A stretch of DNA of 64,000 bases from Terriglobia bacterium (GTDB taxonomy: Bacteria > Acidobacteriota > Terriglobia > Bryobacterales > Bryobacteraceae). The notes beneath the pieces are model-generated. The model worked only from the letters and a program-made list of their open reading frames with translations, was not told the DNA's origin and made no database searches. Within the stretch, counting starts at the first letter, position 1, and each line of letters opens with the position of its first letter. This document shows positions 1 to 64,000 of the stretch, one piece after another. The stretch lies in assembly GCA_963768095.1 (NCBI GenBank), contig CAVYGT010000002.1, positions 1,438,294 to 1,502,293 on the forward strand, in the 5' to 3' direction. A program made the translations under genes and the position numbers.

Positions 1-64
1 GGAAGATTGACAGTTTTCTTGAGATCCACGCTGGCGGCGTCCATGAGGGGATACTTTTATCGTA

Positions 65-848
65 CTAGATGACGCCGGAACGGCGCGGATTTTCAGCCGC
101 CAGAATCGCGACCGGAAAGCTGAAATAGATTTTTCCATCGTCGCGATGCGTCGCCATGTCCAGCGCGTCGTTGGAGAGCGAGTCTTCGAAGATCCGCCGG
201 ATTCGATCCGCGTCTCCCGGTTTGGGAAAGGAGCGTGACAGCAAGCCTTCCAGTTCGCCTTCCACCGATAAAACTCTTCCCGAGGCTCGGCGAATCCGGC
301 GCTGAGAAGCAGACCGCGGAGTTCCTCCACCGGCATGGCGCGCACATGCGACGGATCGCGCAGCCGTTCCATGGCATTGAAGGCGTCGGCTTTCGACTGG
401 GAAGGCGCGCTGTCGGCGATCGCTATGCGTCCTCCCGGCCGGCAAACTCGCCGCATCTCTTTCAGCACCGCAAGTGGATCCAGCAAATGATGCAGGGCAA
501 AACGCGCCGTCACAATCGAAAAGCTGTGGTCGGCGAACGGCAGCGGCGGAACATCGCCGAGCTCCCAGGTAACGTTTCGAAGCCCGCTGCTCTGCTGCTC
601 GGCGCGCGCTAGCTCTAACATCGCCGGAGTTACGTCGATTCCGGTGACGTGCCGGGCGACTTTCGCGAACGCGCACGCCAGCAGTCCTGGTCCGCAGGCT
701 ACATCCAGCACGGTATCTTCCGGGCCGGTACCGGCCATCGCGACAATGCGGTTCAGGGCCTCCTGATTCCGAATGGCTGGGGCGTTGGCAAACGGAGACG
801 CCTGCCGCGTAAACTGGTCGAGGATGACTTCGCGATGGGTGGAATCCA
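65..848 (-). pseudogene. class I SAM-dependent methyltransferase (Methyltransf_11-like) with one apparent frame break
   Basis: Hand translation from the ATG at 848 gives MDSTHREVILDQFTRQASPF..VLDVACGPGLLACAFAKVARHVTGIDVTPAMLELAR..CRPGGRIAIADS..AGFAEPREEFYR down to about 268. The family-typical C-terminus SVEGELEGLLSRSFPKPGDADRIRRIF..DGKIYFSFPVAILAAEN continues in the frame of track ORF 65..676. The frame starting at 848 appears to have no stop inside the window, which would explain why it is missing from the ORF track. Confidence 0.6.
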
Positions 849-929
849 TATGCGCATCATAGTACGGCCCGTGCCGCCACCGCGCCGCTGCCGCATTGCG
901 TATACAATTGTTCGCCGGGGGTGTAGGGT

Positions 930-2276
930 ATGGAGCATGCCATCGTTGTCGGCGGAAGCATGGGCGGATTGCTGTGCGCCCGCGCGCTGGCGGATCACTT
1001 TCATCGCGTCACGATAGTCGAGCGCGATTCGTTTCCCACATCAGTCGAGAATCGGCGGGGCGTGCCGCAGGGCCGCCACACGCACGGTTTGCTGGCCAGC
1101 GGCCGCGAGGTTCTGGAACGATTTTTCCCCGGCATCTCCAGCGAATTGATCGCCGCCGGCGCCGTGCGGGGCGACCTGACCGGCCAGGCCCGCTGGTTCA
1201 TCGGAGGAGCGTGCCTCGCGCGCTTCACCAGCGGAATGGAAGGCTTGCTCATGAGCCGTCCGTTTCTCGAGACGGCGGTTCGTAGGAAAGTCCTTGGTCT
1301 GCCCAACGTGAATGTTCGTGAGAACACTAGCGTGGACGGATTGGCCTCAAGCGCCGACAACACGCGAGTCACCGGCATTCGTATGGGCAGCCAGACGCTG
1401 GCAGCCGATCTGGTGGTGGACACCACGGGCCGCGGCTCGCATAGCCCGCAGTGGCTCGAAAGCATGGGTTATGTGAAGGCAGACGAGGAACGCGTGGAAG
1501 TCGCGTTGGCTTACACCACCCGCTGGTTCCGACGCTATCGGCAACACATGGACGGCGACCTCGCCGTAGTTGTCCCTCCCACGCCGGAAGGAAAACGCGG
1601 GGGCGTAATGCTGGCCCAGGAAGACGATCGGTGGACGCTGACGCTGATCGGACACTTCGGCCACGTCGCCCCGCCTGAACTGGAAGGCTTCATCGAGTAC
1701 GCGCGCACCCTGCCGGCGCCTTACATCCATGAAGTGATTCGGGACGCCGAACCGATCGGCGAGCCGGTATCCGCACGGTTTCCCGCCAGCGTGCGGCGGC
1801 GGTACGAGAGACTTCCGCGCTTCCCGGAGGGCTACTTGGTATTCGGCGACGCCATTTCGAGCTTCAACCCGATTTACGGCCAGGGGATGTCGGCGGCCGC
1901 CTTGGAGGCGGTCGAACTCACCGCAACGCTGGCTGGAGGGACGAACGATCTCGCACGGCGATTTTTCCGCCGCGCAGCCAAGGTGGTGGACATTCCCTGG
2001 GCGGTCGCAGTCGGCAACGATCTGCGCATGAAGGAAACCATCGGCCCACGCAACGCCGGCGTGAACGTTATCAACTGGTACCTTTCGAAGCTGCACCACG
2101 CCGCGCACCGGGATCCAGTGCCCGCGCTCGCGTTCCATCGGGTGGGGAACTTGCTCGCGCCCCCGCCCAGCGTGTTGCATCCGCGGATTGCGTGGCGAGT
2201 GCTGCTTGGGAACCTGCGGCCGCGCGCCGCCGCAGAACCAGCGGAGCAATCGATGCAGACCGCCGCTGGCAAGTAG
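930..2276 (+). CDS. FAD-dependent oxidoreductase / monooxygenase-like protein
   Basis: 448-aa ORF. The N-terminal dinucleotide-binding fold is AIVVGGSMGGLLCARAL..VTIVERD. A later GD motif (LVFGDAISSFNPIYGQGM) is typical of flavoprotein hydroxylases. Confidence 0.8.
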   Translation: MEHAIVVGGSMGGLLCARALADHFHRVTIVERDSFPTSVENRRGVPQGRHTHGLLASGREVLERFFPGISSELIAAGAVRGDLTGQARWFIGGACLARFTSGMEGLLMSRPFLETAVRRKVLGLPNVNVRENTSVDGLASSADNTRVTGIRMGSQTLAADLVVDTTGRGSHSPQWLESMGYVKADEERVEVALAYTTRWFRRYRQHMDGDLAVVVPPTPEGKRGGVMLAQEDDRWTLTLIGHFGHVAPPELEGFIEYARTLPAPYIHEVIRDAEPIGEPVSARFPASVRRRYERLPRFPEGYLVFGDAISSFNPIYGQGMSAAALEAVELTATLAGGTNDLARRFFRRAAKVVDIPWAVAVGNDLRMKETIGPRNAGVNVINWYLSKLHHAAHRDPVPALAFHRVGNLLAPPPSVLHPRIAWRVLLGNLRPRAAAEPAEQSMQTAAGK

Positions 2277-2279
2277 CGC

Positions 2280-2783
2280 CTATTTCCAGACGAACCGCGC
2301 CAGCTCTCGATCTTTTCGCGCATGGCCAATCGGGAACGCCTGGTTGTGCATAACTACGTAAACGCCCGGCGTGAGCACGCGCGCCGCAAACAGGCTCTCG
2401 GTCAGGTTCTGCAACCCATCGCTCGATTCAAAGCCCAGCGGCGTCATCGCGCCCGTGAGCACCACCGGGAAGCGCAGGTCCGGAAGGTTCTTCTCGATCA
2501 GTAAGCCCGTTTCCACCATGGTGTCGGTTCCGTGCGTGATGACTACCGGCGCGGGGTCCTGCAGCTTTTCACGCACCGCCGCGAGCACACGCTCGCGATC
2601 CGCATCGGTCATCTGCAGGCTGTCCTTGTTCATCAGATGCGTGACTTGAATGTCGACGTCCGGCAGACGCAGCAAGCGGAAATAACGATCGATCTTGCTG
2701 TCGAGATTTTGGACCGCGCCGGTTTGTTCGGAGTAAACTTTCTCGATAGTGCCGCCGGTCGCAATCACATAGATCCGCTGCAT
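2280..2783 (-). CDS. asparaginase-domain protein (short, N-terminal domain only)
   Basis: 167-aa ORF carrying both asparaginase signature motifs, VIATGGTIEK and VITHGTDTM. Confidence 0.8.
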   Translation of the reverse strand: MQRIYVIATGGTIEKVYSEQTGAVQNLDSKIDRYFRLLRLPDVDIQVTHLMNKDSLQMTDADRERVLAAVREKLQDPAPVVITHGTDTMVETGLLIEKNLPDLRFPVVLTGAMTPLGFESSDGLQNLTESLFAARVLTPGVYVVMHNQAFPIGHARKDRELARFVWK

Positions 2784-2786
2784 CGG

Positions 2787-3674
2787 CTATTGCAGCTTTC
2801 GCAGCACCGCGACCAGCACATTGCCCACCACCTCTAAGCTGTGCGCGCTCAGCTTGTCCATCGTGTCTTTTTCAGTGTGCCAGTACTCGTTGTTGGGGCC
2901 GAAGTCGAAATCGATCAGGTCGAGGGCGTTGACGCCTTTCCTAAGGAACGGAAGATGATCGTCTTCGGTGGCCTGTGCGAAGTTAAGGAAGTACTTTCCG
3001 TAGCCCAGGTCCGTAGCGGTTTGCCAGACCAGCCGCCGCAGCGGTGCCGAAGACATGGTCTCCTGTAAGATGCCAAGATCTTTGTCGCCGATCATGTCGA
3101 CATTGATCAGCGCCTTGATTCGACCGAGCATCCCCTCGCGCGCCCACGTGTCCGCCAAATGCCGGCTGCCGAATGTGCCGTTGGTGTCGGACCATTCTCC
3201 GAACGCCTCTTCGCCGTCGAAGAAGACCAGGTAGATGTCGTCGGGATGCGACGTGCTGTTCAGCACCTGCGCCAGCTCCAGCAGAAACCCCGTGGATGAC
3301 CCGCCGTCATTGGCGCCGACAAAAACGCGACCCGGCATGGGCTTGGTGTCGAAATGGCCGGTAATCACGAGGGCGCGGCCCGATGAGCCCGGAAATTTCG
3401 CGATGATGTTCCGCATCGGCACGCTCCCGGCCGGCGTCTGAGCCGTGAAGGCATCGAACGAAATCTGGCAGTGCAGCGGCTTCAGCTGCGCCTCGATATA
3501 GCCTTGCAGCTTGCGGTTCGCCTCCGAGCCCGGGGGGCGTGGACCGAACGCGACTGCCTTGCGCGTGTATTCGAGCGCGGCCGCGCCGCTGAAATCGGCC
3601 GCGGCAGCCGACGCTACAAAGCATGCAATCGCCAGCGCAGCCACCGCCCGGCTCAAGCTTTTTTTGCGGAGCAT
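2787..3674 (-). CDS. secreted M28-family metallopeptidase (aminopeptidase / glutaminyl-cyclase-like)
   Basis: Signal peptide MLRKKSLSRAVAALAIACFVASAAA. Zinc-ligand motifs are ITGHFDT, GANDGGSSTG, FFDGEE and NVDMIGD. Confidence 0.85.
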   Translation of the reverse strand: MLRKKSLSRAVAALAIACFVASAAAADFSGAAALEYTRKAVAFGPRPPGSEANRKLQGYIEAQLKPLHCQISFDAFTAQTPAGSVPMRNIIAKFPGSSGRALVITGHFDTKPMPGRVFVGANDGGSSTGFLLELAQVLNSTSHPDDIYLVFFDGEEAFGEWSDTNGTFGSRHLADTWAREGMLGRIKALINVDMIGDKDLGILQETMSSAPLRRLVWQTATDLGYGKYFLNFAQATEDDHLPFLRKGVNALDLIDFDFGPNNEYWHTEKDTMDKLSAHSLEVVGNVLVAVLRKLQ

Positions 3675-4339
3675 ATATATCCCAGTGTAAAGTTACGCTC
3701 GCGATCCAGCGAGTCAAACCACGGCAGCACCAGCGCCGGCGGCGCCAGAAAAATCGCCGCCACGAAAAACCACGGCCCGCGAAAGAATTGCAATCCGTTC
3801 AGGAGCCGTCGCGAGCACAAGCGGAAATATCCGCCCGCCGGTTCGATCGTGTATTCGCGGAATCCGGCCTGGTCCAAAAGATAGGCGATGCCGTAGCGCG
3901 TATAGCGATAGTAATCGTGCGGCGCCTGGTGCACTTCCCATTCGTGCGGCACGATCAGCAGCAAGCGGCCGCCCGGCGCAAGCGTGCGCCCGATTTCCCG
4001 CAGCGCGCAGGCCGGCTCGCGAACGTGCTCCAACGTAACGATGTTGATGCAGGCGTCGAAGGATGCGTCGCGAAAGGGCAACGCCGTCAGATCGGCGATC
4101 GCATCCAGCTTGCCGTAGTCCCAAGACGCATCGCCCACCGCGAGATCGACCCCGACGTAGCGTTGGCGACCGAAATATTTGGCGTGCGGCATCTCGCCCG
4201 CGCCCGCATCCAGCACGAGCGCATTGGCAGGCAGTCCGGCCGAAAACTTCGCCAGAGACTCCTCGATTGTGGATTCGAAATGCAGCAAATAACGCCGCAG
4301 AAATCGTGGCAAACGGCGCTCGATGGTCCGATAAGTCAA
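3653..4339 (-). CDS. class I SAM-dependent methyltransferase
   Basis: Motifs VLDAGAGE, ALPFRDASFDACINIVTLEHV and LAPGGRLLL. The track ORF runs up to 4474, but that upstream part looks like non-coding read-through. A TTG at 4339 overlaps the TGA of the upstream gene (TTGA), suggesting translational coupling. The start is uncertain. Confidence 0.7.
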   Translation of the reverse strand: MTYRTIERRLPRFLRRYLLHFESTIEESLAKFSAGLPANALVLDAGAGEMPHAKYFGRQRYVGVDLAVGDASWDYGKLDAIADLTALPFRDASFDACINIVTLEHVREPACALREIGRTLAPGGRLLLIVPHEWEVHQAPHDYYRYTRYGIAYLLDQAGFREYTIEPAGGYFRLCSRRLLNGLQFFRGPWFFVAAIFLAPPALVLPWFDSLDRERNFTLGYICSAKKA

Positions 4340-5281
4340 GGCTTCTTGCGCGCCTCCACCATAATGGTCGATCCGGCCCCACAAGCAGCTTCGAGCAGAG
4401 TGAACGGAAGCGCCGCAACGACCAGCGCGAAATAGAGCAGGTCCTTCGCCAGCTTTCCAGCCGCGGATTCCCACACTCTGCGAACCCGCCGCGCCATCGG
4501 ATCCAAACCCGGCGCTAGGCTGGATGCAAATCCCGCCGGGTTATCGCGCAGCGAGAAACGCTTTCGGCGGACAATCTCGAAACCGCACTTTTCAAGCAGC
4601 CGCTCCAGATCGCGCTCGCGGTAGTCGACCAAGTGGCGCGGTACATCCACGCCGTTCCAACTCGAGCCGAACAGTAGGAATTGCCAGGAAGATGCATTGG
4701 GTACCTGGATGATCAGCCGCCCCTCGGGGGCGAGCAGCTGGCGCGCCGACTCTAAGTATGAAGCCGCATCCGGCAGATGCTCCACCACGTGAAACATGGT
4801 CAGCACGCTGCAACTTCCCGGCGCCAGAGGGAGCCTGGGCGAGGTCGCCACACAACACACGCACGCGATTGTGCTCCCAAGCCGCCGCCGCGGCTGCTTC
4901 GGACGATTCGAGCCCCGCCACCCGCAGGCCCCGCTCCTGAACGAGGCGCAGCAGCAAACCACCTCCACAGCCCACATCCAACAACAACCCTTTTTCCGGG
5001 CCATCTTCAGCCGCGCGTAATACGAAGCGCAAATGATCGCGCAGCACGAAGCGGCGGTACATCTCTTCCAGGCGCGAAGCAGTGTCGGCGTGCGGCGCGA
5101 ACCAATATTCATCGGGGTAGTAACGCCGCAATTCATCCAGCGGCGGCCACGGGTCCAGCCGAATCAAGCCGCAGCCTGCGCACTCCACCACTTGGAAAAT
5201 CTGTTCGGTTGTGCGATAGAGGCGATCCGTTGACTGAAACAGCGTGCGCGTTTCACTCTGTCCACAGAGCGGACACTTCAC
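4336..5281 (-). pseudogene. Zn-ribbon plus class I SAM-dependent methyltransferase, one frame break
   Basis: The N-terminal half lies in the frame of ORF 4592..5704: VKCPLCGQSE..VVECAGCGLIRLDPWP..LLLDVGCGGGLLLRLVQERGLRVAGLESSE..VRVLCGDLAQ. The C-terminal half lies in the frame of ORF 4336..5136: LPLAPGSCSVLTMFHVVEHLPDAASYLESARQLLAPEGRLIIQVPN. The two join at about 4825-4840, where there is one extra base. A GTG start at 5281 sits 2 nt after the upstream stop. Confidence 0.65.
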
Positions 5282-5283
5282 GC

Positions 5284-6333
5284 TCAGAGTCCCTGCTCGG
5301 CGAGCTGTTTCAGCGGAATCCGATGGTCCAGGATCAACTTTCTCACTTCGCGCGGCGATAGCTTGCGAAACCGATCCACTTCGCGCCGCTTGCGCAGCAT
5401 TCGCGGCAGGAGTCTCAGAGCCTCCAGGTCGCCCCGGAGCAGCGCCAGCGCCGCGCGCAGTTTTCCCGAGGCTCCCGGATAGCGTCCCACCTCGCCCTTC
5501 CCGCGTACCGCCGCCCACAGGCCCGCCGCCAATCTCATCAGGTAATAGCCTCCGTTCAGCCACAGCAGGCTCCAGGGAAACAATTTGGCCGCCAGGAGTA
5601 CGCGATTGCGCTCGATGAGTTCCAGCCGGCGCGAGGATCGAACGCCCAGCGTGGCGCCGCGGTGATGCCGCACCACGGCTTGCGGAACATACAGGCATTT
5701 CCAACCCGCGATGCGCGCGCGCAATCCCAGCTCGGCGTCATCGGCGTAGGCGAAAAAATCTTCGTCGAATCCTCCAATCTGGTCCAGCATCGCACGCCGG
5801 TACATGGCCGCGCATCCATCCGGCCAGAGCACCTCCTCGATTTTGTCGTACTGCCCGGTGTCTAATTCGCCCGTGCCGCGGCCGCGGTTCTGACCGTCGG
5901 GATAAATCAGATGGCCCACTTTATCGATGCGCCGCGCGTCCTCGTAAACCAGGATTTTCGACGCCGCCATTCCCACGCCGGGCCGATCATCGAACGCGCG
6001 CATTAGTTCCGGCAGCCAGTGCGGGTCCGCTTCGGCGTCGTTGTTGAGCAGCGCAACGAACTCGCTTGTCGAGGCGGCGAAGCCCTGATTGTTGGCAATG
6101 CAAAAGCCGCGGTTATTTGGATTACGAATCAGCTTGACGTGCAGCTTGGAGCCGGCAAACTCGCGTTCCACCATTTCCGCGGAAGCATCAACAGATCCAT
6201 TGTCAACCACGATAACTTCAAACGGTTTGTTCAACTGCTGAAGGCTAAGTGACTGCAAGCAGGATCGCAAAAGATCCCGGCGATTCCAAGTCACTACAAC
6301 CACTGAGACTGTACCGGTACTTTGTTGCGCCAC
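5284..6333 (-). CDS. family 2 glycosyltransferase
   Basis: Motifs VSVVVVTWNRRDLLRSCLQSL, EVIVVDNGSVDAS, LLNNDAE and ADDAELGLR are typical of the GT2 (GT-A) fold. Confidence 0.9.
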   Translation of the reverse strand: MAQQSTGTVSVVVVTWNRRDLLRSCLQSLSLQQLNKPFEVIVVDNGSVDASAEMVEREFAGSKLHVKLIRNPNNRGFCIANNQGFAASTSEFVALLNNDAEADPHWLPELMRAFDDRPGVGMAASKILVYEDARRIDKVGHLIYPDGQNRGRGTGELDTGQYDKIEEVLWPDGCAAMYRRAMLDQIGGFDEDFFAYADDAELGLRARIAGWKCLYVPQAVVRHHRGATLGVRSSRRLELIERNRVLLAAKLFPWSLLWLNGGYYLMRLAAGLWAAVRGKGEVGRYPGASGKLRAALALLRGDLEALRLLPRMLRKRREVDRFRKLSPREVRKLILDHRIPLKQLAEQGL

Positions 6334-6371
6334 CGATTGTTGTATTATAACCGTAAGCTAGCAGGCAACTT

Positions 6372-7265
6372 ATGATGTTCTCAGTGGGCCAACGGCTGCG
6401 GGAGGCGCGGCTGAGCCAGGGGCTGGATTTCGATGCGCTCGTGGCACGCACGAAAATTCAGGAGAGATTTCTCAAAGCTATCGAGGCCGATGATCGGGAC
6501 GTTTTTCCGAGCGGCTTCTTCTACAAAAGCTTCGTGGATCAGTATGCGCGTGCTTTGTCGGTCGACTCGCGCGAGATCGACGAGGCGATCCACCAGATGT
6601 TGAGCGCTGATGCGCCGCTGCCGCTGCCTGGACAAGTAGACGCTTCGATCCCGCTCCGAAGTGTCTCGCCGCTGGTGCCGACACACCGCAGGGGACGAAT
6701 GCGAGCGTTGACGTCCGCTGCCACGTTGGTCTTGGTGCTGGTGGGTTGCTCGGGATTTTACGCCTGGTGGCACAAACTAGAAACCCAAGTTGACAAACCA
6801 GTGCCGCTGAAAGTGGAAGCGGTTCCAAAGAGCGCAGTGGCGCCAAAGAGCGCGCCGGCCGCGGAAACCGCACCCCTACTGCCTCAAGCTTCCCCAGCCG
6901 CAGCTCCTTCCGTGCCCGCGGCGGTCCCGGTTGCTCTCGATGCGGCGCCCCCGGCGGAAGCGCCTTCGCCGGATATGTCCCAGCCGGCGTCCGGAATCCT
7001 GCTGCAGCTAATCGCGCGGGAAGAAACCTGGCTCGCCGTTTCTTCCGATGGATTGATGATCTTCAAGGGCACGCTCAGTCCGCACGAAAGCAAAACCGTC
7101 GAGGGCCGAGAATTCGCGAAATTGCGGGTGAACAATCCAGCGGCGCTGGAAGTCAAGCTCAATGGCAAGGTGCTGGGTCCGCTCGGCCCGCCCGGGCAGT
7201 TCCTGGTGGTAGTTTTTACGCGCGACAAATTCCACGTACTGGATTCGTCGAAGGAAAGCGACTAG
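6372..7265 (+). CDS. rodZ: RodZ-like helix-turn-helix cytoskeleton protein
   Basis: N-terminal HTH VGQRLREARLSQGLDFDALVARTKIQERFLKAIE, a TM segment LTSAATLVLVLVGCSGFYAWW, an Ala/Pro-rich linker, and a C-terminal RodZ_C-type beta domain (TWLAVSSDGLMIFKGTL..LRVNNPAALEVKLNGK). Confidence 0.8.
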   Translation: MMFSVGQRLREARLSQGLDFDALVARTKIQERFLKAIEADDRDVFPSGFFYKSFVDQYARALSVDSREIDEAIHQMLSADAPLPLPGQVDASIPLRSVSPLVPTHRRGRMRALTSAATLVLVLVGCSGFYAWWHKLETQVDKPVPLKVEAVPKSAVAPKSAPAAETAPLLPQASPAAAPSVPAAVPVALDAAPPAEAPSPDMSQPASGILLQLIAREETWLAVSSDGLMIFKGTLSPHESKTVEGREFAKLRVNNPAALEVKLNGKVLGPLGPPGQFLVVVFTRDKFHVLDSSKESD

Positions 7266-7280
7266 CGGCCGCTTGCGGCG

Positions 7281-7946
7281 CTACTGTACCTGGCCCATCT
7301 TGGCCGCTTCAGGCCGCGCTTGCGCTCTCGCCATCCGCTTCTGCTGGCGCTCGATGCGGAGCAGTTCCTTGCGCCGGCGGTATTTGATGGAACTGTCCAC
7401 TTTGTGCCAGAATTTGCGGAAATATTCCATGGCGGAGGCGATGCCGAATACCACCACGCCCCACATCCAGAGCATGGCGAATCCATTCAGCATCTGCCAG
7501 CGAATGCTCACCAGCACCATGGAGATGGCAATCACCTGCGTGATCATCTTGGTCTTGCCCAGATCGCTGGCCTGTATCACGTAACCTTCCGCGGCGGCGA
7601 TGCTGCGCAAGCCGGATACGGCGAATTCGCGGCCGATGATCAACACCACCATCCAGGCCGGCACGCGGCGAATCTGAACCAGTGAAACCAGCGCGGCGGA
7701 GATCAGCAGCTTATCGGCAATGGGATCGAGCAGCGTCCCCACCGTGGTGATCTGGCCCCAGCGCCTGGCCAGATAACCATCCAGCAAATCGGTGGCCGCG
7801 GCCGCCAGAAAAATCGCGAGCGCCAGAAATTCGTTGGCTACGAAGACGCCGTGCCAGTCGATTCTGAGATCCTGTTCCACCAGGACCGCCACCAGGAAAG
7901 GCACGAAGAAGATCCTCAGGATCGTGAGCGTGTTCGGCAAATTCAT
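7281..7946 (-). CDS. pgsA: CDP-diacylglycerol--glycerol-3-phosphate 3-phosphatidyltransferase
   Basis: CDP-alcohol phosphatidyltransferase motif DGYLARRWGQITTVGTLLDPIADK within a multi-TM protein that begins MNLPNTLTILRIFFVP. Confidence 0.9.
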   Translation of the reverse strand: MNLPNTLTILRIFFVPFLVAVLVEQDLRIDWHGVFVANEFLALAIFLAAAATDLLDGYLARRWGQITTVGTLLDPIADKLLISAALVSLVQIRRVPAWMVVLIIGREFAVSGLRSIAAAEGYVIQASDLGKTKMITQVIAISMVLVSIRWQMLNGFAMLWMWGVVVFGIASAMEYFRKFWHKVDSSIKYRRRKELLRIERQQKRMARAQARPEAAKMGQVQ

Positions 7947-8001
7947 ACGAGGCCAAAAGTCCCGGAAAAATCACCCCTGCTGCCAGAATATCATTACCAT
8001 T

Positions 8002-9315
8002 CTATTCGACAGCATAGCGCTCTATTTGGCGCATTATGGACTCCGGAACTTCGGCTTCCACCTCCCAGACGTCGCCACGATAACGGCTGGCCAGTATTTT
8101 GGAGCGTTCATGCACCAGATGAATCAGCGAACCCTCGCTGGCAGGTATGCGGAAGCGCGCGCGGGAAACCGGATCGAGAGGAAGCTCCTGATCGATGGCC
8201 GCAACCAAAGCTTCCATACCCTGGCCGCTCTGCGCGGATAGAGGAACGGTTCGCGCTCCCGCCGGGCCGCGGACCTCGCCGAGGATGCGCTGAGCCAGGC
8301 TGTCCGCCCCTTCCCCCGCTGACGGCACCAGATCCATTTTGTTGAGTGCGAGAATCTGGCGGGTCTCTCCGGCGCCGATCTCGGAAAGCACCCTGAGCAC
8401 ATGCGCGGTTTGATGCGCGGCGTAGGGCGAAGATGCGTCCACCACATGCAGCAGCAGGGAGGCCTCCACCACTTCTTCCAGCGTGGCGCGGAAAGCCTTC
8501 ACCAGCGTGGTGGGGAGATTACGAATGAAGCCCACCGTGTCGCTGATGAGAACTTTCCGGCGCGAAGGCAGCGTGACGTGCCGCACCGTGGGATCGAGCG
8601 TCGCAAACATTCGCGCGTCGGCTGTCACCTTGGCACCCGTGAGCCGGTTGAAGAGCGTCGATTTGCCGGCGTTCGTGTAACCGACCAGCGCGATGGTGGC
8701 GAGGGGAACCGATTGCCGCTGCCGGCGCTGCGTGCCGCGGCCGCTGCGAACGCTCTCCAAATCGTCGCTCAGTTTCTTGATGCGGCTGTAGATTCTGCGG
8801 CGGTCGGTTTCCAATTGCGTTTCGCCAGGACCGCGCGTTCCGATTCCTCCACCCAGCCGCGACATCTCCACGCCACGCCCGGTGAGCCTGGGCAAAAGAT
8901 AATTCAATTGCGCCAGCTCCACCTGCAACTGGCCTTCGCGAGTGCGGGCGCGCCGGGCAAATATGTCAAGAATCAATTGCGTCCGATCGAGAACTTTGCA
9001 TTCCAGGGAGCGCTCGATGTTGCGCTGCTGCGTGGGCGTCAACTCCGAATCGAACAGCACCACGTCGGCAGCGGAAGAGGCAACCAGCCCGCGAAGTTCT
9101 TCTAGTTTTCCCGAGCCGATGAGAGTGGCGGCGTCCGGCGCGGGCCGGGACTGGATCAGCGTCTCTTCCACGCGCGCGCCCGCGCTTTCGGCCAAGGCCT
9201 TCAACTCCTCAATGGACTCCGAGGCGCCGTAGGGGATCTGATCTCGGCCGCGCCGAGCGCGCGACTTCAGATCCAAACCGACCAGGATGGCTCGCTCCCG
9301 CGCCTCAACCGGCAA
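8002..9315 (-). CDS. hflX: GTPase HflX
   Basis: HflX N-domain plus G-domain motifs GYTNAGKST, DTVGFI and NKMD. It lies immediately downstream of hfq. Confidence 0.95.
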   Translation of the reverse strand: MPVEARERAILVGLDLKSRARRGRDQIPYGASESIEELKALAESAGARVEETLIQSRPAPDAATLIGSGKLEELRGLVASSAADVVLFDSELTPTQQRNIERSLECKVLDRTQLILDIFARRARTREGQLQVELAQLNYLLPRLTGRGVEMSRLGGGIGTRGPGETQLETDRRRIYSRIKKLSDDLESVRSGRGTQRRQRQSVPLATIALVGYTNAGKSTLFNRLTGAKVTADARMFATLDPTVRHVTLPSRRKVLISDTVGFIRNLPTTLVKAFRATLEEVVEASLLLHVVDASSPYAAHQTAHVLRVLSEIGAGETRQILALNKMDLVPSAGEGADSLAQRILGEVRGPAGARTVPLSAQSGQGMEALVAAIDQELPLDPVSRARFRIPASEGSLIHLVHERSKILASRYRGDVWEVEAEVPESIMRQIERYAVE

Positions 9316-9323
9316 GTCGGCTA

Positions 9324-9617
9324 CTATTCCTCGCTGGGGTCGCCCGGCGTCGCGGGACCGGGTACGCCTGCGCCGCCCGCCGCCGGATGCGCTCCCGCGG
9401 AAGCATGGAAGGGCTTGGAAACCACGACGGTAGAGATGGCGTGCTTGAAAATTAGCTGTTCCTGATTGTTGGTCTCGAGCACGACGGAATATTTGTCAAA
9501 GCTCTTGATGCGGCCTGATAGCTTTACGCCGCTCATCAGATAAATTGTCAGGAAGGTCTTGTCTTTGCGCGCATTGTTTAGAAAAGCTTCCTGAATGTTT
9601 TGCGCCAGCTTTTCCAT
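9324..9617 (-). CDS. hfq: RNA chaperone Hfq
   Basis: [65 protein letters not shown] is a Sm1/Sm2 core, followed by a Gly/Pro/Ala-rich tail. The internal ATG at 9617 was chosen because the upstream part of track ORF 9324..9812 has no Hfq similarity. Confidence 0.9.
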
Positions 9618-9772
9618 GGGCGTCCTCTGGCCGGGTTTGGGCTCGCTGTTTTGGATAACGTCCCTCGGATCCGGCACTTCCGGATCGTTACAGTTCATCA
9701 TAGCGCAACTGTCGGAGAAGTAATCCGCTTCTGAGCTGGCCACACGACCGCCGCTGGACGCGCGCGAAAGAC

Positions 9773-11167
9773 TTATTGCATCCTCCAAACTGTTCCATCG
9801 TAGAAGATCCAATAGAATTTGCCGGCGGTTATCTGACCGCTGGCCGGATCGGTGGCGCCGTCATTCTGTTTGATTGATTTTGCCCCGAGACTGTCGATGT
9901 TCAGCGAGCATGCCCCAGCGTTTGAAGTATCGGTTCTCAGAACCACGAACATGCCCGTGGTGTAAGCCGACAGCACCTTGGTTGCGCCGAACGAACATGT
10001 ATAGCCGGTTGTTCCGTTGCTGGAACTGCAATAAATCGGCGTGCCGGCTTGAGCGGTGCCGATGGTCAACGCAACGCTCGTATTCAGGCTGGGAGTGCAA
10101 TCCACTCGATTAGCGCCGGCGTTATTAGCGCAGGTCTGGACAATTCCAGTTCCAGAAATGAAATTGAGTGTGGGCTGGGTGGCCTGCGTGGTTCCATTGG
10201 TAGCGATGGTCACGCCCGAGCCACCGCTTCCGCCCGCGCAATTGGTTCGTCCGTTTCCAGGATCGTCGGAGCAGCCTCCGCCGGTGAAGTTCAGCGTTGC
10301 CTCCACAGGCAGGTTCGTGCCGGCATTCTGAACTTTGGCGATGGCTCCGGCTGCACCCGTTGGTCCCGCAGGGCCTTGCGGCCCGGTTGCGCCAGTTGTT
10401 CCCGTGGCGCCCGTCGCCCCGGTAGGTCCAATGGGGCCTTGCGGACCGGTTGGACCAGCGGGCCCTTGAGCGCCGGTAATGGTCTGCGGCGTCCATGCTC
10501 CGGTAGAGTTGTTCCACGCCAACGATTGGCCGGTCGACGGCGCCGTCGACGATACGGGACGTCCCTGAATCTGAGTAACCACCGTGGCGCCGGCTGAACC
10601 TGTAACGTCTCCCGAAAGAGTCGAGACACCTGACGGTCCCTGTGGTCCGGCCGGGCCTTGTGGCCCTGTAGCTCCTGTGCCTCCGGTCGTTCCCGTAGCT
10701 CCGGTTGCACCCGTGGGACCAGCGGGACCCTGCGGACCGGTCGGACCGGCGGGACCTTGCACACCTGCAATCGTCTGCGGTGTCCACGCTCCGGTGCCGC
10801 TGTTCCACACCATGGACTGCCCGCTCGCCGGCGCGCTCGAAGACACCGGCCGGCCCTGGATCTGAGTCACCACCGTGGCGCTGGTCGTTCCGGTTACATC
10901 GCCCGCCAGCGACGGCGCTCCCGACTGCAAGGTCCACGAATTCTGCGCCGTACACGCGTACCAATTCGATCCGGCCGGCGCATTCGACTTGAAGAACGCC
11001 TCACCCACCCCGCAGGTTGCCGGCAGCACTGTTCCCGACTTGAATGGTTTGGTTGTAGCCGCATTGCTGAAGTCGACACTCTTGGTCTGGGTCCTCAGAT
11101 CCACCAATGTTTGCGCGGCTGCGCACGTTAGAAAAGACGTCGCAAATAGAACAATTCGGTATCGCAT
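9773..11167 (-). CDS. secreted collagen-triple-helix-repeat protein with tail-fibre-like repeats
   Basis: Signal peptide [19 protein letters not shown]. Two blocks of L(A/S)[33 protein letters not shown] are each followed by a run of about 15 G-X-Y triplets ([25 protein letters not shown]..). The C-terminus is Cys-rich and ends ..[16 protein letters not shown]. Confidence 0.85.
10343..10909 (-). repeat. internal tandem duplication (two units of about 92-97 codons) containing G-X-Y collagen repeats
   Basis: Residues 87-183 and 184-275 of the collagen-like protein align almost position for position. The GGN/CCN periodicity creates spurious ORFs in all six frames, for example track ORFs 10125..10964 and 10291..10770. 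Confidence 0.85.
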
Positions 11168-11283
11168 AAGTTTGCTAGCTCAGACTTAGCAAACGAGTCT
11201 GCCGAGGTTAGGGGAGCGATTCGGTAAATGCCTGCAAATGCTGGCGAAGATTCCTGGCCAGGTCCGTCACCGCGAGCCGGGCG

Positions 11284-12453
11284 CTAATACACGCTGCGGC
11301 TGCGCGCAAGCGTTTTCCCCGACAGCGAGAACGTCGGCTCGCTCGCAGTCTTGCCATCGATGAGCTTGGCGAGGTATTCACCGACCGCCGGCCCGTGCTT
11401 GAAACCGTGTCCCGATCCTCCTCCGGCCAGCCAGACATTGTCGAAGTCCGGATGCCGGTCGATCAGGAAATCGCCGTTCCAGGTATTCTCGTACTGGCAA
11501 ACCCGCGATTCCACCAGCGGCGCTTCCGCGAGCGCGGGAAAGCGTTCGCCCAGAAAAGCCCGGGCCGCATCGACGCCGGTGGCCACGCGGTCGCCCGTAT
11601 CGGGGTCGAACTCGGGACCGTGGCGGTCGAAGGCCACCTTGAAACCGCGACTCTCGACCTCCGGCAGCACGTAGGGACAGCGTTCGTCGCCGAAATCGAT
11701 CCAGGCCGGCATCTGCGGCGGCGAAAAACGGCGATCGCCGGGTGGCGTACCGAAATAGAAAACTTCCTGGCGCGTTGCACGAATACGTCCGGCCAAGAGT
11801 TCGGGGAAAATTTTCGGCAGCCACGGCCCGCAGGCGTATACGAAAAGTCCGGCCTGAATGCCGCCGCCGGAGCTGGTCTTTATTCCGCCAGCCTCAGGTG
11901 CGGAGGCCGCCTGCCGGAAATATTCGACGCCGTTCCGCACCGCCTGCGCCACTACCTGCGTGACCGCCTTTCTGGCCATGAGCACGCCGGCCTTCGGCTC
12001 GTAGATTCCCTCTCGCTCCGAAGTGAACCGGAACTGCGGATAGCGCGCTTGCAGCCCTGCCGCGTCGAGATCCTCAAAGGCGACTCCGCATTTTTTGAAT
12101 GTGGCACGCGTCTCCACTGCACGGCGATCCGCGGGCGGCGGCGTCCACAATGCGCCCGTCTGTTGAAATAATTCCGGCTGCTTCACCGCGTCGAACAACT
12201 CGATCCAAAGCTCGCGCGAGTGCCACGCCCAGCGTGTATAAATCTCCTCCGGGCCGTAGCCCATGCGCAAGATACGCGACTCATCGCCCGAACTCGCCCG
12301 GCTGTTGGCGGGGCCATATTGATCGAGCAACGCAACCGAGCGGCCAGATTTGCGCAAATGATAAGCGGTCCACGCGCCGAATACACCAGCGCCGACCACT
12401 ACCGCATCATACGTATCACGCAATCGCCGCGCCTCTGCCTTTCCCGAGTGCAT
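11284..12453 (-). CDS. FAD-dependent oxidoreductase, DAO family (sarcosine / pipecolate / D-amino-acid oxidase-like)
   Basis: Motifs YDAVVVGAGVFGAWTAYHL..VALLDQ and a C-terminal GGSGHGFKHGPAVGE. Confidence 0.85.
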   Translation of the reverse strand: MHSGKAEARRLRDTYDAVVVGAGVFGAWTAYHLRKSGRSVALLDQYGPANSRASSGDESRILRMGYGPEEIYTRWAWHSRELWIELFDAVKQPELFQQTGALWTPPPADRRAVETRATFKKCGVAFEDLDAAGLQARYPQFRFTSEREGIYEPKAGVLMARKAVTQVVAQAVRNGVEYFRQAASAPEAGGIKTSSGGGIQAGLFVYACGPWLPKIFPELLAGRIRATRQEVFYFGTPPGDRRFSPPQMPAWIDFGDERCPYVLPEVESRGFKVAFDRHGPEFDPDTGDRVATGVDAARAFLGERFPALAEAPLVESRVCQYENTWNGDFLIDRHPDFDNVWLAGGGSGHGFKHGPAVGEYLAKLIDGKTASEPTFSLSGKTLARSRSVY

Positions 12454-13378
12454 GGCGGTAAGCCAGTTCCGCGGCGACGACGTCTTCCACGGCCAATCCC
12501 AGCGACTTGAAGATGGTCACTTCGCTCTCCGACGTGCGGCCGAGCTTCGGATCGGCAACCACCGCCCCTAGTTCGCCGGCGATGTGATCCTCCGTGAAGC
12601 GCCCCTCGCGAATCCCTTGCACAACGTCGCCGGATTCCTTAAGCGCGGACGCGCGCGAATCGACGATTAACCGTCCGCGCACCACCAGTGCCGGGTCCAT
12701 CTCGCGCTGGCTGGGGAGGCAGGCTCCCACCGATATTACGCAGGCACCCGGTTTGACCCAATCATTCTCGATGACTGGCGTAGACGACGCGGTCACCAAT
12801 GCGACGACGTCCGCGCCCTGTACGGCCTCCTCCGCGCTATCCACCGCGCGAATCGGGAAACCTCTCTGCTCGGAAACAAACCGCTCACGTTTTTCGGTCG
12901 ACCGGCTCCAGCAGCGAACCTCATCGAACTTCCGCGCCAGCGATAGTGCTTCCAGATGGCTACGCGCTTGCACGCCGGACCCGATGATCGCGAGTACCGA
13001 CGATTGCTGCCGCGCCAGAAACCGCGCCGCGACCGCCGACACGGCGGCAGTTCTCACTTCGGTGATGAATCGCCCATCGAGGATCGCGAGCAACGCGCCG
13101 CTTTCCGGATCGAGCAACACTATCGTAGCCAGGTGCGTCGGCAAACCCTTGCTCTCATTTTCGTGGAACACCGTGACCAGTTTGGCGCCCATTGCGGCCG
13201 GTTCGCCTACGTATGCCGGCATCGAAGCAAAAACACCGGACGGCGCCTGGATCACGGTTCGCACCGGCTGATTCACGCGCCCGGAAGAAAACGCCGCCAA
13301 CGCTTTTTGCATGGCGTCGATGAGTTCCCTCATTGAGAGCAGCGTGCGAATGTCCGCTTCGCCGAGCCAGATCGCCAT
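12416..13378 (-). CDS. ornithine cyclodeaminase / mu-crystallin family protein
   Basis: Rossmann motif LAIIGSGVQARSHLEAL plus family-typical N- and C-termini. The ATG at 13378 is preferred over the GTG at 13396; the start is uncertain. It overlaps the downstream DAO-family gene by 38 nt. Confidence 0.85.
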   Translation of the reverse strand: MAIWLGEADIRTLLSMRELIDAMQKALAAFSSGRVNQPVRTVIQAPSGVFASMPAYVGEPAAMGAKLVTVFHENESKGLPTHLATIVLLDPESGALLAILDGRFITEVRTAAVSAVAARFLARQQSSVLAIIGSGVQARSHLEALSLARKFDEVRCWSRSTEKRERFVSEQRGFPIRAVDSAEEAVQGADVVALVTASSTPVIENDWVKPGACVISVGACLPSQREMDPALVVRGRLIVDSRASALKESGDVVQGIREGRFTEDHIAGELGAVVADPKLGRTSESEVTIFKSLGLAVEDVVAAELAYRHALGKGRGAAIA

Positions 13379-13583
13379 ATGCGTCCAGTCTCCCACAGCA
13401 GGTGGACCGGTCCGGATGGTAGGAGATCCTTTGGCCTGCTAAGGCGTTTTGCACCGATTCCGTGCCGTACGACCTTAAGCGTAGGAGATGGATAGTGCGT
13501 TAGCTCGATTGAACTGCTACCCGGCCGATGTTAGTTTTCTTCAAGCTTCGAAAAACTTTTCGCAGTTTGAAAGGAAAAAAAAC

Positions 13584-15038
13584 ATGTCACGGTTACATTC
13601 GCTATACGTGTGTTTGGGGATGGCCATCGCAGGGAATCTTGCGGCTCAAAGCGACCCGGGTCCGCGGCCTGGCGCTGCGGGCGCGGGCGGATACTATTCC
13701 ACGCTGAATTCCTACGAGCAGGGGTTCTTCAGCCAAGCGCAAGTTCGGTTTCAGGAAGTCGATTCGGTGTCGGGAACAATCGAGTCCGGCGTCGGCTTGG
13801 GGCCGACGTTTAACGGCAACAGTTGCGCCATGTGCCACGCGCAACCCGCCATGGGGGGAAGCAGTCCCGGATTGAAGAGCCCGCAAAATCCGGTTCCGAA
13901 TCCTCAAGTAGCGCTGGCTACGATGCACAAAGCCGGCAATACGGTGCCTTCGTTCATCACCAAGGCCGGGCCCGTGCGAGAGGCCAGATTCATCTCGACG
14001 GACCCGGGGAATCCTAACGCAGCGCTAGACGGCGGTGTTCACGGCTTGTTCACGATCGCAGGCCGGATCGACGCGCCGGGATGCAATCTGGAGCAACCGA
14101 ACTTCGCCCAGCAACTGGCTGCCCACAACGTGATCTTCCGGATTCCGACGCCGATTTTTGGTTTGGGCTTAGTGGAGAGTACTCCCGATTCGGTTCTCGC
14201 AGCCAACCTGGCTTCGAACCAGGGGCAAAAAATCGCGCTCGGGATCGGTGGCAGGCTCAATACCAGCGGGAACGACGGGACCGTAACTCGCTTCGGTTGG
14301 AAAGCGCAAAACAAATCCTTGTTTGTTTTCGCCGGTGAAGCCTACAACGTGGAGCAAGGTGTATCCAACGAGGTTTTCCCGAACGAGCGCTCAGCCGTTT
14401 CAGGCTGCGTCTTCAACCAGACCCCCGAGGATGCGACCAACATCACAGATCCTGACGATCCGACCAGCACCACCGGCACCGCGTCGAAGATGTCATCGGA
14501 CGTGGTGAACTTCGCGGCCTTCATGCGATTGACGGCTCCGCCGGTCGCGACCACCTCCTCGCAGTCGGAAACGAATGGGCAGACGCTCTTTGGCAAGATC
14601 GGCTGCGCCTTGTGCCACTCGCCGTCACTGACCAATGGAGCTTCTATATTCACCGGGATGTCGAACGTCACCTATCATCCTTACTCCGATTTCGCCCTGC
14701 ATCATATGGGCGCGAATCTCGCCGATGGCGTCCTACAAGGCAGCGCAGGACCGGATGAGTTTCGCACCGCTCCTTTGTGGGGCGTTGGCCAGCGGCTGTT
14801 CTTTCTGCACGATGGCCGGACGTCGGACTTGTTGCAAGCCATCCAGGCCCACTCCAGTCCGGGGTCTGAATGCGTCAGTTCACAAAGCACGTTGCGCTTC
14901 CAAGCCAACGCAAATCCTTTCCAGTCCTCCACGCAGGGGTTTACCTGCGGTTCGGAAGCCAATGAGGTGGTCGAGAACTTTAACGCGCTCGGCAAGTCGC
15001 AACAGCGGGATATCCTGAACTTCCTGCGATCGTTGTAA
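13584..15038 (+). CDS. di-haem oxidoreductase / putative peroxidase (DUF1111-type)
   Basis: Two CxxCH motifs, NSCAMCHAQP and GCALCHSP. Signal peptide MSRLHSLYVCLGMAIAGNLAAQ. The ATG at 13584 is preceded by an A-rich, GGA-containing stretch. Confidence 0.8.
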   Translation: MSRLHSLYVCLGMAIAGNLAAQSDPGPRPGAAGAGGYYSTLNSYEQGFFSQAQVRFQEVDSVSGTIESGVGLGPTFNGNSCAMCHAQPAMGGSSPGLKSPQNPVPNPQVALATMHKAGNTVPSFITKAGPVREARFISTDPGNPNAALDGGVHGLFTIAGRIDAPGCNLEQPNFAQQLAAHNVIFRIPTPIFGLGLVESTPDSVLAANLASNQGQKIALGIGGRLNTSGNDGTVTRFGWKAQNKSLFVFAGEAYNVEQGVSNEVFPNERSAVSGCVFNQTPEDATNITDPDDPTSTTGTASKMSSDVVNFAAFMRLTAPPVATTSSQSETNGQTLFGKIGCALCHSPSLTNGASIFTGMSNVTYHPYSDFALHHMGANLADGVLQGSAGPDEFRTAPLWGVGQRLFFLHDGRTSDLLQAIQAHSSPGSECVSSQSTLRFQANANPFQSSTQGFTCGSEANEVVENFNALGKSQQRDILNFLRSL

Positions 15039-15049
15039 GCAATCGCGTG

Positions 15050-15586
15050 CTAGGCAGTGGCGCGCTGCTCGCGGAGGTCAAGTCCCGCGGCCAGCGCGCC
15101 TTCGTGCCGAAGCAGCCACTGTTTGCGTTCCAAGCCGCCGGCATAGCCCGTCAGTGCCGACGATGCGCCAATGACGCGATGACATGGCACGATGATCGCG
15201 ACCGGGTTCAGCGAATTCGCATGCCCGACCGCGCGGGCCGCTTTCGGCCTGCGAAGCCGCACCGCCAATTGGCCGTAAGTCCAGGTTTCGCCCACCGGGA
15301 TGCTTCGCAGCGCCTTCCAGACCAGCTCTTGAAAAGCACTCCCCTCCGTACACACAGGCGTGGAATCGAAAGCATGCAAGTCGCCCGCGAAATACTTTTG
15401 CAGCAGCCGCTTCAAACCCAGGGGATCGGAGCCGCGCTGAAATTCGACGTGGTCGTATCTGCGGGAAAGCAACGCCTCCATGCGCGATTCGTAACCGGCA
15501 AAATCGAGCGCGCAGATCGCTTCGCCATCCGAGCCGAACAAAATTCGACCGATCGGAGAATCGAACTCATCGTAATGGAGCAACAT
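15050..15586 (-). CDS. ogt: methylated-DNA--protein-cysteine methyltransferase
   Basis: Active site IIVPCHRVIGA and the helix TWTYGQLAVRL. The internal ATG at 15586 lies 6 nt after the stop of the upstream ada/alkA gene. Confidence 0.9.
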   Translation of the reverse strand: MLLHYDEFDSPIGRILFGSDGEAICALDFAGYESRMEALLSRRYDHVEFQRGSDPLGLKRLLQKYFAGDLHAFDSTPVCTEGSAFQELVWKALRSIPVGETWTYGQLAVRLRRPKAARAVGHANSLNPVAIIVPCHRVIGASSALTGYAGGLERKQWLLRHEGALAAGLDLREQRATA

Positions 15587-15591
15587 GATTC

Positions 15592-16965
15592 CTATTCCTT
15601 CCTTCGCAAAGATTCCCATAAGTATAGAGCCGCGTAAGACCGCCACGGCCGCCATGCTTCGGCCAACTCTTCCAGGCGGCGCGCCGAGGATACGCCGGAG
15701 GCTTTCAACAAGCCCAGGTCCGAGGCGGGAAACGCATCCGGATCGCCCAGCGCGCGCATCGCGATGTAGTTCGCGGTCCAAGGGCCAACGCCCGGCAACT
15801 CGCATATGCGCTCAATGAAGTCGCCCGGCACGACCGATCCGTCGAAACGGAGGCTTCCGTCGCAGACCGCCCGCGCCAGCGAGCGAAGCGATTCCGCGCG
15901 AGCTTTCGTCAAACCGATGCGGGTCAGGTCGGCTTCAGCCAGGACCTCTGGTTTCGGCGGACCAAACCGCTCTACTAAACGTGCGGCCAGCGTGCTGGCC
16001 CCTTTTACGGTGACCTGCTGGCCCAGGATGGCGCGCACCGACAGCTCGAATGCGTCCCAACAGCCCGGCAGCCGGAGGCCGCCATTTCGCCCGACAACTC
16101 CCCTCAGCACCGGCGATTTTCTCAAGTGCGCCGCGATCTCTCGCGTGTTGGCACGCAAATCGAAGAAGAAGCGGATTTGTTCCACCACGCTGCGTAGCCG
16201 GCTGACGTTAGCCGGATCGATACGCGCAATCAGGCAATTCCCGGCCGCATTGTGCCGCACCACAATCCCATTGCGGCGGTAGCTATCCTCATCGACTGCT
16301 TCCAATCCGGCGATAGCGCGGTAGCGCACGAAATTGAGGAACGCGTCCCAATCATAGGGGGGACGGTAGTTGAGTTTGAGCTCGATCGCTGATTGAGCGG
16401 CCGCTTCAGGCGGTTCGAACCGGCGCAGTTCCTTGGGGTTGCGCTGATAGGTCGCCCGCATAGCTTCGTTGAAGCGCCGCAGGCTTCCAAAACCGGAAGC
16501 GAACGCGATATCGGCGAACGGCAGGCTGGTTTCCGTGATGAGCTTTTTGGCGAAAAGGATGCGGCGCGTTTCCGCGACCACGATGGGCGGGACTCCGACA
16601 TGTTCCAGAAACAGGCGGCGCAAATGGCGATCTGTCAAACCCAGACGCTCGGCCAATTTCGCCGCCGATCCGGTATCGAGGGCGCCTTCGTTGATCAACC
16701 TGAGCGCGCGATTCACGGTGGTGGATGTTCCCGCCGACACCGGCAAATCCGGCGATACTTCCGGCCGGCATCGCAAGCAGGGCCGGTAGCCGGCCGCCTG
16801 AGCCGCGGGAGCGTTGGGGAAAAATTCCACGTTCCGGCGCAGCGGCGTGCGCGCCGGACAAACGGGCCGGCAGAATATCCCGGTGGAACGCACAGCCGTA
16901 AAGAACAAGCCGTCAAAGCGGGCATCCCGCGCTTTCAGCGCTCGATAGCAAGCTTCCGCATCCAT
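15592..16965 (-). CDS. Ada Zn-finger / AraC-HTH / AlkA DNA-3-methyladenine glycosylase II fusion
   Basis: Ada metal-binding domain FCRPVCPARTP..YRPCLRCRP, an AraC-type HTH (LAERLGLTDRHLRRLF), and an HhH-GPD domain (ELPGVGPWTANYIAMRALGDPDAFPASD). The ATG at 16965 was chosen; the remainder of track ORF 15592..17457 is Arg-rich junk. Confidence 0.9.
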   Translation of the reverse strand: MDAEACYRALKARDARFDGLFFTAVRSTGIFCRPVCPARTPLRRNVEFFPNAPAAQAAGYRPCLRCRPEVSPDLPVSAGTSTTVNRALRLINEGALDTGSAAKLAERLGLTDRHLRRLFLEHVGVPPIVVAETRRILFAKKLITETSLPFADIAFASGFGSLRRFNEAMRATYQRNPKELRRFEPPEAAAQSAIELKLNYRPPYDWDAFLNFVRYRAIAGLEAVDEDSYRRNGIVVRHNAAGNCLIARIDPANVSRLRSVVEQIRFFFDLRANTREIAAHLRKSPVLRGVVGRNGGLRLPGCWDAFELSVRAILGQQVTVKGASTLAARLVERFGPPKPEVLAEADLTRIGLTKARAESLRSLARAVCDGSLRFDGSVVPGDFIERICELPGVGPWTANYIAMRALGDPDAFPASDLGLLKASGVSSARRLEELAEAWRPWRSYAALYLWESLRRKE

Positions 16966-17043
16966 GCTTCGAGTATGCGCCAAGTCCCGGAAACACACTA
17001 GCGGTTTTCGGACATTGCCATTCCGGATCTTCGGGCAGTTAGA

Positions 17044-17856
17044 ATGGTCAGCGTGACTCGACGAATGTTTCTCGCCGCCGCGGCCAGCGCTTCCGCCATG
17101 AGTCAGGATATTTTGCAATTGCCGCCGCCCAAGGCCGATGCGCGCATTCCGTACGGCAAGGATCCATCGCAATTCGGCGAGCTGCGGCTGCCCGCGGGCA
17201 AGGGCCCGCATCCCACGGTACTCTTCATTCACGGCGGATTCTGGCGCAACGCGTACACTCTCGGGCACGCCGGGCACCTGTGCGCGGCGCTGGCGAAAGC
17301 CGGAGCGGCGACGTGGAACATCGAGTACCGGAGAATCGGCGATCCGGGCGGCGGCTGGCCTGGCACGTTGGATGACGTGTTGCACGCCGGAGAATATTTG
17401 GCCCGGTTGGGGCCGCGCTACAACCTGGATTTGCACCGCGCGGTCGGGGCCGGGCATTCAGCGGGCGGACAGCTGGTGCTCTGGTTGGCGGCGCAGAGAG
17501 CCGTCGATCTGCGCGGCGTGGTGCCGCTAGCCGCTGTTTCGGATCTGCGGCGCGCGTACGCCATGCAGCTCGGTGGCGGCGTAGTCGGCCAATTTATGGG
17601 CGGGTCGCCGGACCGATTCCCAGAGCGCTATCAGTCCACATCGCCCATGCAGCTGCTCCCGATTTCAGTCCCGCAGCGCGTGATGCACGGCACCGCGGAC
17701 AACATCGTGCCGTTCGAGATGAGCGAGCGCTTCGCCAAGGCGTCACACAACGCCAAGCTGATTCCGCTTCAGGGCGCCGGTCACTTCGAGCTGATCGATC
17801 CGCGCGCGCGCGAGTGGGAAACGGTTCAGAAGAACATCCTGGACTGGGAATTCTAG
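17044..17856 (+). CDS. alpha/beta hydrolase (arylformamidase / esterase-like), Tat-type signal
   Basis: Twin-arginine signal TRRMFLAAAASASA, oxyanion motif FIHGGFW, and nucleophile elbow GHSAGG. Confidence 0.8.
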   Translation: MVSVTRRMFLAAAASASAMSQDILQLPPPKADARIPYGKDPSQFGELRLPAGKGPHPTVLFIHGGFWRNAYTLGHAGHLCAALAKAGAATWNIEYRRIGDPGGGWPGTLDDVLHAGEYLARLGPRYNLDLHRAVGAGHSAGGQLVLWLAAQRAVDLRGVVPLAAVSDLRRAYAMQLGGGVVGQFMGGSPDRFPERYQSTSPMQLLPISVPQRVMHGTADNIVPFEMSERFAKASHNAKLIPLQGAGHFELIDPRAREWETVQKNILDWEF

Positions 17857-17859
17857 CGC

Positions 17860-18588
17860 ATGGACCTGGGATTGGCGGACCGCGTGGCCGTGGTGGCTGC
17901 GGCCAGCAAGGGTCTCGGCAAAGCGATCGCGCTGGGGCTGGCGGCAGAAGGCGCCAAACTGGCCATCTGCGCGCGCGGCCAAGAAGAACTGCACCGAACC
18001 GCCGCCCAGATCGGCTCGGATGTACTGGCCGAGGTTGTGGACGTCACGGTGGAATCGCAAGTCCAAACGTTCGTCGCCGACGTGATGCGCCGCTTCGGCC
18101 GCATCGATATCTGCGTCACCAACGCTGGCGGCCCTCCCGCCAAACGTTTCGAGGAAACGTCGATGGACGACTGGCGTACGGCCGTCGAAATGAATTTCAT
18201 GAGTGCTTTGCACTTTGCCCGGGCCGTGCTGCCGCATATGAAAGAGCAGCGTTGGGGCAGGCTGATCACGCTCACCTCGATGGCCGTTCTGCAGCCGGTA
18301 GACGGTTTGATCCTTTCCAATGCCGCGCGCACCGCGGTACGTGGCCTCGTCAAAAGCCTTTCCAATGAATATGCACCCTACAACGTGCTGGTCAACAACG
18401 TTTGCCCCGGCTACACGGCGACAGAGCGATTGAAAAAGCTCCAAGTCGACACCACGGAAATTCCGCTCGGCCGTATCGCGGCGCCGGAAGAAATCGCGAA
18501 CCTGGTTGTTTTTCTCGCGTCCGAGCGAGCCAGCTATCTCACCGGCGTCTCGATTCCCGTGGATGGTGGGTGGACCAAAGCCCTATAG
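17860..18588 (+). CDS. SDR-family oxidoreductase (FabG-like)
   Basis: Glycine-rich cofactor motif VVAAASKGLGKAIA, plus NAGG, YNVLVNNVCPG and a C-terminal DGGW. Confidence 0.85.
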   Translation: MDLGLADRVAVVAAASKGLGKAIALGLAAEGAKLAICARGQEELHRTAAQIGSDVLAEVVDVTVESQVQTFVADVMRRFGRIDICVTNAGGPPAKRFEETSMDDWRTAVEMNFMSALHFARAVLPHMKEQRWGRLITLTSMAVLQPVDGLILSNAARTAVRGLVKSLSNEYAPYNVLVNNVCPGYTATERLKKLQVDTTEIPLGRIAAPEEIANLVVFLASERASYLTGVSIPVDGGWTKAL

Positions 18589-18656
18589 TTCTGGCTGAAA
18601 CATTTTTAATCATTTCTGTATTTCCCGTTGACCGCATCTTGCTAAAATAAGGCGCA

Positions 18657-20135
18657 GTGAGGTTTCGATTTTTCGGAGCGCTCGTGGTTCTGAGCAGCAC
18701 GCTTGCGGCGGGACCTGATTACTTCACGCCTGAACATCGGCTCGCCGGGATCGGTGTCGATCGAAAAGAGATTACGCCCGCGACGCTGGAGACGCGCATC
18801 GCGCGCATGGTTCAGTCGCAAACCTTCGTGATCATGCGCGAGCCGCAGGCGACGGCCGGCGCCGAGAGAATCACAAGCCCCAGGCTGGCGCGAATCTTCC
18901 GCAATGCCGCGGCGTCCAGCGGGATTCCGGTTTCACTGATTTCCGCGATTGCTTACTTGGAGAGTTGGGGCGATGCGCAAGCCGTCAGTCCAGCCGGACC
19001 CAAGGGCATCATGCAATTTTCCGAGGCCACCGCGCGTGCGGCCGGCCTGCGCGTGGTGCGCGTCACAAAGTTCCGGATTACCAGCGAGCGCAAGCTGGTT
19101 CGTAACAAAGCCGGCAAGGCTACCTACCGCACAGTACGCCGCAAGGTGCCGTACACAATTACGGTCCGAGACGATCGTCTGATTCCCGAGCGTGCCGTGC
19201 CCGCCGCGGCCCACTACCTGGCGCGATTGGAAACGAAATTCGGCGGTTTGGACTGGGCTGTTTTCGGCTACCACTGTGGCGAGGGCTGCATCGCCGAATT
19301 GCTTCCGTTGGCCCAAGCTGCGCTGGGAGAAAAACAGCTGACCGTTGCGCAGACGTTTTTCGCGGCCTCTCCAGCACGGCATAGCGAACTCTACGAGGCC
19401 CTGCAACGCCACATGCAGCGCGACTATTCGCCGACCTATTGGTTCCGGGTCCAGCGCGCCGAGCAGTTGCTGAGCTCGTATCAAAACGATCGCGCGGCGT
19501 TCCAGGAGCTGGCGGACGAATATCGCAATCCCATCAATGCCCTGCGCCGCGCCAACGATCGGCTAGTGGTCTGGTTGAAGTCGGAGGACACATACTACCA
19601 GTCGGCCGAAGAGCTGAAGACCGCCTGGGGCAAGGGTCTGGTGCCGGCGTTCGACGACCCCGCATTTTTCGGCTTTACTCCGCCGTCCTCGGCGCCGAGC
19701 GAAGAACTATACTTGCAAGACTCGCCATCCGCCATCGGAACGCTGCTCTATATTTCCTTCGAAACCCGCCGGCTATTCGACGCGCTCCAGCCGAAAGGCG
19801 AGCACTTCGCGCCGCTGCAAGTGGTCGAGCTGGTGAGCACCATCGACCGGCCGGCTGAAGGGGGCACGCATCTGGTGGACCCCGAGTATCCCGAGCACGC
19901 CACCGGCCAGGTTTTCGACATCGACATGTCGAATCTTCCGCGCGGCGAGCGCGAGGCCCTGAACTTCACGCTGGATGACATGGGATGGGACGGGTATCTC
20001 GGGTTTGTTCAGGTGACCGGCGACACCATGCATATCGGATGCTCGCCTTCCTCGCGCGAGTTCTTCGAGACCGTGTTCGAGGAAGCCTCGGCGGGGCTCA
20101 CGGGGCTAGGAAGCAGCGGCAGTTCGCTGCAGTGA
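18657..20135 (+). CDS. lytic transglycosylase (SLT) domain protein with a C-terminal VanY/M15-like motif region
   Basis: GTG start followed by a signal peptide. SLT catalytic region AIAYLESWGDAQAVSPAGPKGIMQF. The C-terminal EHATGQVFDID .. TMHIG resembles the H-x-x-G-x-A-x-D and final His of LAS (M15) metallopeptidases; that part is inference. Confidence 0.75.
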   Translation: MRFRFFGALVVLSSTLAAGPDYFTPEHRLAGIGVDRKEITPATLETRIARMVQSQTFVIMREPQATAGAERITSPRLARIFRNAAASSGIPVSLISAIAYLESWGDAQAVSPAGPKGIMQFSEATARAAGLRVVRVTKFRITSERKLVRNKAGKATYRTVRRKVPYTITVRDDRLIPERAVPAAAHYLARLETKFGGLDWAVFGYHCGEGCIAELLPLAQAALGEKQLTVAQTFFAASPARHSELYEALQRHMQRDYSPTYWFRVQRAEQLLSSYQNDRAAFQELADEYRNPINALRRANDRLVVWLKSEDTYYQSAEELKTAWGKGLVPAFDDPAFFGFTPPSSAPSEELYLQDSPSAIGTLLYISFETRRLFDALQPKGEHFAPLQVVELVSTIDRPAEGGTHLVDPEYPEHATGQVFDIDMSNLPRGEREALNFTLDDMGWDGYLGFVQVTGDTMHIGCSPSSREFFETVFEEASAGLTGLGSSGSSLQ

Positions 20136-21275
20136 CTGAATTTCTTCAACCACCAATTCCAGCTCTTCATCCTTGGTGTAAAAGTGCGGCGCGACGCGGA
20201 TGCCGGCGCCGGGCCGGTAATCAACTAGAAAATCCCGGCGCAGCAATTCTTGCGTCACTTCGTATCCGTTGGGCACGTCCAGCGTGACGGTGCCTCCACG
20301 CTGCGCTGCGTCGCGAGGTGAATTGATCCGGTACCCGGCCTTTTCCGCCAGTTCCATGAGCAGCGAAGTTTGGCGAACCGACTTGGCGCGAATATTTTCC
20401 ACGCCCACCTGATGGATGATCTCGTAGCCGGATTGCGCCGCGTAGAGGCCGGGAATATTGGGTGTGCCGTGCAGAAAGCGAAACGCGCTGCCGGCGAACT
20501 CGATGGCGCCCGGATCGAAATCGAACGGGTTTCTATGCGCCATCCAGCCCGTGAGACGCGGCTCGAGTGAAGGCCACAGGTCGCGGCGAACGTACAGATA
20601 GCCGGCGCCCGGGCCGCCGCACAGCCATTTCACCGATCCGCCGGTGGCGAAATCGACGTCTAGCTCCCGCACGTTGATCGGCACCGTGCCCGCCGATTGA
20701 TAGATATCGGCCACCACCAGGGCTCCCATCTGGTGCGCGCGCTGCGTGATCGCGCGGAGGTCCTGGATGAAGGCGCTCTTGAAGATGACATGCGACACCG
20801 AGACCAGCAGAGTTTCCTGGTCGATCGCGGCCAGCAACTTCTCCAGCGGGACGGTGATTCCGTCTTCAGACGGCACGGTTCTGACCCGCGCGCCCAGCGA
20901 TTCAAGCTGGCGATGAATGTAGAGATTGGACGGGAAGTTGAGAGCTTCGGAAACGATCTTATTGCGCGTGCCGGTCCAGTCGAAGCAAGAGGCGATCAGG
21001 GATTGGCAGATCGACACGCTGGGATGCATCGTGACTTCGCCTTCGCCCGCGCCAATGATCTTGCCGACCAGGTTGCCGACGGTCAGGGGCATTTCCCACC
21101 AACCCTCTTCCCAGGCACGGATGCTGCGCGTGGACCAAACATCGGCGTATTCGTTGAGCCGCTCGCGCGTGCGGCGCGGCATGGCGCCCAGCGAGTTGCT
21201 GATCAAGTAGACAGTCTTGTCGAGCGCAGGAAACTCTCTGCGCCACTCCAACAGCGGGTCGGCCATGTCTCCCAT
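20106..21275 (-). CDS. kynU: kynureninase-like PLP enzyme (aminotransferase class V fold)
   Basis: Motifs REFPALDKTVYLISNSLGAMP and GGSVKWLCGGPGAGYLYV (PLP-lysine region). The ATG at 21275 was chosen; track ORF 20106..21425 extends further upstream. It overlaps the convergent SLT gene by 30 nt. Confidence 0.8.
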   Translation of the reverse strand: MGDMADPLLEWRREFPALDKTVYLISNSLGAMPRRTRERLNEYADVWSTRSIRAWEEGWWEMPLTVGNLVGKIIGAGEGEVTMHPSVSICQSLIASCFDWTGTRNKIVSEALNFPSNLYIHRQLESLGARVRTVPSEDGITVPLEKLLAAIDQETLLVSVSHVIFKSAFIQDLRAITQRAHQMGALVVADIYQSAGTVPINVRELDVDFATGGSVKWLCGGPGAGYLYVRRDLWPSLEPRLTGWMAHRNPFDFDPGAIEFAGSAFRFLHGTPNIPGLYAAQSGYEIIHQVGVENIRAKSVRQTSLLMELAEKAGYRINSPRDAAQRGGTVTLDVPNGYEVTQELLRRDFLVDYRPGAGIRVAPHFYTKDEELELVVEEIQSLQRTAAAS

Positions 21276-21318
21276 AATATCTGTCCAGACGCTTCCTGAC
21301 GCCGGATACAATTGAACC

Positions 21319-21843
21319 CTGGGATCGCTCACCATCATCACTGGTTCTCCGGGAGCCGGAAAGACAACGCTGGCAGCGCGGCTAGCCAACGACAGCCCGC
21401 GCGGGGTGCATGTGGCGGGCGACACGTTCTACACGTTCCTGGCGCATCCGCTGAACCCGGCGCTTCCTGAGTCTCACCAGCAAAACGCTGCGGTGATCAC
21501 CGCTACGGTGCGCGCCGCCGGAGCGTTGGCGTCCGCCGGCTATGAAGTTTTTCTGGATGGCATCTTCGGTCCTTGGTTCCTGCCTCTGATTTTCCAGGAA
21601 TTGCAAGATTCGCCCACGGACCTCACCTACGTTGTCTTACGGGTGACGCTGGACGAAGCTCTGCGGCGAACCCGGGAACGGGACGCGGCGCTGGATGAAC
21701 ACGTGATCCGGCATATGCACCAGGCCTTTGCCGATCTTGGGTCGTACGAACACCACGTCCTAGAGACCACTCAAATGGCGTCGGACGAAGTCGTCTTCAG
21801 GTTCGGACAAATCCGGCCGGCCCTGGTTCTCGCGCACCCGTAA
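21319..21843 (+). CDS. P-loop NTPase/kinase (AAA_33-like) with no canonical start upstream of its Walker A motif
   Basis: Walker A ITGSPGAGKTTLAARLA is encoded at 21334-21384. There is an in-frame TGA at 21313-21315 and no ATG, GTG or TTG before the GTG at 21406, which is the track ORF start. The likely start is the CTG at 21319; otherwise the gene is N-terminally damaged. Confidence 0.55.
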   Translation: MGSLTIITGSPGAGKTTLAARLANDSPRGVHVAGDTFYTFLAHPLNPALPESHQQNAAVITATVRAAGALASAGYEVFLDGIFGPWFLPLIFQELQDSPTDLTYVVLRVTLDEALRRTRERDAALDEHVIRHMHQAFADLGSYEHHVLETTQMASDEVVFRFGQIRPALVLAHP

Positions 21844-21863
21844 GGCACAGACCTGCCCGGCTG

Positions 21864-22304
21864 TCAGACCCTGAACGTATCGGCGCGCCAGGTGACGATG
21901 GCTTTCTTGATATCTTTGCTGGCCATCTTGGAGCTGAGCGTCTTCTCGATCAAGCCGGGAAGTTCGGCGTCGGACGCGAATCGCAGCGCCACGATCTGCG
22001 TCTCAGTCAGCTCGCCGACGCGGGGCTTCAATTGCGCCGGCAGCAATGCCTGGAAGCGCTGCTGTTCCTCCAATCGGATCAGACGGTCCTGCACGCGCAG
22101 CGGATTGATTCGAATCAGCAACACTGCCACCGGCGCCATCAAGCCGATCAGCAGTAGAATCCAGGCTTCGAGCGCGCCGGAATGACGAACGACGTTGACG
22201 ATCGTCAGGATAAGCAGCACCAGCGTCGCCGGCATCAGGAAAAAATGGAAAGGCGGATGCATCCGGGTGTGGTTCGCGTAGGTCTGCGGAAGTTTTTCGG
22301 CCAT
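21864..22304 (-). CDS. small two-TM membrane protein of unknown function
   Basis: MAEKLPQTYANHTRMHPPFHFFLMPATLVLLILTIVNVV.. has two hydrophobic helices. The ATG at 22304 is preceded by AAGGAGACACG. Confidence 0.6.
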   Translation of the reverse strand: MAEKLPQTYANHTRMHPPFHFFLMPATLVLLILTIVNVVRHSGALEAWILLLIGLMAPVAVLLIRINPLRVQDRLIRLEEQQRFQALLPAQLKPRVGELTETQIVALRFASDAELPGLIEKTLSSKMASKDIKKAIVTWRADTFRV

Positions 22305-22509
22305 CGTGTCTCCTTGCTTTAGAAATAGTATTCTACTAAGAGGGGGCTTGTGCGGTGCAAATGCCGCCAAACCCTCGAAAAATCTGCGTTTCCTGCCTTG
22401 AATTCAACGTGACAACTATGCTACGGTAGCGGTGTTGGGATACCGGTTTCAGGCGCATTGCTGCTGGTGCAAGCGCCTTCTCGCAGTCTAAACCTCAACT
22501 AGAAAATTC

Positions 22510-22959
22510 ATGGAGTCGACGCTACACGATCTAGGTGGATTACTGCTAAAGGCCGTACCGACGATAGTGCTTCTGCTCATCGTCTACGTCTACCTGCGGT
22601 GGATGTTCTTCCGTCCATTGGAAAAAGTACTCGCCGAACGCAAGCAGGCCACCGCGGGCACGCGTGAAAAGGCGGAGGCGCTGCTTCAAAAGGCGGATCA
22701 GACCGCAGCGGCTGTCGAGACCGAATTGCGCAAGGCGCGCGAAGGCGTTTATCAGGAGCAGGAGGAGGCCCGGCGCCGCTGGGCCTCCGATCAGGCGGCG
22801 CAGCTGGAGCAGGCGCGGCACAGCGCGCGCGAGATGATCCATCAGGCGCAGGCGCAACTCGACTCCGAATCAGCCGCCGCGAAACGCGAACTCGCAGCTA
22901 CCGCGGATAGTTTGGCTGAACAGATCGCCCGCACGTTGCTCGAAAGGACCACCGCCTGA
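22510..22959 (+). CDS. atpF: F0F1 ATP synthase subunit b' (b-type stalk)
   Basis: One N-terminal TM helix followed by a long charged coiled coil. It is the first gene of the atp cluster. Confidence 0.8.
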   Translation: MESTLHDLGGLLLKAVPTIVLLLIVYVYLRWMFFRPLEKVLAERKQATAGTREKAEALLQKADQTAAAVETELRKAREGVYQEQEEARRRWASDQAAQLEQARHSAREMIHQAQAQLDSESAAAKRELAATADSLAEQIARTLLERTTA

Positions 22960-23561
22960 TGCGCCGTGCCGTGCTGGCGCTAGCGCTCGGATTGACGCTG
23001 GCTTCTTTTGCGCTTCCTCAAGAGAGCGGAAGCAAATCGAGCCCGGTTGAAGAGACCGGCGATCCGTGGATCGTATGGAAGTGGGTCAACTTTGCAATCC
23101 TGGTGGGCGGCCTTGGATATCTGGTCGCAAAAACCGCGCCGGCCTACTTCAAAAGCCGCTCGGATGAGATCCAGCGCGCGCTCGTAGAAGCTACGCGCGA
23201 GATCAAGGACGCCGAGGCGAAGGCTGCCAACTTAGATCTGCGCCTGGCCGGCATCCAAACCGAAGTGGAGAATTTGCGCAGCGACGCGCGCGCCGAAATG
23301 GCCGCGGAAGGTGAACGCATTCGAACCGAGACCGAGCGGCATCTGAAGAGAATTCAGGAGCAGACCGTTCAGGAGATCGCCTTAATGTCTAGGAGCGCGC
23401 GCGACGAACTGCGCAAATATTCCGCCGGGCTGGCTCTCGATCTGGCCGAACAACGCATCCGGTCCAGCATGACTCCCGGCCTGCAGGAGGTTCTGGTGGA
23501 CAGCTTCGTCCACGATCTGCATCGCCTCGGCCCGGATGCGCGCAAGAAGGAGAACAACTGA
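22959..23561 (+). CDS. atpF: F0F1 ATP synthase subunit b
   Basis: TM helix WKWVNFAILVGGLGYLV followed by a coiled coil. Its start overlaps the preceding gene's stop (ATGA-type overlap), and it precedes atpH. Confidence 0.8.
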   Translation: MRRAVLALALGLTLASFALPQESGSKSSPVEETGDPWIVWKWVNFAILVGGLGYLVAKTAPAYFKSRSDEIQRALVEATREIKDAEAKAANLDLRLAGIQTEVENLRSDARAEMAAEGERIRTETERHLKRIQEQTVQEIALMSRSARDELRKYSAGLALDLAEQRIRSSMTPGLQEVLVDSFVHDLHRLGPDARKKENN

Positions 23562-23564
23562 TTC

Positions 23565-24122
23565 ATGGCATCGGCTGTAGCGAACCGGTACGCGCGGGCG
23601 CTGGTGGATCTGGTCTTGGCGCCCGGCTCATCCTTGAAGCCCGAGGAGGCCGTGGCCCAGCTTCGCGCTGTCGAGCAGATGCTGGGTGAATCCCTGGAGC
23701 TGCGCAATGCGCTTCTGACTCCGGCGATTCAAACCTCGCGCAAGCGCGCAGTGATGGGCAAGTTGCTCGAAAGAATCCAAACGCCGCATCTGATCCGCAA
23801 TTTCATATTTGTGGTCATCGGTCACCGGCGCATTGCAATGATCGGTGAAATCCGGGAAGCCTTTGAGCTGCTGGTCGACGAGCGGCTAGGCTTCGTCCGC
23901 GCCGAAGTGACCTCCCCGGCAGCGCTCGATGACAGGCGCCGGGAAAATCTGGAATTGGAACTGTCGCGTATGACCGGCCAACGTATGCGCTTGCGCTTCG
24001 CGGTGGACGGGGAGTTGCTGGGAGGGGCGGTGGCGCGAATCGGGTCCCGGGTGTACGACGGGTCCCTGCGCGGCCAACTCCTGCGCATGCGCCGGGAATT
24101 GACGGGACAGATCGCGGAATAG
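23565..24122 (+). CDS. atpH: F0F1 ATP synthase subunit delta
   Basis: OSCP-like sequence beginning MASAVANRYARALVDL.., positioned between the b and alpha subunit genes. Confidence 0.9.
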   Translation: MASAVANRYARALVDLVLAPGSSLKPEEAVAQLRAVEQMLGESLELRNALLTPAIQTSRKRAVMGKLLERIQTPHLIRNFIFVVIGHRRIAMIGEIREAFELLVDERLGFVRAEVTSPAALDDRRRENLELELSRMTGQRMRLRFAVDGELLGGAVARIGSRVYDGSLRGQLLRMRRELTGQIAE

Positions 24123-24134
24123 AAGGGATAACTG

Positions 24135-25673
<1,539 letters not shown>

Positions 25674-25676
25674 CCA

Positions 25677-26540
25677 ATGCCCAGCCTGATCGATCTACGC
25701 CGGCGGATTCGCTCGGTCAAGAACACGCAGCAGATCACCAAGGCCATGAAGGTGGTCTCGGCGGCCAAGCTGCGCCGTGCTCAGGACCGGGTGTTGGCGG
25801 CGCGCCCGTACGCGCAGATCATCCGCCGGATGCTGGTCAATGTCGCGCAAGCCGCCTCCGAGCATCAGGACGGCGAAGCCATTCCATTGCTGGCGCGCCG
25901 GCCTGAAAAGCGCATCCAGTTTCTGGTGATCACGGCCGACCGGGGCTTGGCCGGCGCGTTCAACTCGAATGTGATCCGGACCGCGCAGCGATTCATCCAG
26001 GAACACGCCGGCGCCGAGGTTGAGCTGGAGCTGATTGGGCGCAAGGGACGGGATTTTTTTCGCAAGCGGCACCGGCATATCACGGGCGAGTACACCACGC
26101 TTTTTCAGAAAGCGCCCCGCTACGAGGACGCGCTCGAAATCGCGCGCAAGGTGATCGATCGTTTCGAGAAGGCTGAAACCGACGCAGTGTATCTGGTGGT
26201 GAACAATTTCAAGACCATGATGTCGTCGCGCCTGGTGGTCACGCGCATTCTTCCTCTAGAACTGCCGGAGCAACAGGAACAGATCGACTACATCTATGAG
26301 GAGCCGCCGGAGCGCTTGCTCGAAAGCCTGCTGCCGCGGTATATCGAAGCTCAAATCTACCGCGCCATGCTGGAATCTGCGGCCGCCGAACACGCCGCGC
26401 GCATGACCGCGATGGAAGCGGCCAGCTCGAATGCGGCGGACGTAATCGATGCGCTGACTCTCAAGATGAACCGCGTCCGGCAGGCCAGTATCACCAGAGA
26501 AATTATTGAAATTGTAAGCGGCGCTGCCGCTCTGGAGTAA
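25677..26540 (+). CDS. atpG: F0F1 ATP synthase subunit gamma
   Basis: N-terminus MPSLIDLRRRIRSVKNTQQITKAMKVVSAAKLRRAQ and C-terminus ITREIIEIVSGAAALE. Confidence 0.95.
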   Translation: MPSLIDLRRRIRSVKNTQQITKAMKVVSAAKLRRAQDRVLAARPYAQIIRRMLVNVAQAASEHQDGEAIPLLARRPEKRIQFLVITADRGLAGAFNSNVIRTAQRFIQEHAGAEVELELIGRKGRDFFRKRHRHITGEYTTLFQKAPRYEDALEIARKVIDRFEKAETDAVYLVVNNFKTMMSSRLVVTRILPLELPEQQEQIDYIYEEPPERLLESLLPRYIEAQIYRAMLESAAAEHAARMTAMEAASSNAADVIDALTLKMNRVRQASITREIIEIVSGAAALE

Positions 26541-28010
<1,470 letters not shown>

Positions 28011-28433
28011 TTGGCGGACACGTTCGAAATCGAGATTGCCACGCCCGAGCGGCTGCTGGCGCGCGAGAAAGCCATTCGCGCGCAGATTCCCGCCAAGGAA
28101 GGCTACATCGGCGTATTGCCGGACCATGCCTCGCTGCTTTCGGAGCTTGGAATCGGCGCGATGACCTACACCACACCGGATGATCATCGCTTCAGCCTGG
28201 CGATTCGCGGCGGATTCCTGGAAATCCACAACAACGTCGTACGCGTACTGAGCGACATCGCCGAAAAAGGACAGGAGATCGACATTACCCAGGCCGAGAA
28301 GGACCTGAAGCACGCCCAGGATGAAATAGTCAACCCGGCCTTGGGCGTGGACATCGCCGGGGCGTTGATCGCAGTCCGCCATGCGCAGGCGCGCATCGAC
28401 GCCGCCCGCAAGGCAACCACCAAGGAAGAGTAG
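28011..28433 (+). CDS. atpC: F0F1 ATP synthase subunit epsilon
   Basis: TTG start directly after the atpD stop. The sequence is epsilon-like (FEIEIATPERLL..GGFLEI). Confidence 0.9.
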   Translation: MADTFEIEIATPERLLAREKAIRAQIPAKEGYIGVLPDHASLLSELGIGAMTYTTPDDHRFSLAIRGGFLEIHNNVVRVLSDIAEKGQEIDITQAEKDLKHAQDEIVNPALGVDIAGALIAVRHAQARIDAARKATTKEE

Positions 28434-28478
28434 CCAGCGCGCTCGCCTGGCCTCGGTTCGCTAGAATCGGATTAGGCG

Positions 28479-28772
28479 ATGTTCCGCGCAATTTTTGAGC
28501 TTCTGATGACGGTCCTCGTCATCTTCTTCCTGAGGGCCGTGATGCGGACTATCTTCAAAGGCTTCGGCGAAATGATGCATCCCGGCGCCGGCGCGCCTCC
28601 TCAGCCCAGCGCGACGAACCAAGTTCCATTGACAGGAGAGCTGAAGAAAGACCCGAGTTGTGGAACCTACATCTCGGCGGCCACCTCCATCAAAGAAACG
28701 GTAGGAGGCCAGACCGTTCATTTCTGCTCCAAGGAGTGTCGCGATAAGTACGTGGCATCGCTCGCTCGGTAG
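28479..28772 (+). CDS. membrane-anchored YHS/TRASH-type metal-binding domain protein
   Basis: N-terminal TM helix FELLMTVLVIFFL and a C-terminal Cys pattern DPSCGTYI..VHFCSKECRDKY. Confidence 0.75.
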   Translation: MFRAIFELLMTVLVIFFLRAVMRTIFKGFGEMMHPGAGAPPQPSATNQVPLTGELKKDPSCGTYISAATSIKETVGGQTVHFCSKECRDKYVASLAR

Positions 28773-28782
28773 CGCCGCGGTT

Positions 28783-30033
28783 TTGATGGCTGCCGCCGCG
28801 GCACAGGCGTCTCCGCCGTCCCCCGCGTTTTACAAAGACGTTTTGCCGATCCTCCAGAATCGATGCCAGGAATGCCATCGCCCGGGCGAGATCGCACCCA
28901 TGCCGTTCCGCACGTATGCGGAAACGCGGCCGTGGGCCAAAGCCATCCGCGACGCGGTGGTCACGCGCAAGATGCCGCCTTGGTTCGCTGATCCGAACTA
29001 CGGGCATTTCGCCAATGACCGCACGCTCTCGACCGCTGAGATCCGCACGCTCAGCGATTGGGCGGACGCCGGCGCACCTGCGGGCGATCCGAAGGCTGCG
29101 CCACTGCCTCGGACCTGGCCGGAAGGCTGGAGCATCGGAACGCCGGATGCCGTGTTCGAAATGCCGGCCAAGTTTCCCATTCCGGCGCGCGGCGCCATCG
29201 ATTATCAATACGTCATACTCCCCTTGCATTTCACCGAAGACAAGTGGGTCGAACGCGTCGAGGTGCGGCCCGAAGATCGCGCCACGGTCCACCACGCCGT
29301 GGTTTACATCCGCGATCCAGGATCGCAGTGGCTGGCGAGCCAACCGAGCGGCGTCGGCTTCGCTCTGCCCCCGACTGCAAGCCATCTGCCGAATCCGAAG
29401 AGCTTCACCACCAGCGATATTCTGATGGTCTACACGCCCGGAAATTCGTACGAGATGTGGAAGCCAGGCGTGGCGAAGAAAATCCCCGCGGGGGCCGACC
29501 TGGTCCTGCAGATGCACTACACCGCCACCGGTAGGCCCAGCTCGGACCGGACCAGCATCGGCATTGTTTTCGCCAAGCAGCCGCCCAAACAGGCTGTGCT
29601 CACGCTACAAATGGGAAACGATCGTTTCGTAATTCCGCCCGGCGACCCAAACTTCCGCGTCACGGTCTCAGGCACTCTGCCGAACGATGCGCTCCTGATT
29701 GGCTTGCTCCCGCACATGCACCTCCGGGGCAAAGGGTTCGAATACCTGATCAACGGGCCGAGCGGCGCGGTCGAGACTCTGTTGAAGGTCAGCAACTACG
29801 ACTTCAACTGGCAGCTCAACTATCGGTTGGCCGAGCCGCGGTTGCTGAAAGCCGGCACTCGTCTCGAATGGGTGGGTTACTTCGACAATTCGCCGAACAA
29901 TCCGCGCAATCCCGACCCCTCCGCGGAGGTTCGCTTCGGGGAACAGAGCTGGGAGGAGATGATGATCGGATTCTTCGATGTCATCGTGGACGCGAGCATC
30001 TCCAAGACGGCTTTTTTCGAACGCAAGCGTTAG
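28783..30033 (+). CDS. haem-c domain fused to a PHM/DBH-like bicopper monooxygenase domain
   Basis: CxxCH motif LQNRCQECHRPGE. The putative CuH site is VHHAVVY plus LQMHY. The putative CuM site is PHMHLRG plus WEEMMIG. This order matches the peptidylglycine alpha-hydroxylating monooxygenase ligand pattern HH..H..HxH..M. Confidence 0.7.
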   Translation: MMAAAAAQASPPSPAFYKDVLPILQNRCQECHRPGEIAPMPFRTYAETRPWAKAIRDAVVTRKMPPWFADPNYGHFANDRTLSTAEIRTLSDWADAGAPAGDPKAAPLPRTWPEGWSIGTPDAVFEMPAKFPIPARGAIDYQYVILPLHFTEDKWVERVEVRPEDRATVHHAVVYIRDPGSQWLASQPSGVGFALPPTASHLPNPKSFTTSDILMVYTPGNSYEMWKPGVAKKIPAGADLVLQMHYTATGRPSSDRTSIGIVFAKQPPKQAVLTLQMGNDRFVIPPGDPNFRVTVSGTLPNDALLIGLLPHMHLRGKGFEYLINGPSGAVETLLKVSNYDFNWQLNYRLAEPRLLKAGTRLEWVGYFDNSPNNPRNPDPSAEVRFGEQSWEEMMIGFFDVIVDASISKTAFFERKR

Positions 30034-30150
30034 CAAGTTTTCCCCAGTGCAGGCTAAAAAGTACCAAGCCGCGGGGCGCGCGCCCGCAGATGTTTCATTG
30101 CAACTTCATAAAGTTCAAGCCGGCGGCGATTGGAACCCCGCTTGCTACTG

Positions 30151-30624
30151 ATGCGTCCCATGTGGAATAAATCACGTGAGGCACAAGTGCCCTCATCCGC
30201 GCCAGCGCCCCAGACGCCGCCGCACCCGCAGCCATTGCACGATAGCGGCTCGACACGGCCGACAGTCTTCGGCAAATCGATGAAGATCATTGGAGAAGTG
30301 TCCAGCGACGAAGACTTGCAATTGGATGGCGACCTGGAGGGCAAGCTGACCCTGAAGAGCCGGCTCACCATCGGTCCGTCCAGCACAGTGAAAGCCAACA
30401 TCAAGGCCAAAGAGGTGGTGGTGGCTGGTACCGTCCACGGAAACGTGGAAGCGGAGAACCGCATAACGCTGCGCACCGGCGCGAACCTGGTGGGCGACAT
30501 CAAGACCGCCGGAATCGTGATTGAAGATGGCGCGTACTTCAAAGGCGGGATCGACATCTCAAAGCCTGAGCCATCAAAAGCTGCTCCGCGGGCGGCTGGC
30601 GCGGCGGCCGGCGATAAGCGCTAA
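30151..30624 (+). CDS. bactofilin (polymer-forming cytoskeletal protein)
   Basis: Beta-helical bactofilin core IIGEVSSDEDLQLDGDLEGKLTLKSRLTIGPSSTVKANIKAKEVVVAGTVHGNVEAENRITLRTGANLVGDIKTAGIVIEDGAYFKGGI. The start is uncertain: ATG at 30151 or at 30160. Confidence 0.85.
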   Translation: MRPMWNKSREAQVPSSAPAPQTPPHPQPLHDSGSTRPTVFGKSMKIIGEVSSDEDLQLDGDLEGKLTLKSRLTIGPSSTVKANIKAKEVVVAGTVHGNVEAENRITLRTGANLVGDIKTAGIVIEDGAYFKGGIDISKPEPSKAAPRAAGAAAGDKR

Positions 30625-30725
30625 CTCGCAAAAATCACGGATTTAGGGTAGTAACCGGTTCTCACGGAAAGCGATCTAACTAAGTGAGGCCGCACCCTCG
30701 CAAGAGGAACTGTGGCCGTGGGGGA

Positions 30726-30753
30726 GAACGCCCGTCAGCAATGGCGGGCGTTC
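30726..30753. terminator. GC-rich hairpin between convergent genes (bactofilin and caspase/TPR)
   Basis: Arms GAACGCCCG (30726-30734) and CGGGCGTTC (30745-30753) form a 9-bp stem with a 10-nt loop. There is no clear U-tract on either strand. Confidence 0.45.
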
Positions 30754-30757
30754 CCGC

Positions 30758-33568
30758 TTAGTGTAATGATTTTAGCTTGTTGTTGATCCGTTTGCGGGCC
30801 GCGCCGCTGGGCCTGAGCGCCAGTGCGGACTGATACGCCGACCGCGCGTCGCCTGGGTTGTGCCGGCTCGTTTCCAAATCCCCGATCCGCTCGAAGACTT
30901 CGGGATCCTGCGCGTCTTCCTTCGACACCTGGCGTAACTGCTCCAGCGCCTGATCATTTGCTCCGGTTTTGACCAGCAGCCCAGCCAGGGCGAGCCGGGC
31001 GCCGGCGTAATCCGGCTTCGCCGTCAGCACCTTCTGGTATTCATCGACGGCTGCCGCATTGTCGCCACGTTCAGCCAGCGTTGCGGCCAAGCTCAAGCGT
31101 GACGGCAGATAGTCCGGCGATTGGCGAAGATTCTCGCGCCACAGCTCGATCGCCTCTGGTTGCCGGTTTTTCTCGCTCGCCAGGAGCAGCGCCAGATTAT
31201 GCCGCGCCGGAAGCAGGCTCGCGTTCTTTTGTAGAGCTTCGCGATAGAGCTGTTCGGCATCGCTACGCTTGCCTTCCGAGGCTTTCAGTGTTCCCAATGC
31301 GTTGTAAGGCTCGGCCGAATTCGGTTCTAGCGAGAGCGCCTTTCGATAGGCGGCCTCCGCGTCGTTGCGCCGGTTCAAACGCTGGTAGACCAGGCCCAGG
31401 TTGTACGGCAAATAGCTGTACTGCGGCGTCAGCCGGATGGCGTCCTGATAGGCGCGAATCGCGGATCTGTAGTCGCCCATCTCGACGTACGCCAAGGCCT
31501 CATTGTGCAGCGGATAGGACCAGTGCTGCGCGCGTCGGATCGCGTCGTGAAAGGCCGGAAGCGCTTTGTCGTATTGCGCCTGCTCCAGGTAGGCGATGCC
31601 GAGGGCATTGAAGCCGTATGCGCCGCCGGGGTCGATGCGCACGGATTGTTCCAGTAATTGCGCCGCTTCCGGAAATTTCTTGTCGAACAGCAAAGCGCGT
31701 CCTTGAAAGAAATCCTGCCGGCCCTCCAGGAATAACGATTCCTGGGTCAGCATCCGCGCGGCGCTCATGTAGAGCGCGCCCTGTTCGAACGCAGCCCGCG
31801 CTTGCGGCGTCTCGTCGCCCTCCAGGTACCGCAGCAGGACTTGTTGCGCTCTGTTCTCGAGCGCTACTTGAAGCTGGTTTTTGCGCTCCTGGTATTGTTC
31901 CGGGCTGATCTGCGCTTGCAGAGCCTGGAGCGCGCTGAAGGCGTTGTCGGGATCGGACGGCAGAAGCCGGCCGGCAGCGATGGCTGAAGTGAATCGATCC
32001 ACGTCATCGGCACCCTGATCGTCAAAGAGCCCGGTGGGCGCACCGCTCGCGGCAACATATCGCGGCTCGCCGCTGCGCGAATCGAAAATCATGCGCCAGT
32101 GCGCTATGTTGATCCCCGGCTTGCGGAGGTCCGAAAGCTGCATGGCATTGTCGTAGGTGCCGAATTCGCGCGGGTGCTGTTTATCGTTCGTCGCCATCTG
32201 CACCTGATCGGTGACGTATTTGATCAGTTCGTTGGCATCCACGTTGCCGTCGTGGTTCTCGTCGGCGGCGCTTTCCAGGCCCTTGATCACGTAATAGCTG
32301 AACACACCGTGGCCGCCGCCGAACTGCGGACCTTCGAGCGAAACCTCCTTGGGACGGCTGGCCAACAGACCGAACAAGTCGCCTTCGACATCTCCGAGCT
32401 GCTGGACGTTCGCGCTCACCATGGTGTTGTGGATGGTGCCGATCGTTCCGGCCTTGCAGACGTCCACGAATAAAAGTACGCGCCCCACTTTGCTGAGCTG
32501 GTCCTCAAAGAGCGACTGAAGCTCGGGCATTGGCAAAGCCGTGCTCTTCAGATCCTGCGGATCGGAGTCGTAGGTCAGGATGTACGCATTCTTGCTGCCA
32601 GGTACTTCCACCGTGCCGTGGCCGGCGATCAGAATCACAACCGTGTCGTTCTTGCCGGCGCGGCGTTTTATAAAGTCCTGGAAGCCGTTGCGGACGGCAG
32701 CGGTGGTGGCTTTTTCGTCGGTCAGCAACAGAACGTTGCCAGGCGGCAGACCGCCGCCGCGCGGGCTTTCCAGAAGTTGGCTGAAAACGCTGGCGTCCGC
32801 ATCGGCGAATTGCAGCGACAACTCCGGCTTCGCATATTTCGAGATTCCCACCAGCAGCGCGTAGGTTTGCCCGCCAGCCGTAGCGGCCGCCGTCGCTGAT
32901 GACACTTGAGCCGCCAGAGCTTCTTCCAAGTCGAAAATCTTGGCTTTGATCCAGACGGCATCGGGCCATTGCTCGCGCAGCTTGTAGTAAGCCTCTAGCG
33001 CGTTGGCGATCAGTTTGTGATTCTCGAAAACCGTCGCCTCACCGATCAACGCTGCCTGATCTTTAGGATTGGCCGCCAGCACGGTATCAAACGGCGCGAG
33101 CTCGGAGATTACGTCGGCCGCCAGCTTATCGCGCGGTGTGGGCGCCACCTCCGGCTTGTTGATGCCGCGCGTCATGCTCACGCCATAATGCTGCTGGCTC
33201 GCTACCGCCACACGCAACGTCTGCGGCAACGTGCAGGCGCGGGCCGGCTGCTCGGAGATCTTGCCCGACCGTACTTTCGGCTGCTTGGCTTCGAAGCGGA
33301 CTTCTCCTGACGCGCTGAGCGTATCGATCGCTTTGGCTGGACAGAACAGGAATGACGCCGCACCGGTCTCCGTCTTTAAACCGTCGCCCGCAAAGAGCAG
33401 ATCGCCGGAGCGCGCCGAGAGCGGAGTTTCGGTATCGGCACGCAGCAGCTTGCTGCCCGCTGCGTTCAGAACCAAACCAACCGGTTGCTCTTGCGTGTCG
33501 GCATCGGCGAACCGGCCGGCTAGAACCAGAAGAGCGACCGCGAAAACTTGAACAACTCGACTACGCAT
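30758..33568 (-). CDS. secreted FecR-like / peptidase C14 (caspase) / EF-hand / TPR-repeat protein
   Basis: Signal peptide MRSRVVQVFAVALLVLAGRFADA and a FecR-like pattern SGDLLFAGDGLKTETGAASFLF. The caspase fold has YALLVGISKY, His in ILIAGHGT and Cys in FVDVCKAGT. An EF-hand loop DENHDGNVDANE follows, then many TPR units in the C-terminal roughly 450 aa. The ATG at 33568 overlaps the upstream cyclase gene by 8 nt. Confidence 0.85.
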   Translation of the reverse strand: MRSRVVQVFAVALLVLAGRFADADTQEQPVGLVLNAAGSKLLRADTETPLSARSGDLLFAGDGLKTETGAASFLFCPAKAIDTLSASGEVRFEAKQPKVRSGKISEQPARACTLPQTLRVAVASQQHYGVSMTRGINKPEVAPTPRDKLAADVISELAPFDTVLAANPKDQAALIGEATVFENHKLIANALEAYYKLREQWPDAVWIKAKIFDLEEALAAQVSSATAAATAGGQTYALLVGISKYAKPELSLQFADADASVFSQLLESPRGGGLPPGNVLLLTDEKATTAAVRNGFQDFIKRRAGKNDTVVILIAGHGTVEVPGSKNAYILTYDSDPQDLKSTALPMPELQSLFEDQLSKVGRVLLFVDVCKAGTIGTIHNTMVSANVQQLGDVEGDLFGLLASRPKEVSLEGPQFGGGHGVFSYYVIKGLESAADENHDGNVDANELIKYVTDQVQMATNDKQHPREFGTYDNAMQLSDLRKPGINIAHWRMIFDSRSGEPRYVAASGAPTGLFDDQGADDVDRFTSAIAAGRLLPSDPDNAFSALQALQAQISPEQYQERKNQLQVALENRAQQVLLRYLEGDETPQARAAFEQGALYMSAARMLTQESLFLEGRQDFFQGRALLFDKKFPEAAQLLEQSVRIDPGGAYGFNALGIAYLEQAQYDKALPAFHDAIRRAQHWSYPLHNEALAYVEMGDYRSAIRAYQDAIRLTPQYSYLPYNLGLVYQRLNRRNDAEAAYRKALSLEPNSAEPYNALGTLKASEGKRSDAEQLYREALQKNASLLPARHNLALLLASEKNRQPEAIELWRENLRQSPDYLPSRLSLAATLAERGDNAAAVDEYQKVLTAKPDYAGARLALAGLLVKTGANDQALEQLRQVSKEDAQDPEVFERIGDLETSRHNPGDARSAYQSALALRPSGAARKRINNKLKSLH

Positions 33569-35423
33569 TAACCGCAGCCTTAGCGACCAGCGACGCGACC
33601 GTATACAAATCGATAGGCAGCGCCTTCCCACGCACCGGAGCGATCCCCAGGTGCACAGTGTCGACGCCGCTCCCGAGCCGGCTCTGAGTCGCGCCCGTCA
33701 TGAGCAGCTTGGTATGGCGCTCCTTGTTCAGGCTCTCGAGACGCGAAGCCAGATTCACGGTATCTCCCAAGACTGTATATTCCATTTTATCGGCCGAGCC
33801 CACGTTCCCGACAACCGCGGGACCCGTGTGGATGCCGGCGCCGGTTTGAAACTGGCTGGACGCAGTGACGATGCGCGTGGCGCAGCGCACCGCCCGCAAA
33901 GCGTGATCGCCCGGCTGAGCCCCCTCATCTTCATCGCAAAAAATGGCTAGAATGCCATCGCCGATGAACTTGTTGGCATGGCCGTGAAACATGACGATGA
34001 TGCCCACCATCATGGTCATGTATTCGTTCAGCAGGCGCACCACTTCTTCCGGTCCTTGCTTGGCGCAAACGTCCTCGCTGAACGCCGTGAATCCGCGAAT
34101 ATCGGTGAACAGCACGGTCACCTCCATGGTCTTGCCGGACAGCGCGATGGTTTGCGTCTCTTCGAGCGAGGTTGCAAGTTGTTTTCCGACGAACAGCGAG
34201 ACGGCGCGCTGGAACAGATTGCGGCCCTTCTCCTCGGTCCCGAACCGGTACAGCACGGAGGCGACCAGGCAAATGGACGTCGCCAGCAGAATCTCGGATG
34301 TCGAGAGAATGAAGCCGCCTTCGAAAAGAAGATGCGTTGCAGCGATGACCCCGACGAATTCGAGCACCATGAAGGCCGCCGCACGGGCCGCACGCATCGA
34401 CGTCGTAATCCATACCGCAAGCACGGTAGCCAGGAGCAGCGTGAGGATGCGTACCCAATTCGCCGCGGGCTGCAGATATCGATGTTCCAGGATGGTGCGA
34501 ATCGTGTTGGCGTGGATCTCAACTCCCGCAGTGGTCCATTTGGGACCGCTGAAGAGCGTATAGAAAGGTGTGGCCTGTCGATCTTCATCGGCGAAATCGA
34601 CACCCATCAGCACGATTTTGCCGTTCACCCAGCTATGGAGCTTGGCCATGTCTCCCGCCTTGGCTGCCGCCTCAACGTCCGCCATCGAATATCGGGGAAA
34701 CGTCCCGGGCGGGCCGGCGTAGTTGATGGCGATGGTCCGATCCGCCGATATGGGGATCCGTTGTCCTGCCAGAATCAGTTGGCCGTTTTGAAACTGCGCG
34801 TCAGACCCCACGTACTTTTCAGACACACGCAGGGCAAACGAGCGCGCCAGCGGTGCGTCGCCGGACTTGCCCGGTTCCTCGATCAGCTCCTGCCTGCGAA
34901 CAAAATCGTCGGCATCGGAAGTGAGATTGGCGAAAGCCCCCAAACCGAGCGCCGCCGCCAGCATGTTTATCGGAATGGCCTGAGAGCTTACGTTGGTGTT
35001 CAACTCGGTAACATAGCTGCATACCACGGGCGCCGGCGAAGTGCTGACAGCCTCGCCCAGCAGGCGATCGTAGTCCGGCTGCCACTGGTCCACCGCAACC
35101 CCGATCGCCAGATCCATGCCAATCACCTTAGCTCCGGCTTCCCCGGCCGCGTGGATAATGTCAGCATAGTGTTTTTGCCAGAAAATTCTCGGTTCCGGAA
35201 AAGTATCTAAGGTCTTCTGGTCGGCAACCAAAAGGACGATGTTAGATATCGTGGGTTGGGGACGCAAGAGGCTGCGCAGGACGAAGTGTGCGTCGTATGC
35301 CTTCAGGTTGAGAATCTGGAAGAAACGCAGGTCTCCTAGCGACCAGGCGGCCAGCGCGCTCCCGCCCGCAAGGATTGCGCAGAGCCCCCAATGCCGCCAC
35401 TTGCGCTTCATGGTAACCTGCAT
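33561..35423 (-). CDS. CHASE2 sensor domain-containing class III adenylate cyclase
   Basis: N-terminal TM helix, a periplasmic CHASE2-like region (NIVLLVADQKTLD..VIGMDLAIG), and a TM bundle. The cyclase core has VTVLFTDIRGFTAFSE, NKFIGDGILAIF, GIHTGPAVVGNVGS and YTVLGDTVNLASRLES. The start is either 35423 or the ATG at 35411. Confidence 0.9.
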   Translation of the reverse strand: MQVTMKRKWRHWGLCAILAGGSALAAWSLGDLRFFQILNLKAYDAHFVLRSLLRPQPTISNIVLLVADQKTLDTFPEPRIFWQKHYADIIHAAGEAGAKVIGMDLAIGVAVDQWQPDYDRLLGEAVSTSPAPVVCSYVTELNTNVSSQAIPINMLAAALGLGAFANLTSDADDFVRRQELIEEPGKSGDAPLARSFALRVSEKYVGSDAQFQNGQLILAGQRIPISADRTIAINYAGPPGTFPRYSMADVEAAAKAGDMAKLHSWVNGKIVLMGVDFADEDRQATPFYTLFSGPKWTTAGVEIHANTIRTILEHRYLQPAANWVRILTLLLATVLAVWITTSMRAARAAAFMVLEFVGVIAATHLLFEGGFILSTSEILLATSICLVASVLYRFGTEEKGRNLFQRAVSLFVGKQLATSLEETQTIALSGKTMEVTVLFTDIRGFTAFSEDVCAKQGPEEVVRLLNEYMTMMVGIIVMFHGHANKFIGDGILAIFCDEDEGAQPGDHALRAVRCATRIVTASSQFQTGAGIHTGPAVVGNVGSADKMEYTVLGDTVNLASRLESLNKERHTKLLMTGATQSRLGSGVDTVHLGIAPVRGKALPIDLYTVASLVAKAAVNA

Positions 35424-35465
35424 CTTACTACGGCGGTGCTGCCAAGGCGCTTTAGAGCCTCAATC

Positions 35466-38400
35466 ATGATTTTTCGCCGGGGAGCGCTTGCCTTTCTCAC
35501 CTTCTACGCAACTGCTGTCTTCGCGCAGACCACGCAAGGCCTGATTTCAGGCCAGTTAGTCAACTCTGTCACCGGACGGCCGATCGCCGGCGCGAACGTC
35601 CTCTATTCGAGTTCGCTGAGCAATCTCGCAGGCGCCTCGCAAAGCGATTCGAGCGGATATTATTACCTGCCCTTGCTCTCTCCAGGCTTCTATCAGATTC
35701 GCGTGAACGCCGAGGGCTTCCAATCGCAAGAGGTTCAGGAAATCGAGCTGACCGTGGCCGCGCGCATCGAGCTGGACTTCCGGCTCCGCCCGCTCAGCGA
35801 CGTCTGGGAATCCGGCCAGTACAACAGCGTTTTCCTTCCCGGCTCCAAGACCATTGTCACGTTCTACGGTCCGGACGTGGATCCCAGCAAGACCGGTTCC
35901 TTTGAGGCACAAAAGGGCCGGCGCGCCCCGCTGGAATCCACGGTCTCCCAGGTGATCGACTCCGGCGAAATCAACAATCTTCCTTTGGAGGGCCGGGATG
36001 TTTACACCATGCTGGTCACGCAGCCCGGTGTTACTTCTGACGCCGCGCTGGGCCGTGGCCTCGGGCTCTCGGTCAACGGGCAGCGGCCCTCGGCGTCGAA
36101 TTTTCTGCTGGACGGGGTCGAGAACAACAACTATCTGATCACTGGGCCGCTGAATACCCTGCCGCCCGAGGCGATTGAGGAGTATCGCATCTCCACCAAC
36201 AACTTTTCGGCCGAGTATGGCCGTACTTCCGGCTTCCTGGCGAACGCGATCACTCGCTCCGGAAGCAACGTGTTTCACGGCGTCGCGTATTTCTATCTGA
36301 TGAACGACGTCTTGAACGCGAATGGCTTTCAGGAAAACGCCCAGGGCGCGCCGCGTTCGCCGGATAAACAAGCCGAACCTGGCTACGTCTTCGGTGGGCC
36401 CATACTCAAAGACCGGCTCTTTTTCCTCAGCACATTCGATTACTTTCATAACGGCAGCCACGACGATCCCGCTACGTTCGTAGTGCCATCCACCAGCTTT
36501 GTATCGCAGTACACCGGGCCGGGGTCCCTTGCCCGCCAATTGCTGACCGAATTTCCTGCCCCGGCCGCAACCAACGGCAACCTACCTGTGGCTCAATTGA
36601 CGCTCGCACCGCCCGTGACCATCAATCGCGACCAGGCCATCGAGCGCTTGGACTACAACACGCCCAGCCAGAAGGACCGCATCATGGGGCGAGTTCTGTT
36701 CAATCAGCTGGGCCGTCCGGATTTCATTTGGTCGCCGTACAAGGATTTCGTTTCGGCTTTGAACGAATACACGGTGGAAGGCGCGATCAGTTACGTTCGG
36801 CTGTTCCGTCCGAATCTGACCAACGAAGCGCGATTCAGCGGGAGCGTCGACAACCTGCACTGGGACCGCCCGCATCCTGAAATCCCGACGCTCGCCGCGG
36901 CCGCAACCTATTTGCCGGGCGACGTCACCTTGCCCGGCAGTCCGGCGTTTTACGCCTACAAAAACGTCAACAAGAGCTGGGAAATGCTGGACAACCTGAT
37001 CTGGTCCCATGGCCAGCATCTTGTAACTTTCGGCGCAGGCCTGCTGTTGCGATCTTCCAGCGGCTATCTGACCGCCGGGCAAGCGGGCGAGTACCTTTTC
37101 CCCAGTATTCTTTCATTCGCTCTTGGCCAGCCGCTCGGTCCGCAACAACCGGTTTACTACGAGGCGCCCATCGATCGCTCGGCGCTCCCGAATCTGCAAC
37201 TGCCGGACTTCAACCGCAGCTACGGCTATGCACAGTACTTCCTGTTCGCGCAAGACACCTACAAGATCACCCGACGGCTTACCGTAAACTACGGGCTCCG
37301 ATATGAATTTTACGGTGGACCGCAAAACACGGGAGCCACTAAGGACGAGTTGGTTCAGCTTGGCTCCGGCGCGACTCTGGCTCAACAGCTTGTAGGTGCA
37401 TCCTTAACCCAACCCGGCGCGGGCGACGAGCAACTCTTCCGCTCGGACAAAGGCGATTTTGCCCTACGCCTGGGCGCGGCTTACGACCTCTTCGGCACCG
37501 GCCGCACACTGCTGCGCGGGGCTTACGGAACCTTCTACGATCGCCCATTTGACAATCTCTGGGAAAATGTCCGGAATAACAACTTCATCCTTCCGGTGCT
37601 CACGCTCCCGGCTGGACCAGTAAACTATCTGGCGCCCGTTGCGGACCAGTTGGCTACATTCCGTGGCCAAAAAATTCCGAGCGCATTTCCGGACCTGACC
37701 CTGGTCGATCCCAACCTCCGCAGCGGCTACGCGCGCAGTTATTTTGCCGGCGTACAGCAGAGCGTCACCGCGAATTTCACACTGGAAGTGAACGCTCTCG
37801 GCTCTTACGGCCGGCAGTTGATTACCACCGACATTATCAATCGCGATTTCTCGACCCTCGCCGGCCGATATAATCCCAACCTTCCCGACATCGCCTACCG
37901 CGCCAACCAGGGCTTCTCGGACTACAACGCGCTGACGGCGGTGGCGCGCTACCGCACCGGGCGGGGAATTGTGCAGGCCTCCTACACCTGGAGCCACAGC
38001 ATCGATAATCAGAGCGATCCGCTGATCGGCGATTTCTTCAATCTGGATTTCACCGCCATTCAGACTGCTTCGCCATCGATCGGGCGCGCTGCATTTTCCG
38101 AACAGTTCAATCCCTATGCCGACCGCGCCAGTTCGGACTTCGATCAGCGCCAAAATCTGGTGATTTTCTCGTACTGGAATCTGCCGTCTCCATTCCCCAA
38201 TTCGAAGTGGGGACTGCTGCTGCACGATTGGACCGCCGGAGAATTGGCCGCGTTCCGCAGCGGGTTCCCATTCACCGTGTTTGGCACGACGAACGTCGTT
38301 CCGGGCGGCGGCCTCATCATCCTGAACCGAGTCAACATCGTCAATCCGAATGAGACGGTGTTGGCCAATCCGATTCCCGTTCCGGGCGGCGAGCAGTTGC

Positions 38401-38744
38401 TGAATCCAGCGGACTTCGCGGAAGCAGCCCCGAGCGTGCTCGGCAACGAAGGGCGCAATGCTTTCACCGGCCCAGGATTCTATAGCCTCGACCTTTCGCT
38501 GGCCCGTGCCTTCCCGTTGCGGTGGCTGGGTGAAGGCGGACGTGTGCGCTTCCGCGCCGATTTCTTCAACGTGCTCAATCACGCCAATCTTGGCAATCCC
38601 GACGCGCTCTTCACTTCTCCGGTATCGTCGACGTTTGGAATCGCAACCTTCGGCCGGCAAGGTTTTCAGTCCGGATTCCCGGCCCTTAGCCCGCTTAACG
38701 AGACCCCACGTCAGATTCAGCTCAGCGTAAGAGTTGAGTTCTAG
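35466..38744 (+). CDS. TonB-dependent receptor with carboxypeptidase-regulatory-like N-domain
   Basis: Signal peptide MIFRRGALAFLTFYATAVFAQ, CarboxypepD_reg-like ISGQLVNSVTGRPIAGANV, a plug region NNLPLEGRDVYTMLVTQPGV, and a C-terminal beta-barrel ending ..QIQLSVRVEF. Confidence 0.9.
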   Translation: MIFRRGALAFLTFYATAVFAQTTQGLISGQLVNSVTGRPIAGANVLYSSSLSNLAGASQSDSSGYYYLPLLSPGFYQIRVNAEGFQSQEVQEIELTVAARIELDFRLRPLSDVWESGQYNSVFLPGSKTIVTFYGPDVDPSKTGSFEAQKGRRAPLESTVSQVIDSGEINNLPLEGRDVYTMLVTQPGVTSDAALGRGLGLSVNGQRPSASNFLLDGVENNNYLITGPLNTLPPEAIEEYRISTNNFSAEYGRTSGFLANAITRSGSNVFHGVAYFYLMNDVLNANGFQENAQGAPRSPDKQAEPGYVFGGPILKDRLFFLSTFDYFHNGSHDDPATFVVPSTSFVSQYTGPGSLARQLLTEFPAPAATNGNLPVAQLTLAPPVTINRDQAIERLDYNTPSQKDRIMGRVLFNQLGRPDFIWSPYKDFVSALNEYTVEGAISYVRLFRPNLTNEARFSGSVDNLHWDRPHPEIPTLAAAATYLPGDVTLPGSPAFYAYKNVNKSWEMLDNLIWSHGQHLVTFGAGLLLRSSSGYLTAGQAGEYLFPSILSFALGQPLGPQQPVYYEAPIDRSALPNLQLPDFNRSYGYAQYFLFAQDTYKITRRLTVNYGLRYEFYGGPQNTGATKDELVQLGSGATLAQQLVGASLTQPGAGDEQLFRSDKGDFALRLGAAYDLFGTGRTLLRGAYGTFYDRPFDNLWENVRNNNFILPVLTLPAGPVNYLAPVADQLATFRGQKIPSAFPDLTLVDPNLRSGYARSYFAGVQQSVTANFTLEVNALGSYGRQLITTDIINRDFSTLAGRYNPNLPDIAYRANQGFSDYNALTAVARYRTGRGIVQASYTWSHSIDNQSDPLIGDFFNLDFTAIQTASPSIGRAAFSEQFNPYADRASSDFDQRQNLVIFSYWNLPSPFPNSKWGLLLHDWTAGELAAFRSGFPFTVFGTTNVVPGGGLIILNRVNIVNPNETVLANPIPVPGGEQLLNPADFAEAAPSVLGNEGRNAFTGPGFYSLDLSLARAFPLRWLGEGGRVRFRADFFNVLNHANLGNPDALFTSPVSSTFGIATFGRQGFQSGFPALSPLNETPRQIQLSVRVEF

Positions 38745-38756
38745 GCCGAACCGCTG

Positions 38757-38805
38757 GCGTTCGCATGAGCGCGAACGCGGCACGCACGAGTGCGTGCGCC
38801 ACAGG
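38757..38805 (+). repeat. 49-nt double-hairpin intergenic element, copy 1
   Basis: Sequence GCGTTCGCATGAGCGCGAACGC GGCACGCACGAGTGCGTGCGCCACAGG. It is 45/49 identical to the reverse complement of 58366..58414. It lies between the receptor stop (38744) and the PQQ dehydrogenase start (38833). Confidence 0.8.
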
Positions 38806-38832
38806 CTATCATTGAAACACACGGAGACCTGC

Positions 38833-40935
38833 ATGTATCTCAAGTTCCCAGTTTGCGCCCTAGCTCTATGCACGATGCCGATCGCCTTCGCCCAATGGCA
38901 CGCCAAGGACACCGAGTGGCCCAGCTACAACGCCGACCTCACCGGCTCGCGCTATCGCCCGCTCGATCAGATTAGCGCCTCCAACTTCAACAAGCTTGAA
39001 GTGGCGTGGCGCTTCAAGACCGACAGCATCGGCAACCGCCCGGAATACAAGCTGGAAGGCACTCCTCTCATGGTCAACGGCGTCCTGTATGCGACTGCGG
39101 GCTCCCGCCGCGCGGCAGTCGCGCTCGATGCGGCCACTGGTGAATTGCTTTGGGTCCACGGCGAGCATGAAGGCGAACGCGGCGCGTCCGCTCCCCGCCA
39201 GCTCTCCGGACGCGGCCTGGCCTACTGGTCCGACGGCAAGGAAGAGCGGATTTTCTACGTAACCCCGGGTTTCCGCCTGGTCGCCCTGGATGCCAAGACC
39301 GGCGCGCTCATCCCGTCCTTCGGAAAGAACGGCATGGTGGATCTGAAACTCGACGACGATCAAACCATCTCCGCGTGGAATGACAAAGGCGAATGGGTGC
39401 CCGATCTGGTGCACGGTGAAATCGGAATCCAGTCGGCTCCCGTAGTCGCGAAAGATACCATCCTGATCGGCGCGGCGTTCCGCGAAGGCATGACGCCCAA
39501 GAGCATGCGCAACAACAAAGGCTACGTGCGCGGCTTCGACGTTCGCACTGGAAAGCGCCTCTGGACCTTCCACACTATTCCGAAGAAGGGCGAGTTCGGC
39601 TACGACACCTGGCAGAACGGATCCGCCGAGTATACCGGCAACACTGGCGTATGGGCGCAGATCACCGTCGACGAACAGCTCGGCCTCGTATATCTTCCGG
39701 TGGAATCGCCCACCGGCGACTACTACGGCGGCCATCGTCCCGGCAACGATCTGTTCGGCGAGAGCCTGGTCTGCGTCGATCTGAAAACCGGCCAGCGCAA
39801 GTGGCATTACCAACTGGTCCATCACCCGCTGTGGGACATGGACATTTCTTCCGCGCCTTTGCTTGGCGACATCAATGTCAACGGCAAGGCCATCAAAGCG
39901 GTCGCGGTTCCAACCAAGCAAGGCTTTCTGTACGTCTTCGACCGCGTCACGGGACAGCCCGTCTGGCCCATCGAAGAGCGCCCGGTAGAAAAAGGCAACG
40001 TGCCGGGCGAGTGGTACGCCCCGACGCAGCCGTTCCCCACCAAGCCGCCGGCCTACGCCCGCAACGGCGTCACGCCCGACGTGCTGATCGATTTCACGCC
40101 TGCGCTCCACGATCAGGCCTTGACCAACGTAGCGAAGTTTAAGATTGGTCCGGTGTTCACGCCCCCGGTCGAAAGCAAGCTCGACGGGCCGTATTCGACG
40201 CTCACGCTCGGCACCGCCGCGGGCGGTACCAACTGGCCCGGCGGCTCCTACGATCCCGAAACTCACACGGTTTACGTGTTTGCGTGCAACGCCTGCCTGG
40301 TTCCGATCGGCGTGGTGGAATCGCCCAAGGAAGTTTCCGACATGAAGTATGTCATGGGAATGGCCGGGCAAAAGGTGCAGATCGCGCGCGGCCCGGGCGA
40401 GAACTCCGGCGCAGATTCTCCACGCACTCCTCGCGCATCGACCCCGCCTCCCGCGCCGCCGCCCGCCGCCAGCCCAGGCCCCAATATCTACAGTCTTCTG
40501 AGCGTGCGCGGCCTGCCGCTCATCAAGCCACCGTATGGAACCATCTCGGCCATCAATCTCGACCAAGGCGAAATTGTCTGGCAGGTCGCCCACGGCGACA
40601 CTCCCGACGGCATCCGCAACAATCCCGCGCTTAAGGGGCTCGACATTCCCAAGACCGGCCAGTCGGATTACAACGTCGGCACCCTGGTCACGAAAACTCT
40701 CGTGATCGCCGGCGACGGCCAAGTCACAACCACTGCCGCTCATCCACGCGGCGCGATGCTGCGCGCTTACGATAAGACCAACGGCCAGCAGGTCGGCGCG
40801 GTCTGGATGCCTGCGCCTCAGAGTGGATCGCCCATGACTTACATGCTGAATGGCAAGCAATACATCGTCGTGGCCATCAGCGGCGGCGCGTATTCGGGCG
40901 AATACGTCGCGTTCTCGCTTCCGTCGGCCGAGTAG
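38833..40935 (+). CDS. secreted PQQ-dependent dehydrogenase (8-bladed beta-propeller), paralog A1
   Basis: Signal peptide MYLKFPVCALALCTMPIAFAQ. Repeated A/D-x-D-x-x-T-G-x-x-x-W blade motifs: ALDAATGELLWVH, ALDAKTGAL, GFDVRTGKRLWTF, CVDLKTGQRKWHYQLVHHPLWDMD, FDRVTGQPVWPIEE, AINLDQGEIVWQ. A GGAG sits 7 nt upstream of the ATG at 38833. Confidence 0.85.
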   Translation: MYLKFPVCALALCTMPIAFAQWHAKDTEWPSYNADLTGSRYRPLDQISASNFNKLEVAWRFKTDSIGNRPEYKLEGTPLMVNGVLYATAGSRRAAVALDAATGELLWVHGEHEGERGASAPRQLSGRGLAYWSDGKEERIFYVTPGFRLVALDAKTGALIPSFGKNGMVDLKLDDDQTISAWNDKGEWVPDLVHGEIGIQSAPVVAKDTILIGAAFREGMTPKSMRNNKGYVRGFDVRTGKRLWTFHTIPKKGEFGYDTWQNGSAEYTGNTGVWAQITVDEQLGLVYLPVESPTGDYYGGHRPGNDLFGESLVCVDLKTGQRKWHYQLVHHPLWDMDISSAPLLGDINVNGKAIKAVAVPTKQGFLYVFDRVTGQPVWPIEERPVEKGNVPGEWYAPTQPFPTKPPAYARNGVTPDVLIDFTPALHDQALTNVAKFKIGPVFTPPVESKLDGPYSTLTLGTAAGGTNWPGGSYDPETHTVYVFACNACLVPIGVVESPKEVSDMKYVMGMAGQKVQIARGPGENSGADSPRTPRASTPPPAPPPAASPGPNIYSLLSVRGLPLIKPPYGTISAINLDQGEIVWQVAHGDTPDGIRNNPALKGLDIPKTGQSDYNVGTLVTKTLVIAGDGQVTTTAAHPRGAMLRAYDKTNGQQVGAVWMPAPQSGSPMTYMLNGKQYIVVAISGGAYSGEYVAFSLPSAE

Positions 40936-41010
40936 TCCGAGCGCCGCTCCAAGCGGCTTTGATTCGCGCTATCATCTCTCGCAGGCCAAAAGGCCACGAG
41001 GAGAGAGCGC

Positions 41011-43125
41011 ATGAATTCGACCGGCGCCCTGGCCGCAGTAACTGTTCTCGCGTGCTTCACGCCGCTAGCGTCCGCGCAGTGGCATCCAAAAGATACCGAA
41101 TGGTGGAGTTACAACGCCGATGTGACCGGTAGCCGCTACCGGCCGCTGGATCAAATCAACGCCTCCAACTTCAACCAGCTGGAAGTCGCCTGGCGCTTCA
41201 AGACCGACAGTATCGGAAATCGCCCGGAATACAAATTGGAAGGCACGCCCCTCATGGTCAACGGCGTGGTCTACGCGACAGCGGGCTCGCGCCGCGCCGC
41301 CGTTGCATTGGACGCGGCCACCGGCGAGTTGCTGTGGGTACATGGCGAGCATGAAGGCGAGCGGGGCGCCTCTGCTCCACGCGCTCTATCGGGCCGGGGC
41401 CTAGCCTATTGGTCAGACGGCAAGGAAGAGCGCATCATCTATGTCACCGGCGGCTACAGACTGGTGGCGCTTGATGCCAAGACCGGCTCGCTCATCCCGT
41501 CCTTCGGCAAAAACGGCATCGTCGATCTCAAGCTCGACGACGACCAAAACATCTCCGCCTGGAACGAGAAAGGCGAATGGGTACCCGATCTGGTGCACGG
41601 CGAGATCGGACTGCAATCGGCGCCGGTTGTCGCCAAAGACACCATCCTCGTCGGCGCAGCGTTCCGCGAGGGCATGACTCCCAAGAGCATGCGCAACAAC
41701 AAGGGCTATGTGCGCGGCTTCGACGTCCGCACCGGCAAGCGCCTGTGGACCTTCCACACCATCCCGATGAAAGGTGAGACCGGCTATGACACCTGGCTCA
41801 ATGGATCGGCCGAGTACACCGGAAACACCGGCGTGTGGAACCAAATCACCGTGGACGAACAACTCGGCCTCGCGTATCTGCCAGTGGAATCGCCCACCGG
41901 CGATCTCTACGGCGGCCACCGCCCCGGCAATAATCTGTTCGGCGAGAGCCTGGTCTGCGTGGATCTGAAGACCGGCAAACTCAAATGGTATTTCCAGATG
42001 GTCCACCATCCGCTGTGGGACATGGACGCCTCGGCCGCCCCGCTGCTGATGGACATCAACGTCGATGGCAAACCGATCAAAGCGGTCGCGCTACCGTCGA
42101 AACAGGCCTTGCTGTACGTATTTGATCGCGCCACGGGCAAACCCGTGTGGCCCATCGAGGAGCGCCCAGTCGAGAAGGGCGAAGTTCCCGGCGAGTGGTA
42201 TTCACCGACGCAGCCTTTCCCCACCAAGCCGCCCGCCTACGCACGCAACGGCTTCACGCCTGACGTTCTGGTTGACTTCACGCCCGCAATTCGCGATCAG
42301 GCGCTGACCCAGGCGTCGCGATACAAAATGGGTCCGGTCTTCACGCCGCCAGTCGTCAGCAATGCCGGTGGCCCTCTCAGCACATTGAATCTCGGCGGCC
42401 CGCTCGGTGGCACCAACTGGCCCGGCGGCTCATTCGATCCTGAAACGCATACCGTCTACGTCTACGCCTGCAATTCATGTATCTACCCGACCGGCCTGGT
42501 TCCCTCGCCGAAGGAAGTCTCGGATATGAGATACGTCTCCGGCAACGATGGCCAGCGAATCCAAATCGCCAGAGGACCAGGGGAAGCGGGTGGCGCCGAT
42601 CAGCCGATGGCTCAACGGCCTCCGACTCCGCCAGCTGGTGGCCGCGGCGGCGCACCCGCGGGGGGCGGCCTCGGCGTGCTCAGCGGCCTCACGGTACAGG
42701 GGCTGCCAATCGTCAAGCCGCCTTATGGAACGATCTCGGCCATAAATCTGGACCGGGGCGAGATCGTCTGGCAAACGCCCCACGGCGACACGCCGGACTC
42801 GGTCCGCAACAACCCCGCGCTGAAGGGCCTCAACATCCCGAAAACCGGCCAGTCCACCTACAATGTCGGGACACTCGTAACGAAGAGCCTGGTGATCGCC
42901 GGCGACGGGCAAATCACCACCACTCCAGAACATCCCCGCGGCGCCATGTTGCGGGCCTACGACAAATCCACCGGAAAAGAAGTCGGCGCAGTCTGGATGC
43001 CGGCGCCTCAGAGCGGCTCTCCCATGACCTATGCGCTCAACGGCAGGCAATACATCGTGGTCGCGGTCAGCGGCGGCAACTATTCGGGCGAGTACCTCGC
43101 CTTCAGTCTTCCATCCACGGATTAA
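41011..43125 (+). CDS. secreted PQQ-dependent dehydrogenase, paralog A2
   Basis: Has the same motif series as A1, with long identical peptide runs, and a signal peptide ..VLACFTPLASAQ. Confidence 0.85.
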   Translation: MNSTGALAAVTVLACFTPLASAQWHPKDTEWWSYNADVTGSRYRPLDQINASNFNQLEVAWRFKTDSIGNRPEYKLEGTPLMVNGVVYATAGSRRAAVALDAATGELLWVHGEHEGERGASAPRALSGRGLAYWSDGKEERIIYVTGGYRLVALDAKTGSLIPSFGKNGIVDLKLDDDQNISAWNEKGEWVPDLVHGEIGLQSAPVVAKDTILVGAAFREGMTPKSMRNNKGYVRGFDVRTGKRLWTFHTIPMKGETGYDTWLNGSAEYTGNTGVWNQITVDEQLGLAYLPVESPTGDLYGGHRPGNNLFGESLVCVDLKTGKLKWYFQMVHHPLWDMDASAAPLLMDINVDGKPIKAVALPSKQALLYVFDRATGKPVWPIEERPVEKGEVPGEWYSPTQPFPTKPPAYARNGFTPDVLVDFTPAIRDQALTQASRYKMGPVFTPPVVSNAGGPLSTLNLGGPLGGTNWPGGSFDPETHTVYVYACNSCIYPTGLVPSPKEVSDMRYVSGNDGQRIQIARGPGEAGGADQPMAQRPPTPPAGGRGGAPAGGGLGVLSGLTVQGLPIVKPPYGTISAINLDRGEIVWQTPHGDTPDSVRNNPALKGLNIPKTGQSTYNVGTLVTKSLVIAGDGQITTTPEHPRGAMLRAYDKSTGKEVGAVWMPAPQSGSPMTYALNGRQYIVVAVSGGNYSGEYLAFSLPSTD

Positions 43126-43288
43126 CGTGATCCACGGTAACCGCGGCCACACTTCTTACGCCCTTAGTCTGAATAGCGTTCAATTGCAGGCGTTCCCGGC
43201 CGTCTTACGGTCATAAGCAAGGACGCATTCATCTTTGATATAGTCGTCTATCCGGGTTTCGATCCGGCTCAATACGACGAGAGGTGAC

Positions 43289-43732
43289 ATGAACTTTAAG
43301 ATTTCAGCTCTGGCAATCATCGGCCTGGCCGCTTTGGGCGCGCTTTATTCTAATTTGCACGCTCAGTCGACGCGTTCGGTCTGGGATGGCGTGTACACTC
43401 AGGACCAAGCTAAACAGGGCCAGGCCGCTTACAACGAGAGTTGCTCGTCTTGCCACGGCGACACACTGATGGGTGGCGAATCGGCGCCGGCGCTGGCTGG
43501 CGGAGAGTTCCTTTCCAACTGGAACGGCCTGACACTGGGCGATTTGTTCGAAAGAATTCGTACTACCATGCCTCAAAACCGCCCCGGCAGCCTCAGCCGC
43601 GAGAAGAACACCTTGATCCTGGCCTACCTGTTGAGCGTCAGCCAGTTTCCGGCCGGTAAGACCGATCTTCCGCAGCAGACCGAGGTGCTCAAAGAGATTC
43701 GGATCGATGCTTCGAAGCCTGACAAAAAGTGA
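43289..43732 (+). CDS. secreted mono-haem cytochrome c, paralog 1
   Basis: Signal peptide, a single CSSCHGD haem site, and a conserved LSNWNGLTLGDLFERIRTTMP region with the probable axial Met. Confidence 0.85.
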   Translation: MNFKISALAIIGLAALGALYSNLHAQSTRSVWDGVYTQDQAKQGQAAYNESCSSCHGDTLMGGESAPALAGGEFLSNWNGLTLGDLFERIRTTMPQNRPGSLSREKNTLILAYLLSVSQFPAGKTDLPQQTEVLKEIRIDASKPDKK

Positions 43733-43768
43733 GAACCGCGGCCTGTCACAAATCGCAGCCCGCTTGGC

Positions 43769-44212
43769 ATGAAACTTAGAATCGCAACCCTGACGACCAT
43801 CGGCCTGGCGGCTTTCGGCGCCCTATTTTCCAATTTGCGCGCGGACGCCACGCGCTCGGTTTGGGATGGCGTCTATACAGAAGATCAAGCCAAGCAAGGT
43901 CAGCCCCTTTACAACGAGAATTGTTCATCGTGTCACGGCGACACACTCATCGGTCAGGACGTGGCTCCCGCGCTAGTGGGCGGTGAGTTTCTTTCCAACT
44001 GGGATGGCTTGACTTTAGGCGACTTATTCGAAAGAATCCGTACCACCATGCCGGCCAGCAAGCCTGGAAGCCTGGGCAAGGAAAAGAACGCCGCGATTCT
44101 GGCGTACATATTGAGCGTCAACCAGTTTCCGGCGGGGAAGATCGCGCTTCCGCAACAGAAAGAAGTTCTAGACGAAATTAAGATCAGTGCATCGAAACCA
44201 GAAAAGAAGTAG
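43769..44212 (+). CDS. secreted mono-haem cytochrome c, paralog 2
   Basis: 147 aa, collinear with paralog 1, with CSSCHGD and LSNWDGLTLGDLFERIRTTMP. Confidence 0.85.
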   Translation: MKLRIATLTTIGLAAFGALFSNLRADATRSVWDGVYTEDQAKQGQPLYNENCSSCHGDTLIGQDVAPALVGGEFLSNWDGLTLGDLFERIRTTMPASKPGSLGKEKNAAILAYILSVNQFPAGKIALPQQKEVLDEIKISASKPEKK

Positions 44213-44278
44213 CAAATCCGGCGGCGTGGCCTAGGTTGGTTCGCCTGCCGGTAACAGAACAAACTGAAGGAGTGAACC

Positions 44279-46432
44279 ATGCGTAGGAAAACGAGCAACG
44301 TTCTGCCGTTGACCGCTCTGTTCGCCGTGTTGGGGCTGACTTGGATTGCGATCAACGTATCGGGTCAAGGCGCGGGATACGTCCCTTCGACGGCCAAAGG
44401 CGACTGGCCCTATTACACCGCCGATCTGAAGGGCAGCAAGTATGTCCCGCTCGATCAGATCAATGCCTCTAACTTCAACAAGCTCGAAGTAGCTTGGCGT
44501 TTCAAGACCGATAACCTCGGCCCGCGCCCCGAGTACAAACTGGAAGGCACCCCACTGGCTATCAACGGTACGCTTTACACCACCGGTGGCACGCGCCGAT
44601 CCATCATCTCGATGGACGGTAAGACTGGCGAGGTGAATTGGACCTACAGCTTCCGTGAAGGCAATCGCGCCGCCATCGCCCCGCGTCAATTGTCCGGACG
44701 CGGCGTAGCATATTGGACCGATGGGCGCGGCGACGACCGCGTGGTGTTCGTCAGCACCGGCTATCGCCTGGTGGAACTGAACGCCCACACCGGCGCCGTA
44801 CTCACCACCTTCGGGGAGCACGGCATGGTGGACCTGAAAGTCGGCATGGTGAAGGGCGCCGGCGATCAGATCGATCTGGAAACGGGTGAAGCCGGGCTCC
44901 ACGCGACGCCGCTGGTTGTGAAGGACGTGGTTATCGTGGGCTCTTCCTTCAAGGAGGGCATGACGCCCGTTACGCACAACAACACCAAGGGCATGGTCCG
45001 CGCTTATGATGTCCACACCGGCAAACAATTGTGGGCCTTTAACACCATCCCACGCCCCGGCCAGTTCGGTAATGACACCTGGGAGAACGGCTCCTGGGCT
45101 CAGAATGGCAACACTGGCGTTTGGACCCAGATGACCGTGGACGAGGATCTCGGCCTGGTTTACCTGCCGGTGGAAGATCCCACCTCCGATTACTACGGCG
45201 GACACCGGCCTGGCAATGACCTGTTCGGCGACAGCCTGGTGTGCGTTGATCTGAAAACGGGCCAGCGCAAGTGGCACTACCAGATCGTGCATCATCCCAT
45301 CTGGGACTTCGATCTTTCCTCTGCCCCACTCCTGGTCGACATCAACGTCAATGGCCGTGCCATCAAAGCCGTTGCGCTGCCGACCAAGCAGGCTTGGCTG
45401 TACACCTTCGATCGCGTGACTGGTCAGCCGGTGTGGCCCATCGAGGAGAAGCCCGTGCAGCAGTCGGACGTGCCCGGCGAGAAAACTTCGCCCACGCAGC
45501 CCTTCCCGACCAAGCCGCCCAATTACGCCCGCAACTTCATCAAAGTTCCGGACGACCTCATCGACTTCACGCCTGAAATGCGCGCTCAGGCTAAAGACCT
45601 GCTGTCGCGCTATCGCGTTACGGACCGGCCGTTCAATCCGCCGCTGGTTGGCGATGAGAAGGGCCTGCTCGGCGCTATCAACGTCGGCAATGCCGGTGGT
45701 GGAACCAACTGGCCCGGCGCCGGTTTCGATCCGGAGACGCACATCGTTTACGCTCAGGCGGCCAACTCTTCGGCAGCGGGTCTTTCGCTCCGTAAACCGC
45801 CGCAGGGATTCTCCGACCTGAGCTATTTCTCCGGCCGCAACGATCAGCCTTTCCGCGAAGCGCTCGGACCGGGCTTCGGAACCGCTGCGGATTCCCCGCT
45901 CGCCAAGACCGTCGGCCGTCCGCAAACGCCTCCGCCCGCACCCGCTGCTGGACGTGGTGGACGCGGCGCCGCGGCCGCTGGTGGTGGCGGATTCGGCCTG
46001 AACGTGGACGGTCTGCCGATCATGAAACCGCCCTACGGCGTCATCTCGGCGATTGACCTCGACAAGGGCGACCTCAAGTGGCAAGTGCCCTACGGCGAGA
46101 CGCCCGACAACGTCCGCAGAATCCTCACTGAGAAAGGGATCAAGTTTGGCAATCTCGGACAAAACGGCAGCGTCGGATTGCTGGTCACTAAGACTCTGGT
46201 GATTCTCGGCGACAATCAAGTTACCAATCCGGGAACGCATCCGCGCGGGGCGATGCTGCGCGCCTACGACAAGCAAACCGGTAAAGAGGTCGGCGCGGTA
46301 TGGATGCCGGCTCCTCAGAGCGGCTCGCCGATGTCCTACCTGGCGGGCGGCAAGCAGTATATCGTGATCGCCGTTAGCGGCGGCGCATATTCGGGTGAGT
46401 ACCTGGCGTTCAGCCTGCCCGAAAACGAGTAA
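44279..46432 (+). CDS. secreted PQQ-dependent dehydrogenase, paralog B1
   Basis: Signal-anchor-like N-terminus. Blade motifs SMDGKTGEVNW, ELNAHTGAV, AYDVHTGKQLWAF, CVDLKTGQRKWHYQIVHHPIWDFD and FDRVTGQPVWPIEE. An AAGGAG lies upstream of the ATG. Confidence 0.85.
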   Translation: MRRKTSNVLPLTALFAVLGLTWIAINVSGQGAGYVPSTAKGDWPYYTADLKGSKYVPLDQINASNFNKLEVAWRFKTDNLGPRPEYKLEGTPLAINGTLYTTGGTRRSIISMDGKTGEVNWTYSFREGNRAAIAPRQLSGRGVAYWTDGRGDDRVVFVSTGYRLVELNAHTGAVLTTFGEHGMVDLKVGMVKGAGDQIDLETGEAGLHATPLVVKDVVIVGSSFKEGMTPVTHNNTKGMVRAYDVHTGKQLWAFNTIPRPGQFGNDTWENGSWAQNGNTGVWTQMTVDEDLGLVYLPVEDPTSDYYGGHRPGNDLFGDSLVCVDLKTGQRKWHYQIVHHPIWDFDLSSAPLLVDINVNGRAIKAVALPTKQAWLYTFDRVTGQPVWPIEEKPVQQSDVPGEKTSPTQPFPTKPPNYARNFIKVPDDLIDFTPEMRAQAKDLLSRYRVTDRPFNPPLVGDEKGLLGAINVGNAGGGTNWPGAGFDPETHIVYAQAANSSAAGLSLRKPPQGFSDLSYFSGRNDQPFREALGPGFGTAADSPLAKTVGRPQTPPPAPAAGRGGRGAAAAGGGGFGLNVDGLPIMKPPYGVISAIDLDKGDLKWQVPYGETPDNVRRILTEKGIKFGNLGQNGSVGLLVTKTLVILGDNQVTNPGTHPRGAMLRAYDKQTGKEVGAVWMPAPQSGSPMSYLAGGKQYIVIAVSGGAYSGEYLAFSLPENE

Positions 46433-46445
46433 GTATGTGGGTGCC

Positions 46446-46468
46446 GTGTCCCCACCCGATGGGGACAC
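46446..46468 (+). other. intra-cluster stem-loop between PQQ-DH B1 and B2
   Basis: GTGTCCCC ACCCGAT GGGGACAC forms an 8-bp stem with a 7-nt loop, 14 nt after the B1 stop. There is no strong U-tract (it is followed by AGATTTCTG). Confidence 0.5.
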
Positions 46469-46550
46469 AGATTTCTGATGTATGACCGGGCTGCTCAACG
46501 AATGTCTCGAGTGGCCCGGTTCAAGAAAAAGTTAGGGAGAAACCAACGAC

Positions 46551-48701
46551 ATGGATCGAAGCAAGACTAAGGGAAGGAAAGCCCTGTGGTTGACCGCATT
46601 GCCGGCTGCCGCAGGGTTGTTATGGATCACAGCAGGCGCATTGGGCCAAGGCGGTGGCTATTCGCCATCCACGAAGAAAGGCGACTGGCCCTATTACACC
46701 GCCGACGAAAAGGGCTCCAAGTATTCGCCGCTGGATCAAATCAATGCGTCGAATTTCAACAAGCTCGAACCAGCATGGCGCTTCAAGACCGACAACTTCG
46801 GCACGCGGCCCGAGTTCAAATTGGAAGGTACGCCGCTAGCGATTAACGGTGTTCTGTACACCACCGCCGGCACGCGCCGCGACGTAATCGCGCTGGATGG
46901 AAAAACCGGCGAACTGATGTGGTCGCACAGCATGCGCGAAGGAAATCGCGCCGCCATCGCGCCTCGCCAGCTCTCCGGCCGTGGCGTCGCGTTCTGGACG
47001 GATGGCCGAGGCGACGACCGCGTCATTTATGTCACCACCGGCTATCGTCTGGTTGAGCTGAATGCCAAGACCGGCCAGGAAATCAGCTCGTTCGGCAAAG
47101 ATGGCATGGTCGACCTCAAGGTCGGCATGGTCACCGGCACCGGCCAGCAGATCGATCTCGAAACCGGTGAGGCCGGCCTGCACTCCACGCCTCTGGTGGT
47201 GAAGGATGTCGTGATCGTCGGCTCCTCTTTCAAAGAAGGTATGACCGTCGTCACGCACAACAACACCAAGGGCATGGTCCGCGCCTATGATGTCCACACC
47301 GGTAAACAACTGTGGGCGTTCAACACCATTCCACGTAAGGGCGAGTTCGGTTACGATACCTGGGAAAACGGCTCCGCGGACGTGAACGGCAACACCGGCG
47401 TGTGGACCCAGATGACCGTGGACGAAGAACTCGGCCTCGTGTATCTCCCGGTTGAGTCTCCCACCTCCGACTATTACGGCGGCGAACGCCCGGGCAACAA
47501 CCTCTATGGCGAAAGCCTGGTCTGCGTGGATCTGAAGACCGGCCAACGCAAGTGGTACTTCCAGATTGTGCACCACCCGGTTTGGGACTACGATTTGTCG
47601 TCCGCTCCGATCCTGGCCGACATCAACGTCAACGGTCGAGCCGTCAAAGCCGTCGCGGTGCCGAGCAAAGAGGCCTTCCTCTATGTGTTCGATCGCGTGA
47701 CCGGCAAACCTATTTGGCCCATCGAAGAGCGGCCGGTGGCGCAATCCGACGTGCCTGGCGAAAAGACTTCAAAGACGCAGCCTTTCCCGACCAAGCCGCC
47801 GGCTTATGCCCGCAACTTCATCAAAGTTCCGGACGACTTGCTCGACTTCACGCCCGAGATGCGGGCACAGGCCAAGGACATCGTCTCGCGCTACCGCGTG
47901 GAAGGGATGTTCACGCCACCCGTGGTCGGCGATCCGAACGGCAAGTGGCTGGCCGGGTTGAACCTCGGCAACGCCAGCGGCGGCACCAACTGGCCCGGCG
48001 CCGGCTACGATCCGGAAACGCACATCGTGTACGCGCAGGCCAACCAGTCCGCCGTCACGCCGATTTCGCTGCGCACTCCGCCTGCCGGATTCAGCGACAT
48101 CCATTACGTTGCCGGGCGCAATGACCAGCAGTTCCGCGTCGCGGAAGGCCCTGGTTTCGGAAGCGCAGCCGATGCGCCTCAACAGAAGCGGGCGCCTGCA
48201 CCTCCGCCTGCGGCAGCACCAGCCGCCGGCCGTGGAGGCCGTGGTGGCGGTGGTGGCGGCGGCTTCGGCCTGAGCGTCGATGGCCTGTCCATCGTCAAAC
48301 CGCCCTACGGCGTGATCTCGGCCATCAATCTGGATCGAGGAGATCTGCAGTGGCAAGTGCCTTACGGCGAGACCGCCGACAACGTCCGCGACATCCTGAC
48401 TCAACGCGGCATCAAGTTCGACAACCTCGGTCAGGGCGGAAGCGTGGGCCTGCTGGTAACCAAAACGCTCGTCGTTCTCGGCGACACCTTGGTAACTTCC
48501 AAGACCCATCCCCGTGGCGCCATGCTGCGCGCTTACAACAAAGCCACCGGCAAGGAAGTTGGCGCTGTGTGGATGCCCGCGCCCCAAAGCGGATCGCCCA
48601 TGACCTATCAGGCCGGTGGCAAGCAGTACATCATCGTGTCTGTCAGCGGCGGCAATTACTCAGGCGAGTACATCGCCTACGCGCTGCCCGAAGCAGAATA
48701 A
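46551..48701 (+). CDS. secreted PQQ-dependent dehydrogenase, paralog B2
   Basis: Collinear with B1: ALDGKTGELMW, ELNAKTGQE, AYDVHTGKQLWAF, CVDLKTGQRKWYFQIVHHPVWDYD and FDRVTGKPIWPIEE. Confidence 0.85.
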   Translation: MDRSKTKGRKALWLTALPAAAGLLWITAGALGQGGGYSPSTKKGDWPYYTADEKGSKYSPLDQINASNFNKLEPAWRFKTDNFGTRPEFKLEGTPLAINGVLYTTAGTRRDVIALDGKTGELMWSHSMREGNRAAIAPRQLSGRGVAFWTDGRGDDRVIYVTTGYRLVELNAKTGQEISSFGKDGMVDLKVGMVTGTGQQIDLETGEAGLHSTPLVVKDVVIVGSSFKEGMTVVTHNNTKGMVRAYDVHTGKQLWAFNTIPRKGEFGYDTWENGSADVNGNTGVWTQMTVDEELGLVYLPVESPTSDYYGGERPGNNLYGESLVCVDLKTGQRKWYFQIVHHPVWDYDLSSAPILADINVNGRAVKAVAVPSKEAFLYVFDRVTGKPIWPIEERPVAQSDVPGEKTSKTQPFPTKPPAYARNFIKVPDDLLDFTPEMRAQAKDIVSRYRVEGMFTPPVVGDPNGKWLAGLNLGNASGGTNWPGAGYDPETHIVYAQANQSAVTPISLRTPPAGFSDIHYVAGRNDQQFRVAEGPGFGSAADAPQQKRAPAPPPAAAPAAGRGGRGGGGGGGFGLSVDGLSIVKPPYGVISAINLDRGDLQWQVPYGETADNVRDILTQRGIKFDNLGQGGSVGLLVTKTLVVLGDTLVTSKTHPRGAMLRAYNKATGKEVGAVWMPAPQSGSPMTYQAGGKQYIIVSVSGGNYSGEYIAYALPEAE

Positions 48702-48740
48702 TAAATCGCGCAGCGCAGCTGTTTTTTGATGTTTTTCGGA

Positions 48741-48769
48741 GGGCCCGCGTCAATGGCGGGCCCTTTTTC
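48741..48769 (+). terminator. Rho-independent terminator closing the PQQ-DH/cytochrome cluster
   Basis: GGGCCCGC GTCAATG GCGGGCCC followed by TTTTTCT, 40 nt after the B2 stop. Confidence 0.8.
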
Positions 48770-48787
48770 TTGTAATCTGGAGTAGTT

Positions 48788-49363
48788 ATGATGCACGATG
48801 AAGTCTCCCGCCGCGAGTGGATGCTCGCGTCGTCTCTCGGCCTGCTGGCCGTGTGGCCCGAAGTACTCGCCGCGCAGCAGCATGCACGCCACGCTGCCGC
48901 AACACCTGGAGCCGCTTTTACCTACTTCGATCGGGCGACGGCTGCGGAAATAGAAGCTATCGCCGCGCAAATCATTCCAACCGACGAAACTCCGGGCGCG
49001 CGCGAAGCCGGCGTGATCTACTTCATTGATCATGCCTTGAGCACGTTCGACCAGGACAGCCAGGAGCACTACAAGACCGGCTTGGCGGACTTGCAGACCA
49101 AGCGCGCCGCCATGTTCCCCGGTTCCACCAGCATCGCCGCGCTCGACCCGCAACAGCAGTTGGCGCTGGTCAAATCCATCGACGGGACGCCGTTCTTTGA
49201 GACCGTGCGCACTCACACCATCATCGGATTCCTTAACAGCCCGGATGAGGGCGGAAATCGCGACTACATCGGATGGAAACTGCTCGGCATGGATCCTAAG
49301 ATGGTCTACCAGCCGCCGTTCGGCTATTATGACGCCGAAGCGCGGAAGGAGGGAACCCGATGA
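48788..49363 (+). CDS. gluconate 2-dehydrogenase subunit 3-like small subunit (Tat signal)
   Basis: Twin-arginine signal VSRREWMLASSLGLLA. Family-typical motifs IIPTDETPGAREAGVIYFID and FYDAEARKEG-type C-terminus. Its stop overlaps the downstream start (ATGA). Confidence 0.8.
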   Translation: MMHDEVSRREWMLASSLGLLAVWPEVLAAQQHARHAAATPGAAFTYFDRATAAEIEAIAAQIIPTDETPGAREAGVIYFIDHALSTFDQDSQEHYKTGLADLQTKRAAMFPGSTSIAALDPQQQLALVKSIDGTPFFETVRTHTIIGFLNSPDEGGNRDYIGWKLLGMDPKMVYQPPFGYYDAEARKEGTR

Positions 49364-51006
49364 GCCGCGCCCCCTATCGACCCAATCACCCTGTAGATTT
49401 CATCGTCGTCGGTTCGGGCGCCGCCGGCGGAGCAGTCGCCAAGGAACTCGCGGTGGCCGGCTTCGAAGTCGTGGTGCTCGAGCAGGGCCCCTACCTCCGC
49501 CCGAAGGATTTCAAACACGATGAAGTGCTGGTCCGCGACCTGCACCAGCTCACCAACGATCCCAAGCGCCAGCCGCAAACCTTTCGCAAGACCGAGAACG
49601 AAACCGCCAAAGTTCAATTCTCCGTCGGCTATGGCCGCGAAGTCGGCGGCGGTACCGTGCACTTCACCACGAACTGGTGGCGTTTGCATGAAATCGATTT
49701 CAACGAGCGCAGCCGTTTAGGCGCGGTTCCAAACTCCACTTTCGACGATTGGCCGATCACTTACCAGGATCTGGAGCCGTATTACACCAAATCCGAGCAA
49801 GACATTGGCGTCTCCGGATTGGGTGGATCGAACCCGTTCGACGCCCCGCGCTCCCAGCCCTACCCGTTGCCGCCGCTGCCGGTAAAATCTTGCGGAGTGC
49901 TCTTCGATCGCGGCGCCAAGAAGCTGGGCTGGCATTCCTTTCCTGCGCCGATGGCGATCCTTTCGCAGCAGTACAAGGGGCGGCCTGGTTGCGTGCACTG
50001 CGGCTTCTGCATGTCGTTCGGCTGCGAAGTCGGCGCCAAGTCCTCCACGCTGGCAGCCCTGATTCCGGTCGCCGAGCACACCGGCAACTGCGAAATCCGG
50101 GCTGAAGCGTACGTCAGGAAAATCGAGGTCGATGGACGCGGGCGCGTCACAGGCGCGACGTATTTCGATGCCAGCAAGCGCGAGGTTTTCCAGCGTGCCA
50201 AAGCCGTGGTGGTGTGCGCCAATGGCGTGGAATCACCGCGCCTCTTGCTGATGTCCAAATCCAACCGGTTCCCGAACGGATTGGCCAACTCCAATGGCGT
50301 GGTCGGCAAAAATCTGATGTTCGACAACGGCACCACCGCCACTGCTCTCTTCGAGCATCCACTCAATGAGTTCAAGAGCGTTCAAGTTTCGCGCGTGATC
50401 CATGATTTTTACGATTCGGACCCTAAGCGCGGCTACTACGGCGGCGCCGGCTTCGATGCGCGCTTTGCCGAGACACCCGTTCAGTTCGGATTGCGCGGGC
50501 TTCCCGGCAGCCCCCGCTGGGGCTCCGAATGGAAGAAAACGGTGGCCCACGATTTCCCGCGCATCATGAGCTCATTGAGTCACGTGACCTGCCTCCCCAT
50601 GGAAAGTAACAACGTTACTTTGGATCCCGAGCTGAAGGACGAATGGGGCCTCCCCACCCTCCGCATCACGTTCAAGAATCATCCCGACGACCTGAAAATC
50701 ATGGAGTTCATCTCGGCTCGCCAAAAGGAAATCATGGAGGCGGCCGGCGCCTCGCAGGTCTTTACGCGGCCGGTTCGGGAGGTCACCAACTCGGTGCATT
50801 TGATGGGAACCTGCCGCATGGGTAACGATCCTAAGAGCTCCGTTGTGAATCGCTACAATCGCGCGCACGACGTTCCGAACCTGTTCGTGGTGGATGGTAG
50901 CAGCATGGTGACCTCCGGGCGCCAGCAGCCCACCTGTACCATCCAGGCGCTCGGCTACTGGGCCGCCGACCACATGATCCAAGCCGCCCAGCGCGGTGAG
51001 ATCTAA
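49360..51006 (+). CDS. GMC-family FAD oxidoreductase (sugar dehydrogenase large subunit)
   Basis: FAD fold DFIVVGSGAAGGAVAKELAVAGFEVVVLEQG and C-terminal GMC motifs HLMGTCRMG and NLFVVDGSSMVTSG. Confidence 0.9.
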   Translation: MSRAPYRPNHPVDFIVVGSGAAGGAVAKELAVAGFEVVVLEQGPYLRPKDFKHDEVLVRDLHQLTNDPKRQPQTFRKTENETAKVQFSVGYGREVGGGTVHFTTNWWRLHEIDFNERSRLGAVPNSTFDDWPITYQDLEPYYTKSEQDIGVSGLGGSNPFDAPRSQPYPLPPLPVKSCGVLFDRGAKKLGWHSFPAPMAILSQQYKGRPGCVHCGFCMSFGCEVGAKSSTLAALIPVAEHTGNCEIRAEAYVRKIEVDGRGRVTGATYFDASKREVFQRAKAVVVCANGVESPRLLLMSKSNRFPNGLANSNGVVGKNLMFDNGTTATALFEHPLNEFKSVQVSRVIHDFYDSDPKRGYYGGAGFDARFAETPVQFGLRGLPGSPRWGSEWKKTVAHDFPRIMSSLSHVTCLPMESNNVTLDPELKDEWGLPTLRITFKNHPDDLKIMEFISARQKEIMEAAGASQVFTRPVREVTNSVHLMGTCRMGNDPKSSVVNRYNRAHDVPNLFVVDGSSMVTSGRQQPTCTIQALGYWAADHMIQAAQRGEI

Positions 51007-51102
51007 CCTTCTGTCACTTCGGTTCCCTGCGGGTGCCCACCGCGTCTGCGCCGCGTCGTAGCCACTTAAAAAAGCCAGTTCGCAAATCTGGGTGTTTTCT
51101 TC

Positions 51103-51131
51103 TTGACAAAACGTTAATATTGTCATACTTT
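51103..51131 (+). promoter_or_regulatory. candidate sigma-70-type promoter with overlapping inverted repeat, upstream of the second TonB receptor
   Basis: TTGACA (51103-51108), a 17-nt spacer, then TACTTT (51126-51131). The spacer and -35 box contain the inverted repeat TGACAA-N10-TTGTCA. This is prediction only. Confidence 0.35.
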
Positions 51132-51252
51132 TGAAGTCGTCCTTTTCCTGGGTCTTGGCCGTTGTTCAAAATCTCTGGGACTGGCAGCCGGATTTTTTTG
51201 GTGTCCGCTAGGTGAGCCGTCCCAACCATGCGTGGCCATCAAGGAGATTGCC

Positions 51253-54200
51253 GTGAAATTCAATCGATTTCTGGTTCTCGTGACTGCGCTGGTAATCGCC
51301 GCAGTCATCGCATTCGCTCAATCCTACGTCGGTGAAGTCCGCGGTGTAGTTCAGGACCCGGGCGGCGCCGTCATCGCCAATGCCAATGTCACGCTGCGAA
51401 ATGACGCCACCGGCACGATGCGCACCACGGTGAGCAATTCGGCAGGTGAATATGTGTTTCCGCAAGCGGATCCAGGAACGTACACCGTCCTGGTCGAAAC
51501 TCCCGGCTTCAAGAAACTCGAACACAAGGGAGTTATTGTTGGGACCCAGGAAAAGGTGCGGCTCGATCTCAAGCTGGAATTGGGCGAGATCAGCCAGAGT
51601 GTCTCGGTAACCACCGAAGCTCCGCTAATCGAAAACGAGACCGCATCGAACGGCCAGGTGATCACGACCCAGCAGCTCGACGACCTGCCCAACCTCGGCC
51701 GCAACACATTCTTGATGTCGAAGTTGTCCAACAACGTCGTCCCTTCCGGCCCGCCGCAGTGGAACCGTTTCCAGGATCAGATCGGTTCTTCGAATCTTTC
51801 AATCGGCGGCGGCCCGATTCGCGCTAACAACTATTTGATAGACGGCGTTCCGATCACCAGCTCCCAGAATCTTGCCATCATTATCCCCAGTGAAAGTGCG
51901 GTGCAGGAAATGAAGCTCCAGGAAGACACCTATGACGCCACCATGGGGCGCACCGGCGGCGGCGTCTTCAACACCGTGATTCGCGGTGGGAGCAACGATA
52001 TACACGGCGACGCGCTCGGCTACTACCGCACCACGGACTTCACGGCCAACAAATTCTTCAACAACGCGGCCGGCACGCTTCCGAACGGACAACAAGTAGA
52101 TCCGCGGCCATCCGAGCTATGGGAGAACTGGGAGTTTTCGCTCGGTGGCCCCGTGGTTATCCCCAAGGTCTACAACGGAAGGAACAAGACATTCTTTTTC
52201 GTTTCCACCGAAGGCTATCTGGAAGGTCAGCCGGATGCGGGCAGCGCCGCTGTGCCAACGGCCGCCGAGCTTGGCGGCAATTTCACGAATTCAGGCAGGA
52301 TCATCTACGACCCGCTCAGCGGCCGTCCCTGCCAGCCTAGCGACAATTGCCCCGCAGGCGCCACCGTCATCCGCACGCCGTTCCCGAACAACGTCATCCC
52401 CGGGGGCGAAATCAATACCATCGGCCGGGCCATCCTTGGTTATCTGCCTGGGGCCAATACAAACCTGGGCGGCTCGCTGGGCCAGAGCAATTTCCAGGGC
52501 ACCGATACGCTCGCCAACCATGCCGAAGAATATATCTATAAGCTCGATGAAGATCCGACGCAATGGTTGCGCCTGAGCGGATCGTTTCTCTACTACAAGA
52601 GCGAAGAGCACGGTTCGAACTTCCTCAACATCGCGCCAGGTTCCGGCTCTTACCTGCTATTCAGGCACGTCGATGCAACCGCAGTCAACGCCACCATTAC
52701 GGTCAATCCGACTACCGTGCTCAATGCGCGATATGGCTTCAACCGTTTCCCCAATATCTACAATTACCCCAGCTATGGCTTTAATCAGACTTCGCTTGGG
52801 TTCCCGGCCAACTATGTGGATCAAGTCCAGGTGCCTCAGTTCCCAAGCATCAATCTGTCCGAATTAGGCACCATGTTCGGCAACGGCTCACATTCGCAGA
52901 CTGTCTACTGGTCGAAGAATGCATCGTTCGGCGTGTCGAAATTCATTGGAAAGCACAATATCACTGCGGGGTTCGACTATCGAAAGATCCATACCGATGG
53001 CGTCGGCTTCACGAACGGACAGGGCCAGTTCACCTTTAACGGAATCTTTAGCCAGCAATTCAACGCTGGTACCAGCGCCACCACCGGAAGCGACGTGGCG
53101 GACGCTCTGCTCGGCTTCCCATCGAGCGGCTCAATCGGCACCTTCTCCAACACAGACTTCTTCGTGAATTACTATGCCGGCTACATTCAGGACGACATTC
53201 ACGTCAATAGTCGCCTGACGGTAAACGTCGGGCTGCGTTATGAATATGAGACCGGCGAAGCGGAACAATATAACAACATGCTGGTCGGTTTCAACCGCAC
53301 CGCGACCAACCCGATTCAGGCGCAACTACCGCCCGGATCAGGCGTGCTCGCCAATGGCTTGCCGCTTGTTGCGAACCAAAACGGAAATCCCAGCGCCTGC
53401 TGCAATGCCTTGCAGGACAAATTCGGACCACGTCTCGGCTTCGCCTACCAGATCAATGACAAAACTACCTTCCGCGGCGGCTGGGGTATCTTCTACGCTC
53501 CGGTCTATTTCTCGCTCGACAACCCTTACTCGCCTGGCCTAGGCCAGACCACTAACTATACGGCCAGCACCAACGGCAACGCGACGGCGGCCAATTCGCT
53601 GAGCAATCCCTACCCCAACGGCGTTCTCCAGCCGGCAGGTATCCTCACCGGCGTCAGCACGCTGTATGGCCAAACGGTCACTTTCGCGGACCAGAATCGA
53701 ACGCAGGGACGCGTGCAACAGTTCTCGGCTGACCTCCAGCGCCAGTTGCCTTGGGGCATTGCGGCCGAAGTCGGTTATGTCGGCTCGCGAACCAGCAATT
53801 TGCAGTTCGGTACTACCGGCAGCGGACTGCTCCCGATCAATCAATTACCCCTCCAGTACATGTCCCAAGGTTCGGCATTGACGAAATCCGTCGCGAATCC
53901 CTTCCATGGACTTCCCGGCGTCGGTGGAGTCCTGGCCGGCGCAACCGTCTCTCAAGCTCAATTGCTCTTGCCGTTCCCGGAATACCAACAGGTGTACGAC
54001 TCTAATACCGGAGCCAAGGCCCAGTACGATTCGTTGAACCTCAGAGCTGCCAAGCGGCTGTCGCACGGAGCTACGTTCGTGTCCACCTTCACATGGGCGC
54101 GCAATTACGACAATGAGTTTGGCTCCGGCACTTCGAATTACTACAACAGTACCGACAACAGCATCCCGACATACCCTCAGAACGTCTACAACCTCGCATC

Positions 54201-54798
54201 CGAGTGGGCCCTTGCTGCTGGAACGGTGCCGTGGCGCTTCACCACCGGATTCACCTATAACCTCCCGTTCGGGAAGGGAAGGACCTGGGTAAACAACAGT
54301 ACGGCTCTCGATTACATCGTCGGTGGTTGGTCGTTCAACGGGGTTTTCATCGACCAGGCGGGCTTCCCTCTCGAGGTCTTTCAGCCTAACAGCAATTCCG
54401 GCATCGGCGCTGGGGCGCAACGTCCCAATGCAACCGGACTCGCGGCCACTGGTTCTGGAACTCCCGAGTCGCGGCTGTACAACTACATCAACCCTGCCGC
54501 GTTCTCGCTAGCGCCTCAGTATACGTTCGGCAACGCCTCGCGATTCATTCCCAACTACGGTCCGGGTTTGGCCAATTGGGATCTCTCGCTGTTTAAGGAC
54601 TTCACGGTGAAAGAGCGATTCCACGGCCAGTTCCGTGCCGAGGCTCTGAACGCTTTCAACACGCCCAACTTCAACAACCCGTACATGCAGTTCACCGGCG
54701 TCAAGTCCAATGGACAGGCGGCCGGAAACTTCGGGCGAATCCTTTCGCAAGCCAATCTGCCGCGAGAACTGCAGCTCGGAATCCGCCTGTACTTCTAG
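51253..54798 (+). CDS. TonB-dependent receptor with carboxypeptidase-regulatory-like N-domain
   Basis: The GTG at 51253 is preceded by AAGGAG (51241-51246); the track ORF starts at 51232. The signal peptide is followed by VRGVVQDPGGAVIANANVTLRN, plug region LDDLPNLGRNTFLMSKL, and a C-terminus ..[10 protein letters not shown]. Confidence 0.9.
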   Translation: MKFNRFLVLVTALVIAAVIAFAQSYVGEVRGVVQDPGGAVIANANVTLRNDATGTMRTTVSNSAGEYVFPQADPGTYTVLVETPGFKKLEHKGVIVGTQEKVRLDLKLELGEISQSVSVTTEAPLIENETASNGQVITTQQLDDLPNLGRNTFLMSKLSNNVVPSGPPQWNRFQDQIGSSNLSIGGGPIRANNYLIDGVPITSSQNLAIIIPSESAVQEMKLQEDTYDATMGRTGGGVFNTVIRGGSNDIHGDALGYYRTTDFTANKFFNNAAGTLPNGQQVDPRPSELWENWEFSLGGPVVIPKVYNGRNKTFFFVSTEGYLEGQPDAGSAAVPTAAELGGNFTNSGRIIYDPLSGRPCQPSDNCPAGATVIRTPFPNNVIPGGEINTIGRAILGYLPGANTNLGGSLGQSNFQGTDTLANHAEEYIYKLDEDPTQWLRLSGSFLYYKSEEHGSNFLNIAPGSGSYLLFRHVDATAVNATITVNPTTVLNARYGFNRFPNIYNYPSYGFNQTSLGFPANYVDQVQVPQFPSINLSELGTMFGNGSHSQTVYWSKNASFGVSKFIGKHNITAGFDYRKIHTDGVGFTNGQGQFTFNGIFSQQFNAGTSATTGSDVADALLGFPSSGSIGTFSNTDFFVNYYAGYIQDDIHVNSRLTVNVGLRYEYETGEAEQYNNMLVGFNRTATNPIQAQLPPGSGVLANGLPLVANQNGNPSACCNALQDKFGPRLGFAYQINDKTTFRGGWGIFYAPVYFSLDNPYSPGLGQTTNYTASTNGNATAANSLSNPYPNGVLQPAGILTGVSTLYGQTVTFADQNRTQGRVQQFSADLQRQLPWGIAAEVGYVGSRTSNLQFGTTGSGLLPINQLPLQYMSQGSALTKSVANPFHGLPGVGGVLAGATVSQAQLLLPFPEYQQVYDSNTGAKAQYDSLNLRAAKRLSHGATFVSTFTWARNYDNEFGSGTSNYYNSTDNSIPTYPQNVYNLASEWALAAGTVPWRFTTGFTYNLPFGKGRTWVNNSTALDYIVGGWSFNGVFIDQAGFPLEVFQPNSNSGIGAGAQRPNATGLAATGSGTPESRLYNYINPAAFSLAPQYTFGNASRFIPNYGPGLANWDLSLFKDFTVKERFHGQFRAEALNAFNTPNFNNPYMQFTGVKSNGQAAGNFGRILSQANLPRELQLGIRLYF

Positions 54799-55784
54799 GC
54801 GACGCGCGCGCTCATCGCCGCCACGCGGCCGGCGCCCAGCAGCGCGGTCTTGTCGTTCGTAATCACGCGCACCGGAATGTCCCTGAGCAGCGGGCTGATG
54901 CGGCCTTTGGCTTGAAACGCGTTGAGGAACGCCGGCCCAGTCAACTTTCGAATGATCTTCGGCGCGATCCCTCCGCCGACGAACGTTCCGCCTGTCGCCA
55001 CCACTTTCAGCGCCAGATTGCCCGCCTCAGCGCCGTAAATCGACACGAAAATATCCAGCGCTTGCACGCCGAGATCCGACGTGCCCTCCAGCCCGGACTT
55101 CGCGATCGCAGCCGATGGATCGCCGTGCGCGATCGCGTCTGCTAACCAGGTGGGTTCCTCGCCGCGCCCGGTGTCGCGCAGAAAGTCATAGATATTGTGC
55201 AGCCCGGGTCCGGAAAGCACGCGCTCATAGCTGACGTGTTCGAAACGCCCCATCAGGTAACGCAGCAGCTCCATCTCCAGCTCATTGCGCGGCGCGAAAT
55301 CGACGTGGCCGCCTTCGGAGGGAAACGGACGATAACCTCCATTGGCCTCCGCGAGCAGCCCTGCTTCTCCGAGCCCCGTGCCGGCCGCGATCAAAGCGCG
55401 ATTGCCCCCCGGGATCGGGATGCCGGCATTCAACAAAACGAAATCCGATGCTTCGAGCAGAGCGATCCCATGCGCATTGGCTTCCAGATCATTGATAAGA
55501 GAAACATCCTGGATGCCCAGCTCCTCGCTGATTTGCTTCGCGCTGACTCTCCACGGCAAGTTGGTGGTTTCGACGACGCCGTCTCGCACCGCTCCCGCGA
55601 TCCCGAAGCAGGCCGCACGCGGGGCTTGGTTGTGGGTGGCGACAAATTTCCTTACGATCTCTTCCAGACCCTGGTGCTCGCGGCTGGGAAAAATCTCGAT
55701 CGCAACCGCGGTCAGCCGGTCGGGAGTGCCGTCGAAGAAAGCCAGCCGCGTGTTGGTCCCGCCAATGTCACCGCCCAGTACCAT
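54795..55784 (-). CDS. glk: glucokinase
   Basis: The N-terminal [17 protein letters not shown]-binding motif and the 329-aa length are both Glk-like. Confidence 0.9.
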
Positions 55785-57318
55785 TCACGTTGCTCCAGTG
55801 CCGGGCGTCGCGGGCCAGCAGCTCATCGGATTCGGGAGGCCCCCAGGTGCCGGCAGCGTAATTGGGGAAGCGCCGAGGCGGCAACGCCTCCCACACATCC
55901 AAAATCGGCGCCACTACGTGCCAGGCCGTCTCCACCATATCGGACCGCTGGAACAAAGTCGCGTCTCCCAGCATGCAGTCGTACAGCAGCCGCTCGTACC
56001 CGGTCTGCGGCGTGGCGTTGAAGTAGTCGGTGTAGTTGAAGTTCATGTCGACGCCGCCGATTTGCACCACCGGTCCCGGAATCTTGGCGCCGAAGCTCAG
56101 CGAGATCCCCTCGTCCGGCTGCAAGTGGAGTATCAGCCGGTTCGGCTCCAGCCGGTTCACCGCGGTCCTGCGGAACAGCACGAACGGCGCGCGCTTGAAC
56201 TGGATCACAATCCGAGTGGTGCGCTGCGGCAGCGCTTTGCCGGTTCGCAAGTAAAACGGAACGTCCGCCCAACGCCAGTTGTCGATGAACAACTTCATGG
56301 CGACGAAGGTTTCGGTGCGCGAGTCCGGGGCGACCATGGGCTCGTCCCGGTAGGCAGCTACCTTAGTCCCATTCACCACGCCCTCGCCATACTGGCCACG
56401 CACCGTGCGCACCAGCACTTCTTCGTCCGTCATCGGCTGCAGCGCCCGCAGGATTTTCGTCTGCTCGTCTCTCACGACGTCGGCGTCGAAAGATACCGGC
56501 GGCTCCATCGCGGTCAGTGAAATGAGCTGGAAAATGTGGTTCGGCACCATGTCGCGCAACGTGCCCGCTTTGTCGTAATAGGACCCGCGCTGCTCGACGC
56601 CTACCGTCTCAGCCACCGTGATCTGGATGTGATCTATGTAGCGCCGGTTCCAAATCGGCTCGAAGATTCCGTTCGCGAAGCGGAAGACCAAGATATTCTG
56701 TACGGTCTCTTTTCCCAGATAGTGATCGATCCGGTAGATCTGTTTTTCGTCCAGCACCTGCCGGATTTCCTTGTTCAAGCTGCGCGCCGATTCGTAGTCG
56801 CGCCCAAACGGTTTCTCGATGATCACGCGCCGCCAGCCACGTTCTTCGGAAACCAGATTGGCCGCCCCCAGCTGCTTGACAACGGTCGCGAAAAAGCTGG
56901 GAGCCGTAGCCAGGTAATAAAAATAGTTGCCGCGCGTGCCGTGCTCCTTATCGACGTCTCCCAGAACGCGGGCCAGCTCTTCATAGACCTTCGGATCGTC
57001 GAAATCGCCCGAGATATAGTAAATCCGGCGCGCGAACCAATGCCACAGGTCCGGATCGACCTTGGTGGTGGCAAAATCGCCGATCTCCTTGCTGATCATG
57101 TCGCGAAATTGCTCGCTGCTCATCTCATTGCGAGCCACGCCCACCAGCGCGAATTCCTTCGAAAGCAGATTGTCCTTGGACAGGTTGTAGAGCGCCGGGA
57201 TCAGCTTGCGCTTGGTCAGGTCGCCCGAAGCGCCGAATATCACCATCACGCACGGATCCCCCGCCCGGCCCGCGCCGGTGCCATTCCCTTTGGCAGCTAC
57301 TTCTTCAGTGGTCTGCAT
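55768..57318 (-). CDS. zwf: glucose-6-phosphate 1-dehydrogenase
   Basis: Motifs [27 protein letters not shown] and EKPFG. Confidence 0.97.
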
Positions 57319-57368
57319 TCCTAGCCTCTCTCGATCGACGAGTTATTTTCCACAATAGCCGCCGTGCG

Positions 57369-58352
57369 TCATCCGCCAGTGGCTCGTTCCACGTGCCCGC
57401 CAAACTTGTAGCGCATGCCCGAAAGCATTTTCTCGGCGAAGGTATGATCCTGGCGCGAGCGGAAGCGCGTATACAGCGAGGCAGAGAGCACATCGCAGGG
57501 CACAGCCTCTTCGATCGCCGCCAGAATGGTCCAACGGCCTTCCCCTGAGTCTTGAACCGTTCCCGTGTAACGCTTCAGGTCCGGATCTTCCGCCAGAGCC
57601 ATGGCCGTCAAGTCCAGCAGCCATGAACCCACCACGCTGCCGCGCCTCCACAGTTCCGCGATGTCCGCCAAATCAAAGGTGTAGCGGTGATCGTCCGGCA
57701 CTTCCTTGGAATCGGCGTTGCGCATAATATCGAACCCCTCGGCGTAGGCCTGCATCAAGCCATACTCAATGCCGTTGTGAACCATTTTCACGAAGTGACC
57801 CGCGCCCGATGGACCGCAATACAGGTATCCGTCCGAGGCCGTGCTCTTCTTGCCTTCACGCCCCGGCGACGGCGGAACATCGCTCATGCCGGGCGCGAGT
57901 GTCTTGAAAATCGGATCCAAGCGGTCCGCTGATTCCTTGGAGCCTCCGAGCATCATGCAATACCCGCGTTCCAGTCCCCACACGCCGCCGCTGGTGCCGA
58001 CGTCCAGGTAATGAATGCCTTTTTCCTTGAGGATCTTCGAGCGGCGCACGTCGTCTTTGAAATAAGAATTGCCGCCATCGATGATCGTGTCGCCCGGCTC
58101 CATCAGGCTCGCCAGCTTGAGGACCGTGTTCTCCGTCGCCGCGCCCGCCGGCACCATCACCCAAGCAGCCCGAGGCTTGTTCAACTTCTTTACGAAGTCC
58201 TCCATCGAGCCGGAGCCAGTGGCGCCTTCGCCAGCCAGCGCCTTCACGTTGTCAGCGCTCAGGTCGAAGACCACGCATTGATGGCCGTTTCGCATGAGGC
58301 GGCGCACCATATTCGCGCCCATTCTTCCCAGACCAATCATTCCGAGTTGCAT
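57369..58352 (-). CDS. gnd: 6-phosphogluconate dehydrogenase (decarboxylating, short form)
   Basis: [16 protein letters not shown] Rossmann start; GGNS; family sequence throughout. The ATG at 58352 is preceded by GGAG. Confidence 0.92.
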
Positions 58353-58365
58353 AGTTTCTTTCTCC

Positions 58366-58414
58366 CCTGTGGCGCACGCACTCGTGCGTGCCGCGTTCAC
58401 ACTCGTGTGAACGC
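58366..58414 (-). repeat. 49-nt double-hairpin intergenic element, copy 2
   Basis: The reverse complement reads GCGTTCACACGAGTGTGAACGC GGCACGCACGAGTGCGTGCGCCACAGG. It lies between the tal-pgi stop (58424) and the gnd start (58352), and abuts the gnd Shine-Dalgarno sequence. Confidence 0.8.
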
Positions 58415-58423
58415 TTAAATTCG

Positions 58424-61320
58424 CTAGGACAAAGCCTTCGCAATGGCCGACTGCAGCGCGGCTAAACCGTTTTCGACGTCATGCAAATGCACCCGCAATG
58501 CCCGGCGGTTTCGCTCCAGCCAGCACCTGGAAATCGCCTCGCGCTTGCGCCGCCTTCACCACGCCGAACGTGAATTTCTGGCCAGGCACCGGAAGGTCGG
58601 CCTGGTCATCGCAGGTCACTTGCAGGAACACGCCCGTGTTCGGCCCGCCTTTGTAAGCTTGCCCGGTGGAATGCAGGAAGCGCGGCCCAAAACCCAGGCA
58701 AGTGGCGACTCGTTTTTTGTCGCGCACCGCCATACGCATCTGCCGCAGCGCGCGATCATGCGGCTCGTTCATCTGGATGTAGCCCAGCAGCGCGAAATAA
58801 TCCCCGGCCTTCAGCCGATTCAGATGCGCGCGCAGATAGCCTGTCAGCGTCTTGTCACCGCCGGCGGCTGACTCCAGCGCCGCAGCGTTCTTCTCGTCCG
58901 TGTAAAGATCGATGCCACCGTCTGAAAGGATCGGCGACTCCGGCGGCAACGATCCCGTCTTCTCATATTCAGACGTCAGCTTCCGCGTGGCCATTTTGCT
59001 CGCTTCCACGTCCGGTTGATTGAACGCGTTGATGCCGATCACTGAGCCGGCCACGGCCGTCGCGATTTCCCACCGGAACATTTCCTGGCCGAGGTGGTAA
59101 ATATCGGACACCGCGATGCGCACGGACCGGATGCCCGGCTTTGGCCAGCGCATCCATGGCCTGATCCTGCTTCGGATCAGCGTCGCCCTCCAGGCGAATA
59201 TACGCGAACACCCGATCGTTGCCGTAAACCTCGGGCGGCCCCAGCGGCTCGCTGATCTACCGGGATCAGGCCCTTGCCATCCTTGCCCGTGGATTCGGCC
59301 AGTAACTGTTCCAGCCAGGCGCCGAAATCCCATATCTTCGGCGACGTGACCAGCGTAACTTTGTCGCGGCCATGCTTGGCGGCCACGCCCAGGATCAAGC
59401 CGAGCAGCGCGCCCGGGTTCTTATCCACGGGAAGGCACGACGAGCAGGCGATGGCCATCACGTCCGCGCGATCCAAGAAGCGCGGCGCATCGATCCCCAT
59501 CACCGCCGCCGGCACCATGCCGAAATCCGAAAGCGCCGAGTAGCGTCCGCCAATGCTCGGAACACCGTGGAAAATGTGGCGGAATCGATCGGCTTGCGCC
59601 ACCTGCTCAAACTTGGAGCCCGGATCGGTGATCGCGATGAAACGGCTTCCGGCTTTGTCGGCGCCGACAGCCTGCTTCACGCGATCGAAGAAATATTGTT
59701 TGAAAATGTTCGGCTCGAGCGTGGAACCCGATTTGCTCGACACGATGAAAATCGTGTTCGCCATGTCGATCTTGCTTTCAAAAGCCTTCACCTGCGCCGG
59801 ATCGGTCGAATCCAAGCACAAACATTTCCGGAAAACCCTCGATTTTGCCGAAGGTCATCCGCAGCACTTCCGGACACAGACTCGATCCGCCCATCCCGAG
59901 CAGCAGCGCATGTTTGAATCCCGCTTGCTTCACATCCGCCGCGACATCTTCGAGATGCTGTTTGTTAGCGAGTTGATCCTCCGTGACGCCCAGCCATCCC
60001 AGCCAGTTGCCTTCGTCCGATCCGCTCCACAGCGATGGCATCGCGCGCCCACAAGCGCCGCACCTTGCCCGCCATCTTCCAGTCCTCGACGGCTTCCTGC
60101 AATGACGTCTCCAACTCGGCCGGCACGCTGTACATCTGAGAATCCACTTCGGCCTGAGAGGCATATTTGCACTTGGCATCCACCGCGTTGAGCAGTTTGT
60201 CGAACGGCTCGGCAAAAAGCTTAACTGCCTGCGTGATCAGGTCGTCGGTGACTTTCTTCATGGAGATGCCGACCTTTTCCAGCGTGTCCATGATGTCCTG
60301 CGCCGCATCCACATCGGATTCCAGGCTGGCCTTGGAATGACCGTGATCGCGGAAAGCATCCAGCGTGGCGGGCGGTATCGTGTTCACAGTGTCCGGCCCG
60401 ATCAGCTCGTCCACATACAGCATGTCGGGATAGCTCGGGTCCTTGGTGCTGGTGCTGGCCCACAGCACGCGTTGCGTCTGCGCGCCTTTTTTCGCCAGAG
60501 CAGCCCACTCGGAGCCCGAGAAGATCTCCTTGTAGCGCTGATAAGTCAATTTGCCGTTGGCGATCGCAACTTTTCCCAGCAGGCTCCGCAGCAAGGCCTG
60601 TTCCTTAGGATCGGAAGTGGATTTCAACCGCGCTTTGACGATCGCGTCCACCATGGTGTCGATGCGGCTGATGAAAAAACTGGCGACACTCGCCACGTGG
60701 CTGGGATCGCCTCCACCGGCGGCAAATTTCTTCAGGCCGGCGATGTAGGCGTGCGCCACTTTCTCATATCGCTCCTGTGCGAACAGCAGCGTCACATTGA
60801 TGTTGATGCCCTCGCTGATGAGCTGCTCGACTGCGGGAACACCTTCCGGCGTGGCCGGCACTTTCACCATCAAGTTCGGCCGGCTCACAGCTTTCCATAG
60901 ACGGCGCGCGTCCTTGATGGTCCCATCAGTGTCCTTGGCGAGGAACGGCGAAACTTCCAAGCTTACATAACCGTCGCGCTTCTTGGTCCGATCATAAACC
61001 GGCCGGAGCGTGTCGGCAGCGTCTTGAATGTCCTGAATGGCGAGAATCTCGTAGATCCCCATCGCGTCCAAATCCTTGCGCTTTTGCAGCTCCAGCAATG
61101 CGTCCGTGTAATCCGTGCTGCCGGTGATAGCCTTCTCAAAGATGGCTGGATTGGATGTAACGCCCGCCAATCCATCTTGCTCGATCAAGCGCTTCAGCTC
61201 GCCGCTAGTGATCAGGTTGCGCCGGATGTAATCCAGCCACACGGATTGCCCGTATTTACCCAGTTCGAGCAAGTGATTCGCGGTTGTTGGAGTAGTTGTA
61301 GTTACCGTTGGAATACTCAT
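58424..61320 (-). pseudogene. bifunctional transaldolase / glucose-6-phosphate isomerase: transaldolase half intact, PGI half broken by about 5 frameshifts
   Basis: ORF 59965..61320 holds an intact transaldolase (GVTSNPAIF, MVKVPAT) plus the start of PGI (..VRRLWARD). PGI then continues across five frames.
- ORF 59778..60215: SLWSGSDEGNWLGWLGV..LLLGMGGSSL.
- ORF 59177..59821: DSTDPAQVKAFE..SSKSGSTLEP..GGRYSALS..GKGLIPVD.
- ORF 58969..59211: FAYIRLEGDADPKQDQAMDALAKAGHPV.
- ORF 58479..59333: RIAVSDIYHLGQEMFRWEIATAV..GDFQVLA.
- A fifth frame, by hand translation: [30 protein letters not shown], with its stop at 58424. Confidence 0.8.
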
Positions 61321-61353
61321 GCGGATTTTCTCCTCCCGAGTTACAGATCCTAC

Positions 61354-61806
61354 TTACTTACCGAAGCTAGCTTCCAGTGCTTTGATCTTACCGAGCCGGC
61401 GCACGTGCCTTTCTTCTTTGGTGAACTGCGCCTTTATATAGGTCTCCACCAGCTCGCTCGCCAGTGCCGGGCCAATTACACGCGCGCCCAGCACCAGGAC
61501 ATTCATCTCGTCGTGCTCCACGCCCTGATGAGCCGAATACGTGTCGTGGCATAACCCCGCGCGAATTCCTTTTAGCTTGTTGGCCGCAACCGACGCACCG
61601 ACCCCGCTTCCGCAGATCAGCACGCCCCGATCGGCCCGGCCCTCCAGAATCGCGTGACCCACCGCCGCGGCAAAATCGGGATAATCCACCGGGTCCGTGC
61701 TGTTGGTCCCGACATCTAATACCTCTTCCCCCAAATCGCGCAGGTGTTTCGCCAGCATCACCTTCAACTCGAAGCCGGCATGGTCAGATCCGATGACGGT
61801 TCGCAT
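61354..61806 (-). CDS. rpiB: ribose-5-phosphate isomerase B
   Basis: Motifs MRTVIGSDHAGFELK and LICGSGVGASVAANK. The ATG at 61806 lies just after the tkt stop. Confidence 0.92.
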   Translation of the reverse strand: MRTVIGSDHAGFELKVMLAKHLRDLGEEVLDVGTNSTDPVDYPDFAAAVGHAILEGRADRGVLICGSGVGASVAANKLKGIRAGLCHDTYSAHQGVEHDEMNVLVLGARVIGPALASELVETYIKAQFTKEERHVRRLGKIKALEASFGK

Positions 61807-61810
61807 AAGG

Positions 61811-63895
61811 CTATCGGGTTTTCGCCAGCTCCTCTTTAGCGGCAGCCACCACGGCGTCGGGCGTGAAACCAAACTTCTTCTGCAGTTCCTTGAGCGGCGC
61901 CGAGGCTCCGAAGGTGTGCATGCCGATTCTGCGGCCCGCGTAGCGGTCCCATCCGAACGTGGAAGCCTGCTCCACCGACACGCGCGCCTTTACGCCGGGC
62001 GGTAACACTGTTTCGCGATATTCCCGCGGCTGATGTTCGAACAGCTCCCAGGACGGCATGCTGACCACGCGCGCCCTCACTCCCTCGGCCGTCAGCTTCT
62101 CATAAGCATCCACGCACAGCGCCACTTCGCTTCCAGTCCCGATCAAGATAATCTCCGGCGCGCCGGCTTTGGCGTCCGCCAGGATGTACGCGCCCTTTAC
62201 CAGCCCCGAGGCGGGAGCATACTTGGTGCGATCCAGCGTCGGAATATTCTGCCGGGAAAGGATCAGGCAAACCGGTTCGTGCCGGAATCGCATGGTCAGC
62301 CGCCACGCCTCGGCAATCTCGTTAGCGTCGCCAGGCCGCAGCGTAATGAGCCCGGGAATCGCGCGCAGCGAGATCAATTGTTCCACCGGCTGATGCGTGG
62401 GCCCATCCTCGCCTACGCCGATGGAGTCATGCGTAAAAATGTAAATAACCGGAACTTCCATCAACGCGCTCAGCCGGACCGGCTCGCGCATATAGTCGCT
62501 GAAGATCAAAAAGCCGGAACCGAACGGCCGGAGCTTCGAAAGCGACATCCCGTTGAGAATCGATCCCATGGCATGCTCGCGAATGCCGAAGTGGAAGTTT
62601 CGGCCCGCGTAGCTTCCGGCCTCGAAATCGCCTGCTCCCTCGAAAGTCAGTCTAGTCTTGGTGGACGGCGCCAGATCCGCCGCGCCCCCGATCAACCACG
62701 GTACGCGCTTGGCCACTGCATTTTCCACCTTGCCCGACGCGTCGCGTCCCGCCATGCCCTTGGCGTCCGCTGGAAACACCGGAATATCGGCGTCCCATCC
62801 ATCCGGCAGTTCGCGCTTCTGCATCTTGAACAAGTGATCCGCCAATTGCGGATGCTGGCGCTGATACTCCGCGAACTTCGCCATCCAGGCTTCGCGTCCC
62901 GCATGGCCGCGCTGGCCGAGCAATTCCCGGAATCGCTCGTACACGCCGCCCGGAACCAGGAACTTCGCATCTTCCGGCCAGCCGTAGTTCCGTTTGGTCA
63001 GCTTAATCTCTTCTTCACCCAGCGGCTCTCCGTGCGCCGCGCTGGTGTCTTGCTTGTGTGGCGCGCCGTACGCGATGTGGCTGTCCACGATGATCAAAGT
63101 GGGCCGGTCCGTCGTGTCCTGGAAGGTATGAAACGCGCGCGACAGCATTCTCTGGTCATTCGCGTCCCCTACCCGTGTGACGTTCCAGCCATAGCCGATG
63201 AAGCGCGTGGCCACGTCGTCGCTGTAAGCCAGCGCAGTGTTGCCCTCGATCGTGATGTGGTTGTTATCGTAGATCCAGCAGAGATTCGAAAGCTTCAAGT
63301 GTCCGGCCAGCGACGCCGCTTCGCCGCTTACGCCTTCCATAAAGCAGCCGTCCCCACCCAGCGCGTAGACGTTGAAGTCGATCATCTCGAACCCAGGCCG
63401 GTTGAAAAACTGCGCCATCCAGCGCGAAGCTATTGCCATCCCGACGCCGGTCGCCAGACCCTGTCCCAAAGGTCCGGTGGTGGTCTCGACGCCCGAAGTC
63501 CAGCGATACTCGGGATGCCCGGGGCACTTGCTGTTGAGCTGCCGGAAATTCTTGATATCGTCCAGGGTCACGCTCAGCTTGCCCAGCGTCTCGTATTCCG
63601 GATTCACGGCCTTCACCTGCGCCAGATGCAGCACCGCGTACAGCAGCATCGAGGCGTGCCCGGCCGAAAGCACGAAACGATCGCGGTTCGGCCAGATGGG
63701 ATCGTCCGGATCGAAGCGCAGGAAGTTCTGCCACAGGCAATAAGCTACCGGCGCCATCGCCATGGGAGTGCCGGGATGCCCCGAGTTGGCTTGCTGCACT
63801 GCATCCATCGCCAGCGTGCGGATGGTGTTTATAGCGATCTGATCGATGTCGCCCGGAATCGGCTGGTTAGACTCAGGCTGCGCTGACGTGGACAT
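61811..63895 (-). CDS. tkt: transketolase
   Basis: Motifs NSGHPGTPMAMAP, GDGCFMEGVSGEA (TPP motif) and GEDGPTHQPVEQ. The ATG at 63895 was chosen inside track ORF 61811..63976. Confidence 0.95.
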   Translation of the reverse strand: MSTSAQPESNQPIPGDIDQIAINTIRTLAMDAVQQANSGHPGTPMAMAPVAYCLWQNFLRFDPDDPIWPNRDRFVLSAGHASMLLYAVLHLAQVKAVNPEYETLGKLSVTLDDIKNFRQLNSKCPGHPEYRWTSGVETTTGPLGQGLATGVGMAIASRWMAQFFNRPGFEMIDFNVYALGGDGCFMEGVSGEAASLAGHLKLSNLCWIYDNNHITIEGNTALAYSDDVATRFIGYGWNVTRVGDANDQRMLSRAFHTFQDTTDRPTLIIVDSHIAYGAPHKQDTSAAHGEPLGEEEIKLTKRNYGWPEDAKFLVPGGVYERFRELLGQRGHAGREAWMAKFAEYQRQHPQLADHLFKMQKRELPDGWDADIPVFPADAKGMAGRDASGKVENAVAKRVPWLIGGAADLAPSTKTRLTFEGAGDFEAGSYAGRNFHFGIREHAMGSILNGMSLSKLRPFGSGFLIFSDYMREPVRLSALMEVPVIYIFTHDSIGVGEDGPTHQPVEQLISLRAIPGLITLRPGDANEIAEAWRLTMRFRHEPVCLILSRQNIPTLDRTKYAPASGLVKGAYILADAKAGAPEIILIGTGSEVALCVDAYEKLTAEGVRARVVSMPSWELFEHQPREYRETVLPPGVKARVSVEQASTFGWDRYAGRRIGMHTFGASAPLKELQKKFGFTPDAVVAAAKEELAKTR

Positions 63896-64000
63896 GAGTG
63901 ATCCTTTTCGGGACAACTGCCGGGGGTCAGTGACGGCCGCGACGGAGCGCTGCCAGATAAAAGCGCGCGCTCCCATCGAGCATTGTAGCCCATATGATCG

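Follow-up and report, generated by a model that had tools for sequence, protein, structure and literature searches.

A CHASE2 adenylate cyclase gene overlapping the gene of a predicted exported caspase-fold protein in a Terriglobia bacterium: a candidate trans-envelope cAMP signalling module

The genes described here lie in a 64-kb stretch of DNA, hereafter the window, from a member of the Bryobacterales, an order of abundant soil and peat bacteria. Gene A (33561-35423, minus strand) encodes a membrane CHASE2 / class III adenylate cyclase of 620 aa, as read from the ORF, its translation and the Pfam matches CHASE2 and Guanylate_cyc. Gene B (30758-33568, minus strand; ATG at 33568, stop at 30758) encodes by its translation a multidomain protein of 936 aa with predicted export. 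As the earlier note had read, the two genes share 8 nt (ATGCGTAG, 33561-33568): the TAG stop of A occupies 33561-33563 and the junction is ...GTT A[ATG CG]TAG. A and B form one two-gene operon with overlapping ends. On the plus strand and divergent from A lies the gene of a TonB-dependent receptor-type outer-membrane protein (35466-38744; Pfam CarboxypepD_reg, Plug and OMP_b-brl_4), a conserved partner that the earlier note did not mention. Its start is likely the ATG at 35466, from which a signal peptide results. With this start codon, 42 nt separate A from the receptor gene (35424-35465), a region presumed to be a shared control region; no promoter was called above chance within 35424-35465. 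The surroundings are those of housekeeping chromosomal synteny, with ATP synthase genes adjoining. The 64-kb window contains no cAMP receptor gene or ORF with a cNMP-binding domain, and no phosphodiesterase-like gene.

The first reading of A as a CHASE2 protein with a complete class III cyclase core holds. Residues 25-335 (34419-35351, minus strand) match the CHASE2 periplasmic sensor domain (PF05226) at E 6e-34, with 118 bits for a cut-off of 26.3. A hydrophobic segment read from the sequence, WGLCAILAGGSALAAWSL (about residues 12-30), precedes CHASE2; it is weaker than the three hydrophobic transmembrane segments found by a Kyte-Doolittle scan (19-residue windows, score > 1.6) at residues ~319-396 (34236-34469, minus strand). 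The profile match and these segments place A among the CHASE2 proteins. The catalytic domain (residues 432-601; 33621-34130, minus strand) matches PF00211 (Guanylate_cyc) at E 4e-20 and carries the two metal Asp (in TDIRGF and GDG), the substrate Lys (in NKFIGD) and Asp, and the transition-state Asn and Arg (these last three in GDTVNLASRLE); the roles of these residues are those we take to be general for class III cyclases. TDIRGF, KFIGDG and GDTVNLASRLE are in register with the structures of OaPAC, bPAC, CyaB (3R5G) and CyaC (E 1e-20 to 1e-16), which speaks for a catalytically competent cyclase. The Lys/Asp pair suggests an adenylate rather than guanylate specificity. The identity of A with CyaK of Sinorhizobium meliloti is only ~25%.

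B opens with a Sec-type signal peptide read from the sequence (MRSRVVQVFAVALLVLAGRFADA, 33500-33568, minus strand). By eye it shows a basic n-region, a hydrophobic core and an A-D-A cleavage motif, without lipobox Cys, and a similar hydrophobic leader starts all 38 of the 38 full-length relatives. The N-domain that follows has two Cys, C76 and C112, invariant in the family. With this signal peptide and this pair of Cys, B looks built for the periplasm, to which it is presumably exported.

The N-domain itself (residues ~26-135; 33164-33493, minus strand) is beta-rich and had been described as FecR-like. No match to FecR (PF04773) was found at E<=1, either for the N-domain of the window or for any of 33 family N-domains, and hhalign gives a probability of 0.3% with FecR of Escherichia coli; with the start of the FecR domain of NsrA the alignment is at the level of motifs only (probability 4.5%). 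By every profile test the domain is DUF7354-like rather than FecR: the only match of the B N-domain is to DUF7354 (PF24045, the MtxA-N domain), at E 6e-6 (26.4 bits, under the gathering score of 31.4), and 10 of the 33 family N-domains match it. The B-family profile aligns with MtxA-N over 84 columns (hhalign probability 89.6%, E 2e-6), the N-terminal fragment of MtxA matching DUF7354 at E 1e-33 and 115 bits, and among solved structures MtxA ranks first, at E 0.29. These alignments point to a DUF7354-like domain homologous to MtxA-N. Two N-domains of the family also match very weakly (E 0.03) the "retention module" model of LapA.

Further on comes a helical linker of TPR-like hairpins (residues ~151-231; 32876-33118, minus strand), with a weak TPR_16 match at 160-204. 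In an AF2 model of residues 22-235, poor overall (pLDDT 55), it is the only confident part, with four helices at pLDDT 77-93. The C-terminal TPR array (residues ~545-935; 30764-31936, minus strand) matches multiple Pfam TPR families, with E down to 8e-26; the repeats are those announced at the outset, over ~390 aa rather than about 450.

Between linker and TPRs, residues 236-467 (32168-32863, minus strand) form a Peptidase_C14 domain, of predicted caspase/metacaspase fold. The match to PF00656 has E 8e-13 and 49-50 bits for a cut-off of 21.4, and 26 of 39 relatives also match at E<=0.01. The dyad first noticed by eye, His317 (32618-32620) and Cys371 (32456-32458), stood up to comparison with the yeast metacaspase Yca1 (4F6O). 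In the profile alignment (E 5e-8) both residues fall in the catalytic columns, aaHG lying opposite sGHG and DvCkaG opposite DSCHSG, and the Cys column is the one that holds Ala in the C276A mutant 4F6P. Among the 39 relatives, which are 27-57% identical, Cys371, Asp258 and Asp369 are kept in 39 and His317 in 37; the two Asp probably line the S1 pocket. We take the dyad, on these alignments, to be real, conserved and catalytic-looking. An AF2 model of residues 230-553 (mean pLDDT 45), of too low a quality to be searched against known folds, alternates strands and helices in an order compatible with a caspase-hemoglobinase fold.

The same domain contains an EF-hand-like DxDxDG loop, DENHDGNVDANE (residues 436-447; 32228-32263, minus strand). 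The loop is where the earlier note had placed it, but it does not make a separate EF-hand domain: it is one canonical 12-residue loop, with no second motif, inside the C14 match, and the only EF-hand profile matched, EF-hand_STIM1, is sub-threshold (19-20 bits, cut-off 32). Of the 39 relatives, 25-26 share D436, D440 and G441, and 32 have E or D at position 447. The same loop occurs, ~18 residues past the GGHG motif, in C14 proteins of unrelated architecture. Calcium binding by this loop may be inferred only. Of the families named at the first reading, CHASE2, Guanylate_cyc, Peptidase_C14 and TPR are thus matched, FecR is not, and EF-hand stays under its threshold.

The B family counts 797 close homologs, and 873 clusters at E<=1e-30 in a 50%-identity library; it is common in Bryobacterales. 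Of 80 evaluable Acidobacteriota loci, 48 have A immediately upstream of B, and the junction has a stop/start overlap of 1-11 nt in 27 of 46 (8 nt in 11 related loci, 4 nt in 14 more). The pairing is more than the chance adjacency feared at first: it is conserved and tightly coupled. On the tree, the A-linked B proteins form one clade, within which A was lost in four loci (L012, L027, L044 and L050). The deeper B paralogs have no adjacent CHASE2 gene at all; B can therefore do without A, and may originally have been partnered with the receptor.

In 44 of 82 loci the A-B unit, or B without A, has a TonB-dependent receptor gene beside it, in several arrangements, and the receptor gene of the window probably belongs to the module. 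A rather unlikely alternative would make of B mainly an accessory of this receptor, a periplasmic protease with a TPR scaffold that processes imported protein or peptide cargo. The CHASE2 cyclase would have joined later, in a single clade, as a reporter of uptake that might for instance sense the cleavage products, and B would not regulate A directly. The neighbourhood of the receptor is indeed older and wider than that of A: the receptor-adjacent loci, 27 with A and 17 without, are spread over the whole B tree, only 4 receptor-like ORFs occur elsewhere in ~1.1 Mb of flanks, and only 42 nt lie between the divergent starts in the window. However, the stop/start overlaps of A and B are tighter than any link between B and the receptor; about half of the loci, several of them with short flanks, have no adjacent receptor; and in other phyla DUF7354 and FecR domains recurrently partner CHASE2 proteins without a TonB-dependent receptor (PMC4439547).

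As B is predicted to be exported, it is reasonable to see in it a caspase-fold protein that works in the periplasm together with the periplasmic CHASE2 domain. We are evenly divided on the fuller proposal, drawn from the sequences, that A and B constitute a trans-envelope signalling module with cAMP output, in which a caspase step of B modulates the inhibition exerted by CHASE2. A would sit in the inner membrane, with CHASE2 in the periplasm and the cyclase in the cytoplasm; B would be docked in the periplasm, by its DUF7354-like N-domain and its TPR array, to CHASE2 and/or to the outer-membrane receptor. Its caspase domain would cleave a protein or peptide, located in the periplasm or imported, or else a component of the module, and this proteolytic step would alter the inhibition of the cyclase by CHASE2 and hence cAMP synthesis. 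An inhibitory role of CHASE2 is suggested by plasmid-expressed CyaD1, which without CHASE2 makes cAMP constitutively (PMC5498481). The contact of B with A or the receptor, its protease activity and the direction of the cAMP effect are inferred. A more specific version, which we hold to be unlikely, makes B the input device of the CHASE2 receptor: a receptor-borne signal, possibly with Ca2+ at the DxDxDG loop, would activate B, which would cleave a ligand precursor or the inhibitory CHASE2 ectodomain and so turn on cAMP. If true, proteolysis would here gate a second-messenger pathway across the Gram-negative envelope, and a bacterial caspase homolog would have a signalling role outside death.

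The proteolytic step itself could be dispensed with if the caspase domain were a non-catalytic scaffold or binding module, B then being a periplasmic co-sensor or adaptor like NsrA or MtxA. Known modules of the same type, that of NsrA among them, do operate without a protease domain (PMC4439547), pseudo-orthocaspases occur in bacteria (PMC6426788), and Gln replaces the catalytic His in 2 of the 39 relatives. We nevertheless find this improbable: the pattern in which Cys, His, Asp258 and Asp369 are kept over such divergence is the one expected of selection for catalysis.

That the locus would be a conflict, defence or programmed-death module, as the earlier note had envisaged, with a Pycsar-like cyclase signalling to a caspase effector or with a caspase system of the EACC type, is highly improbable: caspase-CHASE2 fusions are known in conflict-type systems (PMC8195603), PADLOC matches the cyclase domain to PycC (E 1e-20) and B to a generic "caspase" (E 5e-15), and the NCBIfam model "caspase, EACC1-associated type" (caspase_w_EACC1) reaches 76 bits for a cut-off of 140, but these PADLOC and NCBIfam matches reflect shared domains only, B has a Sec signal and no cyclic-nucleotide-binding domain and could not read a cytoplasmic nucleotide, no cNMP-binding effector is found nearby in the 64-kb window, NTPase, EAD and TRADD-type adaptors are absent, and the stable synteny with the ATP synthase genes indicates a locus inherited with the lineage. 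Neither a Pycsar nor a caspase-type defence system was recognised by PADLOC, by NCBIfam or among the ORFs of the window.

The CHASE2 domain was reportedly defined in 2003, and to our knowledge neither its ligand nor the way it is activated has been defined since. In S. meliloti, where it is best studied, a partner in the outer membrane or periplasm seems to pass on a protein signal. An acidobacterial partner with a caspase-fold domain and a strictly conserved Cys offers a hypothesis accessible to mutation: the change of Cys371 or His317 to Ala should modify the cAMP output. The locus is relevant to the switching of CHASE2 receptors and to the role of exported bacterial caspase homologs outside cell death, and it ties DUF7354 to CHASE2 signalling in a second phylum.

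The earlier note knew of no characterised example of such a module. This is too strong: CHASE2 cyclases with FecR or DUF7354 and TPR partners and a barrel are documented, and only the caspase insertion is new. In S. meliloti, NsrA is required for an extracellular protein signal (uL2) to reach the CHASE2 cyclases and raise cAMP (PMC7529298, PMC13001267). NsrA combines FecR (PF04773), TPRs and its own outer-membrane barrel, and nsrA overlaps cyaK by 1 nt. As in NsrA-CyaK (and CyaD1/D2), the CHASE2 cyclase gene of the window (33561-35423) overlaps the gene of a predicted-exported partner with a beta-domain and TPRs (30758-33568), and the outer-membrane barrel is present (35466-38744). NsrA, however, is a single polypeptide without protease, whereas B joins a DUF7354-like N-domain to a C14 domain whose dyad is intact; the barrel is here a separate TonB-dependent receptor gene, and the gene order is reversed, the cyclase coming first.

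MtxA of Magnetospirillum gryphiswaldense (MGR_0208) is periplasmic and has, like B, a signal peptide, a DUF7354 N-domain and TPRs. In magnetotactic bacteria a CHASE2 adenylate cyclase gene comes after mtxA (PMC4439547), the reverse of the order found here. Since mtxA adjoins a CHASE2 cyclase gene and the N-domain of B resembles MtxA-N, this domain is independently tied to CHASE2 cyclases. MtxA is shorter (313 aa), with only two TPR motifs and with an Ig-like domain in place of the helical linker and caspase domain of B.

A cAMP cluster of Campylobacterota holds a CHASE2 cyclase, a FecR-domain outer-membrane protein, a TPR protein and a phosphodiesterase (PMC9239204). The set of parts is the same, there distributed over separate genes. 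In 15 related acidobacterial loci B is followed by the gene of an MBL-fold hydrolase that weakly matches a family of cyclic-nucleotide phosphodiesterases, though the window has no phosphodiesterase-like gene. In the Campylobacterota, FecR is fused to the outer-membrane protein and a caspase domain is not reported. In Burkholderia, a LysM-FecR protein is paired with a CHASE2 kinase (PMC5192318).

On the caspase side, B resembles the bacterial orthocaspases and metacaspases by its predicted C14 fold, its His/Cys dyad and the acidic residues at the S1-pocket positions; bacterial C14 domains are often accompanied by TPRs (PMC3501461). Proteins that join a caspase to CHASE2 are already known from Trichodesmium and from EACC2 systems (PMC3501461, PMC8195603). 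The Trichodesmium protein carries both on a single chain, with the caspase predicted to lie in the cytoplasm and CHASE2 outside it, whereas here the caspase belongs to a separate, predicted-exported protein and would face the same compartment as CHASE2, and the output domain is a cyclase. In LapD-LapG-LapA, an inner-membrane protein of cyclic-nucleotide signalling works together with a periplasmic cysteine protease that depends on Ca. This system compares with ours by its working only, homology not being claimed: LapG has an unrelated, transglutaminase-like fold, and information goes there from inside to outside, c-di-GMP controlling the protease. The module of A and B is of a type already known; what is new in it is the catalytic-looking caspase domain inserted in B, together with a TonB-dependent receptor encoded by a gene of its own.

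Genes A and B are two ORFs of the ORF listing that together occupy 30758-35423 (minus strand). Gene A (33561-35423, minus strand; 620 aa, C-terminus ...AVNA-TAG) encodes a CHASE2 protein with a class III adenylate cyclase domain, and the ATG of gene B (33568, minus strand) lies inside its last codons: the A/B junction in the window sequence is ATGCGTAG, an overlap of 8 nt. The ORF listing starts B at the GTG at 33631; we prefer the ATG at 33568, which is conserved in the relatives and gives B a Sec signal peptide of typical form (MRSRVVQVFAVALLVLAGRFADA). Downstream of B lies a bactofilin gene (30130-30624, plus strand), which shares 59% identity with the bactofilin that Pfam annotates at the related locus L002. 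This reduces the minus-strand ORF at 30054-30557 (167 aa), considered as a third gene of the operon, to a shadow ORF and leaves A-B here as an operon of two genes. A promoter and terminator scan of 30400-35700 gave nothing exceeding the shuffled expectation.

In A, Pfam places CHASE2 at residues 25-335 (E 6e-34) and Guanylate_cyc at 432-601 (E 4e-20). Three hydrophobic segments lie between the two domains (319-396) and a weaker one precedes CHASE2, a predicted topology that is usual for CHASE2 receptors. The catalytic domain matches solved class III adenylate cyclases with E about 1e-20—OaPAC, bPAC, CyaB of P. aeruginosa and CyaC of Spirulina among them—and the metal-binding Asp residues, the adenine-specifying Lys and Asp, and the Asn and Arg are in register; the roles given to these residues are those usual in the class III family. 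A is plausibly a membrane-bound adenylate cyclase that is active and has its sensor in the periplasm.

The pairing was searched for at related loci carrying B-family genes. Close B relatives (74-95% identity) have the entire neighbourhood in common with the window, ATP synthase genes included, and for that reason weigh little alone. A genome scan for B added 80 loci. Almost all bear the label Acidobacteriota, in most cases Bryobacterales; five are otherwise labelled (two Bordetella, one Acidimicrobiia, two Acidobacteriaceae). The MAGs labelled Bordetella or Acidimicrobiia (L005, L074, L069) carry typical Bryobacterales-like B genes, and mislabelling or mis-binning is probable for them. In 48 of the 82 loci, which are non-independent samples, the gene immediately upstream of B encodes a CHASE2 cyclase; two more are not judgeable. 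Of 46 A/B junctions, 14 overlap by 4 nt, 11 by 8 nt and two otherwise, and in the remainder A and B are separated by no more than about 60 nt. Genes in the fetched loci were called approximately, from ORFs, so that individual start codons are uncertain. The neighbour-joining tree of B gathers the A-linked proteins in a single large clade, within which A has been lost four times; no CHASE2 gene is near B in the deeper paralog clades, whose members share at most 45% identity with the B of the window. Both types of B occur within one genome in some cases, e.g. L024 and L062. The A-B link is thus real and old, confined to one clade and not universal in the B family. The two-gene arrangement noticed in the earlier note is confirmed. 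In three loci (L040, L043 and L047, at about 9790-10800), a second, shorter B-like ORF of 285-329 aa directly follows the full-length B and matches its N-terminal half with E about 1e-93, which points to a partial tandem duplication or to a copy with a frameshift.

Divergent from A is a gene for a TonB-dependent receptor-type outer-membrane protein (35466-38744, plus strand; CarboxypepD_reg, Plug and OMP_b-brl_4 in Pfam). Its likely start is the ATG at 35466, which results in a signal peptide and leaves about 42 nt to the start of A; the start of the ORF listing, 35391, is probably too far upstream. Receptor homologs stand beside the A-B unit or a lone B in 44 of the 82 loci, with or without the cyclase, in upstream divergent, downstream co-directional or downstream convergent arrangement, and in the roughly 1.1 Mb that was fetched only four receptor-type ORFs lie at other positions. 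This association spans the whole B tree, so that the receptor may be the older partner of B. In the window the receptor gene is followed by two tandem PQQ-dependent dehydrogenase genes (38734-43125, plus strand), and a second, similar receptor-type gene (1188 aa; 51232-54798, plus strand) lies 13 kb further on.

We favour, at roughly an even chance, a trans-envelope module: the outer-membrane receptor would act on a periplasmic B, which would in turn act on the CHASE2 cyclase and hence on cAMP, the protease domain of B providing the step that changes the inhibition of the cyclase by CHASE2. The sequences show the domain content, the overlap in the operon, the conservation of the pair across its clade and of the dyad, the neighbouring receptor gene and the homology of the B N-domain to that of MtxA; that B is exported, makes physical contacts and acts as a protease, and in which direction it shifts the inhibition, is inferred. 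The persistence of the receptor beside B at loci with or without a cyclase is also what would be expected if B mainly served the receptor and A merely reported on it; we hold this second reading to be rather unlikely.

B begins with a signal peptide and a beta-rich N-domain (about 26-135). A helical linker (about 151-231) joins this to a Peptidase_C14 domain (236-467; 49 bits for a Pfam cut-off of 21.4), and TPRs follow (about 545-935, Pfam). Its homologs fall into 873 clusters at E<=1e-30 in a library clustered at 50% identity, and dozens of these are full-length, 850-990 aa long, of identical layout and 27-57% identical. Among 39 such full-length relatives, Cys371 (codon at 32456-32458, minus strand) is invariant, and His317 (32618-32620, minus strand) is kept in 37, with Gln in the remaining two. 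Asp258 and Asp369 are invariant across the 39; we take them to stand at the acidic S1-pocket positions of metacaspases, which would suggest a cleavage after Arg or Lys. Searching solved structures with the single caspase-region sequence of B found no caspase, and the family profile was required: it matches the yeast metacaspase Yca1 (4F6O) with E 5e-8, with the His and Cys of B in the catalytic columns, the Cys column being marked by the C276A mutant entry 4F6P. The dyad claimed in the earlier note is thereby confirmed, at the very codons it gave. A caspase domain serving only as scaffold is quite improbable in view of this dyad. The boldest reading, in which an exported caspase homolog gates a CHASE2 receptor by proteolysis, is improbable too. 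AF2 models of B, from shallow alignments of 35 sequences at 74-95% identity, are confident in the helical linker only (pLDDT 55 for residues 22-235, 45 for 230-553).

The N-domain had been called FecR-like. PF04773 gives no match at E<=1 for the window N-domain and 33 family N-domains, FecR of NCBIfam does not match the family N-domains either, and hhalign of their profile against E. coli FecR returns a probability of 0.3%. With NsrA of S. meliloti the alignment is motif-level only (LLxGDxLxT..., where its FecR domain begins) and not significant. On these negatives FecR was rejected as family assignment, and the label survives only as analogy. The sole recurrent match is DUF7354, in 10 of 33 members (best 26 bits for a cut-off of 31). 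The N-terminus of the magnetotaxis protein MtxA, itself a DUF7354 match (E 1e-33), tops the profile search of solved structures, although not significantly (E 0.29), and hhalign aligns it to the B profile with a probability of 89.6% over 84 columns. From these matches the N-domain appears to be a divergent DUF7354/MtxA-N-like domain, its best Pfam score remaining below cut-off. A homolog search seeded with the 89-aa MtxA N-terminal fragment gave zero candidates. Two invariant Cys residues of the N-domain would be compatible with a periplasmic disulfide.

The EF-hand of the earlier note is one canonical 12-residue loop, DENHDGNVDANE (32228-32263, minus strand, where it had been placed), within the C14 match; the loop stands, the EF-hand domain does not. 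Its key positions are conserved in about 25 of the 39 relatives, and C14 proteins that are unrelated in architecture and have no evident signal peptide carry the same loop after their GGHG motif. Judging from these alignments, the loop belongs to this subfamily of bacterial C14 domains, and Ca binding is possible.

Other neighbours of B vary between loci. In 15 loci (L032, at 9802-10623, and 14 others: L017, L028-L046, L068) the gene that comes 0-79 nt after B encodes a cytoplasmic MBL-fold hydrolase of about 277 aa with an HxHxDH motif. The hydrolase matches RNase Z models and, more weakly, NF041851, "cyclic nucleotide-degrading phosphodiesterase" (E 1e-17), all well below cut-offs, and may be a phosphodiesterase for cAMP, like that of the Campylobacterota cluster. 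In the sub-clade nearest the window (L003 at 9741-11360, minus strand; also L004-L007 and L074), a convergent gene just downstream of B encodes an NDH-2-like pyridine nucleotide-disulfide oxidoreductase with a C-terminal cyclic-nucleotide-binding domain, a candidate cAMP effector. Searches modelled on these loci found neither cNMP-binding nor MBL-fold neighbour genes within the window. Upstream of some B paralogs without CHASE2 cyclase (L054 at 4240-6986, L058, L066, L082) lie a gene for a Ser/Thr protein kinase with C-terminal DUF4384 and another for a DUF4384 protein on its own; the cyclase may there be replaced by some other transmembrane signalling partner.

A defence or death module, also evoked in the earlier note, is very improbable: the signal peptide of B, the housekeeping synteny of the locus and PADLOC matches that are purely generic and domain-level all speak against it, and on the latter the defence reading was discarded. 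Of the interpretation in the earlier note, the conserved coupling and the dyad are retained; FecR, the EF-hand domain and defence or death are not.

Systems that join a CHASE2 cyclase to an exported beta-domain/TPR protein and an outer-membrane barrel are already documented. NsrA of S. meliloti joins FecR (66-160), TPR (417-531) and a C-terminal barrel, and nsrA overlaps the CHASE2 cyclase gene cyaK by 1 nt. In Azospirillum a CHASE2 cyclase gene stands directly between the genes of a small protein, upstream, and of a ShlB-type barrel; the small protein, considered as a B-like partner, has no Pfam match and no similarity to the B N-domain. Cyanobacteria may have a CHAT/CHASE2/ShlB/DUF928 cluster, to which we give no evidential weight; the papers searched held no mention of DUF7354 or of a CHAT/caspase-CHASE2-ShlB cluster. 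In S. meliloti, the signal of the ribosomal protein uL2 raises cAMP only with NsrA and the CHASE2 cyclases (PMC7529298, PMC13001267), and a CyaD1 construct without CHASE2 gives constitutive cAMP (PMC5498481). In Campylobacterota a CHASE2 cyclase gene is clustered with those of a phosphodiesterase, a TPR protein and an outer-membrane protein bearing FecR (PMC9239204); in Burkholderia and P. aeruginosa a LysM-FecR protein is paired with a CHASE2 histidine kinase (PMC5192318); in magnetotactic bacteria a CHASE2 cyclase gene comes after mtxA, and on this the putative general DUF7354-CHASE2 association rests (PMC4439547); and caspase-CHASE2 fusions are known (PMC3501461, PMC8195603). Compared with all these systems, going by their descriptions, only the present one has a caspase-fold domain with conserved dyad inside the exported partner, and a TonB-dependent receptor as outer-membrane component. 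The locus is a caspase-bearing version of a known envelope-to-cAMP signalling module.

Follow-up and report, generated by a model that had tools for sequence, protein, structure and literature searches.

A predicted periplasmic oxidation array of four anchor-less quinoproteins and two cytochromes c in a Terriglobia genome

The window, a stretch of 64,000 nucleotides from a soil-dwelling Terriglobia bacterium of the Bryobacteraceae, contains six co-directional open reading frames (ORFs) with the layout AA-cc-BB (Table 1). They were found at the coordinates given in the original prediction and encode four full-length PQQ β-propellers, A1, A2, B1 and B2, and two monohaem cytochromes c, c1 and c2. 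The array is closed, as had been proposed, by a strong hairpin with a T-run at 48738–48766, 3 nt from the predicted position. Intergenic spacing within the array is 36–163 nt, and this spacing and the single terminator suggest one operon; a weak hairpin is located after A1. For A1, the ATG at 38833 is preferable to a longer ORF starting with TTG at 38734, because it has GGAG 7 nt upstream and is followed by a signal peptide. The repeat in the spacer upstream of A1 occurs elsewhere in the genome (at least 52 copies of a 50-mer and at least 85 of its 26-nt core) and is outside the oxidation system.

Table 1 Features of the array and its surroundings (positions in the window).
Feature	Position	Strand	Evidence
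TBDR1, TonB-dependent outer-membrane receptor (CarboxypepD_reg + Plug + barrel)	35391..38744	+	Pfam PF25183 E 6e-120, PF13620, PF07715
REP-like double-hairpin dispersed repeat, TBDR1–A1 spacer	38757..38805	+	Genome copy counts
PQQ-DH A1, 700 aa, Sec signal peptide, predicted soluble mGDH-like 8-bladed propeller	38833..40935	+	PF01011 E 3.8e-175
PQQ-DH A2, 704 aa, old paralogue of A1	41011..43125	+	PF01011, identity, key residues
Cytochrome c1, 147 aa, predicted exported monohaem class I (CSSCH, Met94)	43289..43732	+	PF13442 E 7e-10
Cytochrome c2, 147 aa, diverged extra copy	43769..44212	+	74% identical to c1
PQQ-DH B1, 717 aa, signal peptide, WDFD motif	44279..46432	+	PF01011 E 4e-168
PQQ-DH B2, 716 aa, signal peptide, WDYD motif	46551..48701	+	PF01011 E 1.2e-173
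Intrinsic terminator at array end	48738..48772	+	11-bp stem, 8 GC pairs, T-run
Tat-signal small subunit (Gluconate_2-dh3) + GMC flavoprotein dehydrogenase	48788..51006	+	PF13618 E 1.5e-20; PF05199, PF00732
TBDR2, second TonB-dependent receptor	51232..54798	+	PF25183 E 9e-189
glk-zwf-gnd	54795..58400	-	Pfam

All four dehydrogenases span the 595 profile positions of PF01011 (E 1e-168 to 1e-175), in agreement with their predicted membership of the PQQ β-propeller family. An AF2 model of A1 has a pTM of 0.85, and its top 30 Foldseek matches in the PDB are all PQQ dehydrogenases. The best NCBIfam match of each is TIGR03074, with 349–363 bits from profile position 149–151 (A1, 359 bits from position 151), far under the cut-off of 832.65 bits. 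The first ~150 positions of that profile are absent, and the alignment to Escherichia coli Gcd begins only at about residue 165, which bears out the proposed lack of a transmembrane (TM) anchor; the Pfam matches include no cytochrome family, as anticipated for proteins lacking a fused haem domain. Judged from their sequences, the four proteins are anchor-less relatives of the membrane glucose/quinate dehydrogenases. To our knowledge, the anchor-less clade has no biochemically characterised member. The source annotations read 'quinoprotein glucose dehydrogenase', a label of automatic origin.

The equivalents of Gcd Trp404, Thr424, Asp466, Asp468, Lys493, Arg266 and Glu217 are kept, as is HH-x-x-WD-x-D, so that the catalytic Asp, the Lys, the stacking Trp and the D-x-D motif are all retained. 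The last of these is present in all four proteins (WDMD, with WDFD in B1 and WDYD in B2), and a Glu occupies the metal-ligand position of alcohol and methanol dehydrogenases (ADH/MDH). Among 30 homologues, the Trp, the second Asp of the motif and the Lys are invariant, and the catalytic Asp is found in 27. Other Gcd positions differ: Gln or Ala (Ala in A2) takes the place of His262 and Glu-Gly that of Asp354-Asn355, Asp730 is not conserved, and His775 is deleted. In Gcd, Asp730 and His775 are linked to ubiquinone reduction.

The two cytochromes match PF13442/PF00034, and both possess CSSCH, a conserved Met in RTTMP and a signal peptide. Their best PDB matches are domains of the QcrC/CcoP type (E 3e-7), and the PDB search gave no significant match with cytochrome cL or c550 structures. 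Among 80 related loci from many Terriglobia metagenome-assembled genomes (MAGs), 67 have a c1-like gene directly after an A-type gene. Elsewhere in the same genome, a GDH-like paralogue (C10_176915) carries a cytochrome domain of the c1/c2 family fused at its C terminus, its sister paralogue (C2_387163) is followed by the cytochrome as a separate overlapping gene, and a second fused and split pair is present (C4_49649 versus C2_504377 and C2_506004). The pairing is not universal: for most of the subfamily's dispersed paralogues in the genome, no cytochrome gene lies alongside. The A–c pairs and the natural fusions strongly back the original assignment of the stand-alone cytochromes as likely acceptors, and c1 and c2 probably take electrons from the four dehydrogenases.

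At the amino-acid level, A1 and A2 are 81.3% identical, B1 and B2 78.5%, and c1 and c2 74.1% (76.8%, 75.5% and 73.6% for DNA), consistent with the proposal that the cytochromes are mutual paralogues. The identical peptide runs quoted in the original prediction recur in the alignment, and A and B are, as it claimed, more diverged from each other (59–62% at the amino-acid level; 68.4% for A1/B1 DNA). It had also read the pattern as three local tandem duplications: the paralogue pairs are real, but they are not recent local events. The dS between paralogues is saturated at ~1.2 in all three pairs (1.16–1.25), and in trees each dehydrogenase copy groups with its own orthologues in sister species (A1 in G210, G211, G217, L018 and L021; A2 in G211, L018 and L021; B1 and B2 each in G211 and G217), so the duplications in this genome are not recent. 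An origin of A and B from one local duplication is ruled out, as B1 and B2 cluster first with three paralogues dispersed elsewhere in this genome and only then with A.

The data do not show the selection for diversification that had been suggested; they reveal strong purifying selection on every copy, with a dN/dS against orthologues of 0.02–0.13 (0.06 for A2; 0.019 for c1 and 0.13 for c2, both against L021). The paralogue divergence nevertheless reaches residues beside catalytic motifs: fixed differences within A1/A2 and B1/B2 adjoin these motifs at Q123A, Y297L, I338A, T361S, D292S and F336Y. Apart from this genome, cytochrome c2 is seen in a single close MAG (L021), and its dS to c1 (1.25) exceeds the species divergence; with both observations, c2 may be either an old copy with subsequent losses or of outside origin.

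Within the genus, the array takes the forms A-c-B, A-c-BB, AA-c-BB and AA-cc-BB. In a synteny comparison with G210, G211, G217, L018 and L021, TBDR1 lies upstream of the array in this genome and in each of the four examined congener loci that include the upstream region. A TonB-dependent receptor is directly upstream in only 9 of the 80 wider loci, and the adjacency is limited to this genus. The Gluconate_2-dh3/GMC unit has the SRREWML motif and no cytochrome subunit of its own among the adjacent ORFs; it is present in G210 and absent from G211 and G217. TBDR2 was not found at the array locus of G210, G211 or G217. In these same three congeners the array stands back-to-back with glk-zwf, and in this genome glk-zwf-gnd-tal-tkt is near it.

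The genome contains ~35 PQQ-family genes, four of them in the array. There are no pqq genes in the window, as originally noted, and the genome-wide check suggested at that time found no PQQ biosynthesis genes in the whole 6.92 Mb, an absence that is not proven at 96.75% genome completeness. Neither pqqC nor, above the cut-off, pqqE was found; the pqqC search was validated by the 12 of 201 genomes of the phylum that exceed the cut-off. Across the order, pqqC is present in 4 of 81 genomes, and one congener (G207) has it. No PqqU orthologue was found, the best match reaching 27% identity and covering just the N-terminal third (residues 26–267 of 700). As pqqC, pqqE and PqqU all went undetected, PQQ is probably scavenged from the environment or soil. 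Such scavenging is documented (PMC12124388), and E. coli offers a precedent, making no PQQ yet having a functional apo-quinoprotein. The combination of ~35 PQQ-family genes with no recognisable PQQ synthesis changes the physiological picture of the array.

We favour, with reasonable confidence, a periplasmic oxidation system of anchor-less quinoproteins and cytochromes that arose by old duplications and relies on scavenged PQQ. The four Sec-exported, soluble quinoproteins would act in the periplasm on substrates entering through the outer membrane, probably sugars or related polyols, a substrate class suggested by the glk-zwf neighbourhood and the source annotations. Reduced PQQ would probably pass electrons to exported c1 and c2 rather than to ubiquinone, and these in turn to a terminal oxidase. 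An A–c pair was probably the ancestral unit, which the genus has extended by old duplications and additions up to AA-cc-BB. The four copies are most likely kept for different substrate ranges, since all are under purifying selection and differ beside the catalytic motifs. Given the D-x-D motif, Ca2+ and a lanthanide are both candidates for the active-site metal.

A distinctly less likely alternative is that all four enzymes depend on lanthanides in a rare-earth-dependent oxidation of sugars or alcohols, the copies allowing a switch of metal or substrate of the kind known from XoxF/MxaF or PedH/PedE. The D-x-D motif in every copy, the second Asp invariant in the 30 homologues and the Glu at the MDH/ADH metal-ligand position are consistent with this. 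However, the same D-M-D occurs in E. coli Gcd, which is active with Mg or Ca in vitro, so in this clade the motif does not discriminate a lanthanide from Ca/Mg. We know of no GDH-type enzyme for which a lanthanide requirement has been shown, and the motif in all four paralogues leaves no Ca/lanthanide pair of the PedE/PedH kind. Lanthanide binding is nonetheless predicted for both TM-less and TM-bearing PQQ-GDH clades in two surveys (PMC11996626; bioRxiv 10.64898/2026.07.10.737718).

It is improbable that the proteins are 'empty' quinoprotein homologues that no longer use PQQ and have a binding-protein-like role or another cofactor. The undetected pqqC, pqqE and PqqU, the rarity of pqqC across the order and secondary matches to the NCBIfam model 'acido-empty-quinoprotein group A' would fit such a reading, but TIGR04528 gives 205–233 bits against a cut-off of 650, which excludes family membership. 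The Trp that stacks on PQQ is conserved together with the catalytic Asp, the Lys, the Arg and residues of the metal region, all under strong purifying selection; the conserved cytochrome partner and the natural fusions imply a redox function, and the E. coli precedent and documented scavenging (PMC12124388) are compatible with a PQQ-less host. Mis-assembly of fewer genes into several copies is very unlikely indeed, even for a MAG in 12 contigs: DNA identities of only 74–77% are too low for copies that an assembler made from a single gene, other species hold a separate orthologue of each copy, and the independent MAG L021 has T-A1-A2-c1-c2-B1 in the same order (proteins A1, A2 and c1 95–99% and c2 93% identical).

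The periplasmic system that we favour has its closest family relative in E. coli Gcd (P15877)/TIGR03074, with which the array propellers share 30–33% identity (to Gcd), the active-site residues described above, the lack of a vicinal Cys-Cys pair and a host without PQQ synthesis. They differ in having a cleavable signal peptide instead of the 5-TM N-terminal anchor, an extra Pro/Gly/Arg-rich loop and, as the likely acceptor, cytochrome c rather than ubiquinone.

Metagenome surveys have already described the TM-less GDH-like clade with its D-x-D motif (Voutsinos et al., ISME J 2025, PMC11996626; bioRxiv 10.64898/2026.07.10.737718). Their putative TM-less PQQ-GDH groups 1b/2 resemble the array proteins as GDH-like eight-bladed propellers with D-x-D and no TM domains, TM-less PQQ-GDHs are common in soil phyla including Acidobacteria, and acidobacterial genomes hold many PQQ-DH copies; the surveys contain no biochemical characterisation, and the sections consulted do not describe the A–c gene pair or the AA-cc-BB array. 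The array is genuine but rather ordinary, and belongs to a very large enzyme family that is biochemically unstudied.

In XoxF–XoxG, MxaFI–cytochrome cL and ExaA/PedH–cytochrome c550, a soluble periplasmic PQQ dehydrogenase likewise has a dedicated acceptor, a small monohaem cytochrome c, encoded next to it. These dehydrogenases belong to a different propeller clade (TIGR03075), and no MxaJ/XoxJ-type gene was seen among the array ORFs. The best solved structural matches are the type II quinohaemoprotein ADHs (1KB0, 1KV9, 1YIQ) and Gluconobacter ADH subunit I (8GY2), with Foldseek E values of 2e-33 to 6e-29. These enzymes belong to the ADH clade rather than the GDH-like clade; the array proteins are 20–24% identical to them and lack both the fused haem domain and the Cys-Cys disulfide. 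Common to both would be the electron path from PQQ to haem c, and the propeller with a C-terminal cytochrome seen in C10_176915 has the architecture of these quinohaemoproteins.

The six open reading frames of the array lie where the original prediction had placed them, and are closed by a strong intrinsic terminator. The ATG at 38833 that starts A1 has GGAG in front of it and opens a normal signal peptide; a longer A1 reading frame from the TTG at 38734 was rejected, as it passes through the stop codon of the upstream gene and through a repeat element. Spacing between the six genes is 36–163 nt, and their arrangement makes one transcript for all of them plausible. Eight nucleotides past the A1 stop codon lies a small GC hairpin, possibly a weak attenuator or an RNA-stabilising hairpin within the array.

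Features of the dehydrogenase–cytochrome array and its surroundings, in window coordinates
Feature	Position	Family or remark
PQQ-DH A1	38833-40935	PF01011
PQQ-DH A2	41011-43125	PF01011
Cytochrome c1	43289-43732	PF13442 + PF00034
Cytochrome c2	43769-44212	PF13442 + PF00034
PQQ-DH B1	44279-46432	PF01011
PQQ-DH B2	46551-48701	PF01011
Intrinsic terminator	48738-48766	11-bp stem, 8 GC pairs, T-run
Tat-signal small subunit + GMC flavoprotein	48788-51006	SRREWML, Gluconate_2-dh3 family; downstream of array
Small GC hairpin	40943-40957	followed by TTTGATT
Low-complexity loop of A1	~40390-40480	residues 520-548, Pro/Gly/Arg-rich
REP-like double hairpin, 49/50 nt	38757-38805 (+)	
REP-like double hairpin, 49/50 nt	58366-58414 (-)	

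All four dehydrogenases match the PF01011 profile over its full length (positions 1–595 of 595; 561–584 bits against a cut-off of 26.7; E of 1e-168 to 1e-175), which bears out their assignment to the PQQ β-propeller family. Their best curated family is the membrane glucose/quinate/shikimate dehydrogenase family TIGR03074 (349–363 bits, profile positions ~150–783), the cut-off of which, 832.65 bits, is reached by none of the four. The match begins at profile position 149–151, and the N-terminal multi-transmembrane anchor is absent, as had been claimed: a signal peptide of 21–33 residues alone precedes the propeller, and the alignment with the Escherichia coli membrane glucose dehydrogenase Gcd (30–33% identity) begins past the five-helix anchor of that enzyme. 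The claimed lack of a fused haem domain likewise held, with no cytochrome family among the Pfam matches of the four dehydrogenases. Membership of the acido-empty-quinoprotein group A (TIGR04528) was ruled out by score (205–233 bits against a cut-off of 650); the ~530-aa paralogues elsewhere in the genome score 522–554 bits with this profile, also below 650.

The AF2 model of A1 has a mean pLDDT of 80 and a pTM of 0.85, and PQQ dehydrogenases make up all of its top 30 Foldseek matches in the PDB (TMt of 0.61–0.74, identity of at most 24%). The modelled propeller fold thus resembles that of solved quinoproteins. Model confidence is low in the signal peptide and in the Pro/Gly/Arg-rich loop (pLDDT below 50), a segment that differs in sequence and length in each paralogue.

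Residues were compared with those of E. coli Gcd and Gluconobacter ADH. Trp404, Thr424, Asp426, the HH-x-x-W motif, Asp466, Asp468, Lys493, Arg266 and Glu217 (Gcd numbering) are conserved in all four proteins; we take Trp404 to be the PQQ-stacking residue and Asp466 the catalytic base. The PQQ-site equivalents in A1 are D335, K362, W274, R127, E75 and E218, with counterparts in A2, B1 and B2, so that the catalytic residues and the PQQ contacts, the latter marked for checking in the original prediction, are kept. Across 30 aligned sequences, distant paralogues among them, the Trp, the Lys and the second Asp of a D-x-D motif never vary, and 27 of the sequences retain the catalytic Asp. The position of Gcd His262 is occupied by Gln in A1, B1 and B2 and by Ala in A2, and Gcd Asp354-Asn355 is Glu-Gly in all four, the Glu matching the metal ligand of alcohol and methanol dehydrogenases. 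At the C terminus, Gcd Asp730 is not conserved (the aligned residues are A, E, T and T) and His775 is lost within a four-residue deletion; both residues are presumably tied to ubiquinone reduction. Loss of His775 together with the anchor would fit a change of electron acceptor from ubiquinone to cytochrome c.

The D-x-D motif reads WDMD in A1 and A2, WDFD in B1 and WDYD in B2. An extra Asp two residues past the catalytic Asp, as in the lanthanide enzymes XoxF and PedH, is therefore common to the four proteins. E. coli Gcd likewise carries DMD, so the motif does not discriminate within the GDH-like clade, and a lanthanide in the active site of the array enzymes is rated as possible rather than indicated.

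Both cytochromes start with a signal peptide, contain C52-S-S-C55-H56 and Met94 within a conserved RTTMP, and score 39.5–41.2 bits with PF13442 (cut-off of 27), features of class I monohaem cytochromes c predicted to be exported to the periplasm. The nearest solved structures are QcrC/CcoP-type domains (E of 3e-7), and no significant match of either protein to cytochrome cL or c550 was found. With A1 as the query, 80 loci were fetched from a species-representative genome collection; in 67 of them, mostly from Bryobacterales, Acidoferrales and other Terriglobia MAGs, the A-type gene has a c1-like gene immediately 3' of it. The source genome also holds two fused/split pairs. C10_176915 (C10:176915-179314), a GDH-like protein of 799 aa, ends in a cytochrome domain of the c1/c2 family, and 3' of its sister paralogue C2_387163 (C2:387163-389576), overlapping it, a 139-aa gene encodes a cytochrome of near-identical sequence. 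C4_49649 (C4:49649-51817) carries an N-terminal haem domain, whereas in its sister the cytochrome is encoded apart, by one of the two adjacent genes C2_504377 and C2_506004 (C2:504377-506528). Read as Rosetta-stone cases, these pairs and the frequent A–c neighbourhood tie the cytochromes to the dehydrogenases, and support the earlier proposal that the stand-alone cytochromes are the likely electron acceptors.

Pairwise comparison, foreseen in the original prediction, gave protein identities of 81.3% for A1/A2, 78.5% for B1/B2, 59–62% for A against B and 74.1% for c1/c2. An assembly artefact is argued against by the DNA identity of the paralogue pairs, only 74–77%, by the existence of orthologues for each copy, and by the matching gene order in L021, a locus from an independent MAG, the proteins of which share 97.7% (A1), 95.2% (A2), 99.3% (c1) and 93.2% (c2) identity with their counterparts in the window. 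Orthologues of A1 were found in the same-genus genomes G210, G217 and G211 (upstream copy), of A2 in G211 (downstream copy), and of B1 and B2 each in G217 and G211; the frameshift-split B copies of G210 were left out of the trees. In the G210 locus (G210:C11:109000-128000; 85–86% DNA identity) the A gene and the two B genes are broken up into multiple open reading frames, either through sequencing-error frameshifts in that MAG or through real decay. The layout is A-c in most Terriglobia loci, A-c-B in G202, A-c-BB in G217 and G210, AA-c-BB in G211 and AA-cc-BB in the source genome; the related locus L018 reads AA-c-B and L021 AA-cc-B, the fetched sequences stopping inside the first B gene and inside B1, respectively.

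Three local tandem duplications had been proposed as the origin of the array. In the tree of the source genome, A1 and A2 are sisters, as are B1 and B2, and the B pair groups with C2_1319374, C3_48285, C2_333556 and two more paralogues before joining A; by this topology, A and B did not come to lie side by side through a simple local duplication. An identity gradient hinted that c2 arose from c1 by a very recent tandem duplication; the c1–c2 dS of 1.25 exceeds the species divergence from L018 (0.5–0.7). Synonymous divergence between paralogues is saturated throughout (dS of 1.16–1.25; 0.16–0.68 between the source genome and L021 or L018), and dN/dS between orthologues is low (0.02–0.13), from which it follows that the duplications are old and that every copy has been maintained, with c2 (0.13) less constrained than c1 (0.019). 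The original interpretation is mostly right and its paralogues are real, except for the age and route of the duplications, which the saturated dS and the joining of B with dispersed paralogues first correct. Fixed differences between the orthologue groups, placed by position along the sequence, include some beside the catalytic motifs (Q123A, at the Gcd His262 position, Y297L, I338A and T361S from A1 to A2; D292S, H301E and F336Y from B1 to B2) and are also enriched across residues 400–560. This pattern fits, and does not prove, different substrate ranges among the paralogues.

The source genome (6.92 Mb in 12 contigs, 96.75% complete) encodes ~35 PF01011 proteins; 15 of them give full-length matches and are of the soluble, GDH-like type of 700 aa, and many others belong to the methanol/ethanol family, at ~530 aa. 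The whole-genome search for PQQ biosynthesis genes proposed in the original prediction found no pqqC, and nothing over the cut-off for pqqE. Applied to 201 genomes of the phylum, the same search scored pqqC over the cut-off in 12; of the 81 genomes sampled from the order, a set that includes the source genome, 4 carry it, suggesting that PQQ synthesis is patchy in Bryobacterales. One of the four is a congener (G207:C2:558971-559678, 333 bits). The best match to the E. coli PQQ receptor PqqU, at 27% identity, is confined to the N-terminal third (residues 26–267 of 700), in agreement with a study in which PqqU within Acidobacteria turned up in Vicinamibacteria alone (PMC12124388). As none of pqqC, pqqE and PqqU was found in the assembly, the cell probably scavenges its PQQ, or the pathway lies in the missing 3% of the genome.

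The TonB-dependent receptor upstream of the array keeps its place within the genus and in only 9 of the 80 wider loci. Its candidacy as a PQQ importer is not supported, with weak PqqU likeness confined to the N-terminal, plug-containing part and so few A-type genes beside it. About 52 CarboxypepD_reg–Plug–barrel receptors in the genome match this receptor or a second one, which comes next after the GMC flavoprotein; several adjoin PQQ paralogues outside the array, as at C2:1321647-1330015 and C2:383630-387088. No cytochrome subunit was found among the reading frames adjacent to the small-subunit/GMC unit, and the genome holds seven GMC and five Gluconate_2-dh3 small-subunit genes; soluble cytochromes may serve these enzymes as well. 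The REP-like double hairpin was rejected as a specific regulator shared by A1 and gnd because the 50-mer recurs at least 52 times across the genome and its 26-nt core at least 85 times. Copies occur on both strands, sometimes as convergent pairs, and hairpin 1 has compensatory variants.

The opposite strand carries glk-zwf-gnd-tal-tkt. The array directly abuts glk-zwf in G217 and G211, and only the small-subunit and GMC genes separate the two in G210, an adjacency that supports a sugar-related role for the array. Close relatives are labelled 'quinoprotein glucose dehydrogenase' in databases.

A far-reaching reading, which we hold to be rather improbable, would make the A–c pair an uncharacterised class of soluble quinoproteins derived from membrane glucose dehydrogenase, with a dedicated cytochrome c in place of ubiquinone, a lanthanide site, and scavenged PQQ imported by some route other than PqqU, no copy of which was found. 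Bryobacterales and other Terriglobia rank with the commonest bacteria of soil; if this reading were true, abundant soil Terriglobia would oxidise sugars in the periplasm mainly with this machinery, and rare-earth biochemistry would reach beyond alcohols to sugars. Databases contain thousands of members of the enzyme subfamily (all 8000 candidates that were scored have an E of at most 1e-20), and no characterised representative, close solved structure or biochemical study was found for this clade.

Type II quinohaemoprotein alcohol dehydrogenases have a C-terminal haem c domain and a vicinal Cys-Cys pair, whereas the array proteins have neither, the Cys-Cys of the ADH aligning with P-R or R-Q. 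Members of the membrane glucose dehydrogenase family are anchored and score over the TIGR03074 cut-off, whereas the array proteins are anchor-less and score below it. The array is real, and is known in kind from surveys: metagenome surveys describe GDH-like PQQ propellers with D-x-D and no transmembrane segments, predicted to bind lanthanides, and very large PQQ-dehydrogenase repertoires in Acidobacteria (PMC11996626; bioRxiv 10.64898/2026.07.10.737718), and the same preprint describes monohaem cytochromes as commonly encoded beside eight-bladed PQQ genes (bioRxiv 10.64898/2026.07.10.737718). This analysis adds the widely conserved dehydrogenase–cytochrome pair, the fusion evidence and the layout series within one genus. 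They provide a concrete unit for study, one dehydrogenase and one 147-aa cytochrome, together with a natural paralogue series that bears on the periplasmic substrates, the metal used, and the cofactor source of ~35 quinoprotein genes in a genome with no recognisable PQQ pathway. Survey-level knowledge is thereby refined and nothing in it is overturned.
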